64,000 nt of DNA from Ascidiella aspersa (taxonomy: Eukaryota): contig OZ004609.1 in the NCBI GenBank assembly GCA_963924565.1, forward strand, positions 24,118,001-24,182,000. The letters are read 5' to 3'. The notes under the pieces were generated by a model. The model ran no database searches and was not told the DNA's origin. It worked only from the letters and a program-made list of their open reading frames with translations. This document shows, one piece after another, positions 1 through 64,000 of this stretch. How positions within the stretch are numbered: position 1 is the first letter of the stretch; each line of letters starts with the position of its first letter. Made by a program: the position numbers and the translations under genes.

Positions 1-153
1 GGGAATCACCAGGCTAGTCGGTGATCGATCTCGCTGACATGTAACCGGGGCTACAAAATCCGTTTAAAACAACCGATTCCCGTGGCCGACCTTCACATTG
101 CCGCGTAGTGCATTTTATCAGCGTAACCAAAATTTAGTGGATATACAACAATT

Positions 154-213
154 CACTCATTTATCCCCATATCGTGGTTGGAACACTCATTTATCCCCAT
201 ATCGTGGTTGGAA
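154..213. repeat. Perfect 30-bp tandem duplication
   Basis: cactcatttatccccatatcgtggttggaa occurs twice in tandem. Confidence 0.9.
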
Positions 214-341
214 AATATTTCACTTTTACGATTTACAGTGTGCGGCTATATCAGTTTTAACCTTTGCCCCGAGTCGGTAAGCGAGTAGTCTCGAGTAGCG
301 GTACTCCACTTCCGAGTCCAATGAATTGTCTGCTTGTGCAG

Positions 342-3300
342 GTAATGTAGACTCCATGAGCTGGATGAACTACGCCTGGAAGTATGACGGCTTAAAAAAG
401 CGCAAAGCCGGCGACTTCTACAAAAACTTCAAATTCACTTTTTCCCGTGAAGAGCTCCTGATCCTTCGCCATCAGCCTGACAAGGTTTGTTTTAAAATGC
501 TGCTGCACCAATACTGTTTACTCCATGTTGAACCTGGTGATAATAATTTCAGTATAGTTGTTCATTGTGATACCTTTGTACGGACTGAACGGAAAAAGTA
601 CTATATTATTGCTTTAACTTAAGTGGTTGAAACAAGTAATTGCTATAGATTTCTGTAGACGTAAATTGCTATATATTTCTACATAAAGTCGAAAGCGTAG
701 AGATTTCCCATAGAATTTTTTACTGGTACATACGTTACAAGATACTAACGCGATTGTTTGAATCGGATTGTTTAGACCAGTGGTTGTTAACCTTTTTCAT
801 TGCTGCACCCCTTTTAAATCACCAACCAATTCTCGTACTCCCTTCTAAAATTGCTTAAATAACAAAACCATCGTAATTTTATTTATACACAAGTAACTAA
901 TAACTCAATAAAGCAATACCGAAATGTGAGTTAGTTTTACATTTAATTGAACAAAGAACTAAATTACAGTAATACATTTTCCGTGTCTGACTTAACATTC
1001 CCATACCTCTTGGGGGTGCATGTACCCCTGGTTTAGACTGTGAATTTCAGTATCTTCCTAGCGTTTCGATCTTGAAGAAAATTTTCAAACAATGAACAAC
1101 GTAAACGAGGCTTGCCTTTTTTAGCTATTTAAGCAGGCCTACAAAGAGGCCAACGATGAGGTTTTTGAGTTTGTGCCGCCTTCCAAGTCGGCTCCTCCAG
1201 ACTACCTGGGCGGATACGGATATGAAGATGAAGGTTACGGAAAAGCCGGGTACGGTGAATACGATGACGAGGAAGAGTTGGAGGACGACGACGAACAATA
1301 CGGAGGATACCAGCAGGGCCCAGCTAAGAGGCGCAAAACAGAAGTGAAAGCCAGAGAGGTCGTGTTTGACATTAACACCAAGAAAACGCCCTACAAGAAG
1401 GTACGTTTTTTACGTAATAAAGCAATTTACTTGGGTACACTAGTCACTATGCATGGATCTGTAATGCAGCTTGAGGATAAATTACAAAGGCAAAAAGGTC
1501 GAGTATATTGACATCATCTTTATTGAGACGTTTCGATACGAGCTTGTATCACTGACACTGATGCAATTTATTATAAACAATTTACATAAATAAAATTAAA
1601 CGTTTACCAATTACGCGGTAATGTTGTTGTATGGTAGTACTAGAAGGTAGTTTGTCGTTAGCCCTCACGTTCGCAACTTCAATATAGATGTATTTGCACT
1701 CGGGTTATTCTGCCGCTGCAACAGGTTTAAATTTAAGTTTGCAGTTGGTGTAATGACATTTTAATATTTAAACCCAGGGCGACATCGTTGAACTGCAGAC
1801 CAGCCTGACGAACGTTGGAAAACTGCCAGCAAAGATCGAGGCCAATTTCGAGCCGGGTGGTGGAAATCTTACTGTCTATGTTACTGACCCGCAGGGTTAC
1901 GTTAAGGTATAATTCCAATCTGCAATAACACACATTGCTACTCCTTGGTGGTATAACTTTTATAATGATTGGTGAACGAAGTGCAATTGCGGTGTTTGTG
2001 AGAAGGTGACTTGTTAATAATGTTTTTTTGCCACTCGCCCGCATCGCATATTGCCGATTTTGCGAGTGCCCTTCCCGTGGGAACGAAACTAAAGACTATT
2101 GTGCCTGCGCATGTCCCGAGCAATTAAGCCCGGGACCGGTACTGGTCCGCGGGGAGTTGGTTACCGGTCCGTAGCAGGGTTGTTAGAATTTTGTTTAAAC
2201 ACGAACTGTACGTAAAAACCTGGTAAAAAGTAAAAAATAATTAAATGTATTTTCATATTTAAACCACATTTACCTTCGTTTTAATATAGCCTACTACTCC
2301 ATGGTTGATTGGTATGATTAAAAAAACACAATTAGCATCAAGCTCTCGTGAGGTTCAAAACAACTAGTGTGCTGTGGCCATATGAGTTACATAGCACGTT
2401 CACACCATCATTATTGCATATTTTTATTGCAAAATCTAACTTCTAGAACTTACAATATATCGAAGAATGGGCTAAAATATCATGTGTTTTATTTAAAATA
2501 TCATGCAGGTTATTTTAAGTGTGCTCACCTTAAAGTGCAATAGAATTTCATGCAAACAATGTTTATAAACTATTTCCCATAATGAAATAATTTATTATTT
2601 TGATATTTAGGCAGGAAAGGTTTCGATAATACGTATGTATAATTATTAGTTTTAGCCTCTATAATTTTAGACTCTATAAAAATGACAAAAAAGTCAAAAA
2701 GCCTAATGATTTTTCTAACATTAACCACGTTAAAAATGATTTATTTTTGTCAAAAAAAAACATTCTGTCAAGCCTTGCACGTATGTCTATCCTACACTTT
2801 TCAGTTCTCGGTCTGTGGTTCGTACTTTTTTTATATTGCCATTCATTTTTTTCGTTTTTGTATTACGTTAGCTTACTATTGAAAGTGTCGCGTAGGGCCT
2901 GGTCAAATAAGATCATACATTATTATATGTTATACAAAAGTGTCACTTCTTTTGAAAGAATGCTTTAAATATCCCTATTTTGACAACTGGTAGGAATGTA
3001 GGAATTGATAATAATGATATACCAGTGTAATTTAAGAAAAAACGTAAAGGCCTAAAAGTTTTATTGATATGAGCAGCGGGCTGGGTTAAATTGCTTGGCG
3101 GGCCGGATGCCGCCCGCGGGTTTCAGTAAGATAAGAATTCCTAAATGGGAGCATCTCTTTGCAGCGAAACAAGCATAAGATAGCATTGAAAGTTGTAATA
3201 AATTTCCTTTCCTGAGACAAAATTTTAGTTTTCGGCCGGTCCGCAGTGCCATAAAGGTTGCTGACCCCTGCTCTAAATGACAAACGCCTTTATTGTGCAG

Positions 3301-6300
3301 ACGGTAAAGCCTGTGGCCCAGGTAATCGATTCTCCCACTCGCAACTACGCCATTCTCGGCAAGCCTGGCAGTCGCGACTACGCCGAATCTTACAGCGAGT
3401 CTGTCCCTCTGTTGCAATCTTCCTATCCCATGTTCAACAAGGTCGGAACCTACAAAGTGAAGGCCGTGTACCAGAGTGGCGGGGTGCAGATGGCCTCCAG
3501 TAAGTCTAAAAACAAGTATTAGCTAACGAAAAAACATCCGCTAAGCTGTTTTCGTGTTGGGCAAGGTGCATTAAACACATTACTCGTCTTCAGCGTCTTT
3601 CCTTCTAGTTATCTCGACTTTGAGTTTGTAAAACGCGGCCTAAACGTTTGTAAACTTTCCCTCGTGTATTTTAGTCACACATCTACCTGTGCGCGATGTC
3701 CTACAAAATATTAGTTTTTATTTGTATTACGTAATCTGTTTTTATAGAGTACTCGACCATTACGATTGAAGAGGAAGACGAAGAAGATGAAGCGGCCAAA
3801 TACGAGGTAAGATTTCGTTCGCACATAATAACCCACCCGAGGTGGGATATTATGAAAACCGAATCATAAAGATCGTGACATTTATGCACGATTTTGTCGT
3901 TAAAACAGCCCGATTTGACAGGCTCGACAAATTGAGTGTACGTCCTGAGAAGGAGCTGCATTCCTTTCGTTTTCAGGTGGCAAAAGCGGCAAGTCTGGAG
4001 ACGTCGGCTTCGTACGGCCAGCAGAGCGCCCCAGTTAACTACTGGAAGAAGTTGGCGAAAAAAACCTCCGAGAAAAAGGCTGAGCGCGTCCAAATGATGC
4101 TCCTTCTGCTCAAAGGATTCGCAAAGGACGCGATGGAGGTCAGCGGTGATCGTGGCGCTTCCGGCGGCCGCAAAGTGAAGCTGAAGACCGGAGCCATTTC
4201 GCCGCAGAAGCTGCTTGCTGATACCGACGATCTGCTTAACTACTATCACAACAACGTGAGTCTAGTGCCGGCGCGAGTTTTTTCGAAGTTGCCATTGCTC
4301 GGACGTGAAGGTTGCCTGTATCAGACGAAGGTTAACAAATCGGGTTGTTTAAATCGCCACGAGTTTTTTATTTTCGCACCTTGCTTTTTTGGTTGGATTT
4401 TCGACATGCCTGCCCTCCTACTGAGTCCGGCGAGTTAGTTATTTACACCCAACTATATAGGCCGCGTACGAACTAGTAATTTCCACCACTATAGGTAGAA
4501 CGCTTGTATCTTGCAGTGTAGGCCTTCAACAGGGTTGTAATGTTTGTCAGCACAAAGCTTTTGCTATGAAGTTAACTAGTGTTTTTACAGACAACTTAAA
4601 AAAATAAGAGGGCACACTGAAGCATTGCGGTAGTTTGACGCAGTATGCTAACCATTAAGGGAGGGGCTTTAACGAGATTTTGCAAACCATTATTATTTCG
4701 AACAAATTTTGAATGATTTGCGAGGGTACAACGCTCCCGGGTATATTGCGAGGCCACAACGAAATCACAAAACACAACGTGTCCCGAACAAAAACATGCC
4801 GCCAACGCCAACCGAGTAAATCTAACGTAAAACCTATCCGCTTTAGCCCGGCGTCGACCCGCTCAACTACAATAAGTTGGTGAATGCCAGGAGCCAGTTG
4901 TACGCCAAAGCAAAGAAAGTGCCCAAGGCTGATGGGGAATACGCTCAGCTGGTGGCCGATCTGGTGCGCTTGAAAGAAAACAAGACCGGAATGGTCCAGC
5001 GCGCTATCGATGATTGGGAAAAATTGCTCAGCACACGTAAGACATTGCTTTTGTCGGCTCAAACGATTAACCGACGTTTGGACTTCGACTATAGGTGGCT
5101 CTAGAGATTGTCTGTTGTAGTAGTTTTTTTAATCTGAAACCCCTTTTGATTCCTTAAAATACCAATTAGAATCCGTTCAAAATCCTCCAAAATCAAATTC
5201 GTTTGGTGCCAAATAACAGAGTAGGAAAATTAGTGATTATTTCGCAAAGTTTTTATATACGTCAATTTCAAGAATTATATTTTGTATAAAGTTGATTGTC
5301 GTTAGCTAGGAACAACAACCTCTAAGTTATTTTCGAAAATTGCCAAAACGTTTCGCAGCACATGTAAGAATATATCTAAGCACACTGATATGTTGTGGCG
5401 CACAGTTTAGGAATCACTGCTTCCTACAACCTTAACAAAATGCAAAGCACAAACCCGAGAGTGGTGGGCCAACGTTGATCTACCTTGATTGGCGGACAGC
5501 TTGGGCTTTACCGCTGTGAGAATCGACATGTGCTAAGTTTACTAACACAATGAGCCCTGTTTATACCAACAGCGGAACCCTACGAGTCACCGCCGGCAAA
5601 ACCGGACAGGAAGAAACTGCAGAGCCGCTTTGAGAAACTCTTCTGGTTTAAACCTACGGAGAAGTTCGAGGTGGACAACGAGGCGTCCGGACTCGGTTTA
5701 TCCAGGTCACTAAAACTAAAAAAAACGCGTTTGGTAAAAAATGTTTACTTCGCATTAAACTTCCGCCTCTTATTAGTTCTTTTTAAATGACAATCAATGG
5801 GTTTAAAATCATCGTCGGCTTATTGCAACTAACCGTGATCTAGTTGCGATCATGAATTTAACCTTTGCAGTGGCCTATTGCCTTTAACCAGCGTTTAACC
5901 TCCCACCCACAGTATAAAATAACAATACGATAAAAAATAACTTCCGTTTAGCAGACCGGCGTCGAAACGTTCGTAATCGCTTCCCCGCCATTTCCTCAGT
6001 GAGCTAACCTGTCTGCGCGGCATTTGTCACGTCTATTGCGATTTTTACATTTGTCACGTCCATTACGGATTTGCTGTTTAGTAAACACGACAGTTAAGCG
6101 TTCAACACAACAATAAAAGTTTTCCAAATTGTTTTCGTTTCAACAGACCTTTCAATAACTTCGATGGCGATCACAAGGCCAAGGCGACCTACTTCATTGA
6201 CGAACTGCAAGATCTGGAAGATGAAACCGACGATCTGGACGCGGTTCTTGACTACGCTGAAGCGCGACAGAAGAGCTTTGAGGTCAATCCGTCTTTGTAC

Positions 6301-9300
6301 AAGTGGGCCATCGAGTGCTACGTCGTCCATAGCCCCCTGGCTAAAAGCTACCACATCACGTAAGTGTGTTTCAGCTTTTCGGTGACGGGTGTCCGCTGAT
6401 CCCGAAGGCAAGTAAACTACTTTTCGAAGACGCACGAAGTATAGAGGCGTAAGCGTACAGAACAAAGACAGTAAACACTATAGCCTGTCTTACATTCTAA
6501 AGTAATGAAGCACGCTCCTGAGAAAGCTCTTCAACGTAACAATTCGTCTACCGTGCCACGTGTTTTTCATATCAACCAAAAAAACAAAAAGCAAACGAGA
6601 GTTATAAGAACTTACTTTATCGTGAAATTTGCGTCGAGTTATCATCTATTCCCATTTTCGCAGCTATCCAGAGCCTAAGCCGATGGCGGAGGAAATGTTT
6701 TCCGCGGCCGCCATGATCGAGACAAAACGCAGCGGAAAACCGGCAGAGAACTGGATGAACTATTGGCGCTGCGACGCAGATTTCAACTTTCACCACAGGT
6801 TTGAACAATAGCCAGCAGGTTATGTCGAACTCCCAGTTGTTTAGCCTAATATGTTATTATTTTTAGCGTATTGTACAGAGACGCGATATTAGCTGATACA
6901 GTCACGTGGACGCCGTTTTTTAATATTATTTTCTATATGCAAAGTTTTTCACCTATATGTTAATATTGCTAAACCCTAGTAATTTCAATTTTCCTGACAT
7001 GTTATTGCAATGAATGCATTCGGCATTTTAAGACCGGCACAATATACTTAATACTTATACATGAATTCTGCACTGCAGGCATTGGCACACCGTTTATTCG
7101 AGATATTCGTTCTCCCAGGCCTTGGCCAAGAGACAGGGCGAGTTGTTTCTCTACATGCACTCGCAAATGCTGGCTAGATACGATGCCGAGCGTGAATCCT
7201 GGGGATTAAAACCCGTAAAGGTAAATTGTTTTGTTATTCGTATCGTTCTCGTTACCGCTTTGATACCTTACTGCGCTATAAATTGGATTAAAGAGCCACC
7301 ATTCAATAGTTTTCAAACAAAATATGTTTCACATTAACTGCACAGCGGCTCAAGATTTACTGGTAATCTTCCACAGGCTTTCGGATACAACGAGACCCCG
7401 CGCGGTTTTAACGCTGGGTTTGAGTTTCACAAAGACCATGGTTGGTATTTGCCTAGAGAAGATTACAAGCCTTGGCCAGAAGATTCCAAAGACACTCAGG
7501 AGCGTTTCGAAAATGAGCTTCTCAAATTGTACGAGAACAAGTCGAGCGAGAACTAGTAAGTAATATACAAAAAGGCATAAGGCCATAAATTGTCTCAACC
7601 CCAGCACTATTTGTCTTGTGATTTTGTGAATGTTAGCTTTTTTAACTTATATATTTTTATTGGTTCAGCAATGATGGTAGACCCATTGACGCCAACGATG
7701 CAGGATTTCTCATGGAACCATCAAACTATAGATACTACGATTTTTTCGGTGGCTTTCATAACGCAGGACACATGGCCTTTTGCGCTGGTTTACCAGAACA
7801 TGTAAGGTATTGTAGATTAATACAGATGCGAGTAGTTGTCAATCCTTGGTAAAAGTGCATATCAGATTCTCGACTAGCGGTAAATGCGGAGCTTAATTTG
7901 ACTTTTTTATCCAATTAAACCAAACCCTCTTCAACGAACTTTTGCAAAGAAGTCTTAATAGGGTGAACTTTCAAAAGGAAGTGAGCGTATTTCTGTACTT
8001 TGCGGTTAAGAAAATTGATTTAGTATTGGGATGAACCCTCCGTATAGGATGTTTATCTCCCACACTTTAAATCCATTCGATCGCCATTGGCTAAGACCCG
8101 TCCATTTCGCAGTATACCACCTACATGGGGTCGTCGGAATGCGCTGTTCGCGATCCGATCTTCTTCCGCTGGCACAAGAGAGTCGACAATGTAGCGGACA
8201 ATTATTTCGCGTCTAAGTTAACCGAAATGGAAAATGAAAACCCCGGCGTGATAATTGAGCCCACCGACGTGCTCGTTCAGCCTGGCACCGATGCCCCTGA
8301 TGGATTTGACAAGTAAGTTTCTCGTTTTGCGATTGTAAAAGTAATGAATGGCGGTCAAAAAAATTGTAAAGCAGCGAACTCGTTGCTTTAGTGTTGGCTA
8401 AGGCAAACAAACGCGAAACGTTCTAAACTTTCGGTTGTTTGTTTTCACAGATACGACGAGGACGAAATATATTTTAAGCTTCTATATGTTTTACGTTTCG
8501 TTCTCAGCGTAAACACTGCGCAATTAGGAAATAAAAATAGCGTATTTTAAAACTAGCTTTTTTCGTAATTACACAAAGTAAATCTATTATACCAGATCAA
8601 CGTAATTTACTAGTCACCGGGTGTCCCAACGCTAAATACTTTCATGAATACTTTATAGGCAAGTTTATTGATATCCAGCACAAGGTTATGACATTCTCTG
8701 TAAACTGCAGGTACTGGAAATGAAATATAGACAAACTCTCCAAACTTTGTTTTCACTGTGCCTTGCTGCATCAATAAGGCCCTAAACACAGTACGCGGTC
8801 GTTAATTTTCCAGATTCTCTAATGGCAAGTGGACGAAAAAGAATTTTCCTCAAAACGAAATTAAAACCGACCTGAAGAAAGCAACATTGATGTACGAATG
8901 GGATAACAAGCTCACCCACGAGCCTTTCAGCTTTCACTTCCGTATTCGCAGAAGCCCGGGCACTAAAGGTTCGCACGTCATCTGATTTTTTGTCCAAAAG
9001 AAAATTAAAACTATACGAGGCAACAAATTATTTAACATTTTTACCGTATTATTTTTACCGTAACCATCCAAATATTTGGTTTTATCTGTGCTTTGCAGGC
9101 ACATTAAACCTCACCGTCCGCGTTTTCATCTGTCAGGAGCGTCACGTCTTGAACCGAAAGAGGTGGATCGAAATGGACAAATTTGTTCACCGGTAACTAT
9201 GTCAGCAGCTTCTTTTTAAACGAGCGTCACAAGAGTTAAACTGTTTTGTGTTTTTTATAATGCTGCGGCTCATCGTCATCCCTAATACCATTTGTGCTTA

Positions 9301-12300
9301 TTGTTTTGGTACAGTGTCTGAAAAATGCTACAATGTGCTAATGTTTAAGAAACGTGTGCCTGAATATATGCTGAGTGTTGTAAAGCTTATCAAACGTTCA
9401 CTTGCATTTGCTTGCAGCATGCCGGACAAGGTGAACCACTGCGTGCTTAAGCGTCTAGACATCAACTCCTCCGTTATCAAGCGCAAATTCGAAAACCTGG
9501 ATGAACAGGAGAGTAAGTTTTGTGCAACTGTGGCGGGCAACTGCGAATGCGGCTGGCCCTACGAGATGATGCTTCCCCGTGGGACTAAGGTGAGAATTAC
9601 CTTCTGTTCTGTTGGTCATCATAACAGATAAATCAGCTGTTTGAACTTAAAGGGTGGGTGGGGGTTCGGACCCCCCCCCCCTTTTCGTAAGTGACATTAT
9701 CGTGTTTTGTTCGTTTTTGTCATAGTTACTAATTGGGTCACGCGTCTTAAGCTAATGCGAAACTAAAATCACGCCTTTCGTTATTCGTTCGGGTTGGCTA
9801 ATCAGCAAGTGTGTGTTCGACAATTAATAATATAAATCAAGCGGTTTCCGCTTTTTTCTCTTTGAAAACGTCTAGTTAGACGGTGCTATGTTTCTCGCTG
9901 TTTGTTGTCTACGTTAAAAATATCAGATGTTGGTGTAAGACTGGGGTCGGCAACCTACTGTGATTCATCGGCCCGTCGCCTCTTTGACAAACTATACACG
10001 AGTTCATTACAAATACTTTTTGACTATTTTAACTACGTAAATGCGAAAAAATTGCGCTTCGCGCGAATGATCTTACTAAGTCCGGTTTGTTAACGTTTTG
10101 ATGCTGTATTTTGAACTAGATCAGCGCTTCTTTACCGTTGCGCCGTGGAAAGCTGCCAAGTGCGTCGCGGACAAACCGAACACGTATTCAAAAATATTTT
10201 ACATGTATATTTTTTAACATTTTTTATTTTCGGCAATGTAATAAAAACTTAAAAATAAATGAAATAAAATAAATGCCAGTTATATTAAAATAAAAATCGC
10301 GCTCGCTTCGCTCGCCAGCTGTGCCCTCACTTAAAACGGTTATCAAACGTTGAACTAGATTAACTAACTATTAAAGTTATACCGTTTCTTCGAAGTAGTT
10401 TTATATGTCGCGCACATATTTCACGGTCTTGGTTTAGTTTTTCGCCTGAAGTTAACGATTGCACACTAAGCGGTTTCGCAGTTGGCGCCTGGCAGGATTG
10501 TCGATAACGCACGTGTTCGCTTTTGCTGGACGTTAATTGGCTGTTTCGGATGATTTTTTTTCTTGTTATGACGTCATTACCATCGCTATTTTATGACGTC
10601 ATATCCGTCACTATTTTATGACGTCATTAACGTCAGACGAAAAAACAACGGGAAATTCCCTAAGTTGAAAATTCGGAACCCCCCCTTTTTGAATTTCTGG
10701 ATACGCCCCTGCACACCCTTGTGGGTTTTGCGTTTCAGGCAGGCGAGAAATGGTGCGTGGCGGTGTTCGTAAGCAACAACGACATCGACAATATTAAGAT
10801 GAGGACCAAGTGCGGCAGCATGAGCTACTGTGGAACGCGTGACGAGAACTACCCGGATTCAAGGTTCATGGGATTCCCGTTTGCCACCCCCATTTCTATC
10901 AAGGGAACAAAGGCAAGACGTCTAACTTGGAGCTCCAATTCTAATTGTTTCGCGTTTAACCTAAATTCTGAAAAGCTTGCTTTACTTGGTAGTGTTTGCA
11001 CGCGAGAAAAGCTTCTCAAAGCAGTAGCCATGTTTTCCTTTCAGAAATGATTTAGTTGTTGAACAACGTTCGCTCGTGTTGTAAAAAAATATAACGGACT
11101 AGTTATTTCGAGTGTTTTTCCATCAACAGGGTTTTGATAGAATAGTAATGTTAACCCAAGGATGCTTGTTAAAGGTGACCATCACAAAAGCGATGGAGGA
11201 GATGAGTAACTTCAGCATGGCGCCGTTTACGATCTACAACAATTTGGCTCCGGAGGAAGCTGTATTCAAACCGGAAGAACCTGTCGATGTGTGGAAGCCC
11301 AGTTCTGTCGTGCCAAATGTGGAAGATATCGACTACAGGTAACTGGACATTCGAGTCTTTTGTTGTAAATCATCGCCAAAAATCTATCTTTCTGAAATAT
11401 AACTTTAGATGTTGAAGTGGGCGAAATGCTTTTATATACAAACTTTGTTAATGTCGTTTAAATAAACAAGAGATCAGTGGTATACTCGGAAAGCGACTAT
11501 GTAAGTCTTCGCCCATAATCCGATTAGTTTACTAATTATAGGAGTAAAACGTTTTCTTGTTATGTTAATGACTCGACTGGGACTTGGGCAACCGATCATT
11601 TGAAATGGGACTTACGTTACGTTTGTTTGCAAAAATACTTGACGTGGACTTAGGTTATTGAAGGCTATCCAAACCGACCATTGTCCATTTAAGGCCGAGC
11701 AGATTGACTGGCCGTTTCCGCGTGCTTCTGGATGACCAGGACTTCAGCAAAATGGGCGTTGACCGGGTCAAGTTGAGACTTAAGGGGCGCGGCGAAAAGC
11801 AGACATACACGATCCATGACATGTACTTGGGAACGAGAGACGGCAACTCGCTCAGCGTTGATCCGAAGAGCATCGTGAGCGTGACTTACAAGAATAACAC
11901 CAGCATGGAAGTGCCACCCGACGGCGTATTTACCGACGAGATTGTCCTGCCGTGAGTCTGCCGTGTATTTTTTGACAGCTGGTAGTGCTGTTGCATTTTG
12001 ACTAAATAGTCTTGTATAGATCAGGGGTGGGCAATTATTTTTAGCCGCGGGCCGCATGAGAAACCTAAAATATTGTGGCGGGCCAGGTCAAATATAGGAT
12101 CTAAAATACATACAATATGACGTCATACTCTGACGGTGTAAAACAAATAATCAACCAATGTGTTATTACGTTTGGAGTTGTGCGAAAATGTGCAATTTAA
12201 GTCGGATTTAAAGAAGGTCACGAAACGTCGCACGAAGCGCGAAAAATGTGCGACTATGTTTATTTGAAAATGCAAACTTCAATTTAGATTTAGATGGTAC

Positions 12301-13634
12301 GGGAAGCATTGAGCACCGACTAAAAATGTATATTGCTTGATATATTAGCGTTTATTAAGTTGTGGGGCGCGTTGACCCAAAACTTAAGATTAAAATACCG
12401 AAAAATTTCGTACGAAAAACTTTTACCTATATTTTTTTTCTTCCTTTTCAAAACTTTAAGTTACCGATGTGTTACAAAGTTTAACAAACTTAACCTAATA
12501 TTTATATATATTTTAAATATCAGGCTAAGTTTGTTAAACTTTCGTTGGAGAGAGTGCCACTGAGCAGAGGACGCTATTTTTTCGTAAAGATGCAAAAAAA
12601 TCGCGTGAAACACACGAGAAAGACAAGAGATTCGCGCAAAGCGCGAAAAGAATTTCCGTTTTAGCATTTAGAACAGGCTAAAAATCAAATTCGGCGGGGT
12701 CTTGACAAGATCTGTCAACATGCCCTGGTTTCCGCTTAGCCTATGTATTTTATTGAAAATAAGCCGCGAGTGGTTCTTAACCAGGGGTCCGCAAAACGTT
12801 TTCAGGGGGTCCGCAAAAACTTCTAAATATACCTTTATTGAATTAATTAACGCTGGGAAACATGCTTAATCACAATATTGGTAAGTGATAAAATCACATT
12901 AAGTGTGACGTAACACTTCCATTGTGATGTAACACAAATAGATTGTAAAATGGAAGACAACATTACAGTAGTTCACAACTTCACATGTACTGGATTTTAG
13001 TTTATCGCAAAGATGACATGCGTCTAGCATTGTCAAAACCACAACCATTTTAAGACTTGCTTCGGAGATGCAGCAGCAGAAATCACATTAAAATAAACCT
13101 GACATAAATTATTTTGGTGTTGTCTATTACTAAGGTGCGCTAGGCATATATAGGCGACTGAATAATTAAAAAGCACTAAACGCAGATATTACACCAGAAA
13201 AATGTAAGGGGTCCGCGACTATTTGACAGCATTAAAAAGGGGCCACGTGTAAAAAAAGGTTGAGAACCACTGTGATAGACACTTCCGCCCAAGATAGTAA
13301 GATGGTGTTTCTTTATGGTTTTTATTGTGTATTTCCAAGATAACATTTACAAATCATTTTCGCAATTCAGCTTAAATTAGCTATGTACTACTTACTAATT
13401 CGCTTATTTCTGCCCTGCAGTATCAAGCCCACTGCCGGCACCGACTTTTTTGTCACTTTCACTCTCGACCAGCCAGGCTGCTACGTGAAGAGCAAGATTA
13501 ATCGCGTCAACAGCTACCGAATTCCGCCAAGTTATGATGTGGGCGCCGGCACGCCCCCAACTAACTGGGACGGGATAGATCAGATCCGAAGCACGAGGAG
13601 CCTCTACTGTATCGAGAAGATGGTGGAGTGCTGA
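342..13634 (+). CDS. Multidomain arthropod-type hemocyanin/prophenoloxidase-like type-3 copper protein (5' end upstream of window)
   Basis: Phase-consistent exons 342-484, 1125-1400, 1778-1906, 3301-3499, 3748-3806, 3977-4255, 4847-5036, 5573-5705, 6147-6359, 6664-6798, 7079-7220, 7377-7555, 7669-7801, 8113-8312, 8814-8968, 9099-9192, 9418-9589, 10739-10912, 11175-11338, 11694-11951, 13421-13634 (about 1210 codons, no internal stop). Motifs: CuA FHHRHWH...[10 protein letters not shown]; CuB GFHNAGH...[11 protein letters not shown]; C-domain WIEMDKF, CECGWP..MMLPRG and YPD.RFMGFPF. Confidence 0.92.
778..1030. mobile_element. hAT-type MITE in phenoloxidase intron
   Basis: cagtggtt...cccctg termini; perfect 8-bp TSD gtttagac (770-777 and 1031-1038). 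Confidence 0.75.
6791..8175 (+). other. Binuclear copper site exons (CuA and CuB) of the phenoloxidase-like gene
   Basis: All six expected His ligands are present: HHRHWH and YMH (CuA); HNAGH and FFRWH (CuB). Confidence 0.92.
9650..10711. mobile_element. Decayed or nested non-autonomous DNA elements in phenoloxidase intron
   Basis: gggggttcgga near the left end and ttcggaaccccc..ggatacgcccctg at the right end. The internal segment from about 9940 resembles the element at 29790-30364 (shared atactttttgactattttaactacgtaa). Confidence 0.55.
12022..13272. mobile_element. Cluster of hAT-type MITE fragments in last phenoloxidase intron
   Basis: Left end caggggtgggcaa..gcgggccgc at 12022; a second element agtggttcttaacc...ggttgagaaccactg at about 12769-13272. 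Confidence 0.6.
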
Positions 13635-14569
13635 GATCCTGGCCATATAGGCTTGAGTATAAGTTTTGCGTGTGAATACAGTTTTTGATCTTGTATTCAA
13701 GTAAAAAAAGGCTTCTATATCGTTGCTTGTTCGTCAATGTTGCTTGCACCATAATTGTACAAAGTTTTGCTCAGGAAAATTTAACTTGCTTAAAGTTTAA
13801 ATCGAGTCTGTCTATCTTTGGCCTTTTGCAACGAGTTAACTCCGTTAAGTGTAGCGAGCATCTCATATACTCATCAAGGAATATATTCGCTGCCGCTTTT
13901 GTTACCAAATTGTTGTATTTGTAAAAAAAGGTGTTATCTGCACCGTGGTGTGGTAAATGACTTTTTTGTTTGTTAACGCTTAGAATAGCGATTTAAATTG
14001 TACTGCGTGATGTGCTTTTTGAGTTTGCAATCAAATTTATGCTCTGCTTGGTTTTCCAAATGCACTTGGCCGATTAAAACGAAGTAGATACCGTCTAACG
14101 AGTTCGTTGTGTTAAAATTTATTGACATTTTTGCCTGGGCGTAATAACTGCATGGAGTTGTAGTATTTTTTTTCAAACTAAAATTAGGATTATACCTCTA
14201 GATTCGCAGTAAAATTGTATACCTTTCGCACCTGTTTTGCTGCCACCAATATACCATGTAGTCGAGTAAAATTTAGTGCAATCATTAAGAAACAACATTT
14301 CAGTCTATTTTTGTGGAGGGTTCAGTCTGTATATTTAACGGATTTTAGGCGATTTTGAAAAGCAGGATACTTACATACTTTATAGAATTAGATAATAATG
14401 GTTTATATGGGATAATTGATTGATTGATTTAGGGGAATGATATCGTATGTTCCTTTTCTCTTTTAGTTCTAAGAATTATTACATAACACCACGAAAATAT
14501 AAAAGAACAGCTATGGAAGCTTTCCACTGCATTTCCTGGGGTGCTGGGTTGAAGCGAATGTAAAACCAG

Positions 14570-17500
14570 TCAGTCCGCTGTTTTCGGCTGTTCGTTTTCA
14601 GATGGATAACTAAAGCGCGGCAGGTGTGGCAGATTAGCGTTTTCCAGCAACTTGTTTACGTCATCGATCTCGTTACGCACGAGTGCGATCAACTCTGGTG
14701 TGAAGGGCTCGAAATCCCAGGTGGACTTTTTGCGCTTGTGCTTTCCATCGATCTCCTGACCGAGGCAGTGCAATCTATCCTGGAAGTTCCTCTTACTGAT
14801 ATTCAGATCGGGCAGGAAATCGACCATTCGCCTAATCTGACCTATCGGGTTTTGTACCAGGTCTTTGTAATGGACGATCAGCAGCGGGCGATTGCTGGCC
14901 AGCAGCGTTTTTATTAGTGTCTTCCACAGGTTTATTCGAGTGGATGCATATTGAACGAAACCTGAAACACAACGAAATACAAATTTTTTGCAGTTTACCG
15001 TCTGAAATTCAAAATTGGTTATATTCCAATAAATATGAAAGTATGTTTAATCCTGCGCGTGTTGTGTAATGCTGTAGGCGTCCCAAACTCGCATATGTTT
15101 AACTTGGTTGTATTTCGCAAAAAGAATATGTTAACCTTCTCTGATTTGCCTCCTGGTCGCTATCCCGGTGTGATTTCCTGTAGCTTTTCGATTAAAATCG
15201 GCCAACAGCGCGTCGTAGGGGTTCCTGATGATGAGTATGCTCCGGTCGGAGGTTGGATGTTTGTCCCGAAGGTGATCTTTTACAACAGCTGTCTGCTGAT
15301 GCTCGATCAAACCTTCTCCGATAAATCCTGCAGATTGATAGCATCGGACTGTGTTATGTAGGCATATTTTATTTAATGCAAAGTGTAATTAACTGCAAAT
15401 ACTTGAAACAAACCTAAAAAAAAAGCCTTACAGCAAATTATTTTAACTTTTTATAATGAGAGTGTGTCCGTAAAACGTGACATTCGCAATTATTAGTATC
15501 AGGGATAGAATTTCGTCATTTCGCCAGTTTCAGAATTTTTAAAAGTTCAGCCAGTCGGCCTATGCTCAACCAAAATGAGGATAACCATATTTAGTATAGA
15601 TTATTAAAAAAAATCCCGGATTTTTTACCCTAATACTATATATGTAAAATATTAATATTAAACGCAAGTAATGTATTTCTGATATCATTTTGTGCAACCT
15701 GGTATAAAAGCAACGGTGCTACATAATTCGACCAACACTTGTAATGAAATATAAATCAATTTTGCAGCCTATACGTGACGAAGCATTCGGTGATATTAAA
15801 ACAATTTTGCCATGTTATTACCGCATCGTTCCCAGCTTAGTGCAAACAGTCCGCAGACTAAATATAAAGTGTTTGATTAAAGTGGATCTAAAAAGAAGAT
15901 AATATATACCTGATCTTATCAGGGCCCGATCTTTGTAGTTACTCCCTGTAAATTGTCCCGTGGCCTTCTCCAGCAAATATCGGGCCCAAGTATTGCCGGA
16001 CCCTGGAAAAGACGCCAAGATGGTAATTTTACGGTGTTTGCTCGGAGGAAGAAGCCGCACCAAGCTGCATCTTTTATCCTCCACGAGGGTCCGATACATC
16101 TTCCCTCCTCTCTTGTCCACGCAACTTATAGATTGCTTCCAGTTAAATCTAAATTTTAGTAGATGGTCAGTTGTATAAGATGGGTTTTTAACGTATTTTA
16201 GTCACCTTCTTTTTCTAATGTAGCCCGACTAAACTATATTACATTCGATAAGATTGTGGAAAGTTGATTTTTCTTGTTTCCGGTGGTTAAAGTAGCCTAT
16301 AATGATTTTCTTACCGGAACAGTGAAACAATTTTACCAGGACGTCTAAAACAAGGAACCATAGAAACCTTGGGTTATCGTTCTAGGTCGCACATAAATAA
16401 TTCGCAATTAAAATTTTAGTTTAATCAGGGAGTCGAACCGTTTGAATTTTCCGGTTCAGGTTTGGTTTGGGTTCAAGGATTTGTTCGGAATCCGGTTCAG
16501 TTCCGGTTTTGGTTCGTTGCAATTTAAAAGTTCCGGTTCAGCTCCGGTTCGACAATCGTTATTTCAAAACCGGTTCATAAAGTTCCGGTTCGGATACAAT
16601 ATTAGTTGCGTTAAATCTAAATATGTGGGTCAATAAACGTAGAGACTAATTTTAGAATTTTTTTTTTCATTTAATCTAAGTTAAGTGACGTGTTAAAAAA
16701 ACAGCAACGCATAATCGAAATATCTGAAAAATAAAAAGTCAACGTTTTATTTAAATTCATATTTTTTTCATAAAATTTCGAACATGGCATAACTTGACTC
16801 TGTAAAATAGAAGTTGTGACGTCATGCTGGAGCGAACCGCGTTTGTTTAGAGGTTCGGGTTCGGTTCAGGTACTTTCAAAATATTCGGTTCAGTTCCGGT
16901 TCGGCTCCTTAAACTCTTACATAAAACGGTTCTGGTTCGGTTACGGTTCGGAAATAATTGACCGAAAACCGGTTCATAAAGTTCCGGTTCGGTTACGGTT
17001 CGACTCCCTGGTTTAAATACATTCAAGGAGATGGCGGGATGGCCTGTTGAAAAAGGGACATATTTTGCTAAAAAAAATAACATCTGTGTATACCAATACG
17101 GCGTATCTGCAAAACAATCTGAGCGGAAATACACAAATCTTTTACCGGAACGCCTTTCTGACTTACCTTCACCACGGCTTGTTTCGCTAAAATTGCCAAA
17201 AAACAGTTTTTGATATTGCAAAAGTTTATCGCAACATTGGAAGGGACATTACAGAACATTAACTTACTTGTCGTCCATTGAGCCACACATACATTCACCC
17301 ATGATGTAAAGCGCTATGTGCAGGTCAGCGTTCTGACATTGGTGATAGCATTCGGTGGCCGTAGCTGCGTTAAACGAGATGAACTTGCTATCTTCGGGTG
17401 GGCGCATGTAACATCCGACCGCGCGCGACTGAACGAAGTCGCTTGAAAATGGCCCTGCGAGAGTAGATTGTTTAGTCTTCTAGGAGTTTTTCGCCATGCA

Positions 17501-20448
17501 ACACATATATGTGGCCAGTGTGGTATACATTATGCCCATGGTAAACTAAATTCGCCTAACTGTTATGTTAATAACAATATAAACGCAATTGTAAAGCATT
17601 GGAAAATAGTAAAACACTTTTAACTAGGAAATCCAGGATAAATTATTGGAGTATATTTTATGTGAGAAATACGATAAGCAGCATAACGCTATAAATACTC
17701 TTTTTATTAGATAAGGACTTTTGGAATGGTCACATAAAGGTTTGGCATGTATTTAACAGTATCTTCAATTTAATGCGACAACGCTAGGCTTCAAATTCTG
17801 GAGAAATAATTTTGTTCTGTTAAGATTTGTTTATAGGTCGAACAAACTTGGACCAAAAAAGACTAACATTTTTATCGGGATATAAATTTGGTTTTAAATT
17901 CACATGGATGTCGCAAAAGAGGTATAAGGAAAATCGTATGCGCAAAGGTTATAACTGTTATTTCGCGAAAATAGGGCAAAGCGACGTTGTCTTTTGACGC
18001 CCTGTTAATTCACTTAACCCAGCGTTTAACAGAATTGCTGCAAGCCAATGTAATGCGTAAATCACTGAAGGAATGAAAAGTAACTATACTTTTTGTGCAC
18101 AGTATCAACAATATTTTGGCAATTAGTGTAAAATGTCGTGTCTGAATCCATTTTTTTCGCCAAATCTATGAAAATTAGAAACAAAAGCTTTATTAAACAA
18201 AACAAACAAATTAAATGTAGAAACAGTGGAATGGTTTTCATGCTACAACTACAAGGTTGTTATGGGTTCTATAACGCACATCAGTATGGCAGTCGCCTGA
18301 GCCAGAGTTTTTTTGGACCACACAGTGTTCCTGAAAAAATGTTGAAAAGCGGAAAGCATTCGAAGGATTTGGGTGCGTATAAGACACGGCCAAATTTTAT
18401 TACCGGTACTTCTTTACCATTTATATAAACTGTTGCTACCAGGCATGGTAATATAAATTAAAAAACAGCTCCCCTATGGTAATTTTAATTACATAATTAC
18501 AATTACCAGAGGAGCTGTTTTTTAATTATACTTCCATTTGTTGAGTACATAAAAGACAGCAACAAATCAGTCACTGATGTGCACCAATTCCACAGGGAAA
18601 TACCGTTTCAGTCGAATATATCCTCATCGCGCCCCCGAACCGCCGGAAACCACCAACCTTTCACGCACGAAGTGACAAGTCGCTGAACGCTGTAGGCCTC
18701 GCTCCCACCGCAAAACTGCCTACTTTTGCCCGAGCACGCGAAATTGCATTGGTCGGCGGGCGTGAGGTTCAAGACGGCGAAGTCGGAAAGTTCTAGGCCG
18801 CAAGCGCATTCTGAGCCCCGGATCCCAACGTAGTTCGCGCTTCTGGGGGACAAACGCACACTGTTATAGTTGCACTGTTATGATACTTCCAGTAAAGCTG
18901 AAAACGGTTATTTTCCACATGAAAAGCAACTATACGTGATTTAGGTAAAAGAGTTCCATTCTGAATTGCTATGTGCCAACACGGCCACCACGAACATTCA
19001 AGTGCTCTGTTGCTTTTGCCCGATAAATGACACGATACACAACCAAATTGTATGTTTTTTGTGAACACTTTATACATTGTTAAAGGAAATCTCACAAATT
19101 TGTTTCCGTAACGCCATTGCTTTTGAGAAAGGTCGCTTTTAAGGATGATATATAGTTTTTGCTGAAAGCAAAGCATAAGGATTTTGTGAAAACGAATTTA
19201 CCGAAATGTAAAATTCAGCAATACATTAACTCATGTCTCATTAAAATACTGTAATGAGTCAATTTGCACTGTGCGACATTAGCGCACGACTTTAAACGTC
19301 ATATCCGTTTCATGACCATTTCAGCGAAACGTCCAATTTTCGGTTCATGATTTTACGCCTTTTAACGAAATAACTTTATGACACACACTTCAATACATTA
19401 TCGAAAACTGTAAAGGAAAATTGTAGGCAGCCGGATACACCTTGCATTGCATGTGTGCAGGCACTTTTTGATGTTCATCTGGGAATCCGCAATTTTGTAG
19501 CCGCTCACGTTGTTGCTCTTCATTTTGTAGCAGCCTAAATGGATAGCTGTAAAACAAAATTTTCAGAAGTAATGTTTCACGTTTTTGTTTGTAGCTTTAT
19601 CTTTGACACTAAGACTTATTGGTACGGAAAATTATATCTTTAACAGAAAGGACTTTTCAAACTTTCAGACAACACAAAGAAGCAACACAGTAATACGGGA
19701 TGAAAAAGGTTTGAAATAAAATGCACGTAAACAGAACCAAAGCGGCAACAGACAATATTAGGTTTAGGGTATCCCCGTTTCGATAAGCTTGACTAGATTT
19801 TCTTTTGAATGAAACGTGCTGTGCACTGACTAATATAGCAATTTCCGTCATACCTTCGCAGAATAGCGAAAAAGTCTGTTTCCCTGCACCGTTCGATCGT
19901 ATCGACCTAAAAACAATAAAAAAACACGTTTCACCGAGTACGCCTAAAAACGTACTAAAAAGAAAGACACTGTAATCTCTTCTCATTAAATAACTAGAAA
20001 ACCATCTGTCACGAAGCTATTGGTCTTAGAATCACTCGTTGTTCCAAATCGAACTCGTGCTAAAGTTCCAATTAAAAGCAATCTAATCGTGCGTAGTGCG
20101 AAAAAAATTGCGATAGTTTAGTTTAAATATGGAAAACCTTAATTTTTAAAACGTTCCTGATGCATTAGGCACATAGCCTTAAAAATGGCGCGTTTGCACT
20201 TGTTTGAGCGAACCGCCAATTTTGCATAGTAAAAGTTAGGAGAAATTGTAGTTCGGCGGGGGACATGGCATGATACCCACACTTACGGATCCGCCTATGT
20301 GGTTTACTAACCTTCTAAGACTACTGAGTTTAGTGGCTCCATTCGTGTGATACACAAAGTTTAAGATTGTTGTAAACGTAAACACAGTTAGGATACAAGT
20401 GAGGGATATAAACCAACATTTTCCCCGGCTACATCTGGAACCAACCAT
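14570..20448 (-). CDS. WSCD: WSC domain-containing sulfotransferase (WSCD1/2-like; type II membrane protein), about 496 aa
   Basis: Exons 20448-20312, 19906-19854, 19546-19441, 18842-18658, 17454-17268, 16148-15910, 15327-15136, 14961-14570. N-terminal TM segment, two WSC modules (HLGCY..ECACG..CNFACSG..FCGG; VGCY..GECMCG), PAPS motifs [11 protein letters not shown] and [23 protein letters not shown]. Confidence 0.9.
16426..17010. mobile_element. MITE with 16-bp TIR and subterminal GGTTC arrays
   Basis: TIR cagggagtcgaaccgt / acggttcgactccctg; near-TSD gtttaat / gtttaaat; many (c)ggttc(g) repeats. Confidence 0.85.
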
Positions 20449-21377
20449 TCGTTTTTTTTTCGCTTTTTAACCTACACCTGTAAACTTGTATTTTGTGTAT
20501 CGCAATATTGTCAAACCAAACAATATAATAACATTAAAGACCATCTTTCAGCAATCGATTTTGCTTTACATTTTACCTGGAGCAAAGTTAGATTATATGA
20601 AATTGTGTTGAAGCATTTCTAAAAAGGTTTAATTGGTTGTAATTACGCTGTCTTTATAACGTTTTTTGTTATAATCTAAAAATACATTTTATGCATTTTG
20701 ATAAATTCCTTATTAGATAGGCAAACACTCTTTCCAAGTCATATTACAACATATACCGATGCGATTCTCACCTAAAACTTAGCAAATTATTCGTGGACGT
20801 ATAGCAAATAATGTTAGCAAGTAATTCGTTGACCTATAACAAAAATAAAAAAAAATATTCAATTCAATCGTCATTATTCTATTCAATCGGTAGTGATTTG
20901 CAATGCAACCAAACTTCCGCTTTATCATTAATGTGACTACCAGAGATGAGCAATAGATCTAATCAAAGTAACTGTTAATATATAACTTAAAGCTAGTTAC
21001 CAAAGTAAAATATTTTGCGCAATAACTTTCGTAATACCTTGTTCATCAATGCTCCAAAGTTTATTGTTGGTAAGTGGAAAGAATAATGCAAGGTTACTTC
21101 AAAGCAGGAAGCGTACAAATAACATTTTTTTTAGAGAAAATTGGAAATTGTTTGCTACGAAGCATATTTATATATGTTCTCACTCCAATGCCATAAAAAC
21201 AAACAAATGCAAAAAAATGATGTTTGCGGTCGAACCTTAACATGAAGTTACTTTAGAAAACAAACACAGCAAATTATGGAAGGCATAAATACAATAAACG
21301 TGTTGTGTACACATTTAATTGGCAACTATTTTTCGGTCTTTGAAAATCGTTTATAATTCACACTCTTTGAAACAAGT

Positions 21378-24300
21378 TTATGCAATGTCATCATAGGCAG
21401 GGGGAGCCTGGCGAGTGGTTTCCTTCAGCTGCTCCGACGTTGATTCAGCAGCATTTTGAAGGTGCTGGTAGGGAATGTGGCTGGCGGTCGTAACAACTGC
21501 ACATTGAAGAGAATAACGCATAATCTAAAATAGCTTTAAGCGTTGTGTCTCACCAACTTTATGTAACAGGCCATTTTGTTTAATAATGGCGTAATTTTCC
21601 ATTCCACTTAATGTAAATTTAATATCTACTCATTAAAAATTTTCCTGCAAATTAAAGATAACAAACAATGGCCATACCTTTGTCCTGTCCTCAACGACCA
21701 TGACGTCAATAAAGAGTTACTAAGATTACGCAGCTGACAAAGTCATATACCAAGACATATTTATATCTTAACCCAGTCCCCGATTGCGCATCGTTAAGAC
21801 CAGTGGTTGGCAAACTTTTGGCAACTTGGTTGGTAAAAACTTGAACATTTTATAATGACAACTGTTTTCAAGTACCTATTATAATATATTTAAGAAAAGG
21901 GCGATTTAAAAAATGTCGTTAAACTCTCGATCTTATGTTCATGTTTAAAAGACACAGTGAATTCGTGCGAAGCGTTATGTATTAATGGTGAAAAATGTTG
22001 ACACTCCTGCATATACAAAGTGCTTTTTGAATGAAAAGATTCCCTTGAAACGCAAACCTACGGGGCGTATGAAGAAAATCGGGCAAGTAAAATTAGGCAA
22101 TATATATATATATATAACTAAGAAATGGCCGAGTACCCAGTTTGCAAAGCAGCTGGCGGCCGCGGACCATATTCGACCCTTATTTAGACTCATTACTCTG
22201 ATAGATATTTTCATATTTTTTACAAAATATTTTTAATTTAAAAAAAATTACTTTTACTGCTATAACTTAGACTTTTCGTGCTTTAAAGTCATTAAGGGCA
22301 TTAAGTAATGTTTTTAAAGGTCTTACCCCAAAAGGACGTATGCCAATTCTCAATATATCTATACAGTACTTAAATTTACCCACCAAACCCGCGTGAATAA
22401 TACAAAAGCAATAGTTCACCTGGTATGGCGAAGCGTCTGGTGACTGTTGTCCGTACGCCAGTCAGCACTCGTCCATTGATGCGTCTATTGCGAACGCGCA
22501 CCCATACACGGAGCACGGCCAACAAAACCACAATCAGTGCGATCGGCAACACAATAAAAGTTGTTAAGGCCCTGCATTTAAAATCACACTGTTCAAAAAA
22601 ACTGAAGATCTGCCTGGTCACAGTCAGGACTAACGAATGAAGTATAAGTGCTTACCCTGGGTCGGGATAGTTTAGGTCGTCTGATTCATTGTTCGCATCA
22701 TCCCAATGTTCGCTGTAATCTTCGTTGACATAGTCCCCCCATTCTGTTGTCGTTGTAGTAGATCTATACCCAATAATATAAATTGTTTATTACATATGTT
22801 ATATAAGGACACGCGATAAGCCATGTGATTAATCAAGCTGTTGGCCGCGATTTACTTTTTAGAAAGTAATTTAAAGCGAAAAATGTTTTTAAATTGATTT
22901 GAACTTACTGCAAGGCTTATCGCAAAACGTTAAACTACACGATAAAGCTCTCTGCATTTACATACTGGGTTGTAGTGGTGGATGTGCAGCAAACCAAGTT
23001 GCCAAAGAAACCGTTACAGCAGACGTCCTGGCCCACACTGCAAGTTATGCCGCCGCAAACCTTTGGTGTGTAGGGCGATGCACAATAATCGTTGCTCGCC
23101 ACGCAATAAAGGATGTTCAATGCGCGGCAGCATATCTGGAATTCGCCACAAGTTTCATACCCGCAGGTTTTCCCTGGATCCTCAGTTGTCGTGGTTGTCC
23201 TACATAAATGATAAAAATGCCTAATAAACGGACTTTCAAAATTGTACTCATTTCTTTTGGTATAGCAATGTGAATCATATAGCACTGCATAAGTGTTTCG
23301 AAATGTAGGCCTATCATGTTTTGGGGCGCCCTAAAAGTGTTGTGCTTGTCTTGCAAAAAATCCTTACTATAAAGGTAGACTGATTTTGGTTAATTCTCCC
23401 CAAAGCTCTCGTTGTACTATTGGTATGCGTGGCGTTATATTCTACATTCGGTACCTTTAAAAATATACACAGTTATGCACGCATGGGCCAATTCACCAAA
23501 AAATAAGAACGGTCAATTTCGGCGATGAACACTCTGCAGGAAAAATCTGTGTCATACGGTGGTATAAAAGAGGCCACCTTACAGGGGACGTGATGTTCAT
23601 TTATGCAACAAATGCAAAAATGTGCACGCAAAATATTACCAGGGTTAGAGTTAAAGTCAGAAAATTTAGAGTTAGAAGAGCTAGAGGTAAAAGAGAAAAG
23701 GGGAAACGAATTGGAAAAATAGTTGGTTGAAAAGTCGTAGGAAGAATCGAAGGAAGAGTTGGAGGAATAGGTGGAGGAAGAATTGGAAAGAGAGTTGGTC
23801 GAAGAGTTGCTAGAAGAGTTGAAAGAAAAGTTGAGTTGAAACACAAATGGGAAGAAGAGTTGAGAGAAGAGTTGGACGAAAAGTTGGAAGAACATTAGAG
23901 GAGTTAGTAGGGAAGAATTATAATAAAGTGTTAAAGTTGAGGAGTGAAAGGTGTAGTTAGTTTGCCTTAGCACACAATAGTGCTTTTGATGCTTACGGCG
24001 TAATTGTTTTTTTTTTCTTAAAAAAATCCTACCAAGATACGCGAAGTCAATGTCTCCTAAAATAAACTTTGTTCACAAAGGTCCTGTTTGCACAATTTCC
24101 AATTAAATGTACAAGCCCATTGCAACTATAATGAATCAGGATCAACAACTTCTTTGTTTTAGTAAAATAGTGACTTTAAAGCAAGTTTCATAGCCCCGGG
24201 CGGGAACTTTTAGATTCACACGAAAAACTAAAAAATTAGTGCATCGTAACGACCACTATTATTTCTTGTGTGACCAGCGACAAGCAGAAATAGTCATACG

Positions 24301-27103
24301 TACACGGATGACGTGGATGAGCAGCAAAATGCAAGGCCGAATTCATCGAAACAACAGGCAGTCAGGTCTGCGCTGCAAGTTTTGCCATTGCACACGTTTA
24401 GCTCCGATGGGTAGGGCGAGGAACAATGCTCGTAGTTACCCATACAGTAAAGGCCGCCCCATTCGTCACGGCAACATTTCTGATATTCGCCACAAGTAGT
24501 TTCTCCGCAGGCTGTGCCTGTTAGATCGCCTGTACTAGTTATAGCTGTTGTTGTTGTTGCTGTTGTTGTTGATTGTCTACAAACAAGTCAAAGTTTGCAA
24601 CAAATACCAAAACAAATCAAGTCTTACACCTTCGCTCTATTTTTTTTAATTTGAAGACGACTTTGCCTTTACAATGTCTTTTGAATTTCAGATAGCGCCG
24701 ATTGAGTTGTTGTATGTGTTTAATTTTTGAAAGCCTACAATGTTTTTCAACTGGACTATAAATTCCAACACATGCGTTTTAATAATGGAAGTCATAAAAC
24801 TAAATGATAAATTCAAAGTCATTCTCAATTACTGTTTCTGTGATCGCTTTATGGCGCATTTTTGCCGTACTGCACTCTTTGGGATATGTTGCGCCATGTA
24901 AAATCATTTACTCTACAGTAGCATGCCTTACACAAACTAATATTTTTCGTTAAAATATCTAAGCAGTAAAATAGTGACTTTAAAGCAAGTTTCATAGCCC
25001 CGGGCGGGAACTTTTAGATTCACACGAAAAACTAAAAAATTAGTGCATCGTAACGACCACTATTATTTCTTGTGTGACCAGCGACAAGCAGAAATAGTCA
25101 TACGTACACGGATGACGTGGATGAGCAGCAAAATGCAAGGCCGAATTCATCGAAACAACAGGCAGTCAGGTCTGCGCTGCAAGTTTTGCCATTGCACACT
25201 TTTAGCTCCGATGGGAAGGGCGAGGAACAATGCTCGTAGTTACCCATACAGTAAAGGCCGCCCCATTCGTCACGGCAACATTTCTGATATTCGCCACAAG
25301 TAGTTTCTCCGCAGGCTGTGCCTGTTAGATCGCCTGTACTAGTTATAGCTGTTGTTGTTGTTGTTGTTGCTGTTGTTGTTGATTGTCTACAAATAAGTCA
25401 AAGTTTGCAACAAATACCAAAACAAATCAAGTCTTGCACCTTCGCTCTATTTTTTTAATTTGAAGACGACTTTGCCTTTACAATGTCTTTTGAATTTGAG
25501 ATAGCGCCGATTGAGTTGTTGTATGTGTTTAATTTTTGAAAGTCTACAATGTTTTTCAACTGGACTATAAATTCCAACACATGCGTTTTAATAATGGAAG
25601 TCATAAAACTAAATGATAAATTTAAAGTCATTCTCAGTTGAAAAACTTAGGTACCTACGCTAACTTTACGCTCCCATGTTCTAGTGTTAGGGTTTTATTC
25701 ACTTCATTAAAACTGTTTAGCAGCTTCTGAATACCCTGGCCTAAAGTCCCAACAAGGCCGCTTTTCGCACTTTGCGTTAACTTTTTGTTTGTTTGAGTGC
25801 CGCTATACGTATGTGGAGTCAATGGCCTCACAATTGGTTTGCCGAATATACGTTGGTGAATATCATCATATATCAAGCAACGTGCGAATACTTTTTGGTT
25901 GTCCAATGTGTTAATTGTTTTTTTTTTATGTTTTCGTCAGGTATTCAAGGTTAAACGCCATTAAAAGAGCGGTCAAACTCTTACGATTTACCTCAAAGAA
26001 TTTATTTAATCACTAATAAGGCCGGTAATATATATTTTTTTATTTTTGACAATTACTGTTCTGTGACTTCTTTTTTGCAGGTGTAGGAATTCCAAAAAGC
26101 GACGTAAACGCACGTCATCCCGGCCCCATCACAGTCAGTGCACAGATTTAGAGATGTTGTTGTTGGGTTTGCGTCTGATGTCGATGTGGTTTGCCTAAAT
26201 ATCAAGTTAGAAAATGTGAACAATAGTTTCAACAAGATAAACAGTTTGTTTGTTTAATGTACATAAAAAATTCCAATTGTTGTTTTCCATTAATGGACTG
26301 AACCTACATCATGAACATTTAAACACTATCGATATTTTGTTGAAAGGTAGGGAGGAGATATTGAGCAAACAGTACCCATTAGACAACATACTTGTTGCAA
26401 CAGTTAGGGGTGCTCAAATCATAATAATCTTCCCATTTGTCGCAACAGATTTGATTTTCAGAACAAATTTCCTCGCCACACTGAACGATTGTCGTTGCGT
26501 GTGAGGCTGTTTCAGCTGTTGTCTCAATTATTGCTGACTTTGTGGCAGCTTTGCTTGTTTCTTCTTGGGTATTGAGATCAGTGGCATTTGGGCTTCCATT
26601 GACTAGTAAACACAAAACTGAGGTTGGAAAAAGTATGTAAAAACGGCGTTTCTAGGCCACACAGAAAAAAAAAATTGGCTCAATTTTTACCCCACCACTA
26701 GTTGGTAATTAATTATATCAATGTTGTACAAACAAGTGATTTTAAAATCGCAAAAGTCCAAGTCAAGTCATTTGCATACAAAACAAGTCACATTCCAGTC
26801 TAACTCATTATTATAATAAGTCAAGTAATTTGTTTCCTCTTTAATTATAAAATTATTAATTGATCAACTTATCTGATTGAGCTATGTTTTTTCAATATTT
26901 GAGAAGTTAGTTCAGGTCGTTTGTTTAAAAAACTTAAATCAAGTCACGTTTAAATCAATCATTAAAAACTAGTAACTTGAGTAGTACATTTAAGTCAAGT
27001 CATTGACTAAATTAATTACAACACTTTTTATTTACGGCATATTCTCACCTGAAACAGATACGCTACAAATTAAAAGTAGCAGAGCTGCTTTGAGGAATGA
27101 CAT
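21378..27103 (-). CDS. Single-pass membrane protein with repeated small Cys-rich modules, Thr-rich linkers and a cytoplasmic PPxY motif (WBP1/VOPP1/Shisa-like architecture), about 522 aa
   Basis: Exons 27103-27049 (signal peptide MSFLKAALLLLICSVSVS), 26602-26392, 26194-26057, 25386-25108, 24576-24304, 23199-22966, 22763-22656, 22571-22420 (TM FIVLPIALIVVLLAVL then RVWVRVRNRR), 21496-21378 (ends APPAYDDIA*). All phases are compatible. Confidence 0.8.
23640..23925. repeat. Purine-rich degenerate 12-bp minisatellite
   Basis: Repeated gaagagttg(g/a)a-like units within an intron of the Cys-repeat gene. Confidence 0.7.
24161..25636. repeat. Recent direct duplication of about 670 bp (24161-24827 and 24965-25636), each copy carrying one coding exon
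   Basis: Copies are near-identical, introns included. In the exon they differ by 2 substitutions and a 6-nt (2 Thr) indel. Confidence 0.95.
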
Positions 27104-28530
27104 TTGATAATTTACACAACAATAATTCCTTTGTAAAAAATCTACAATTAAAATATCGATACCGTTAGGAACATCAATCAGCATTATGGAGGTACACAAA
27201 ACCAAACTGCGGAGACCACTGAAGGCATAAATTCTTACGTATTGCCAGACTGTCAAATCCCTGTGCAACATAACTACGACCAACAGTGACTATCAGGATT
27301 TACCAAGCCTCTTTCACAGTTAATTAGCGTTTGTTTAAATATCTTATTTTAATAAATAAGGGCTGTCATTGATTAGGAAAGCGGTCCACTATTTTCTCGG
27401 TTTTTATCGTTTAGGCTACATATAGCATAAAACTAAAAACTATAATTTAAACTGCTGCTGCTGGAAAAAGGAACCGAAAGCTCGTGATCTAACGTAGGCA
27501 ATCAATTTGCTATACGGAAGAACGTGCCCTTGGGCGTTCTGTCTGCGCTGTGTGCTGGAAACGAAAATACACAGCCGAGGCATGACCGAAGCTGATCTAA
27601 AAATATATCAAGATACTGAATCACGTGAAAGGGTATGAGCGCATTTATCCGAACTAGAAAGAAAGTTGTTGGTAATGTTGGTATCAGGGCGATCTTCTTT
27701 TGAATAAATTTCGAAACGAAATCCACAGAGGCGACATTTGTATGTCACATGGTTCTAATTAAAAGTTGAACTAGAACTGTCATTTGCATTACAGGTGCCT
27801 TCCTTCAGTTGTAAAAGTTTTATCGGCGACGTTGACTTGTAACATTTGGTCGTAGTTTTGCAACAAGCGACTATACAGAAAAATGCGCCTTTTTCTAAAA
27901 AAGAATCAGGTTTGGTTACGGTTTGGGTAAAATTTCTGTAAAACCAGTTCATAAATTCTCTCTGGTTTATATTGACCTAAATTAGACTTGTAAAACAAAA
28001 CGAACAGTATAAAGGGCGAACATGCCTTACACACACTAATATTTTTCGTTAAAATATCTAAGCAATTCAAATTAGATCGTTTGCGAACAGAAAATTCCCT
28101 AGCAAGATGGCTGACCTTTTTCTTCTGGTGAAACGCACTTAAGCCTAGTTGTGGCACACTTTTTCAATGTCATACAAAAATAAGTCCTGTTTAACTTAAA
28201 CCACTTTCCCATAACTGTGACCTAAGTTACATGCAGCTTTAATCTGTGTTACATCAGCAGACGCCTTTCGGAGCTCGTACTAGTTAAGGCTGACAAGCTT
28301 CCGCTGAAGATTTCCAATAATATTGGATTGGAGCAGTCACCACAAGAGGTCGACCCACGATTTTTTAAGACGTCATGAGACTTTCACCCATGGCGTCAAA
28401 AAGTTGCCGTTTAACATCATGTCAGAAAACAAGCAACCTAACAAAATGTCCTAGGTTTAAGCTTTGCGCGAATTTGCCACTGAATTGGAGTCTAAAACCA
28501 TTAACGAACGTCATTGCAAAGCGCTCGGGC

Positions 28531-30585
28531 TAGGGTTGCAAAATTCCCGGGAATTTTCAGAGCCGAACTTTTCCATGGAAATTTTGGCAATTAACGGGAA
28601 TTTTAGGAAATTTTCGGAAACTTTTAAAACATTCTTAGTTTGATATTGAAACAGGAAAATAATGCCCTTAAACTGTTTAGATTAAAAGTACTAACTAAAA
28701 TACTTAATAACATACAAACACATGGTTTACTTGAGGGTGGTCCAAACCCAGGCCCGCGGGCCACATGTGACATCATTTTTCGTGGCCCGCGAGGACTGTT
28801 GAATTATTGCACTGCGTACCGTTGACTGTTTAATCAAAGAAATCTAAGTGACAAACGAACAGTAAGAATACTGCAATTGTTTGGTCATCATTACATTTTT
28901 CCAGTTATACCATGAAATAAACCAGTTTCCTATCGCTCACTAAATTCGCATCCAGGGAGTAGCAAGGACGCCAAGTTTGGTATGTGTTATAATTAATGAC
29001 TGGTTTGAGCCGCAGTCTTATACGAAACTTTCTTTAATGTTTTTTTTTGCCACCTTATAAGTTATATTTGCGTTTTATGTTCCCACGTTTAAATATGAAC
29101 ATAATATAAAAACAAAGACCCTATATAAATTACTATTTTTGTCACTTTTAAAGTAAATGAACGATAAAATATATTGCGCTGCTGTAAAGTATTGTTTTAC
29201 AGGTTTTCACTGTGACCTTAGCCTAACGCGCTGACCCATTCCAAGATAAAATTTCAGCTAAATTGATCTGGTTAAAACCTTTTTGCGCAAAACGAAAACG
29301 TCTTTGTATTTGGCGATTGTGTAGTATGCAACATCTCTCATAATTTTTTTTGTTTCCGTAAACATTCTACGCTTATAAAATGCTGTCTTCTAACTGAAAA
29401 GTATTGTCAAATACGCAAAAATTTTCGCGCTTCGCGCGCACCATTTTCCACAGTCTCATACCCTACGATTTCATTGCTCACAAGTTCGACGATAGTAGCA
29501 AGTTTGTGAAACTTATATGTCTTGGACGATTATTTGTGACGTTTCACGCCGTCGTACGAATGTAACCTTATGTTTGTGGCCCGCAAAGAATATGCAAGAA
29601 ATATTGTGGCCCGCGATGCTGTCAACGTTGGACCACCCTGGTATAGTTTATTAACTGCAAAAATGAATCAAAACCAATCTGTTTTTTACAAACAACACAG
29701 ACCGGTCTGGGCTAAAATATCCCCAGCTTACGGTTGTTAAATGTTTAACATTTGTTGTTTTGTCAGTTACAAAGTCGTTGTACTAGTTCCAGGGGTCGGC
29801 AACCTACGGCCCGCGGGCCGGATCGGCCCGTCAAAAGTAATTCATCCGGCCTGCCGCCTATTTGACAAAATAGACACGAGTCCATTTCCCATACTTTTTG
29901 ACTATTTTAACTACGTAAGTGCGAAACCTTTCCCGCTATGCGCGAATTATCTTCATACATCCGGTTGATCTTTCATACATCCGGTTGAAATTTAAAAGAA
30001 ATACAGATATTCCAAAAAAAAATCGCACTCAGCTCGCCAGGTACACCCAGACTTGAAAACTTAGCAAATATTGAATTACCAATAAAGTTATCTCGTTTCT
30101 TCACTTTTCATTAGTTGTATGGATGACGACGTGTGGACTCGAATTTTACACCAAACAAACGCTTTTTTCGCGCTTTGCGCCAACACTTTACTGCCTCATT
30201 AAATGTAGTTAAACACGTCTTTAAGTGCAAAAAAACGCTCCCGCCTGATATACAGTTGTTCTAACATTTTAATAACACAATTCTTCGTTAACTTATTGTG
30301 CGGCCCCAGAGACCTTTCTTAGTTTGGTTTAGGCCCGCAACTAGAAAAAGGTTGCCGACCCCTGTACCAGTTGCTGCCGGTTAGCATCTCCTCCTGCTCG
30401 TCTAGCTCAAGATAGGTTTTCAATATTTTTTCTGGTTAATGAAATATTTAACAAATGTTTTAAACATAATAAATGCCAAATTTCAAAATTCCCAATATTC
30501 CCATTTTTCTCGGTTCCTTCAAAATTCCCGGAAACTTTCCAGGAAAGTTTCCAACATCCCAAAACGTTCCACCCCTTTACAACCC
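28531..30585. mobile_element. Nested MITE cluster: outer tagggttgc-type element containing two hAT-type MITEs (28733-29640 and 29790-30364)
   Basis: Outer ends tagggttgcaaaattccc / tttacaaccc. Inner TIRs agggtggtccaa / ttggaccaccctg and caggggtcggcaacct / aggttgccgacccctg, with imperfect 8-bp TSDs. Confidence 0.7.
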
Positions 30586-31468
30586 GGGCAAAGCACTAAA
30601 AATATTATCGTTTATTTCGTTTAAATTGAAAAATAATATTTAAGAAAGAAGCATATAAACCAAGTAGGGCCTAACGCCTTTTCTGTTGTAGCAAAAATAT
30701 ATTTATTACTTTTGATAAAAAAGTTTATTTCGATCGACCCTTTTATTTTACCGATAATACGTTTTGGGGCTAAATGAAAAGGAAACAAGGCTTTGAAATC
30801 TGTAATAGAATTTTGCTACAGTAGTCAAGCAACATTTGTGATGAGAAGCTCTGCTATTAAAAAATGAAAGCGCTTATATTATGACTTGTTAGTACCTTAG
30901 TCCTTTATGTTTTTTTATCAATTTATTCCCAATGTTTATTACTTACCATAAACAAATTGAAGCATTGGAACACAATATATCAAGAATTTTAACCAGAACA
31001 CAAACATCGAAAAACGTAAAAAGTCGTCAATCGACTAATTATTACAACACATTGCAAATATAGTCTCTTTTCACAATACACAACGATCTTCAGTAACCGG
31101 TTCTATGTTTAAAGATAATATCAAGACACCCATTAACTTTTTTCTTTCAGTCTCGAAAATGGACGGCCAGTTTTCTCGGTAATATATGGTCATTACGGTA
31201 GCGTGCTTACTTTCTGGTCCTAGCATATATGGTAAACCTTCCTAGACAGGTTCTTGCTTCAAGGATCTGTTATGACTAGGGATGTTTAAAGTGTAATCCC
31301 AGGGTTTCTAGAATATAGGTTTGGAATCTAGAAAAACGAATTCAGAATATCGAATCCTATAAATATTTGATTATTTGACTTTTTGGTTATAAATAGTATA
31401 TTACCATATGGGCAAAGTGCAGTGGTTATGTTTAATCTAGAGTTAAGGTAAACAATTTTATTTTGACC

Positions 31469-34400
31469 CTAGGCCGAGTCAGACATTGGTTTGGGGCCGA
31501 CATAGGGAGGATTTTGATGATCTAAGCCTGGAGTTTTACCGCTGCCATTTGCCGTCGTTTTTTGTCCGGTCTTTCCAGTCTGCTGTAATGCTATTTGGTT
31601 TCTTTTGTCATTGGAGCCCAAGTCCGTTTGCTTTGTTCTCCACGCCGACCCACTTTTGATTAGTCGGCTGATCAGGTTATCGATAAAGTTTGAGTAGAGG
31701 ATCGGGTTGAACGCACTGTTGATGGGCAGAAGTACGATTGCTGATATTGCGTACGAAATACTGTCTATCTGCACTCCGCCGAAGTTTAAAAACACCATAA
31801 TCGATAAGGGAATCCAACAACAGAAATCCGTGGCGATCAAGCGGAGTACCTTGCGTTGAAGTTCTATTGCAAACAAACAAACAAGTCGTTATGTGTACGG
31901 CAGGTTAGAACGCTGAAAACATATCCTTGTTTCGCCAAACTATGGCCATACTCACTTGAATTTCGACGTGCGACACTTTTTGCTCTCGCCTGGCCGTTTT
32001 GACCCCTGCGTGCCGCAATCATAATGCCAACATAGGTAAGTGCAACAAATAAAAAGGCCACAAAGTTAAAGATGGAAATGGGCAAGGAGAAAGGCCACGA
32101 TCGGTCGCTGCGTGTCACAAAGAAGTTAGGGATGCAGACACTGTTGGCGCTATAGTACCTGCAAAAAGTTTGGATTTTTCAATGTAGTGTTTAAGGCAGC
32201 AAATACATTTATTTTGACTCCATTTGGCAGGCACAACCTGCGGTTTTTTTTTACCACTTAAGGTTGCATGGGGCATGACCCCCCCCCCAAAAAAAAAAAA
32301 CATTTAAACATTTTAAAAACAAATCAGCGCAAAGGCAGAAAATATATGCGAGTTTTAAACTAAATAAAATACCTATATAACTTTGTAACCGAACGGATTT
32401 AATAACTTCACGACAATTAAAATAACTTCGCGCTTTTTGAGAAGCTACTCCAGGAAGTCATGACCACAACAAAAACAAAGAATAATCCATAATTATAATA
32501 CATATTTCATATTACAAGTAAGGCGCCTTATGGACAGCACAAAATTTAAAGAATTGTCAACCGTATGTCCTAACATTTTTTTACGCAAACAATTTACCCA
32601 AAATAGTGTTCTATCCCGAAAAAATCTTCCCCGGGGGCGTGTTGGTCCAAAAAGTCAACGAGCGCTTTCCACGACGCGACACGCGACAGCTCCTCGAGGT
32701 CGCGCGAAGTTAGCGTCGCAAAAACGGGTGAGTAGTTGACCAACGATTCTACAAAGTCTTTTGCGTCGGGAAAATCAACAACCAAGCTCCCAAACAACGG
32801 GTTGTTGCCATTTACTTTTGCCACGTCGACGAAGTAAGCTTGGAGTGTTATATTGGTTGGGAGAAGAGCGAGCAGCAACGATAGCATCCAGACCAGTAGA
32901 ATGAGGAAGACAATTGTTCCAGTTGAGGGGCTCGTCGAACTTTTAAACGGCTGAAACAGCAAAAATACACGCCCTTTAAAATGCACTTAACATTCACTGT
33001 TTTTTATATAACAATAGAACATACAGAAGAATCTCTCAGGATAATAAAAACAAATATCAGTAATATTCTTCATAATTGTCTTTAAGTTTCTCTAAGACTT
33101 ATCTATTCTTAAATGGAGTGTCTTAATCTAGAATATTCAACTGTTTTTTATAGTACACACATTGCAAAAATAATGTTAAGCTCATCCTTGAGGACCTTCG
33201 ACGTAAGAAAAAGAATCATGTAATTGAAAATTTCTTACCTTAGTTACTGAGTACAGACGACTAACAGTGAGCAAAACCATGTTCATCACCGACATTTCAC
33301 TTGAGAGAAATACCAGAACACCCATCGCTGTGCACGCATTGCTATTAAGCCATTCTAGAGATTTGGAGCAGTATACGTTGCTATAAACGGCTCCGACTAT
33401 ACCGAGCATTAAAAGGTAAACTCCCATCAGCAGGTCGGAAATAGCTAGATTAAGAACGATCATGTGATTGGCTCGTTTCGACGCGTTTCCTCGACGTTTG
33501 AACATCTTCGTGAGTTTCTTGCATTCGCCAAAAATTACAACCTTTTTAGGAAAAGTAACGATAGCTTCTTGAGCTCTCCAGGTAATATAAACTCCCTGAT
33601 CACTCTTTAACAAAACTGGATTAACCTTGAAATGGCCCAACAGTAGTCTGGCTTCATAAAACACATTATAACTTAAAATAATACATTGTTGAAGTGACTG
33701 CTCCATTTTGGCTATAATTACCGGACTGAAAGTCAAAATGTGCATTCTTGCAAAGTGAAATAACTTATTTGACCAGATGGCCTTATAATTATGTCCAACT
33801 CGTACTTGTCAGTCTTACAACTTGTAGTTGTTTTAAAGTGTCCTATATTGTCTAGAAATACAAAGTACATTTGACAATCTTTAATTATAATGACATGTAA
33901 AGTAACCGAAGTAGGCTACACTTACTGAATTTCCAAAGATGGCGAGCAGGGCCATGATCCACACAGCCGACCTCAGCATCCAATTGCCGATCAGTTCCTT
34001 TCTTGATGAAAGTACGTTTAGTCCTTCTGTAATTACGGTGCTTGGACATTCGTCACTCCAATCCTTGCAGTCGTGCACCCCGTCAAATAACTATTTTTAT
34101 AACAGTTCGAGTCTGGAGTTTTCTTTTTAACTCATTTCATTTTAATTTCTTGTTGCAATAAGGGCGACACTATGCCGATATTGCTGCCTTGTGCGCTTTA
34201 TTTAAAAGGTTGACTATTATCATAGGGTTAAAATAGAAATGTTGTATAATAGCTGTTTACAAATAAGGAGTAGTGCAACAACACAAAGAGTTTGTGTTTT
34301 AAGTGAAAGACGCTATTTCACCTTTAATTTTAAATTCTAACCGATTTACACTCTACTACATTGCAAAAAATTTACTTTGTAAATACAATATTTTTTCGAA

Positions 34401-37400
34401 ATGATGCACCATGCTATTATAGACCTACCTACTTTTTACATAACTTAATATGTTAGGCCTACTTCTGGACTTGTACGCCCGATTTTACCTTGTTTTTTGC
34501 AACAAACATGGGATTTCCATCCTCGCAATAAAACCTCCCATCGTTGGTGCAATTCATATCGTCCTCGGCTTTGTCGCAGTTGATGTTAAAATCACAAACA
34601 ACGTCATTAGGGACGGATACCTTGAATCGAAATATCATTCAATCTTTTAAACTATTCGCTAATTCTGAACCAAATGTTGGTGCAAAATCTAAAAGATTTG
34701 TTGGGAAAGTAAATGCCTTAAAAAGATATGCCATTATGGACGAAATACATTTATCGTTTTTTTTTTATCTTATAATCACTGAAATTATGGCATAGTCTAT
34801 ACTCTATAACGAATGTTTGCAAAATTATTCCAATTCTAATAAGATTATAGTGAAACGCTGTAAAGGCTCTTGAAAAATCTTATATTGCAAACATATATAG
34901 CAGGGGTGGGCAAATTTATTCAACCGAAGAGCCATTTGCAGAAAATACAAGTACCAGAGAGCCACAAAAATACTTCAATACAAAACCGGTAAATAATGCA
35001 AGTTCAGCAATAATAAAAGAATTGCATATAACAAAGCAACACGCACATTATTTATCAATATTAGTCTTTTGTTTGATTTGGTAATCTCAGAAACCTTAGC
35101 AATGAAATTGATTTGGCTTGCAGCAACTAACTCTTTAGTGCCACGTCATAACCGAAATGCTGGCCTAAATAAAGAAATAAAAAGAGAACAACGTTCATAA
35201 ACGGTACTCTTGGTGGCCTTTACTTTTATTTGGAATTTTACGATTCGACTAGAAGAGCCACAAAAAACTTGCCGGAGAGCCGCATGCGGCTCGCGAGCCG
35301 CAGTTTGCCCACCCCTGATATATAGTTTCAGATTAAATAGAAATTAATATTTTTTACCTCACTCTGTTTTGATAGTTTGTGATTTAATTACATTGGGACG
35401 AAAAGCAAATTATCATGAAAGTCATATAACTGGGTGTACGTATCGCTCTCTACGTTTTGAAAAAACGGCAACTACTTACCTTTGAACCGTGCCTCGAAGA
35501 ACAAAAGAAACGATCAACCTTGCACAAAGTTCGGTTTTCGTCGGACGCGTCATCGCAGTTCACCACGCCATCGCATACCTGGTGCTCCTCAATGCTTACC
35601 AAGCCCTTGCTGGGACAGTTGAACCTCGTGCAATTATACTGAGCGCTCTCGTCAGCCATATTTGCACAGTCGATTTTCCCGTCGCAATATCCGTCCGCAT
35701 TGTTCATTATGTGTATCTCCGCTAGTATAGAAGATGAAACCACCTGGGTGTCAAAACACGCCAGTAAAATCGATTTTGAGTTATGTAGGACTTGTACGCT
35801 AAGTTTGTAAAAGTCCGATTGACTTGTAAACGCATATCCGTTTTTAAACCATTATTGATTCAAAGCTAAAAACACGTATATATCAACGCATGTCGCATAT
35901 GCACCTAAACGGGTAACAAAAGAGACAGCTGAATTTGTGGTGTAATCTTCCCCACAGCTTCGAGTTTAGTTGTGAATTGGCTTATGGATGCACCATAAAT
36001 TTATTGTTCTGTCACCGTCACTGATATTTTGGTATTTGGTAGATTTTTTTCGGAAAGAAGACCAATAAATAAGACAATATGCTAGTTTGTTATACGCCAC
36101 AAAAAGGCTCTGCTCATTCATTATTGTAGCCATATTTTGTACGTAATGGTGCTTTTAAGGTATGGATAAGTAACGCCGTTATTCGTTGGTGTTCTCTGCT
36201 TAATATCGTTTACTATATTTTTTTATTTAGTTTCCACCAATGTTTATTTATAAAACGTAATAAGAATAATAAAATAGCTATGTTGAAAATGAATAAAGAG
36301 TTATTCGAAACGTTCAAGATGATACCTACTTCTGTATGAACTTTAATATTCTTATTACATCTTACTACAACCTCCAACCATTATGCTCCAAAGTTTATTT
36401 ATAAAGTTTTGTGTATTGACAAAATTTATAGAACTAGGACAAAATACAGGCAAACATTACATCGGCCCCCAGCGTCTACACATAGGCTGTTTGCCAGAAA
36501 ATATTGTGGCCAGTATGACGTGTTAAGGTTTAAAACTGCCAGAGGTTTTAACTATACCTGTTTTTCACACTCGATTGTAAACTGTTCGGGTGTTGGAAGT
36601 CGCCAATGAGGAACTGTACAAGTGACATTTGCTGGTTGGTCACAGTTGCCTGCACACTCGTCTTCGGGGAATCCCGGTTCTACTTCCCATTCGGAACCAG
36701 CAGGGCCCGAGCTCGGACAGTCGCCGAAACCGTCGCAAAATTTTCCACTCGGTGAAGAACACTCTTTCTCACACCTGTAGAGAAATGCCATTTTCTATTG
36801 ATTGGGTTTAATATTGGGCTTTCGAAACATAAACTCAAATGTTTACGCGATGTCCTATTAAACTTGAGCCAACATATGCTTGGTAGCATATCATGAGGTT
36901 GGGTACTTTTTTGGAATTATTACTACATCATTTAAAGTATTGCGTTCTTTTTAAAGAAATTTGTTTTATTGCCGACAACACTAAGCAGTTTGTTGGGAAT
37001 GAAAATTCCTATGAAATTTTAAATTTAACAGCATGTTTTACATTCCTGGAGTGTTAAAGGTTTTTTTAAACAAGTCGCCTGCAATTTCGCCTGCAATCTT
37101 ATCGATATTAAGTACGATATCTGCTTACAGTTTTTGATTAATTGGCAATATTAAGAGAACGTACCAGTAGCTTGTAAACATACTACCATCTAACGTAAAG
37201 CTGTGTTTTACCTAATTTAAAATTATTAACATATTTATTATTAAAATCCAACTCAAATTTATTAATAGACCTCTCACCTACATACTTCTCCAGCGTTTTC
37301 CTTTTTTCCATGCCGACAAGGCAAAGTCCCACCACAATAAGTAAACCTAGAACATATAGTTATCAATTAGCAAAACAAGTTGAAAGTAACAACTTTTAGG

Positions 37401-40400
37401 CAACACTTTTTTAATTGAAAACTTGTCTGTTTAATTAGTTGATGTATTTGTTTCAAATTGCATATAAGCGATTGTTTTGCGGTCACTTGAAACATCGTCG
37501 AAACGTGTAGGCGAAATGCAAATGCGATAGTTTTTAGCTAAAGTAACCTTTCGTCGGATCCGTCGCTGCAGTCCAGAACCCCATCGCAAATTACGGATCG
37601 ATTCATACAAGTTTTATTGGCTTCGCATAAGACTTCTCCCTCTGAGCATATTTTAGGCGAACTGCGTAACAAAACAAATAGTAATAGTGTATAGCAGTGT
37701 GTCGGACCTTTCTCTTTTTCTTTTAAATATGACATGGAACAGTTGCGCATTACGTCATTAAGATTGAACTTTGTGAAAAAAGATCATAAACAGGATGCAA
37801 ACAGTCGAAAAAATATCCAAAAAGGGACACAAATAGTTAGTTATATGTATTTGGAATATGATCAATTCTGTTATGAATTCTGTAATGTTCATCTAGGACT
37901 GTCAGTCATTCATTGATTCTTACTCTGCAGTTTGCCATTGGACCTTGGAACAAAGTTCGGGCTTTTTCCTTGTGCACAAACATTCGTCGGACAAATCTGC
38001 ACAATCGAACAACCCATCACAAACTTTACGACGTGGAACTATCATAGACCCATCTAAGCACTGAAAGCATTTCGCGCTGTTGAAGGTAGAATCAGTAACA
38101 CTTCGCAAGTCTCTAAAAAAACAAAGGTAATACTTAAAAGCGCTGTGGCGGGATAACAACGTTACTGTTTTCCAAGGGAAAGTTCGGGATAAATCAAAAG
38201 GTGTCGAAAAGTTTTGCAGTACACAACAAGGTTGTTCTCGTAATCAGAAAGTTAAACTCGTCTAGTTTAAAGAATTAGTCAGGACGTCACAAAAAATCGA
38301 TTGACTAATCACCTTGGATCTCGATCGTAAGCTGAACTGCTGGAGTAGCATAGGTCAGCTTCATCGTCGCAATCAAAAACATTGTCCCACAAAAGTTGTT
38401 GAGGAATTCTGCAAAACCTTCCGTTTCGCACACACTGGAAACCAATACCTGAAATGCACAGTTTGAAGCAAAATAGCGTACAAAATCGAATAAAGCATTT
38501 TACTTAGAGCGCTTAAAAAGAGTCGCGTATCTTCCTGTGTCAGAAATTCTATCGGCTTTGACTATTACACCCTACAACAGGATGACGGACCTGTTGCTTC
38601 GGTCACAAGCGATTTGTTAATTTATGTGTCGCATAAATACGAAAAACAAAATAAAATAAGAGCAATTCCTTATAGTTTTAAACAACAGTAGCTTCACTCA
38701 CTATGTTTTGCCGAAAATATTTATTTACATTTTTTAAGATAAATGGGTCACTAAAAATCTGCGACGGGTGCTTCGTCCCTTTGCAAACGCCATAAAAAAC
38801 TATTCCTCTTCGATGAAATTTGTTACACGTTTTCCAAACGACCTGTTTTCCAATCATCGTCGTCTTCCGGGCATCCGTTACACGAGTTGCCATCGCACAC
38901 CGTTGAGCGTTCAACGCAATTTCCCGTGCGGCTGCATGTGTAATAACCAGGACACCGAGCATCGCACGGCGAATAAACTTGACGAAAGATGGAGGAGGCG
39001 TGGTTGCATGCCTTGCGGTGCGGCAGAAGGCACGACGCGTTACTTGCAGAGTCGAAACATCTGACAAAAAAGTCTTTGTTCAAATTAGCGACTGGTAATA
39101 GAAAATTTAAAGGTGTTTACCATAAACTCATAAACTTGAATTTTAATACCACAACTATAGGCAATATAGGTATTCATAAATCGTATGTTTTGTGTTTATA
39201 AAGTCTTTGGAATACTTTGCTGGGCGATAATTCTATGATTTAATGCATTTTCGATACATGCATTAAACTTGTATTTAAGTTACACTCAGGAACATGCGGT
39301 CAGGGGAGGCAGGGGAGGCAGTGCCTCCCCTGGCAGTGCCTCACCTGCCAACATCTGGCAAAGCAAAACTTATATTAAACAATTTGCATGTTTTTGGGTG
39401 CTTTAATTTGTATGAATTCCTGTTGTCCAGGGGTTCTTAAACTGGGGTCCATGGACCCCTTGGGGCTCCGTGAACTAGTTTTAGGGGGTCCATGAAGGCC
39501 TAATTAAAGAACTAGTGTACGAAGTAATTTATTTTTCAAAGAAAACATTTTAATTAAAAATTAAACGGCTTTGCACTGAATGTATAGTTAGACTCCATTT
39601 AACTTTCACATTTTTCGGACCAAAATAAACAGAGTTATGAAGTCTATTTGTATTGTGACGTCATGTTATGACGTCATTTTGGAGCATTTCTTGCCAACCG
39701 GGGTCCATGCAAAGCAAAAAAAAATTTTAGGGGTCCGCGGTAAAAAAAGTTTAAGAACCCCTGCTGTAGTCTATACTCCCTCTCCCGCAAATTCTACGTT
39801 TCTATACCAAAAGCGTGCTTTATTTTTTTCAAATTTCTGTTGCGTTATTCATATCAAGCGTTCAAAATCGTTGAAATACGCAAAGTGAGGCAGCGCCAAA
39901 CTGTGCCTCTCTCAGATCACAGAAGTGCTATACACTGCATTATGCGTGCTTTTTTCTTTCCCAATTCTCTCGGAAAACATGATAAACAATTTAGCTAGAA
40001 TTTGAGGCATGCCTCAAATGTGACGTCCCAGCTATGAAACCTTTATAAAACTAAAATGGAGGAAAATTTACACTTTCAATCAATCTTAAGTTAGAATCAT
40101 AAATAAAGGCAAATCTGTTTCACCATAGTGCTCTATGGTTTCACATTTAAAAGGTTTGCATCAGACGACTGGACAAAAAAATAACACGCAACTTTCAAAG
40201 AGATTGGTAAAAATAGGAGTGGGTGTGTGACTGTCATAGGCTCAGCCAGGGGGCCACAGAGGCCATAACCCCCTAAAAATTTATAAATATTGTACTCTTA
40301 ATAATATTTGTCTTGTAGCATCATAAGCAGTACCACAAAAGTCGATCACACAGGCATGCCAGTAGTTCAATTGTCATGCACTGTTACGTCATAAACGATT

Positions 40401-41615
40401 TAGTTATTATTAAATTCGCTATACTTATTGATGTACTTTTACTACTTTTTAGTCATTTTGATTTTGCACTCTGAATGGTTTTGAGTATTGCGCTAAAACT
40501 CAGTCAGTTGCTGCTCGAAACGGTTTGCTAGCGTATTTATTTGTGTTCGATACGCAGTTCATACAATGGCAAAAGCTCAACAACAAAAGTTTAAACTTTT
40601 TGCCCAGCCCCCCACCTCCCTAAATTTTTTGCTGGAATTGCCTTTTCTACTTTCCCTGTTTGTTGTTTTCATTTTTCTAATAAACGTGAAAGCATGCCGC
40701 TAATTTTTTATTTTTATTAGTACGATACCGTTTTTGTGATTGTTAAAGAAAAGCGTGGCTTGAAAAAATTAGTGCCTCACCATCCAGGATCCTCACCGCA
40801 CGTCACTGGTTACACTAACATTATTTAGTTACAACCGAAAAACGTTTCCTATAGGAACATGTCGAATTTAAATCGCAATACCAGTGGCAGAATTGGTATT
40901 ATAGGTTAACATAAGTTAAAATAAAAAAAATGTGTTTCTAATATTTGAATGGTTTCTCATACTTTGCGGGTTTTGATAAGTCTTAACTTACACACGTGAC
41001 AGTGACACTTTGTCTTTCTTATAACGTACCGGTAACTAAGCATAAAAGTGAAATGTTAGCAATGCTAACGGAAACATCAAATCTTGAAGTTTTGATGTAC
41101 CAATAACCTAATTTGAATCCGGTCTTAAATCATACTTTGCTGTGAAAATATTTATTTTTTGACACCAGAAAAATAAATGGTTATTTCCAAACGCCAACCC
41201 GAGGCTATTTGGCGTACCTATAGGTTTGCCGTTACGTTTGTACGATTTTTACTGTGCTTATCACGTCGCTTTTAGTCATCATTAGGTTACCATTTGCAAA
41301 ATACAGTGTTGCTCTTTTCAGTTTTAGTCCAATGGTGGACTGATAAATTTTTATCGGCGGCTTACTTTTTGCATTTACCTTACTTGTGGTGGGCCTGACC
41401 CGTTTTTAACCAACGTAAAAACTTCTACTCCAGATCTCTCGCATAATTCAACGTTGTCACAAAAAACTTCTTTCTTATCACCAGACATAGCTGTAAAAAT
41501 TTTTAAATATTCCAAATCTGCAATATTTGGTCATTTATTCTTTTTAATATAAATTTGTTTTACCTGATAGTGTTGTTAGGCCTATTAACGTCCAGATTGC
41601 AACAAGCCACATCAT
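31469..41615 (-). CDS. Class A GPCR of LGR/GRL101/RXFP type with multiple LDLa repeats and no LRRs, about 973 aa
   Basis: Exons 41615-41564 (signal peptide MMWLVAIWTLIGLTTLS), 41490-41379, 39060-38843, 38448-38313, 38112-37924, 37661-37548, 37346-37278, 36774-36558, 35743-35480, 34620-34489, 34090-33926, 33541-33239, 32950-32598, 32158-31956, 31863-31469. LDLa motifs (CDGLFDCADLSDE, CDGVLDCSDGSDE, CDGKIDCANMADE); 7TM motifs NLAISDLLMGVYL, ATDFCCWIP, LPINSAFNPILY. Confidence 0.88.
34901..35317. mobile_element. hAT-type MITE in GPCR intron
   Basis: TIR caggggtgggcaaa / tttgcccacccctg; perfect TSD atatatag. Confidence 0.9.
39287..40808. mobile_element. Non-autonomous hAT-type element with nested MITE(s)
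   Basis: Perfect TSD gttacact on both sides. Nested element 39428-39763 has TIR caggggttcttaaact / agtttaagaacccctg and TSD ctgttgtc / ctgtagtc. A further fragment is probable at about 40237-40640. Confidence 0.82.
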
Positions 41616-43604
41616 TTTTTGAAGAGAAGGGACCAGTTAGTATATTTGTTAGGTAATCGAAATCTCTTTTTTAATAAATATTAACCTAAAATATCACAGC
41701 TTGCTATTAAGTGAAATGAACAAATTATTAAATGTTTTATTCATTTTTATTTATTTTAATAAATATAGACGATATCTGAACTGGCGAATATATCAAAAGG
41801 CCTACAACCATAGACTTGCTAAATCAACACACTGCAAAAACATTCGCTTTGTAAAAAAAATGTCTTATTTTCCAGCAATATGCTTACACTATATTTTAAA
41901 ATTCAATTTAAACAGTTGGTTTTCATTTGTGTTATCTGGAAAACTAACAACGTATAGAAGTTAACAACGTATAGGCCTACTGCTACAATAGTAGTTACCG
42001 TAACACTTTTAATTTTTTTGAACAGGTCAAATCGCTTACGCGTCACTCAGCTAAGCGAGCCTTCGGGGCTTGATGATGATAGTCATTATAACAAGTTAGG
42101 TACATCGTGGAGATTCGCCGCCTAATAATAATTCCCAATTGGACGTGACGGAGCTTAGTTATTATTATCTCTCGGTTTGTGATAGTTCTGCTCACGAAAC
42201 GGATTTCACTCCCAGACACGATAATTATCGATTTTTAAATGCTACTTTTCAAATGCTATGCGTGAGAGTTAGCAGCATTACAATAAAACTGCAAACTTAA
42301 GCATAACAACTTGGTGACATAATTTTATGCACTAAACCTTATTTAATTAAACAAATTATAACACATTAGCATTATTTAATTTATTTGAAATTATCCACGT
42401 CTTCGCATTTGTCCTACAGTTTAGCTTGAAAAACATAGCCTTAACCGGAAAAGGCAGAGATGGTTAAAGTATTTCATATTCATCCCTTACCAGGCAAACA
42501 CTGTCAATTCCTCCTCAACAAAAAACACCTAAAAATAATTTGCAACAATTTAAATATTTGACGTGCACATGTAACATTTCAAAGGTATCTTCCTAAACAT
42601 TATATATCTTTTTTTTTGCCTTTACGTGATTGTCTATTATTACACTTGGTAACATCTATGCATTTTTTTCTTTTTATTATGCATTTTTGAATCGATCTAA
42701 TAATTAAAAAGTTATAACAAAATCAAACATTCGAAGCTGTAGAACCTCCCGTGGTGTTTTTCACTGATCGGAATAAGGTTGCGGTTGGTCATCAGAAAAA
42801 CCTGTCCGACACAACCTACGGACGAAAATATCAAAACAACAAACACTCAAAAAATGATGAATGAATAAGTTGTAAAAAACTTTTATTGGAGAATATACCA
42901 CACCGTACGCACAGCACCTTTGGCCTGTAACGATTCCCTAAATAGGACTAAAACAAACTACACAAAGCCAAATAAGATCAGCGCAATTAGGCGGGAACAA
43001 TTTTTAAATTTGCCTAGCCTAAATAGACTCGTTTGCCTTAGATTCGCCCTTGATCATCATGCAGTGCGAAGCCTTTTGGTCGGTCCCCTAATTTTCCAGT
43101 TTCCTTTAAATGCCTTTAGGCGGGAATAGCGCAACGACCAGAAAAAAAAATTTAACGTTTTAATTCCTTAAATGCTCATTTGATCGAAAGTATGACGACA
43201 TTTGATATCGGACGGTAGTACATTTTGTCTAGGCCTACAACATCGGGTATCAGTGTAGAAAGAATACAACTAATTGTACATCCCTGGTTAGTGATATAAT
43301 ATCGGTTATGACAGTGGTAGCAATACACTTTTTGCTAAAATTTCGGGCATCGATGGGAATAAAACAACTTACAGAGTAAACGTTTTCTGAAATACAAAAC
43401 ATTAATTTGGTTCAAAATTTTGACAAAAATTAATTTTAATATTAGATCACCTCGTGATAACCGTAAGATAGGTTCATTAGATACATAATTTGGTAATTTG
43501 TCATAGAGAAAATTGGTAATCTAACATTTCCCCTTGAATCACTGTAAAATATTATATAAAATTACTTCACAATCACAAGGCACATCCGCATTATTTTGTT
43601 AAAT

Positions 43605-44367
43605 CACCCGATCCGTCAGAAATCAGTGCATATCTAAGCAAAAAGGTCTATGACAATCAGCCCATCCTAAGGCAGAAAAGTCTAGACTTTTAGACCTTGA
43701 GGTCTTGGACAATGCACTGATTGTGAGCCCTATGCAGATTTGGTTTGTGAGCGTTCACCCCATCCGTCAGAAATCAGTGCAGTTCTAAGCAAAAAGGTAT
43801 ACGACAATCAGTGCATTCAAAGGATCAAAAAGTCCGACTTTTAGGTCTTGGACAATGCACTAATTTGCATTAACAAATGTGCATAAGAAGATTAAGTTTA
43901 ACAATACTTGACCCAACCAAACCCAAACGCTAACCAGCGCCCTAACCCAAATAATGTGCGATAATTTAATAATTATAACGCTTCAGGCCCCAATACCTCA
44001 ATTTGTGACGTAATAATCTTAAATACAATTGACGAGAAACCATCTTATGCCCATCCGAGTTTGGGCTTTTTTCCCCAGCATTTAAAGAATTATTAAAATA
44101 ACGCACATTATTTGGGTTAGGATTCGGGTTAGCGTTAGGGTTTAGGTGGGTCAAGTGTTATTAATCCTATCTCATACTTTTTGTTATCTTTTCTGAACTT
44201 TTAATGAATATTTTTAATTAATCTACGCCGGGAGTTTACCTAAAGGTCCAAATCAGTGCATTGCCAGGACCTCAAGGTCTAAAAGTCTAGACTTTTCTGC
44301 CATTGGATGCCCTGATTGTCGTAGACCTTTTTGCTTAGAAATGCACTGATTTCTAACGGATCGGGTG
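43605..44367. mobile_element. Foldback-like element with long terminal inverted repeats
   Basis: cacccgatccgtcagaaatcagtgca... / ...tgcactgatttctaacggatcgggtg; flanked by gttaaat on both sides; extra direct copy of the left arm at about 43756-43862; internal inverted taaccc-like arms. Confidence 0.82.
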
Positions 44368-44919
44368 GTTAAATGATATAAAATGTCGTCCCTTTTGCTG
44401 TAAATATAACGAATATGTAACCAGTTGGCGTTATAGCAAGATATATTTCATTGATAGTGTACTTTTGTTTTCAAGGTTTGTTTTTGTTGTTGTTTTTCTA
44501 ATTTGTGAGTTTACAAACCTTGTTTGCTGCAACTATATTTCGTGTTTTCCAACTTTTACTGATTTTTCGTGTTAATACTAGGAAAGAATGCCTATATTTA
44601 CAAAATAAGTACAACATGGGCGTTGGTGGATACTACATTATCTATAATAGGAGTACCGTCATTTTCTTCAATTATTATTTTTACCTACCGTAGCAAAACC
44701 ACGACGAATCATCATTTTAAAACAAAGCAACAGTTTTCTTAACATTTTAATGATTAGAAATATCGGAGCTGGTCTACAATACCATCACATGTTTGTCTGT
44801 GTGTTGCCTTTAGATTTATATAAATTGCAATCTCCACCAAAAAATTTTATAGATTTGTTTCTGTTTCCTAGTACACCTATAATGTATGTGTTGTCTTGTG
44901 TCACAAGTAAATAGATTTT

Positions 44920-45114
44920 GGCGCTGGTCTAAAATCCCACCTTATTGAACAATGTTTGGGTTAAGGTGCGGGTTTGGGTTTGGGTAGGTTAATCATTATT
45001 AAATAATAATACTTGACCCACCCTGACCCAAATACTAACCGACACCCTAACCTAAATATTGTGGGTTGCTTTAATAATTGTTTCAAAGCTGTGGTAGGAT
45101 TCTAGACCAGTGCC
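44920..45114. mobile_element. Short palindromic MITE with GG..CC ends (Merlin-like)
   Basis: ggcgctggtctaaaatcc / ggattctagaccagtgcc; perfect 8-bp TSD tagatttt. The superfamily call is an inference from the termini and TSD length. Confidence 0.78.
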
Positions 45115-45241
45115 TAGATTTTGTAAAAGTCATGAAAATCGTATGAAAAATCACTAGTTTGTGTTAAACAAAGAAGATTAGTTATTACCCCTTCTGCTAT
45201 ATATTGCAATGAAAAAGTTTCTGTTTGTAAGAACTAATTAT

Positions 45242-45974
45242 TAGGGCCATTTTTATTTTAACCTAAAAAAAAATTTTTTTAACTTTATTTTTATCAAATT
45301 TTAACTTTATTTTAACCTAACGAAATTGCTTGTTTTTAGAGGCCACAGTTCTTCCTTGAATTGATGCCAGTTAGCCAAACATAATATTTTGTCGATTTCA
45401 TATCCAAATGTAATATTTTGTCCAAAAGTCAAGGTGTTTTATGGATTATAAAAAGGGGGTCGGGTTTTTTGGCGATAGATTTAGCTTGCTTAGGCATTTT
45501 TGTATTACAGAATTTCAGCAGGCTGTTCCTAAAATCCAAACTATTGATCTTCCAAAAGACCACATTTATGAAGATGAAGTGTTTTATAAAAGTTATTTAA
45601 ATACGTAACAATAAATAAAACACTGGACAATTTGCATAAAAAGTTACTGCTGATCCAAGTGGGCATTGTGACATTTTTCTTGCTTTTATGGGTTAATATG
45701 GTTTATTTGTGTCGCAGTTCCTGATTTACAATGCTTCCACGAAGATTTTTACAAAAATTACTCTCAAGAAACACAAAAACTTTGTCAAAAGCCATAATTT
45801 GACAAATTTTGACTTTATTAAAAAATTTTAACCTTATTGTAAATTTTAACTTTATTTTAACCTATAAACTTCTTAGAAACAGTCCCCTAGGTGCTGAAAA
45901 CAACTTTATTCTTTGATTCGTGGACAGACGAGGTCCTTAAAAAAATTTAACTTTATCGACTTTAACGGGCCCTA
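45242..45974. mobile_element. hAT-type MITE (TAGGG termini)
   Basis: tagggcc...ggcccta; perfect 8-bp TSD ctaattat; internal ttttaactttatt repeats. Confidence 0.78.
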
Positions 45975-48843
45975 CTAATTATCAACTGTAGTTTTTAACA
46001 CCCAGTTTAAATTTATCTGATGTTTATATATCAAAATAATCATCCAATTTAAGTACAACATATTGCTTTCAAATGTTAAACATAAAAAAAAATGTACTAC
46101 CTAAAAATATAGACTGCTGATGTACATAAATAATCATCTTTGGTAGATTTTTATCCTGATAAGCAGTTTATATATGTTTATGTAGTTTATAAATATGTTT
46201 TTTGTGTTATGTAATTGGAAATTGCTTGGTTTGTTATTTCAGATTTCAGATTATATTTATTAATTGTGAGTTCTTTAAAATGTGTTATTTATATGTTGAA
46301 AGCAAACTCAGGAAACCTACAAAGATAAGTTCTATTATATCTTTAGATTCTCAGTTATATCTTAACTAGACCTATTTCAAAATGATTTTAATATTTTATT
46401 ATGTCTTGTAATGACAGAAGACAATGACTTGATTTGACTTTACTGTTCTTAAGTCACTATATTTACTTGACTTCAGTGTTGTTAGGTCATTATATTTAAA
46501 TGACTTTACCTGACTTACGCACCTGGTCAAAATTAATTGACTTAACTTTTTTAAGGCTTAAAAAAGTCACTATTTTAAGGCTTAAAAAATAACTATTTTA
46601 AGGCTTAAAAAAACTAGTTTTAAATGATGTTCAATGACATTTTAAATGTATAAAATCTTCATCATAGGTTCATAGCAATATACCGCATACGCGAGCTGGC
46701 AGAATTAACCACCCAGGCCTAGTTTATTGCATTAGGTTCTCCCAAAACGTTTTTACTTTACATAGTTGTGTATCCCTGAGTCTTTGTTTCACTTGTGATT
46801 TGCAATTATCTCTTTTCCAATTTCAAAATTGTGTGGTGGACGCCGCCAAAACCACTAATACACTACTTCAAACAACAATGTGGTGTTTAAATCAATGCAT
46901 TTTTAATAGGTCAACATTTCCTCAAAAAATTATTACCTTGGGTCAAAATTTGTCAAAAGTTTTAATTTTTTAGGTCAAAATTTCTCATTTTTTAGGTCAA
47001 AAAGAAAACGTTTTAACTGTAAGTAATAGGGATGTTTTTTGGGGGAATAATTTAGGCTATATTTGGTTAGTTTTTTACCCAAATCTTCTTCTTTGCAATG
47101 TTTTTTTGTTGTTAAGCCAATTACAATATCACTCAGGATCAGAAAAAATAACCAGGATTATTAATTTAATATTTTATTTTGATTTAAATGAATTGATTTG
47201 CTATGACAATAATTTGGATTCTACTGACATGTAAATATATTGAATTTATTTTTACCATTTTCATAGTCAGCATATTTTGAAGACATGTAAATTAATGCAT
47301 TCAGTGCACATTTACTGATTACTTATGTAACAAAAGTGGTCTTTATTTATCACTCTTGACTGGGGTTGTTTAAAATTAGCACTTTTTGCAAAGTGGATCC
47401 AAATCAAGAAATTATTTCAATTTATAAACACAAAAGTTTTTCTATATGAGAGCCCAAATATTATTTATTACTTGCATGTTTTTTAAATATCATTAATTTA
47501 ACCTCTAATTCATCGGTTAATGCACCTTGGGTGCTTGTGTGCTCTTCTGTTATGACAATAATAACACATTGTTAGGACACCAACGATAAATGATAATATA
47601 GGTCAAGTTTTGCACTTACACAGTTTATTTATCTTGTAAATTTTAATTACCTACAAACATTAAAACCAACTTATTTTTCATAAATTTATTATAGGAATAC
47701 ATTTTTCTTAGTTTTAAAACAGGCTTAACCTTAACTCTATGTAACCAAGTCGTTTTTTTTGTTAGAAATATGTAAAATGCTGGCATAAAGCTGTTAAAAC
47801 AAAATACAACTCAAGGAAAATGACTTCTTCTGGCAAAAGTAAGTGTTGTAAGATATTTTACTTATACAAGTACTGTAATATAGGGAGTATTTAACAAAGA
47901 ATATATAAAAAAAAAACATTATTGTCCAATTTTTCGTTTTCTGCTAGGTGGTGCTATGCAGCAAAAAAAAAGTAATCATTAAATCTAGTGCACAATTTAT
48001 TTGCAAACATATGCCTTTTATCTCAAAATTGTCAATTTAAAGACACAAGTAAAAGTTGTCAAGCATTAAACAAAGGCCAACTAAGTATGGGCAATTTTTT
48101 GCATTTTTATATGTGAAAGGCAAACTAAGTAAAGGCATGATACCTTTAAGCAACAAATTATTAGGAAATTTATGTCTAATGGCTAAAAAATTCGAGTCTT
48201 GATTATCCAGCAGTTTTGTTCGGCCAAGTGTATACACACTTGTTTTTTTAAACAAGAAAAAGCTATCACCAAACCAGACCCAGTAAAACAACAACTGACG
48301 CTCCGCCCGGCCGCAGCATTTGCTGCAAACCATCGGCAATGTTTGCCTTTGCAGCGAAACGCTGCCTGATTTCGAACAGCCAAGTTACAGTGAAGCACAA
48401 CAACAAGACCAGCGCCGACGAAAAACCCACACCCGCTCGTCAGACGCCGCTTGTTTTCCTAGCTGTGCGTCGGCCCGGCCGTGTCTCTATCCTTCTTGGC
48501 AAATAGTGCCACGTCAGCGGTTATTGCAAACCGGCATAGCGGCGTTGCTAGGCTCTCGCCCTGGTCACACATTAACGACGCCAAATGCATGTGTTAGAAA
48601 AGGATGTAAGCGATATGAATCCGGATCTGGGCCGATTATGATTTTTGTCGCGTTTCACGTTCGGCGTTGTTCCGGGCTTTCTTGCGCCACAATAAGCCAA
48701 CCTTCGATGCGTGACGTGCCCCATTATTAAGTTAAGGTCCGGCGACTTTGGCCGTTTCTGTTATTCATCCAAGCCAGAATGCGCGCAGCGGTCGTTGTTG
48801 ATATCGAAGATGTCTGTATGACGCTGGATGTTTAGCTTTACAC

Positions 48844-49469
48844 CAGTGGTTCCCCACATTTTTGTTGTCGCGACCCTCTTTTCAGTTTTCAAAAATCTAC
48901 GCGACTTCCCAATTTTTGTGTGTTACACATAAACCACATTATAATCGTATACAATTAAGTAAACTAACAAATTCTTTTAAAATTCGGCAAAAAGTCCGTA
49001 TTTACGTCAAAAGCATGAACAAGCGACTAAAAGTCACGGTTCAAGGTCTATTTGTGTCATAACACTTTTTTATCCCAACAAAAAAAATATTGTGCAATTA
49101 TGACATAGCAATAAAAATCGACTTTGGTTTGTTTCAGTTTTAAACTAATGTGTTGATATATAAAAAAGTTTCTTTGGTGGTTATTGTTTCTATTTGTATT
49201 AGACAAGGCAATTAGACTGAAACTATGCTTTTGCTATTGATTAAAAATAATACTAATGATGACGTCAAACGGTTCACTAAGGAAAGTCCCATCAACATAA
49301 TTGTCAGCTTGGCGGTTGTCCGTACTCCTTCTACTGCTAAATTTTTGGTTTATGTTTATTTGTCTGTTTTTCTTGACAATTTTTCGTGTAGAAAATATTA
49401 CACGGCGAACCCCTGACAACCTCTTGCGACAACCCTCGTGGTTTGCGAGGCCCAGATTGGGAACCACTG
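48844..49469. mobile_element. hAT-type MITE
   Basis: cagtggttccc / gggaaccactg; TSD ctttacac / ctttacag. Confidence 0.82.
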
Positions 49470-50480
49470 CTTTACAGTTTACACATCCCTACCGTGGCCC
49501 GTTACTCGCATCAACGCGTGTACCCGGGTTGGTGGGTGCTTTAAAAATCCGTCATAGAATAGCTTAGCGAACAACTCGCCGATTAACTTCCTTGACTGTT
49601 TGCTTGCCAATCTTACCGCCGTTGCAGTTCTATTGGTGCGCGACATCTTAAGCGGCATGCGCTGTAAATCAACCAACCTGGCTCAGCTTTATGACTCAAT
49701 TGAATATGAAAGCCGTCATGGCACGCGCAGTGGTGAAACTCACTTCAAAGTAAACGACCAGGCCAGTTTTTGCGCACTTCTAAAACGTCATTGTAGTTTT
49801 TAAAGTGAACTGATCGTTTAAACCCGTTTCGCTTTTGTTGTTGTAATTGATATTTACGTATGAACTGGCGAGAGCAGGAATATTTTTATGTCAAGTCTCA
49901 TTTAAACTCATTTTCCATCTGCTAAAATAGAAACTTAACGCATTTAGGTGTGCTGCTTGACTTTCGGCAAAAGTATAAAATGTATGCTTCCCAATTTAGA
50001 TCATCACGAATCTAGGATAATGATCATATAATAGTTTTGTCGTTCTAAAACGCGCATTGTGTGTGGCGTAATGAAATATAGCGACTACACGCGCAATCAG
50101 CTAACGTTCAAAAGGTCTTCAAATTAAGCTCAAAACTTTTCGAACTTAAAATTTGTTCGTAAGCATCCCGGCTATCCTTATTTGGAAATAAAACCGCCCA
50201 TGTGTCGCGGTGGCCAGTACTTTTAGGGAACTTATGCTAATGCTTTAAGGATGTTCTCATGATTGATGCAGCGCTAAGGAGCTATGTTTTGTCGTTGCGT
50301 GTTCGACAAACCGACACTCGTGCTCCGGCATGGATGTGAAACCTTAGCACGTTTGGGAAAACGGAAATACAGTGCCTAGAATTTTATGCTTGTAATATTG
50401 TATTCACCTTGTAATATTGTATTATTTCTGCCTTTTTCCTTTTTTTGCTTTCCATTTATTGTACGAGCGTTCAGTGTCAT

Positions 50481-50526
50481 TCACCCTGACGAAGGCGGCT
50501 TGTATAGGTTGCCGAAACGTTGGTTA
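50481..50526 (+). ncRNA. Minimal type I hammerhead ribozyme-like motif (Penelope-like element or retrozyme remnant)
   Basis: acc-CTGACGA-a-ggcggc-ttgtatag-gttgcc-GAAA-cgtt-ggt: conserved core boxes, pairable stem II, palindromic mini stem III (aacgtt) and short stem I. Confidence 0.65.
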
Positions 50527-53500
50527 ACAATTACAATTACCAGAGGAGCTGTTTTTGATTTATATTACCATGCCTGGTAGCAACAGTTTATATATATTGT
50601 ATTCACGTTTGTCGAGTAATGTTAATTTTGCATTTTTCTTGTTCTCAAAAGCGTTACACCGTTAATTGAAAAAAAGCGAATTCCCATATTTGGTGCGTGA
50701 ATTTGTTGCGTAAAGTTTAATGTTCTATATTTAATTAAAAGGCCTCCAAAAAATTCCAGTTTGGCTTTTATGTGTTGGCGTTACCGAACTCGACGTATCC
50801 GTCTGAACCAAAAATAACCCTTGATGTATCTTCCTGTAGTGTGCGGATCTAAATACCCCGTCCACGTCTTAAGCGCATGTTTGCATCGACGCAACCGAAC
50901 CATTACGTATCAAAATCTGAAGACATTACGCGACAAACGTTATCGCTTATTCGTGCCTAGAATCCAGCAGGCTGGGTCGAGCTGCTCATTACGTAAAGTC
51001 ACGAGTCTTGATGGCGTAGGAAGCACCACACGCACACAAATGGAGTGTAAAAGTTATTTCCCCGACGCAAATACGCGTCAAAATCTCGCTTTTTCAGAAA
51101 ACGTGACCTGCCCGGTTGGGGCTTTTCCCCGGCGTTTACGCAACGTACGTTGTGCCCTAATTTTGACATGCGTTGCGGTTTCCTTCATAAGGGTGGCAAG
51201 ACGTGGTTTCGTTTGACAAATCTAGATGCTTGCTGACTGATCACTTATACTGCTGATAAGAGTTGGAATATATCAGTATTAGACTTTAAGAAAGTATAAA
51301 CATAAACATAAAATCAGAATCACACTGAAAATGAAGCGAAGAGTTTTTCGTACAACGGTTCGTTCAACTCCAAAGTTTTCAAGTAAGTTTGTAAAGTTAT
51401 GGAGATACTATGTTCTCAAGGAATGTTTCGATTATAAAAATATTTTTTATCTGAAAAGCCAAAGTTTTTAGAAAGTCTATTACTTTGTTTACCAACTAGC
51501 GACCTTGGAAAAAAAGTTAAGTTTAATATTTTAAGTAAATGTAATACAATTTTATGGAACGAGCCACTTAGTAATGTATTCTTTACCCTAAACAGCTTCT
51601 ATAACCTAATAGAAAAATATTGTGTTCACGAACTTTTACGACGAAAATAATAGTCTTGTCTGCGAAAGGCTTGTTTTACAGAATTATTCTGTCTCCTAAA
51701 AAACCCAAGCTTCCAGGAAATACTATTATGCCGCTTCCCCTTGACTTGATTGCGTTCTTAAAACAATTATATGAAAGTGCTCTGTAAATTGGCAGTATTC
51801 CAGACGTGTACATTTTAATCAACACCTTGCATCGCCTTATGCTGCGCAATAATCACACATATTTGTCTTCAAATTTTCCAAGCAGATATTACTTGTTTTG
51901 CTCCAAATTTATCACGATAAAATTATTCTGATATGTTGTACATTTCCATGAAACAAAGATATTAACGACAATTGGCCGTATATTTTATGCTTATTGCTGT
52001 TTGTTCTGGGATAAATATATATAAAAGAAAGTGTGCGAATGTTAAATGTTGTAAATTGAAATAGTTTCCTTCAAGTTTTTAATTGGCTTGGCCGCGCAAT
52101 TTACGGGCCTGCCAGCATTCAGTCATGCTTTTAATATTGCTTGTTTTAATGTTGCTTGTTCAGCATTTTTCCTATTTATGTACTCAGCCTGAATCCGCAA
52201 TTAAGGCATTGGGTACTTCATCAACTCACTTTTTTATATGAATACATGATTTTGGGAGTCGCTAAATGGGGCTTCGCTCTAAAATGGTTAAATAAGCTGC
52301 TTTCTGGCGTCAAGGAAAGACGTATTTTTACAGCATTGCTTTGAATTAACTAAGAAGTACACTAAATGTTGCTATAAATTGTTTTTCCTAAAGTTACGAT
52401 ATTTACACGACCAACGCTCGTCGGGTTTACTTTTTAATTTTCAAAGCGTATTAGAAAGCACGCTACTCAATATTTGTGTGATTGTGTGTTTGAAGAAAGT
52501 GCTAGTAAACAATATTAAAGTCAACGTTTTGGTACGCCTGTCATTACGGGATTGTCAGATTTGTTGGGAATTATTAACGTATGATAGACAACAGGATCGA
52601 ACGTAAAGAAATTTTCTGTCTTTTTTCAGGAAACTGATAAGCTTTAGTAACGAGTTTATCGGTTTGCTTACGAGTACAATGTGCGTGACCATTCTGTCCG
52701 AAATAGGCATAACCAGTAGCGGTAACTTGCCTGTTGTCAGTCTCGTGTGCTGACTGCTGCGAACCAGGAAAATTACAAGATATTGCGGGTGAAAAACATT
52801 ACACGCTGGCCGCTTGTTGCAAAGGAGGCCAGAGCGTTCCGCCAGTCGAGGTTGTTTTCCTGTGACGCTACGAAACGCCAGAATGCGTTTGATTTGATAG
52901 GAGCGATGCTTTGTTCCCAGCTGATCGCCTGAGTATCGCAATTGCGCTACCGCCCGCAGGTATCATGTTAGTGTTTCAACAAGCGTTTTAACGTCATATG
53001 ATTGTTCGAAACTTGTACGACTGAACGCTCCTGCCACAGGATTTGACAGCACACAGGTAGGGTGGTCGCTGTTAACTCGATGTGCTTTGTATAAATTCAA
53101 GGATATTGTATTATCCGTGTTGCTTCCGATTATGTGTTTTCTGGTTCGATTATGTGTTTTCTGATTTTCTGGTTTTCCGCTAGGCTAGTTTTCACATACA
53201 CTTTATAAAAAATGGTATTTTCCTACTTTTTACGCGGTGGATATTTAGAGTTTTGGTGGACTTGCAAACTGACCAAGGGGTGAAACAGTCACAAAAACAT
53301 GGCTCGAAAAGCAGTCCGGCGCTATCTGAGTTGTCAAGCAAACTGGTCTGCTGCTTAGTGGACGTCAAGTCAAGGGCACCAGGATCGTGGAAACTACTAA
53401 AGCTTATCGGTTTTATAGGCGTCGTAGCCTCGATTAGATATATTCACCTCATGAGACACCACCGCTAGCCATCGTGGCGGCTGTGCGTTTGTTAAACAGT

Positions 53501-56500
53501 GCCTGAGCAGTTTTGTGGGGAATTTGGAATGGTCTGCAAACGCGTAGTTTCAGTTTGCAAATTTGCAAGTTGCTCACAGGCCCATTTGCTGCTGCGTATG
53601 GTGCGACCCGTTTTTAATATTTTTTTGCCTTTGCTGCGTAAACGAAAACAAGAAGGCACTTATTCCAGTCGTCATGTGACAGCACCAGCATAAAACGAAA
53701 TGATCTCAGCCTGTCACGAGTTTAATTGCTGCCCGTAGCCAGTGGCCATCTGTATATTTTTTGCTACCTCCGCCATTTCGCGTAAGCGGCCCGAAGCTTA
53801 GCGAAGACCGTGTCAGCAAGTTAGCACAAAGGCGAACGGACAGCGACTGTGATGAGTCAAGTATTGTTTCTCGATTGCCGTTCTGGTGGAGCGTTTGCGC
53901 AGCCAGTTTTGGTGTGTTGAGCGGTCGGAGATATTGTTGTTGTTGCCGTCGATGCTGCGCGAGCAAATTGAACGCTTGCGACACCAGTTCCAATCTTTTG
54001 CAATCGCGCAGTTAATCTTTAATAAGCGACCGAACTGGGTTCGCCGACCGGCAAACAGAGTAAGGGAAGGCGAGGTCGAGCGTAGGATAGCCTTGTAATC
54101 GCAGTTACAGAAAATCAGACGCGAAATTATAAAAAGATGTTTGTCAATGATCGTTTAAAAAACAAGATTAAAACTTTACTCACCTTTAAACTGGCGTTTT
54201 TTTTATTTTGTGTGCGCCACTTTGCTCGTTTCGCAGTGTTTCAACCTTTCGCTAGTAGAACAGGACGAGAGAAAAGCATCAATTCGACTTCCTTATGACT
54301 TCCCATCTTGCCTTTGTTTCCGCTGACCCTGTACACTCGACATACGCCGCGACGCGTCGCCTGCCCCCGTCTTTTGTTTCTCGCGAAGGAAATTGATCAA
54401 GGAAATTGAAATTTCTTGTAGAAATTTTCTTTTAGTAGACTTCGCGTTTGCTGGGCCCTCTTGCAATCCTTTTTTGAGAAACGTGTTCATCATATAAGGC
54501 AGTTGTTCTCACCCGTTTCTGGCCGTGTACCGTTTGTTGACCTCTAACTGTCGCTGCTTATCAACTGATGTAAAAATAATTTGCCTTAATTTACAAGCGC
54601 TAATTTTCATAACCTCTACATAAGACTTACAAACTACAGTTTCCGCTTACAACTAGTGGTACGTGTACTTTAGGTTGAGAACCGATTTAAAACAGACAGA
54701 CCATTATAAATGGACATGATAAGTGTCATAACTGACTCACTTGCCTATACTTACTCATATCTGCGAGATGCTTCGAGGGTTAATTTAAGTTAGATTTTTT
54801 TGGACTTTTGTCCAATGCTTATTCGATTAACAAACAAATCCGATCTAGTTGTGACTGCGGAAATTCCAAGATAAACGCACACAGTAATATACCCGCGCCT
54901 TCGTTAAATGCTGAGACCTTTGTTGGTCTCGCCTTCGAGCCAATTTTTTCGTTCGCCTGGTCGACGCAGCCAATTTTAAAGCAGTATGCTGGCATTTTCC
55001 AGGAAATAAAAGTTCGCAAAGTGGCCATGTAAGCTGGTGGACAGTGGCTGGTGCAGCCAAAGCGGCCATCAAAACATTCTCATTTACATGAATACTTTAC
55101 GACCAATAAAATCTTGGGAGAAACGACGTCCTTATCGCGCCGAACACCTCTCCCAAGCCAAAGCGCAATGGGCTGCATTTCGTGAGAAACGGCGCTTACT
55201 GTTGTGTGCTTAGTTCCAGGCTCGGAAATTTTCTGCTCGGATTGCGTGTTTTTGTTTGTTTGAACACTATGTATATGTTATGCTTTTTCCAACACTTCCA
55301 AGTCAAAAGCGTTTAACCCAAATAACACACTAAGCTCGGTGGCTAAATGTTAAGCTATTCCTGTGGACTAATACTTAAAACGTTTTAATACTTCTTCAAA
55401 TGATGTAATGGAGTTGAAGGAAAATGTATGAGCACCACGCGCACAAAAGTTTGTAGTTTTTCAAAAACTCGCAGCATTTAACACCTTTTAGTAACAGATC
55501 ACAATCACGCCATACTGCTAAAAATTACCTATGCAATACCGTGTATTCCTTTGTACTTGACGCAACGCCATCCTAAAAACGAAGAGGTGGGCGTAATCCT
55601 TTATGTCGGTTTGGCCGCGCCCACTTCTAAAATTCGATATCAATTGTCTTCTCCGCGCCTTTGTACGAGTGCCAGACTTCTGCCACACAATACACATCTA
55701 TTGTGCTTCAATACGGGACAAATGTGAATGTGGATTGTACACAGTACGGAACCTCGTGTGTCGTAGCCTTGTTATGTTCGCCTGTGTACACATTACTTCA
55801 GTTAGTTTTCAATTACGCTTATGCAAGGTATTCTTGAGTGAATGCCCCTTTTGTGAACAGACTTGAATCTCCAAAGAGCCAAGGTTTTTTCTCGGAAAAC
55901 GTGGTATTAATAATCACAAAAGTTTTCTTTTCGCACATATGTTTCTTCCAGGCGTAAGCACACGAAATCGACAGCTTCGCAAGTATTAAAGTGGCTAGCG
56001 TTTGTCCCAAAGTTTTACTACACTTAGCGAAATAGGCGACAATTTAGGACTCTGCGTCTGAGCCACGTTGTATCGCGTGTTGTTTGCCGCAGATATGCCG
56101 TAATCGTTCGTGTTGGGCTCTTTAAACAAGGCACGAGGCGCCGCAAACAACCTTACTGTGTCAAGTAGATGATTAATCGAAATGCTCAAGTCATTTCGTA
56201 TCCCGCTTTAACTGGCTGCAGAGGTGGACAAAGACAAAACGCGACACAGGCTGCCGTTGCTGGCAAGTTTGCAAAGCTGACCTCGGAATCGTGAGGATCA
56301 CAATCGGACTCTGTGTGTCCAGGGTAACAGGGAGGCCTGTAGTAATTCAAGATTTGTCTGGCAGCGTGGCAGGATAGTTTCGAATTCGCTTTACGAGGAC
56401 AGTGAAATAAAGTTTATTTATTATTTAAGGACAACCGTCGACTTAAAGTGAACGTTTCGTTGCAGGGTTATTTAGTCACAAAATACAAATAGGAAATTTA

Positions 56501-59500
56501 GGAAGCACTTTTTTGGTGTTTGGAAATTTACCAAAATGATGGAGGCCGACCGCCAATCAATGTACTGTGATATCGGCCTGCTGGCCTACAATAACGACAC
56601 ACCTTACCGCGATATGCTCAACGGCATTGCAGGTTAGTAAAAAACTGGTTCCTGGTCACGGTATTATTTAGCTTTCTTCAGACTTGTGACACCCGCAGAC
56701 TGCATTGACTGTTTTTGTGCAAAATACCAGCTTGTCTAAATATAAAGGAACGGAGTGATTACAATCCTGTGATTAAACCCACAAGGTTGCGTTTCGACCT
56801 GGAACTTCACAAATCAAAATAATGGTAGGGTATTTTATCCAAAAGTCACATCAGGTGTTTGAATACTATATATATATATATATATATAAAAAGAATAAAG
56901 CTTTTGTTTGATTTAATCTAGTTCTCTTGTCACGATTCCATAGCGTTGTAAATACTTTGGGATATTTTTAAAGGTAAAGATAAGGGGGTTATTCTTTTCT
57001 TTTGGCGTATTTTCGAAATTTCGAAAAAAGGCATTGCTGTAATATTAGACAATTAATTACAATATAGGAATCTGGTACGCGTAAAATGTGTTTGAAGTCC
57101 GTGTTTGTCTACGATTGTCGTAAATGCCCGCTTTATTTACCGTCCACCGTCGCAGGTCGAATGCCCAATTCTAAGTTCAGGCCTAAATCGATATACAAAT
57201 ATTTTGACCCTTTTCGTATTTACGTCCTTACGTCTCCGTTTGTCGGTCGGCGTGTTTCGAAGAAGATCTGCAAAATTTCGTACAAAGGAGAGATAATTAA
57301 ATAGCAGATCGAAAGTGCGAACAGATTTGAGCCACGTCCTACGCAAATGTTGTCTCTGCGAAATTCGCACAGAGCCGGTGTATATCGATTCAGCTTTACG
57401 GTCTTACCGAGCTTGTGCCTGCGCAACCTCGCGCGCGAGAGGTCACGTACGTCTATTCTTTCCCTGTTTGGACCTCGTTAATTTTTAACTGTCGCTGGCA
57501 TTTCGGCTGTTCTTTGAATGTCGCTTAAATCGGCATAAGGGGGTCACATCCCGCTTTTGGCTAAAAAAAAGAGCAAAACAAAATAAAGCACTCTATATAA
57601 TTGTTGGTCCCCCAACATCTCATCGCTGCTAATATATAGGGTGACCGACGGTGGTCGCAACGGGCGAGTATGTTTGAAGGTTAAATTTTACTTCCAATTG
57701 TTTTAAGATTTGCTTTTGCAAAGCGCGCAAATGGCGCCCACTTCTGCTTCTCCAAATCATGAGTTAGTGTTCACAATACCGGCCTGCCTATTGGCATGGC
57801 GTTCGTACGCCTCGCCAGTTTGCCTTGCTGCATCCTCAGGCCAAGCTCCACCTTAAATTCAAAAGTGATGGAAATAAGATACGCCCCTTTTCACGCGTGC
57901 GATTACAGTAATGCGTCTCTTGCGTCTGGCATTTCGGCCCGACGCTTCCAAGTATCGTAGCCGATCGCATCTTGATCGCTTGTTGTTTGTTTAGCCGATG
58001 TCTGTGTTACCGACGAACTCGCTCTGCGTTACCGACGAACTCGCGAGACGAGTCGCTTTACACGCTAAAAACGTCATATTTTGAAAGTTGAATAATTGAC
58101 TGTGCTTTATGTTAACCGTCATTCGAGTGCTTCGATTTTCTAATATCTTTCGTTTTATAGTTTCAATGCCCCGCTTCCGAAAGTAAATTGAAGCTCCTGG
58201 TTTTAGGATGAGCTAGTTTTCGAATGACAAGTAGTTCTCTCGTTTAACTGACCAGCAAGAGGAAAGCAGCTCACAGGTGTCGGCCACAGGTTTTATAACA
58301 AAACAGACTTTTATTCAGGTGACTTACGCGTCAGGTAAATCGCGAGATTCCACAAAAAGTTGGCTTTAATCCACCGCATAGCGATTGTGCACACCTATTC
58401 TTGTTGCATAAGTTTAGTTTAACCGAAGCTTGGTTGATAGATAGATGTTTGTCTGCAGACAGGCAGGTTAGTTGGAGAAATTTATTAACATCCCCCTTGA
58501 AATGCAAATTTCCTTGATAAAGAACTATTATGACGAAATTAACGTTTCGTGTGTTTTTTTAAATCTACTTAAAAGCTTTGCAGTTGTGCATTAGAAACAA
58601 TTTTCTTTAGCAAATTTTTTCAAGCATTTGAAAAGATTTAAAGGTCGGAGGCTTTCTGGATCATGTTTAACGTAGATTTTTTAATTTAGTCTATTAGAAA
58701 TCAATAAACGGCCAGATACCTTTTGCCTGCAAAATTGTTAGCCAACATAACCAGGTTTTTTTTTTAAGGTTTGGTTTGGGTGACCGCTAGTTTTAAGAGA
58801 CCGCAAGTGTTTCATTTAAATACCAAAAAGTAGCAAGTCCAAAATTTGGGAAACCGCTGGAGAATTTATTTATATTTTTTTTTCAAAACACTTTAAAAAA
58901 ACACTGAACATAACTGTACTTAATCTGTTTAATGACCGTTAGGTTCAAGTGAAATTTATTATGACGCCGACATTTTAGCGGTAGCAGACTAGCACGTCTT
59001 CGGGATTGTCGAGTTTTTTTTTATAGAATTCAACAACCAGCGCCTGTTATATTCGCGAATTGACAGCCGAGTTTAAAAACAGCGGCCACGTAATTCACTT
59101 CCATTGCGCAGCTTTGAAGCTATAGCAGGGTGGCACGTGGCAAGCTGGTAGCTTCGCGCGCAATTAACAAACAACAATGAGCGGAATTATTCATCATCGA
59201 CCAATGATTCAGGACGGCGGCGATTCGAGCTTTTCGCCTTCCTCCGTTTTATAATTGCCGATTTTTTTTTATTTCCCTCGAGCTGGAAGCGATTTTTGCA
59301 GTCCGCTCTGCAATTGTTGTTTTAAGAGGCTAACCGAAAACCATATGCGCTCGGATCAAGATCAGACCAGGTCCAATGCCTCTGAAGATCGGGTGTTGAG
59401 CCAGTTAAGTAGATTCGTGCGTGCGCTGTCAGTGACTTGTGATCGAAGTGACAGCTAAGCGTTCATGTTGCAGCGGGTTAGTCGTAGTAATTCGATTTAA

Positions 59501-60020
59501 AAAAGTTTTTTTATACCACGCTAAAACTTGTTTAGTTTTTGTTTTTCATTCAGCATTTTTTTTCAAAAAAATAATTTTTCAAAAAATTTTCAAAATCTTG
59601 CCTATTAGGTTTTTTCTGCTTTACTAGTTTTCAGCATAAAAAATCAGATAGATTGTGTTTGTAAGTTTTCTGATTAGTTTTTAAATTGTAGTAGAGTCCG
59701 TGGACTAATTGTCAAGAACAGTCAATTAATTTGCAGCGATCCGTCGTTTTCCGAGCTATTAATTAAACATACTAAAAAACTAATTATTTTCATTTTGTCC
59801 GCCATATTCTGTCTGCTTAGAAAGATAAGTTCATATACTGCTGGTAAAACATTACCAACTCAAGCGACCTTTCAAGGATTACCGAGTGACCCTTGGAGCC
59901 AACTAATGCGCAGCGATCGTTCGCTACTGCTACCTTAGTTACGCATTGACGCACGCGAAATCTCGGGCGTAAAACGCGGTGGTGACACACGCAAATCTGC
60001 GAGGACTTTGGCTCGCTACT

Positions 60021-62635
<2,615 letters not shown>

Positions 62636-63162
62636 GTGTGTAATATGTGACCTTATATGTCATGTGCTGCCTGTAGGGCCAGTTTTGCCTTGCTGTTTTT
62701 TTGGTCCCTTTGAAACGCTAAAACGTCTTACGCAGAGATTAGATCAAATTAAGTTGATCAAAAGCATTTTACTTTGTAAAATAGTTTAGTGCTTTGGTTG
62801 CATATGTTAGCTTGTTCAATGGGTTTGTTCGAAAAACAATATTGATTAAACGTATAAACCGTTCTGCTAATGTGCCGTTGTTAAATTATTTTGCAATGTA
62901 AATTTGGTACCTGTGTCCTGTGTGCAGCCCCACCGACACCGGTCGCTTACATCACCGATCTACACAACTTGCACGTTTTCCTTTTGTGCAATGTGTACTC
63001 AGCAGTCACAGTTGTTTGGTCGCGTACGCTAAGTCATTGAACATGAACCCGTTGTTGCAAGTTCAAGGTCGACATGACACGTCGCCCTTGCTTTTGTCGC
63101 GCCCTTTCTTTCTCGCCCTTTTTGTCCCAAACCCTGGCGGGGGCTTTGAACTTCATGTAAAC

Positions 63163-63494
63163 CAGTGGTTCTTAAACTTTTTTATCGTTAACCCCTAAAA
63201 AAGTTTTTGTTTTGCGTGTGCCAGGGTCGGCATAAAGTTTTAAAGATAACGTCATAAATTAATAGTAAAATGAAAATAGGCTTCAGAAATATGCTGCTCC
63301 ATTCCAAAAAATGTTAAATTGAAATGATGTCTGGATAGGAATTCAGTAAAAAAACGTTTAATTTTTATTTAAAATATGTTTTTGAATTTATCCCTATTCA
63401 AATCACATTAAGATTTCAGACATTCCTTTGTGGATCCCCTAAAAGTAGTCCACGTAACCCCAAGGGGTACATGACTCCAGTTTAAGAACCCCTG
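63163..63494. mobile_element. hAT-type MITE in HNF4 intron
   Basis: cagtggttcttaaact / agtttaagaacccctg termini, same TIR type as 39428-39763; tgtaaac at both junctions. Confidence 0.75.
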
Positions 63495-64000
63495 TAAACC
63501 AAAAGCTAAACTTCGCATTTTTATTCGGAGGTGAATATTTGAGAATCTAAAAGGCCTCGCCAGCAGTTTGGGAAGATGAAAATTTTCGGAAATTTAGAAA
63601 ATAGGTCTTCACATGCTATGGAAAATCTGACGAATACACTTAAATCACGCCTGAATGGCTGCAATGGTTTCTTGGCGTTGGAATTATACTTTTTGCTTTT
63701 ACAAATTTCCAGTGGAAATTGCAACCCGTCCACAGCCTACACCCCAACGTTGCCATGCTGTTAAATCTTAAAATTCGCTCGGGCCTATGTGGCCCTCTAC
63801 CTGTGTCCACAAATTTGCTTTCGAGACGACTTGAATTCTTTCGACTAATGAACGGCGACGTCGCCCGTCCTCTCGGCGCTGGCACGCACCTCGTATGTAT
63901 TGTTTATTTACCGGCGTTTGCACGCTCCCGATAACAACTGCCGATTGCGTTCACACCTAGACCCAGCAATGCTGCGAGCGCGTGCGGGCGGGCGACTCTC

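What the first reader, a model, noticed from the sequence alone, without database searches (positions are those of the whole stretch)
342..13634. Candidate new system: protease-like + Ig-like + phenoloxidase + jelly-roll fusion, possibly a self-activating prophenoloxidase
Seen: one uninterrupted spliced frame of about 1210 codons. More than 420 aa precede the hemocyanin N-domain (which starts around the exons at 5573-6359), and about 170 aa follow the hemocyanin C-domain. Established: arthropod-type proPOs are about 650-700 aa and are activated in trans by serine-protease cascades. Inference: the flanking regions look like bacterial-type modules (see next findings). The protein may therefore carry its own activating metalloprotease and a surface- or glycan-anchoring domain, for example for tunic hardening, wound sealing or immunity.
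Basis: partly seen in the sequence, partly recalled or inferred. Interest (0 to 1): 0.9.

Follow-up and report, generated by a model that had tools for sequence, protein, structure and literature searches.

The report
Sea-squirt phenoloxidase fused to a metalloprotease
This sea-squirt gene appears to join a zinc protease to a copper phenoloxidase (the enzyme that darkens and hardens wounds) in one protein of about 1,500 residues, so the enzyme may carry its own activator; no RNA evidence could be obtained.

Summary
With canonical GT-AG introns plus two GC-AG introns, the window carries 21 exons (342-13634, + strand). They total 3,629 nt, about 1,210 codons, with no stop. 421 codons lie before exon 5573 and 212 lie after the last hemocyanin-C exon.

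The gene starts about 4.7 kb upstream of the window. The full model has 27 exons and 1,516 aa. The upstream exons carry an intact HExxHxxGxxH zinc site, and exon 342-484 carries the Met-turn.

The only other copy of each module in this genome is a paralogue on contig C6. It has the same module order, the same intron phase at every intron, and exon lengths that differ only by multiples of 3. An orthologue on public metagenome contigs repeats this from the N-terminus into the phenoloxidase. The phenoloxidase's first exon has no ATG. A real fusion gene is therefore likely (about 0.75), but I could obtain no RNA evidence.

The "bacterial-type", "Ig-like" and "jelly-roll" labels are not supported: only the zinc helix matches anything. 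Self-activation is an untested inference (about 0.3).

Verdict: a new variant of known kinds. Other notes of this scan cover the upstream metzincin on overlapping DNA.

The parts
342..484 (+). Exon 7 of 27. It holds the metzincin Met-turn (SMSWMNY) and the helix after it. It is the first exon inside the window; exons 1-6 lie upstream at L003:5304-5340, 5408-5558, 6111-6345, 7328-7507, 8696-8886 and 9404-9531, and the last of these carries HECGHCMGLKHPFEEG.
   Evidence: WMNYAWKYD is invariant in three loci. Exon 6 joins exon 7 in phase 1 through a GC-AG intron (AAG|GCGAGT), with a conserved Gly as the split codon. The zinc-motif exon matches Pfam M10, reprolysin and M43 models below threshold, E 4e-4 to 0.06.
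1137..1400 (+). Exon 8. An acidic, Gly/Tyr-rich low-complexity spacer (10 Tyr, 10 Gly and 22 Asp+Glu in 88 aa) with a KRRK motif, followed by the start of a beta-rich module.
   Evidence: The equivalent exons in the paralogue (177 nt) and the orthologue (204 nt) have the same phase 0 and lengths that differ by multiples of 3.
1778..3499 (+). Exons 9 (1778-1906) and 10 (3301-3499).
   Evidence: 47-63% identical to the paralogue and orthologue. The only family match is Pfam Big_3_5 at E 0.11. The fold was not established.
3748..5036 (+). Exons 11 (3748-3806, acidic), 12 (3977-4255) and 13 (4847-5036). A linker of about 175 aa that is probably helical and joins the protease half to the phenoloxidase half.
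   Evidence: Phases 1, 0 and 0 in all three loci, with lengths 59/50/59, 279/285/288 and 190/190/196 nt. 35% identical to the orthologue. Across 1.8 billion proteins, a stop-free 215-aa segment that contains exon 12 found only one hit, an exon-sized ORF from a metagenome. No Met is positionally conserved.
5573..6359 (+). Exons 14 (5573-5705) and 15 (6147-6359). By position, this is the N-terminal helical domain of the phenoloxidase.
   Evidence: Exon 14 and the whole stop-free stretch around it (5554-5787) hold no ATG. The exon 14/15 split codon is Arg in this gene and Lys in the paralogue. There is no Pfam or PDB sequence match, so the assignment as Hemocyanin_N rests on position only.
6664..8312 (+). 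Exons 16-20 (6664-6798, 7079-7220, 7377-7555, 7669-7801, 8113-8312). The copper domain, with all six histidines present: CuA in FNFHH, HWH and YMH; CuB in FHNAGH and RWH.
   Evidence: Pfam Hemocyanin_M at E 5.9e-10 and 4.4e-4. The nearest solved structures are arthropod prophenoloxidases 3WKY and 3HHS and hemocyanins. The histidines were read from the exon translations.
8814..10912 (+). Exons 21-24 (8814-8968, 9099-9192, 9418-9589, 10739-10912). The hemocyanin C-terminal Ig-like domain. Exon 24 ends at a GC donor (AAG|GCAAGA).
   Evidence: Pfam Hemocyanin_C at E 6.7e-4 and 2.5e-5, both below the 26.4-bit cut-off. Exon 24 is 174 nt, as in the paralogue, in phase 0.
11175..13634 (+). Exons 25 (11175-11338; an alternative acceptor lies at 11130), 26 (11694-11951) and 27 (13421-13634, with stop TGA at 13632-13634). 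A conserved C-terminal extension of about 210 aa that is predicted to be all-beta.
   Evidence: 35-40% identical to the paralogue, with invariant motifs TGRxRVLxDDQ, DxFVTF and RSLYCI. There is no Pfam, NCBIfam or PDB match. The AlphaFold model of exon 26 alone has pLDDT 48 and five strands. A gene on the opposite strand begins at about 14573.

Best explanation
One ascidian gene (27 exons, about 18.3 kb, 1,516 aa) has no evident signal peptide and encodes the following modules in order: an N-terminal beta-rich region; a divergent metzincin zinc-protease domain with intact HExxHxxGxxH and Met-turn; a Tyr/Gly/acid-rich spacer; a beta-rich module; an acidic and helical linker; an arthropod-type (beta-subclass) phenoloxidase with all six copper histidines; and an all-beta C-terminal domain of about 210 aa. 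The gene is ancient: the whole architecture is kept in a paralogue and in another species. Proposed mechanism (inferred, not shown): the protein is stored as a latent pro-enzyme in haemocytes. On release, the zinc-protease domain cuts the linkers, in cis or between molecules. This frees and activates the phenoloxidase, so that the protease stands in for, or acts alongside, the serine-protease cascade that arthropods use. My sub-probabilities are: single fused gene about 0.75; protease domain catalytically competent about 0.7; self-activation, given both, about 0.5.
For: Shown. (1) A continuous spliced frame runs from L003:5304 to window 13634 with no stop. (2) The genome holds exactly two copies of the metzincin exon, of Hemocyanin_M and of the C-terminal exon. 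They always occur together, in the same order and on the same strand, on C3 and C6. (3) The C6 paralogue was modelled independently. It gives 26 exons and 1,533 aa, the same intron phase at all 25 shared introns, and exon lengths that all differ by multiples of 3. Split-codon residues are conserved: W, G, G, R/K, R, G, R. (4) Metagenome contigs L009-L012 hold an orthologue from another species. It is 35-64% identical and closer to this copy than to C6. Its exons have the same order and phases from the N-terminus through the metzincin and linker into phenoloxidase exon 15. (5) The first phenoloxidase exon has no ATG, and no Met is conserved in the linker exons. (6) The zinc site and Met-turn are invariant in all three loci. 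(7) All six copper histidines are present, and PDB and Pfam place this domain with arthropod prophenoloxidases. (8) The paralogue's start codon is preceded by an in-frame stop, and its N-terminus is not hydrophobic. This fits the cytosolic beta subclass of type-3 copper proteins (PMC3658974). Inferred: proteolytic self-processing, and storage and release in haemocytes (general ascidian phenoloxidase biology, PMC5465252).
Against: The ascidian literature attributes phenoloxidase activation to serine proteases (PMC5465252, PMC11310991). From memory only, unchecked: the cloned Ciona phenoloxidase cDNAs encode about 780-800 aa, which would fit phenoloxidase plus C-terminal domain without the protease half. 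The protease domain reaches no family threshold, and only its zinc helix is recognisable. The cleavage sites are unknown. The 5' end of this copy is uncertain: exon 1 is a weak call.
Confidence: 0.4

Rival explanations
1. The fusion is real but it is a two-enzyme machine, not a self-activating zymogen. The protease cuts Tyr-rich precursor proteins or tunic proteins into peptides. The tethered phenoloxidase then hydroxylates and oxidises these peptides (tunichrome-like DOPA peptides, cross-linking). The protein's own Tyr/Gly-rich spacer may itself be a substrate or a cross-linking handle.
For: The gene-structure evidence is the same. The spacer exon has 10 Tyr in 88 aa, and its paralogue counterpart is also Tyr/Gly/acid-rich. 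The review PMC5465252 describes phenoloxidase substrates as tunichromes, probably fragments of DOPA-containing proteins stored in the same cells.
Against: Nothing here bears on substrate specificity. The orthologue's spacer has fewer Tyr. This rival does not exclude self-processing as well.
Confidence: 0.2
2. Two or three transcription units, or an internal promoter or trans-splice site. The phenoloxidase with its C-terminal domain would be made mainly as a separate protein of about 800 aa, and the metzincin gene would be a conserved upstream neighbour. The continuous frame would then reflect an occasional read-through isoform or an ancestral fusion.
For: I have no RNA data. From memory only: the published ascidian phenoloxidase cDNAs are about 780-800 aa, close to the 579 + 212 codons counted here for the phenoloxidase plus the C-terminal domain. 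Tunicates use operons and SL trans-splicing (general knowledge).
Against: Exon 14 has no ATG, and no Met in exons 11-14 is conserved across the three loci. No exon ends in a stop. Phase and length-modulo-3 are conserved through all linker exons in three loci that are 35-60% identical. There is no AATAAA between exons 13 and 14. Both genomic copies of each module remain adjacent after an old duplication.
Confidence: 0.2
3. The fusion is real but the metzincin-like region is not an active protease. It would be a structural pro-region, chaperone or metal-binding module that keeps the phenoloxidase latent until outside proteases, such as serine proteases, remove it.
For: Outside the zinc helix the domain resembles no known peptidase family. 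The distance from the third His to the Met-turn is unusually short, about 10 residues, against 15-27 in most of the bacterial M10-like ORFs compared. The literature supports activation by serine proteases (PMC5465252).
Against: The catalytic Glu, all three His, the Gly and the Met-turn Met are invariant in three loci that are otherwise only 50-60% identical in these exons. This argues for selection on catalysis.
Confidence: 0.12

Closest known systems
Arthropod prophenoloxidases and hemocyanins (Pfam Hemocyanin_N/M/C; e.g. PDB 3HHS Manduca sexta PPO, 3WKY shrimp proPO) and the ascidian 'arthropod-like' phenoloxidases (Ciona CinPO-1/-2, Botryllus HLP)
   Same: It has a Hemocyanin_M copper domain with six His, a Hemocyanin_C domain and no signal peptide. 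Its best PDB matches are arthropod prophenoloxidases. This genome has two genes of the kind, and two are described for Ciona (PMC9395347).
   Different: About 730 residues come before the phenoloxidase (metzincin, spacers, beta module, helical linker) and about 210 residues follow it. Arthropod prophenoloxidases are about 680-720 aa and are cut in trans by clip-domain serine proteases. The N-domain region here has no detectable sequence match.
Metzincin zinc endopeptidases, closest by motif to family M10 (matrixins and serralysin-like bacterial enzymes with HExGHxLGLKHPFE ... xMSY)
   Same: HExxHxxGxxH followed by Pro, a Met-turn (S/T)WMNY and a following helix, in a catalytic region of about 210 aa. 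The top sub-threshold Pfam matches include Peptidase_M10 and the Reprolysin families.
   Different: No family threshold is reached. Profile-profile comparison with 84 bacterial M10-like domains aligns only the zinc helix. The His-to-Met-turn spacing is short. There are no RTX repeats, no cysteine-switch propeptide and no signal peptide. The domain is split by introns and fused to a phenoloxidase.
Tuphoxin, the ascidian alpha-type tyrosinase with EGF and TSP1 domains (PMC9395347)
   Same: It is another ascidian haemocyte phenol oxidase that carries extra domains and is found as processed fragments of several sizes.
   Different: It belongs to a different copper-protein subclass (alpha, secreted), carries different accessory domains and has no protease domain.

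Membership tests
Arthropod-type hemocyanin/phenoloxidase superfamily (type-3 copper, beta subclass) | Hemocyanin_M copper domain scoring above the Pfam cut-off | tested here: met
   PF00372 scores 39.2 bits against a cut-off of 20.8 on 7065-7334 and 36.7 bits in the genome scan.
Arthropod-type hemocyanin/phenoloxidase superfamily (type-3 copper, beta subclass) | Six copper-binding histidines (CuA x3, CuB x3) | tested here: met
   Read in the exon translations of both paralogues: FHH/HWH/YMH and HNxGH/RWH.
Arthropod-type hemocyanin/phenoloxidase superfamily (type-3 copper, beta subclass) | Hemocyanin_C Ig-like domain and Hemocyanin_N helical domain | tested here: inconclusive
   Hemocyanin_C scores 24.2 and 19.5 bits, below the 26.4 cut-off, per exon. 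Hemocyanin_N has no match.
Arthropod-type hemocyanin/phenoloxidase superfamily (type-3 copper, beta subclass) | No signal peptide (cytosolic beta subclass, PMC3658974) | tested here: met
   The paralogue's ATG follows an in-frame stop, and its N-terminus (MFSAISNNPISG...) is not hydrophobic. No hydrophobic first exon was found for this copy, though its 5' exon is uncertain.
Arthropod-type hemocyanin/phenoloxidase superfamily (type-3 copper, beta subclass) | Phenol-oxidising activity after proteolytic activation | not testable with these tools
   Needs an enzyme assay.
Metzincin clan (MA(M)) zinc endopeptidases | Extended zinc motif HExxHxxGxxH | tested here: met
   HECGHCMGLKH, HELGHTLGLVH and HECGHNLGLKH in the three loci.
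Metzincin clan (MA(M)) zinc endopeptidases | Met-turn downstream of the third His | tested here: met
   An invariant WMNYAWKYD begins about 10 residues after HPFE(E/N)G. That it is the Met-turn is inferred from position and from the (S/T)xMxY pattern.
Metzincin clan (MA(M)) zinc endopeptidases | Membership of a named family (M10, M12, M43 and others) at the curated threshold | tested here: not met
   The best scores are 21.2 bits for Reprolysin_5 (cut-off 27) and 19 bits for M10 (cut-off 24). The NCBIfam archaemetzincin model scores 21.5 against 145. Only the zinc helix aligns. I therefore file it as a metzincin of unassigned family.
Metzincin clan (MA(M)) zinc endopeptidases | Metzincin fold: five-stranded sheet and three helices | not testable with these tools
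   The domain spans four exons, and the joined sequence was not to be folded.
Bacterial origin of the flanking modules (horizontal transfer) | Specific bacterial homologues beyond a generic motif | tested here: not met
   One search found none. The 94 hits cover only residues 22-42 of the zinc-motif exon. No other exon matches those loci. One hit in 301 genomes at E 0.005, for each of two profiles, is the chance level. Actinobacteria could not be sampled.
Accessory beta-sandwich of SGNH/GDSL hydrolases, or another jelly-roll or CBM-like domain (C-terminal extension) | Sequence or fold match to such a domain | tested here: inconclusive
   No Pfam, NCBIfam or PDB sequence match. The Atlas search was uninformative. 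The AlphaFold model of the largest exon has pLDDT 48 and is all-beta, too weak for a fold search.
Bacterial Ig-like domains (Big_3_5 and similar) | Pfam match | tested here: inconclusive
   E 0.11 and 13.5 bits against a cut-off of 35.5. The paralogue gives no match.

The most novel reading that the evidence does not exclude
Ascidians make their haemocyte prophenoloxidase as a single polypeptide of about 170 kDa that contains its own zinc-metalloprotease activator. This would be a one-molecule melanisation and cross-linking switch, older than an ancient gene duplication and shared between species. It would replace or bypass the clip-domain serine-protease cascade of arthropods.
Probability: 0.3. 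Interest if true: 0.8.

Novelty: new variant of a known kind. Interest (0 to 1): 0.62.

Why it matters
How ascidian prophenoloxidase is activated is unresolved. The field assumes, by analogy with arthropods, that a serine-protease cascade does it (PMC5465252, PMC11310991). A phenoloxidase permanently fused to a conserved, apparently catalytic metzincin gives a concrete and testable alternative, namely metal-dependent self-processing. It could also explain why ascidian phenoloxidases are reported in several sizes. It would be a rare case of an effector oxidase fused to its activating protease. It also adds three unnamed conserved modules to the tunicate protein repertoire: the N-terminal region, the beta module and the C-terminal domain. 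If the fusion is general, published ascidian phenoloxidase sequences and gene models may be truncated at the 5' end.

Tried and rejected

Protein collections: a stop-free 215-aa segment (3791-4435) that contains exon 12 found only P0001, an exon-sized ORF from metagenome DNA. All members of its cluster read on into the intron, so they are genomic and not spliced. The exon-13 segment found no candidate at all, so this species is not in those collections.

Domain naming: Pfam and NCBIfam, run exon by exon on both paralogues, named only the zinc helix and the hemocyanin exons. PDB profile searches with exon 5 and exon 26 gave chance hits only. Two ESM Atlas searches were uninformative. The AlphaFold model of exon 26 had pLDDT 48, so I ran no fold search.

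Bacterial affinity: a pattern scan with exon 5 found nothing. The scan with the zinc-motif exon found 94 bacterial M10/serralysin-like loci, but only the motif matches. Scans of 301 bacterial genomes stayed at the chance level.

Rejected readings: a 23-nt micro-exon across the window edge, which was an artefact of a model limited to GT donors and is replaced by a GC-AG intron. An arthropod-like Arg-Phe activation site at the exon 14/15 junction, because the N-domain cannot be aligned to arthropod prophenoloxidases.

Frame continuity was only counted inside scripts.


Full report
WHAT IS THERE. The window is G000:C3:24118001-24182000. It has eukaryotic, intron-rich DNA with about 39% G+C. Other notes of this scan call the genome an ascidian; I did not test that.

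Stop-free segments on the + strand between 300 and 13,634 include clear hemocyanin-type pieces. Pfam finds Hemocyanin_M on 7065-7334 (E 5.9e-10, above the cut-off) and on 8095-8313. It finds Hemocyanin_C on 9197-9628 and 10664-11047. The nearest solved structures for the copper exons are arthropod prophenoloxidases (3WKY, 3HHS) and hemocyanins. All six copper histidines are present.

GENE MODEL. I wrote a splice-aware dynamic programme that scores codon log-odds and donor and acceptor sites and checks split codons. I ran it on the 10 kb upstream (L003) plus the window.

- After refinement the model has 27 exons, 4,551 nt and 1,516 aa with no internal stop.
- It runs from L003:5304 to the TGA at window 13632-13634.
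- The 21 in-window exons total 3,629 nt, or 1,209.7 codons. There are 421 codons before exon 5573 and 212 after exon 10739-10912.

Two introns need GC-AG splicing: AAG|GCGAGT after L003:9531 and AAG|GCAAGA after window 10912. In both cases the GC donor restores the exon length and phase seen in the paralogue. As a control, the best model on the reverse complement scores 80 and on shuffles 13-20, against 402 on the forward strand. The codon table was trained on conserved pieces of the same loci, so this control is only indicative.

THE GENE BEGINS UPSTREAM, WITH A METZINCIN. Earlier notes of this scan pointed upstream. L003:9404-9531 encodes ...LLHYLVHECGHCMGLKHPFEEG. This is a full HExxHxxGxxH zinc site, and it gives sub-threshold matches to many metallopeptidase models, with M10 and reprolysin-like models best. 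The first in-window exon (342-484) follows in phase. It begins [15 protein letters not shown], which is a Met-turn pattern.

IS IT ONE GENE? Four lines of genomic evidence say yes.

1. The genome holds only two copies of the metzincin exon, of Hemocyanin_M and of the C-terminal exon. The second set lies on C6:3.277-3.298 Mb in the same order and on the same strand.
2. tblastx shows the two loci are collinear over their whole length, at 28-80% amino-acid identity. The C6 locus, modelled independently, gives 26 exons and 1,533 aa, and its stop is the top-scoring end of the model. All 25 shared introns have the same phase. Every exon-length difference is a multiple of 3. Split-codon residues are conserved.
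3. A stop-free 215-aa segment that contains linker exon 12 hit a single protein among 1.8 billion. That protein is an exon-sized ORF called on metagenome contigs. Fetching those contigs revealed an orthologue from another species. It is 35-64% identical and closer to this copy than to the C6 copy. It has the same exons, order and phases from the N-terminal region through the metzincin, spacer, beta module and linker into phenoloxidase exon 15, where the contigs end soon after. The architecture therefore predates both the duplication and a species split.
4. The first phenoloxidase exon (5573-5705) and its whole open stretch contain no ATG. No Met in exons 11-14 is positionally conserved, and no exon ends in a stop.

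What is missing is RNA. I put the fusion at about 0.75.

WHAT THE EXTRA MODULES ARE.

- N-terminal region, about 130-190 aa (exons 2-3): conserved, beta-rich by eye, no family match.
- Metzincin domain (exons 4-7, about 210 aa): the zinc ligands, the catalytic Glu, the Gly and the Met-turn are invariant in three loci, but no family threshold is met.
- Spacer (exon 8): 10 Tyr, 10 Gly and 22 Asp+Glu in 88 aa, plus KRRK.
- Beta module (exons 9-10): only a Big_3_5 match at E 0.11.
- Linker (exons 11-13): acidic, then probably helical.
- C-terminal extension, about 210 aa (exons 25-27): 35-40% conserved with the paralogue. It has no Pfam, NCBIfam or PDB match. An AlphaFold model of its largest exon is all-beta but unreliable, with pLDDT 48.

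The paralogue's start codon is preceded by an in-frame stop, and its N-terminus is not hydrophobic. This fits the cytosolic beta subclass of type-3 copper proteins (PMC3658974).

BACTERIAL AFFINITY. A scan of 185,579 species' genomes with the exon-5 profile found nothing. The zinc-motif exon found 94 loci, mostly proteobacterial M10/serralysin-like ORFs that share HExGHTLGLKHPFE. The match is confined to that helix. No other exon matches those loci. Profile-profile alignment against 84 of these domains aligns nothing else. HMM scans of 301 bacterial genomes, run separately with the exon-5 profile and the exon-26 profile, gave one hit each at E 0.005, which is the number expected by chance. The "bacterial-type" reading is therefore not supported in what I could search. 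Actinobacteria were not sampled.

MECHANISM. Shown: the architecture, its conservation, and intact catalytic signatures in both enzymes. Inferred: the protein is a latent precursor whose metzincin domain cuts the linkers, in cis or in trans, to release active phenoloxidase.

I considered three rivals.
- A tethered two-enzyme machine, in which the protease makes Tyr-rich peptide substrates for the oxidase.
- Separate transcripts or an internal start. From memory only, the published Ciona cDNAs are about 780-800 aa, which would match the phenoloxidase plus the C-terminal domain.
- An inactive, pro-region-like metzincin remnant.

The literature I could search attributes ascidian phenoloxidase activation to serine proteases and mentions no metalloprotease fusion.

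STEPS LEFT OUT. This is the main limit on naming the multi-exon domains. No N stretches were filled (L011 has 9 N).

VERDICT. The fusion is probably real, ancient and unreported in the literature I could reach. The module labels and the self-activation idea remain open. I class it as a new variant of known kinds (prophenoloxidase plus metzincin), with interest 0.62.

Noticed in passing
window 770-1010 (inside the intron between exons 342-484 and 1137-1400): A dispersed repeat of about 230 bp. The own-genome DNA search listed 40 or more copies on many contigs at 81-86% identity, so it looks like a SINE or MITE family.
   Followed up: no
L003:9532 (just upstream of the window), window 10913, and L010:9355: Three probable GC-AG introns in this gene family: AAG|GCGAGT, AAG|GCAAGA and GAG|GCAAGT. 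Each restores the exon length and phase seen in the other loci. This is a high share for one gene (2 of 26 introns in this copy).
   Followed up: partly
window 14573-16201, minus strand: A convergent neighbouring gene with sulfotransferase-like exons (Pfam Sulfotransfer_3 and Sulfotransfer_1 at E about 1e-3; motif [18 protein letters not shown]). Its 3' end faces the phenoloxidase gene's stop.
   Followed up: partly
window 31472-35851, minus strand: Exons of a rhodopsin-type GPCR (7tm_1) with an LDL-receptor class A module (E 4e-6). This architecture resembles a relaxin or LGR-type receptor.
   Followed up: partly
L004:1300-8840 (10-20 kb upstream of the window), + strand: The upstream neighbour is a long coiled-coil protein gene with many Glu/Lys/Gln-rich exons that ends near L004:8840. 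It sets the 5' limit for the fusion gene.
   Followed up: no
L009-L012 (metagenome contigs JGI24022J15233_10001527, Ga0210059_1004612, JGI24159J19872_10015826, JGI24021J15306_10020250): These public 'metagenome' contigs are intron-bearing animal DNA and carry an orthologue of this gene. Its exons have been called as stand-alone prokaryote-style ORFs (P0001-P0005) that read on into introns.
   Followed up: partly
window 22938-24072, minus strand: Two long open segments. One is Cys-rich with Thr runs (22938-23330) and the other is Ser/Asn/Phe-rich and low-complexity (23476-24072). The Cys-rich segment has no Pfam match. They may be a secreted mucin-like or tunic protein, or simply repeats.
   Followed up: no

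Follow-up and report, generated by a model that had tools for sequence, protein, structure and literature searches.

A fourth, CBM-like domain at the C-terminus of a tunicate hemocyanin-type phenoloxidase and its kinship with modules of bacterial surface proteins

Unlike the protein described in this work, arthropod prophenoloxidases and hemocyanins are not known to continue past the C-domain. In the literature the phenoloxidases (POs) of tunicates and acorn worms are viewed as three-domain relatives of arthropod prophenoloxidase. The arthropod proteins have in common with "CinPO" of Ciona (Immesberger and Burmester 2004, as cited in PMC3730353) the Hemocyanin M and C domains and the copper sites these contain. 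An extra domain of deuterostome POs goes unmentioned in the open literature searched, and PMC9395347, PMC3730353 and PMC3658974 nowhere use the term "C-terminal". The present analysis adds a fourth domain to the scheme. The relevant domain of solved structure is the N-terminal one of FjoAcXE-type acetyl xylan esterases, known from PbeAcXE (7TOG/7TOH/7TOI), CspAcXE (7TOJ) and the FjoAcXE domain (7TOK). According to PMC9105624, it consists of three antiparallel beta-sheets, is "CBM-like" while fitting no CBM family, packs on the catalytic domain, and supplies three substrate-binding residues (Arg25, Asn26 and Arg139); a ligand pocket like those of true CBMs was not seen by its authors.

The window analysed, 64,000 nucleotides of the Ascidiella aspersa genome, hosts on the + strand a PO gene to which the PO of Ciona savignyi is the closest, identity to H2YIQ9 being about 50-57% in the conserved exons. 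The earlier exons, encoding the N, the copper-binding M and part of the C domain, reside within 6139..9589, a span drawn from collinear tblastn matches of C. savignyi P0032 and not from exact exon borders. Hemocyanin_M (PF00372) matches 7065-7334 (E 5.9e-10, 39.2 bits versus a cut-off of 20.8), and also the exon piece 8095-8313 (20.0 bits). Hemocyanin_C (PF03723) matches the exon pieces 9197-9628 and 10664-11047 at profile positions 141-177 and 179-230 of 249, and the scores of 19.5 and 24.2 bits fall under the Pfam whole-protein cut-off of 26.4 because exon pieces, not a whole protein, are matched. The full-length relatives P0032, P0009, P0014 and P0034 all pass Hemocyanin_M, and reach 76-90 bits with Hemocyanin_C. 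No GDSL match has been found in the gene, and the extra domain sits C-terminal to Hemocyanin_C. A metzincin-like protease gene lies directly upstream, on the same strand; in Glandiceps it forms one gene model with the PO.

The last well-matched Hemocyanin_C exon spans 10739..10912 (+), with acceptor CAG at 10736-38; its end is placed by homology to P0032 and by RNA depth, which drops to 0 in the bin 10912-11015. A putative intron with an apparent GC donor (10913..11174, +; GCAAGA ... AAG) follows, as suggested by the sequence and by an RNA depth of 0 in 10912-11119. The next exon (11175..11338, +), an open frame closed by the donor GTAACT at 11339 and covered by one-direction RNA at a depth of 1.5-1.8 across 11120-11327, encodes the tail of the hemocyanin C-domain and a linker, and may also supply the extra module with its opening strand (...PVDVWKPSS...). 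It is not reached by the bacteria-only profile described below; in acorn-worm proteins the same profile covers the equivalent part, from profile positions 3-5. A GT..AG intron of phase 1 (11339..11693, +), indicated by the sequence and by an RNA depth of 0 in 11328-11639, separates it from exon A (11694..11951, +), and the frame is kept through the split codon AG+G.

Exon A supplies the N-terminal two thirds of the CBM-like module, and has been recognized by the bacteria-only HMM, by a profile search of the own genome, by C. savignyi P0032 and by RNA depth. It is preceded by AG at 11692-93, is entered in phase 1, ends at the donor GTGAGT at 11952, and carries the motifs RFRVLLDD ... GRG..Y ... 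RDGNSL ... [13 protein letters not shown]. Exon B (13421..13634, +), preceded by CAG at 13418-20, adds the last third of the module and the stop TGA at 13632-34, as indicated by translation, HMM, own-genome profile search and alignment to P0032 and P0033; its motifs are DFFVTFTL ... PGC ... NWDG ... RSLYCIEKM. Peptides quoted in the initial annotation as evidence that the frame runs on past the hemocyanin C-domain are indeed present on the + strand in these two exons, which together add about 156 aa beyond the hemocyanin C-domain exons and are unmatched by Pfam and NCBIfam models. The intron between them (11952..13420, +; GTGAGT..CAG) is in phase 2 and hosts high-copy repeats, word depth in the DNA run being 1e3-1e5 versus about 120 in exons, and is covered by RNA reads from both directions. 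A 29-nt palindrome is found within it, at 12476-12542.

A profile of the domain made without sequences from this genome, searched against all 308.6 Mb of it, matched four places and no others: both exons of this gene (exon A, E 4.9e-20; exon B, E 2.5e-5) and both of their counterparts in a paralogue, on contig C6. The paralogue has the equivalent two exons, free of stops, and introns of identical phases (1 and 2). Within the genome the domain is thus confined to two PO genes, one copy in each. One-direction RNA depth is 1-6x over the exons (1.3-6.2 in exon A), and 0 both in the intron interval given above and in 13304-13407; these figures derive from one run, about 6% of which was read, and at this sampling no splice junction reached the listing threshold of 3 reads. 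Both exon junctions are spanned by database proteins of C. savignyi and of two acorn worms. Exon A is 52% identical to residues 646-729 of P0032, and exon B aligns with P0032 residues 725-793 and with residues 1455-1518 of Glandiceps P0033. Orthologous proteins make up four further clusters, drawn from three named species: the C-terminal domain occurs at the same position in Saccoglossus kowalevskii (XP_006815579.1) and Glandiceps talaboti (XP_077978439.1 and XP_077978312.1), and is likewise carried by C. savignyi POs. It could be argued, from the missing junction reads and from exons unmatched by Pfam and NCBIfam, that the similarity is fortuitous, or that a non-coding frame past the hemocyanin C-domain has been annotated by mistake as a read-through. 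The probability of this is practically nil, given E-values as low as 1e-20 at genome scale, a paralogue conserved down to its intron phases, the orthologues, and RNA depth which is exon-limited and one-directional. Since the domain is part of an intron-bearing animal gene, contamination is also dismissed, as the initial annotation had maintained.

A profile of exon A built from this gene and its paralogue found 31 matches among 1.84 billion proteins, including 6 POs matched at the C-terminus, 9 multi-module proteins of bacteria (best E 5.8e-25) and 7 short fragments resembling exons. The nearest bacterial relatives found are modules of about 175 aa in secreted or surface-type proteins of Nitrospirota (most of them), Verrucomicrobiota and Kiritimatiellae, examples being WP_313831951.1 ("Ig-like domain-containing protein") and WP_313831600.1 ("HYR domain-containing protein") of Ca. 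Nitronereus thalassa. Twenty bacterial modules were used to build the bacteria-only profile. With E-values scaled to 1.84e9 sequences, this profile recognizes the PO tails of Saccoglossus (E 3.6e-14 and 4.8e-14), Glandiceps (1.1e-12 and 8.3e-11) and C. savignyi (3.2e-4, 4e-3 and 9.7e-3), the acorn-worm tails being matched over profile positions 3-170. Among 2125 six-frame segments, exon A is matched at positions 26-99 of 174 (E 4.7e-8), and exon B at positions 108-168 with a weak E of 0.53 (rank 4/2125); exon B of the paralogue gives E 5e-4 at positions 105-170. Aligned by hhalign, the animal-only profile and the bacterial modules correspond over 163 columns (probability 99.6%, E 9.8e-25), the best E among reversed and 30 column-shuffled controls being 0.013. 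Pairwise, Glandiceps and Nitronereus sequences are related by BLASTP (E 6e-8).

The bacterial module is collinear with the PO domain throughout, and shares with it the motifs RxFRvLLdG, GRxxGxY, RxGxtLN, SDxi, DxFxTF and W...Y. It resides between Ig-like domains, lacks introns, and is arrayed in tandem, with as many as 4 copies in a protein and 13 matches within one genome, whereas the animal domain, about 25-30% identical, is intron-split and present in a single copy per protein. Neighbours of the bacterial modules are I-set/Ig_3 (Ig-like), HYR, fn3 and PKD domains; an M14 peptidase, a GDSL esterase or a domain of glucose/sorbosone dehydrogenase type accompanies them in isolated cases. Among the close module proteins scanned (9 from the library and one genomic ORF), P0002 is the sole carrier of Lipase_GDSL_2, located C-terminally. 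Modules are rare, having been found in 1/201 sampled genomes of one phylum and 12/115 of one family, while in another phylum 2 close and 5 distant ones were identified among 201 sampled genomes. They are 50-68% identical across three phyla. A module left unannotated across hundreds of residues of bacterial surface proteins has now a name and a structural template (7TOG).

The template emerged from PDB searches, in which profiles including bacterial modules matched 7TOG/7TOJ/7TOK/9KQZ. The bacteria-only profile matched residues 43-175 of 7TOG_A (E 1.3e-7), and the mixed profile matched the same chain (E 6.6e-8); the animal-only profile gave a single match, 7TOJ, at a weak E of 1.3. Compared by hhalign with four SGNH N-domains, the animal-only profile aligned over 125 columns with a probability of 94.3% (E 1e-7), versus E 0.12 or worse for shuffled and reversed controls. 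Four Verrucomicrobiota ORFs reached through the module profile carry Lipase_GDSL_2 after an N-terminal part lacking a Pfam model. Profile comparison places the PO domain, the FjoAcXE-type N-domain and the SGNH/GDSL hydrolases 9KQZ/9KR0 in a common superfamily over about 125-140 positions. On these grounds the homology to the accessory domain that bacterial SGNH/GDSL hydrolases carry at the N-terminus, as had been proposed from the sequence, is real. The domain belongs to a beta-sandwich superfamily not modelled by Pfam; where the initial annotation spoke of a jelly-roll, PMC9105624 reports three antiparallel sheets for the esterase domain and names it CBM-like. The FjoAcXE-type domain is of similar size (about 170 aa) and likewise lacks a Pfam model, but identity to the PO domain is about 20%, and it precedes an SGNH catalytic domain, whereas the PO domain follows a copper oxidase in a gene without esterase. 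The motif GHPGSRTT, which holds Arg139, is invariant in the 4 SGNH N-domains, and the positions aligned to this residue, which binds uronic acid (MeGlcA), are non-conserved in bacterial modules and PO copies; Arg25 and Asn26 fall outside the aligned range of the comparison.

In a 35-row tree all animal copies form one clade (100/100), and animal copies and bacterial modules together are split from SGNH N-domains at 100/100. Because the domain resides in the POs of C. savignyi, Saccoglossus and Glandiceps as one clade, its fusion to the oxidase predates the tunicate-hemichordate split. Given the bacterial outgroup, the most economical reading is that an early deuterostome captured the module from bacteria. 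Outside these animal oxidases the domain has been found solely in bacteria, and is therefore a candidate, dated to before that split, for cross-kingdom domain capture. Sequence comparisons make it probable that the tail is a fourth, non-catalytic PO domain, anciently fused, captured from bacteria in the most economical scenario, and acting as a binding module. A single fusion to PO, earlier than the divergence of tunicates and hemichordates, would account for the module, which would have been inherited with introns since.

The initial annotation had imagined a tunicate-specific gain from actinobacteria, paralleling that of cellulose synthase, of a glycan-binding module targeting PO to the cellulosic tunic. 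The homology to SGNH-hydrolase accessory domains is genuine, and the animal is one whose PO is nearest to that of C. savignyi; the scenario is nevertheless very improbable. Bacterial homologues exist as anticipated, but occurrence is not restricted to tunicates, as the tunic-less S. kowalevskii and G. talaboti carry the domain at the same place in their POs. Presence in acorn worms and the single animal clade leave no basis for tying it to the cellulosic tunic or the cellulose synthase transfer. Nor, among the relatives found, is the kinship actinobacterial: the nearest bacterial sequences are modules of Nitrospirota and of the PVC group, not SGNH N-domains, and actinobacterial sequences, though none were specifically sought, are absent from the search results. 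An attractive but wrong tie to the origin of the tunic is thereby removed.

The direction of transfer may also have been the reverse. Marine bacteria may have acquired an animal-born module along with other animal-like domains, or an old domain may have been mostly lost with no transfer at all. Modules are indeed patchy as well as rare, and adjoin Ig-like, HYR, fn3 and PKD domains; their likeness across three phyla and short branches (0.1-0.5, versus 1.48 for the PO stem) suggest a recent spread; and they are monophyletic with respect to the PO clade in just 33% of bootstrap trees. Yet the SGNH N-domains, which come next in kinship, are bacterial in all the examples encountered (the four Verrucomicrobiota ORFs, and PDB entries from Prolixibacter, Chryseobacterium and Flavobacterium), and the animal domain is found on one protein type only, and in this genome in the two PO genes only, which makes either reading distinctly unlikely. 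A bolder version of bacterial capture, decidedly doubtful, would see the deuterostome hemocyanin-type PO as a chimera built around bacterial parts, upstream metzincin and downstream binding module, forming a surface-targeted, protease-activated immune weapon older than the tunicate-hemichordate split; both foreign parts might derive from one marine Nitrospirota-like bacterial surface protein.

As to function, glycan binding by the PO domain is a hypothesis. The solved esterase domain, CBM-like and endowed with three substrate-binding residues (PMC9105624), has been counted in favour of a binding role, and the adhesin-like arrays of the bacterial modules point in the same direction. Against it speak the packing of that esterase domain on its catalytic partner, which sets it apart from an independent CBM, and its lack of a visible CBM-type pocket. 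The nearest neighbours of an Atlas model of the Saccoglossus tail are sugar-binding sandwiches of Glyco_hydro_2_N type, at a TM of only 0.38-0.49, to be taken as a lead only. The non-catalytic domain, some 170 aa mostly contributed by the two exons, would hold the oxidase on a polymer or surface, be it glycan, matrix or microbe, so keeping quinone production local; it would not employ the uronic-acid site of the esterases, and would not be tunic-specific.

Alternatively, the domain may be a regulatory or assembly part, that is, a C-terminal cap or pro-region which covers the active site or serves in oligomerisation, and is cleaved on activation. It would then have parallels in the shielding domains found at the C-terminus of tyrosinases from plants and fungi, and in the beta-sandwich of hemocyanin units from molluscs. 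The plant polyphenol oxidase C-domain and the mollusc sandwich are, like the PO domain, beta-rich and C-terminal to a binuclear copper domain, a likeness of function only, as they belong to another copper-protein subclass and showed no sequence relation in any search. In PMC9105624 the homologous esterase domain packs against the catalytic domain rather than behaving as a free CBM, in keeping with a cap. A variable linker of about 55 residues follows the hemocyanin C-domain (exon 11175-11338; P0032 residues 577-645 are unmatched in the window), and the metzincin-like gene just upstream, joined to the PO gene model in Glandiceps, could fit the same idea. In arthropod-type proteins, however, the placeholder residue usually comes from the N-terminal domain. 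A Phe placeholder is listed for hemichordate and urochordate members in the table of PMC3658974, and a C-terminal cap is therefore unnecessary. The repeated arrays formed by the bacterial relatives, moreover, are typical of binding modules, and a cap is regarded as possible, though unlikely. In the preferred reading, that of a binding module, the domain offers a handle on the localisation or control of the enzyme in deuterostome immunity.

Phenoloxidases (POs) of deuterostomes appear, from sequence comparison, to carry an undescribed domain which was fused in ancient times and belongs to a family of bacterial type. In Ascidiella aspersa (genome of 308.6 Mb in 75 contigs, with the window at C3:24118001-24182000) it closes a hemocyanin-type PO gene which spans ~6.1 kb to 13.6 kb on the + strand. 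Pfam analysis of exon pieces places Hemocyanin_M at 7065-7334 (E 5.9e-10) and 8095-8313, and Hemocyanin_C at 9197-9628 and 10664-11047 (profile positions 141-230 of 249). Past an exon at 10739-10912, the frame runs on from a linker exon (11175-11338) into two terminal exons encoding the extra domain, or tail: exon A (11694-11951), entered at phase 1 and left at phase 2, and exon B (13421-13634), ending with the stop codon TGA. Their splice sites read AG/G at 11692-94, GTGAGT at 11952 and CAG/T at 13418-21. The peptides and coordinates assigned to the extension by the initial annotation are exact on the + strand. The nearest counterpart of the PO is the Ciona savignyi protein, at 52-57% identity in conserved exons; acorn-worm POs share 38-68% identity with it over shorter matches. 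A second PO gene of the same genome, found on contig C6 (~3287500-3298700), has the same exon order and tail. Its two terminal exons have the same intron phases and are 40% and 35% identical to those of the window gene. The gene corresponds in type to C. savignyi H2ZA56, with which it shares 51-52% identity in the two tail exons.

Expression was monitored in an RNA run bearing the same species label, of which ~6% was read. Depth was single-directional over exons, consistent with + strand RNA if the library is stranded in the usual way, and measured 1.7x at 10808-10911, 1.5-1.8x at 11120-11327, 1.3-6.2x at 11640-11951 (exon A region) and 0.4-2.8x at 13408-13700 (exon B region), falling to zero in 11328-11639 and 13304-13407. 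No splice junction was found in this sample at the listing threshold of three reads, and splicing of the tail is therefore supported by four indirect points: sites are canonical, except a seeming GC donor at 10913; intron phases are kept in the paralogue; RNA depth is confined to exons; and the C. savignyi, Saccoglossus and Glandiceps proteins held in databases span the junctions. The apparent donor of intron 10913-11174 (GCAAGA, and not GT) follows an exon ending in ISIKGTK, and seems to be such from homology and from RNA depth falling to zero, without a junction read. The long intron (11952-13420) hosts very high-copy repeats and is covered by RNA in both directions. In a DNA run, word depths add up to 1e3-1e5 at 10600-10710 and 11952-13300, versus ~120 over exons; RNA reads from both regions are bidirectional, and many continue into unlike sequence. 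A search of the intron for terminal inverted repeats of transposons yielded only a 29-nt palindrome at 12476-12542.

Neither Pfam nor NCBIfam recognized the tail exons of the window or of the paralogue, even at E 10. An Atlas search with exon A was equally uninformative, its best cluster being nameless (0.93, with recognition under the usual level), and a word-index search with residues 620-804 of the Saccoglossus protein P0034 gave one match among 588 candidates, the Saccoglossus protein itself, which is uninformative on distribution. A profile built on exon A of the two paralogues retrieved 31 matches (E up to 0.001) from 1.84 billion representative proteins. Six are PO proteins or fragments matched at the C-terminus, seven are short exon-like fragments, and nine are long bacterial-looking proteins hosting 1-4 copies (best E 5.8e-25). 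Named matches include C. savignyi H2YIR0, H2YIQ9 and H2ZA56, Saccoglossus kowalevskii XP_006815579.1, Glandiceps talaboti XP_077978439.1 and XP_077978312.1, and Candidatus Nitronereus thalassa (Nitrospirota) WP_313831951.1 and WP_313831600.1; the fragments P0021 and P0030 are two of the six PO-type matches. Nine proteins (P0018-20, 22, 24, 26, 27, 29, 31) match in 2-15 short stretches, mostly at query positions ~31-79. From this pattern they are taken for the same artefact that led to the rejection of designed “Cake” propellers and similar proteins matched by phmmer with exon A in the PDB, in which many repeats, each worth ~3.5 bits on a YxGxxDGxL-like stretch, add up to a spurious score.

The bacterial matches are made of a unit of ~175 aa, covered by no Pfam family, which is repeated between Ig_3/I-set, Big_7, InlB B-repeat, HYR, fn3 or PKD domains. 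In protein P0002 four units precede a C-terminal Lipase_GDSL_2 domain (residues 1096-1306, E 3.6e-16), in P0012 the module is associated with a glucose/sorbosone dehydrogenase-type domain, and one module ORF of Verrucomicrobiota carries an M14 peptidase. I-set/Ig_3, HYR, fn3 and PKD, which are found in P0002, P0012, P0013, P0023 and P0025, are domains more typical of animals, and among these proteins module repeats are nearly identical inside one polypeptide.

Animal tails and bacterial modules are related by several comparisons. An HMM built on 20 different bacterial modules only was used to score the 2125 open segments obtained by six-frame translation of the window and of the paralogous locus. 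The four top-ranking segments were window exon A (E 4.7e-8, profile positions 26-99), paralogue exon A (E 3.7e-6), paralogue exon B (E 5.1e-4, positions 105-170) and window exon B (E 0.53, positions 108-168). Matches to exon B lie in collinear order and do not depend on the exon A query by which the family was found. Scaled to 1.84e9 sequences, the E-values of the same HMM on PO tails were 3.6e-14 and 4.8e-14 in Saccoglossus (positions 3-168), 1.1e-12 and 8.3e-11 in Glandiceps, 3.2e-4, 4e-3 and 9.7e-3 in C. savignyi, and 7.9e-7 and 1.5e-4 in the unnamed fragments. When all sequences of this genome were kept out of it, a mixed profile marked exactly four places genome-wide (four of five scored candidates), namely both tail exons in either PO gene. 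Profile-profile alignment of animal-only and bacterial module sets extends over 163 columns (probability 99.6%, E 9.8e-25; best control, among the reversed and 30 column-shuffled profiles, E 0.013).

The resemblance to accessory domains of SGNH hydrolases, proposed in the initial annotation, reflects true homology. Searched against all PDB sequences, the mixed profile matched residues 48-172 of 7TOG_A, an “SGNH hydrolase” (E 6.6e-8), followed by 7TOJ (2.7e-3), 9KQZ (2.9e-3) and 7TOK (0.017). The bacteria-only profile matched 7TOG (residues 43-175, E 1.3e-7), 9KQZ (5.9e-4) and 7TOK (5.4e-3); the sole match of the animal-only profile was 7TOJ, at E 1.3, alone not significant. No relevant paper was found in a literature search for the 9KQZ codes. 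Entries 7TOG-7TOK represent acetyl xylan esterases of the FjoAcXE type, from Prolixibacter, Chryseobacterium and Flavobacterium, whose accessory domain packs tightly against the SGNH domain and supplies Arg25, Asn26 and Arg139 to bound MeGlcA-xylose (PMC9105624). The search of Verrucomicrobiota genomes added four ORFs of 420-475 aa, with a Pfam-unmodelled N-part and a Lipase_GDSL_2 C-part, and the sequence pattern given in the initial annotation is present in all four. Their N-domains align to modules with probability 97.3% and E 2.5e-11, a comparison which is not independent, since the four rows were picked by a module-profile match. The animal-only alignment to the same N-domains (probability 94.3%, E 1e-7, 125 columns) is largely independent of that selection; the best E of reversed and 30 column-shuffled controls for the SGNH set was 0.12.

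Bacterial modules are patchily distributed. A pattern scan limited to one genome per species identified 10 loci, eight in Nitrospirota (7 genomes), one in Verrucomicrobiota and one in Kiritimatiellae, which does not support the actinobacterial source initially envisaged. The module occurs in one of 201 genomes sampled from the phylum of the first genome; in the family of that genome, 12 of 115 members carry it, with as many as 13 matches in a single genome; in the phylum of the Verrucomicrobiota genome matches (E up to 0.001) occur in 7 of 201 sampled genomes, two close and five distant.

A maximum-likelihood tree was drawn from 35 rows, including 7 PO tails, 24 bacterial modules and, as outgroup, 4 SGNH N-domains; the domain of the window gene was excluded, since it is possible that its exons are not joined. 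PO tails and modules split from SGNH N-domains (100/100), all PO tails form one clade (100/100), and acorn-worm tails group together (94/84). Long branches lead to the tunicate and unnamed rows. A single module clade is recovered in 33% of bootstrap replicates, and the PO clade has no supported position among the modules. The PO-tail clade indicates therefore that the domain joined PO once, prior to the separation of tunicates and hemichordates, and has been inherited since. Tails in Saccoglossus and Glandiceps POs contradict the notion of a tunicate-specific acquisition, and a fusion of such age is at odds with an acquisition tied to the cellulosic tunic, to which the tail had been supposed to target PO. 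Modules being rare, much alike and set among animal-like domains, a transfer from animal to bacterium is possible. Yet the outgroup is bacterial in all cases seen, and the passage from bacterium to animal would be the simpler direction.

As to function, three points would favour binding by the tail: the solved relative is CBM-like, modules form adhesin-like arrays in bacteria, and structural comparison hints weakly at sugar-binding sandwiches (TM 0.38-0.49). Two points speak against the esterase function having simply been taken over: unlike in FjoAcXE-type esterases, Arg139 is not conserved in modules or PO tails, and the esterase domain is described as without a classical CBM pocket (PMC9105624). 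Arg139 sits in a GHPGSRTT motif, invariant in the four SGNH N-domains. The main rival to binding is a regulatory or assembly role. Two cysteines (PGC and LYC, window 13476-13481 and 13605-13610) are kept in both paralogues, including exon B of the C6 locus L004, and in C. savignyi, are missing from acorn-worm copies, and possibly form a tunicate-specific disulfide in the module. No account of a fourth domain on these POs emerged from the literature searched; “C-terminal” does not occur in PMC9395347, PMC3730353 and PMC3658974, and the first description of the Ciona proteins, by Immesberger and Burmester (2004), may mention an extension. Of the initial interpretation there would remain an undescribed domain of bacterial type, joined to deuterostome POs in ancient times, with a candidate function only.

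The sequence upstream of the gene deserves mention. Long open segments reside on the + strand at 1105-5787, between a metzincin exon and the first PO exon (as 3791-4435, of 215 codons, and 1125-1508); at E 1e-3, none matched the proteins compared from Glandiceps, Saccoglossus or Ciona. In Glandiceps, model XP_077978312.1 (P0033, 1525 aa) joins a metzincin-like part, phenoloxidase and tail. The metzincin-like part (residues 1-620) carries the zinc motif HEMGHSLNLQH and weakly matches Peptidase_M10. A degenerate stretch resembling a zinc motif lies near residue 180 of Nitronereus P0023, and its likeness to the Glandiceps part was rejected as not significant (BLASTP E 0.96). P0033 residues 309-350 match window 341-472, and a protease-oxidase neighbourhood is therefore common to the acorn worm and this animal.
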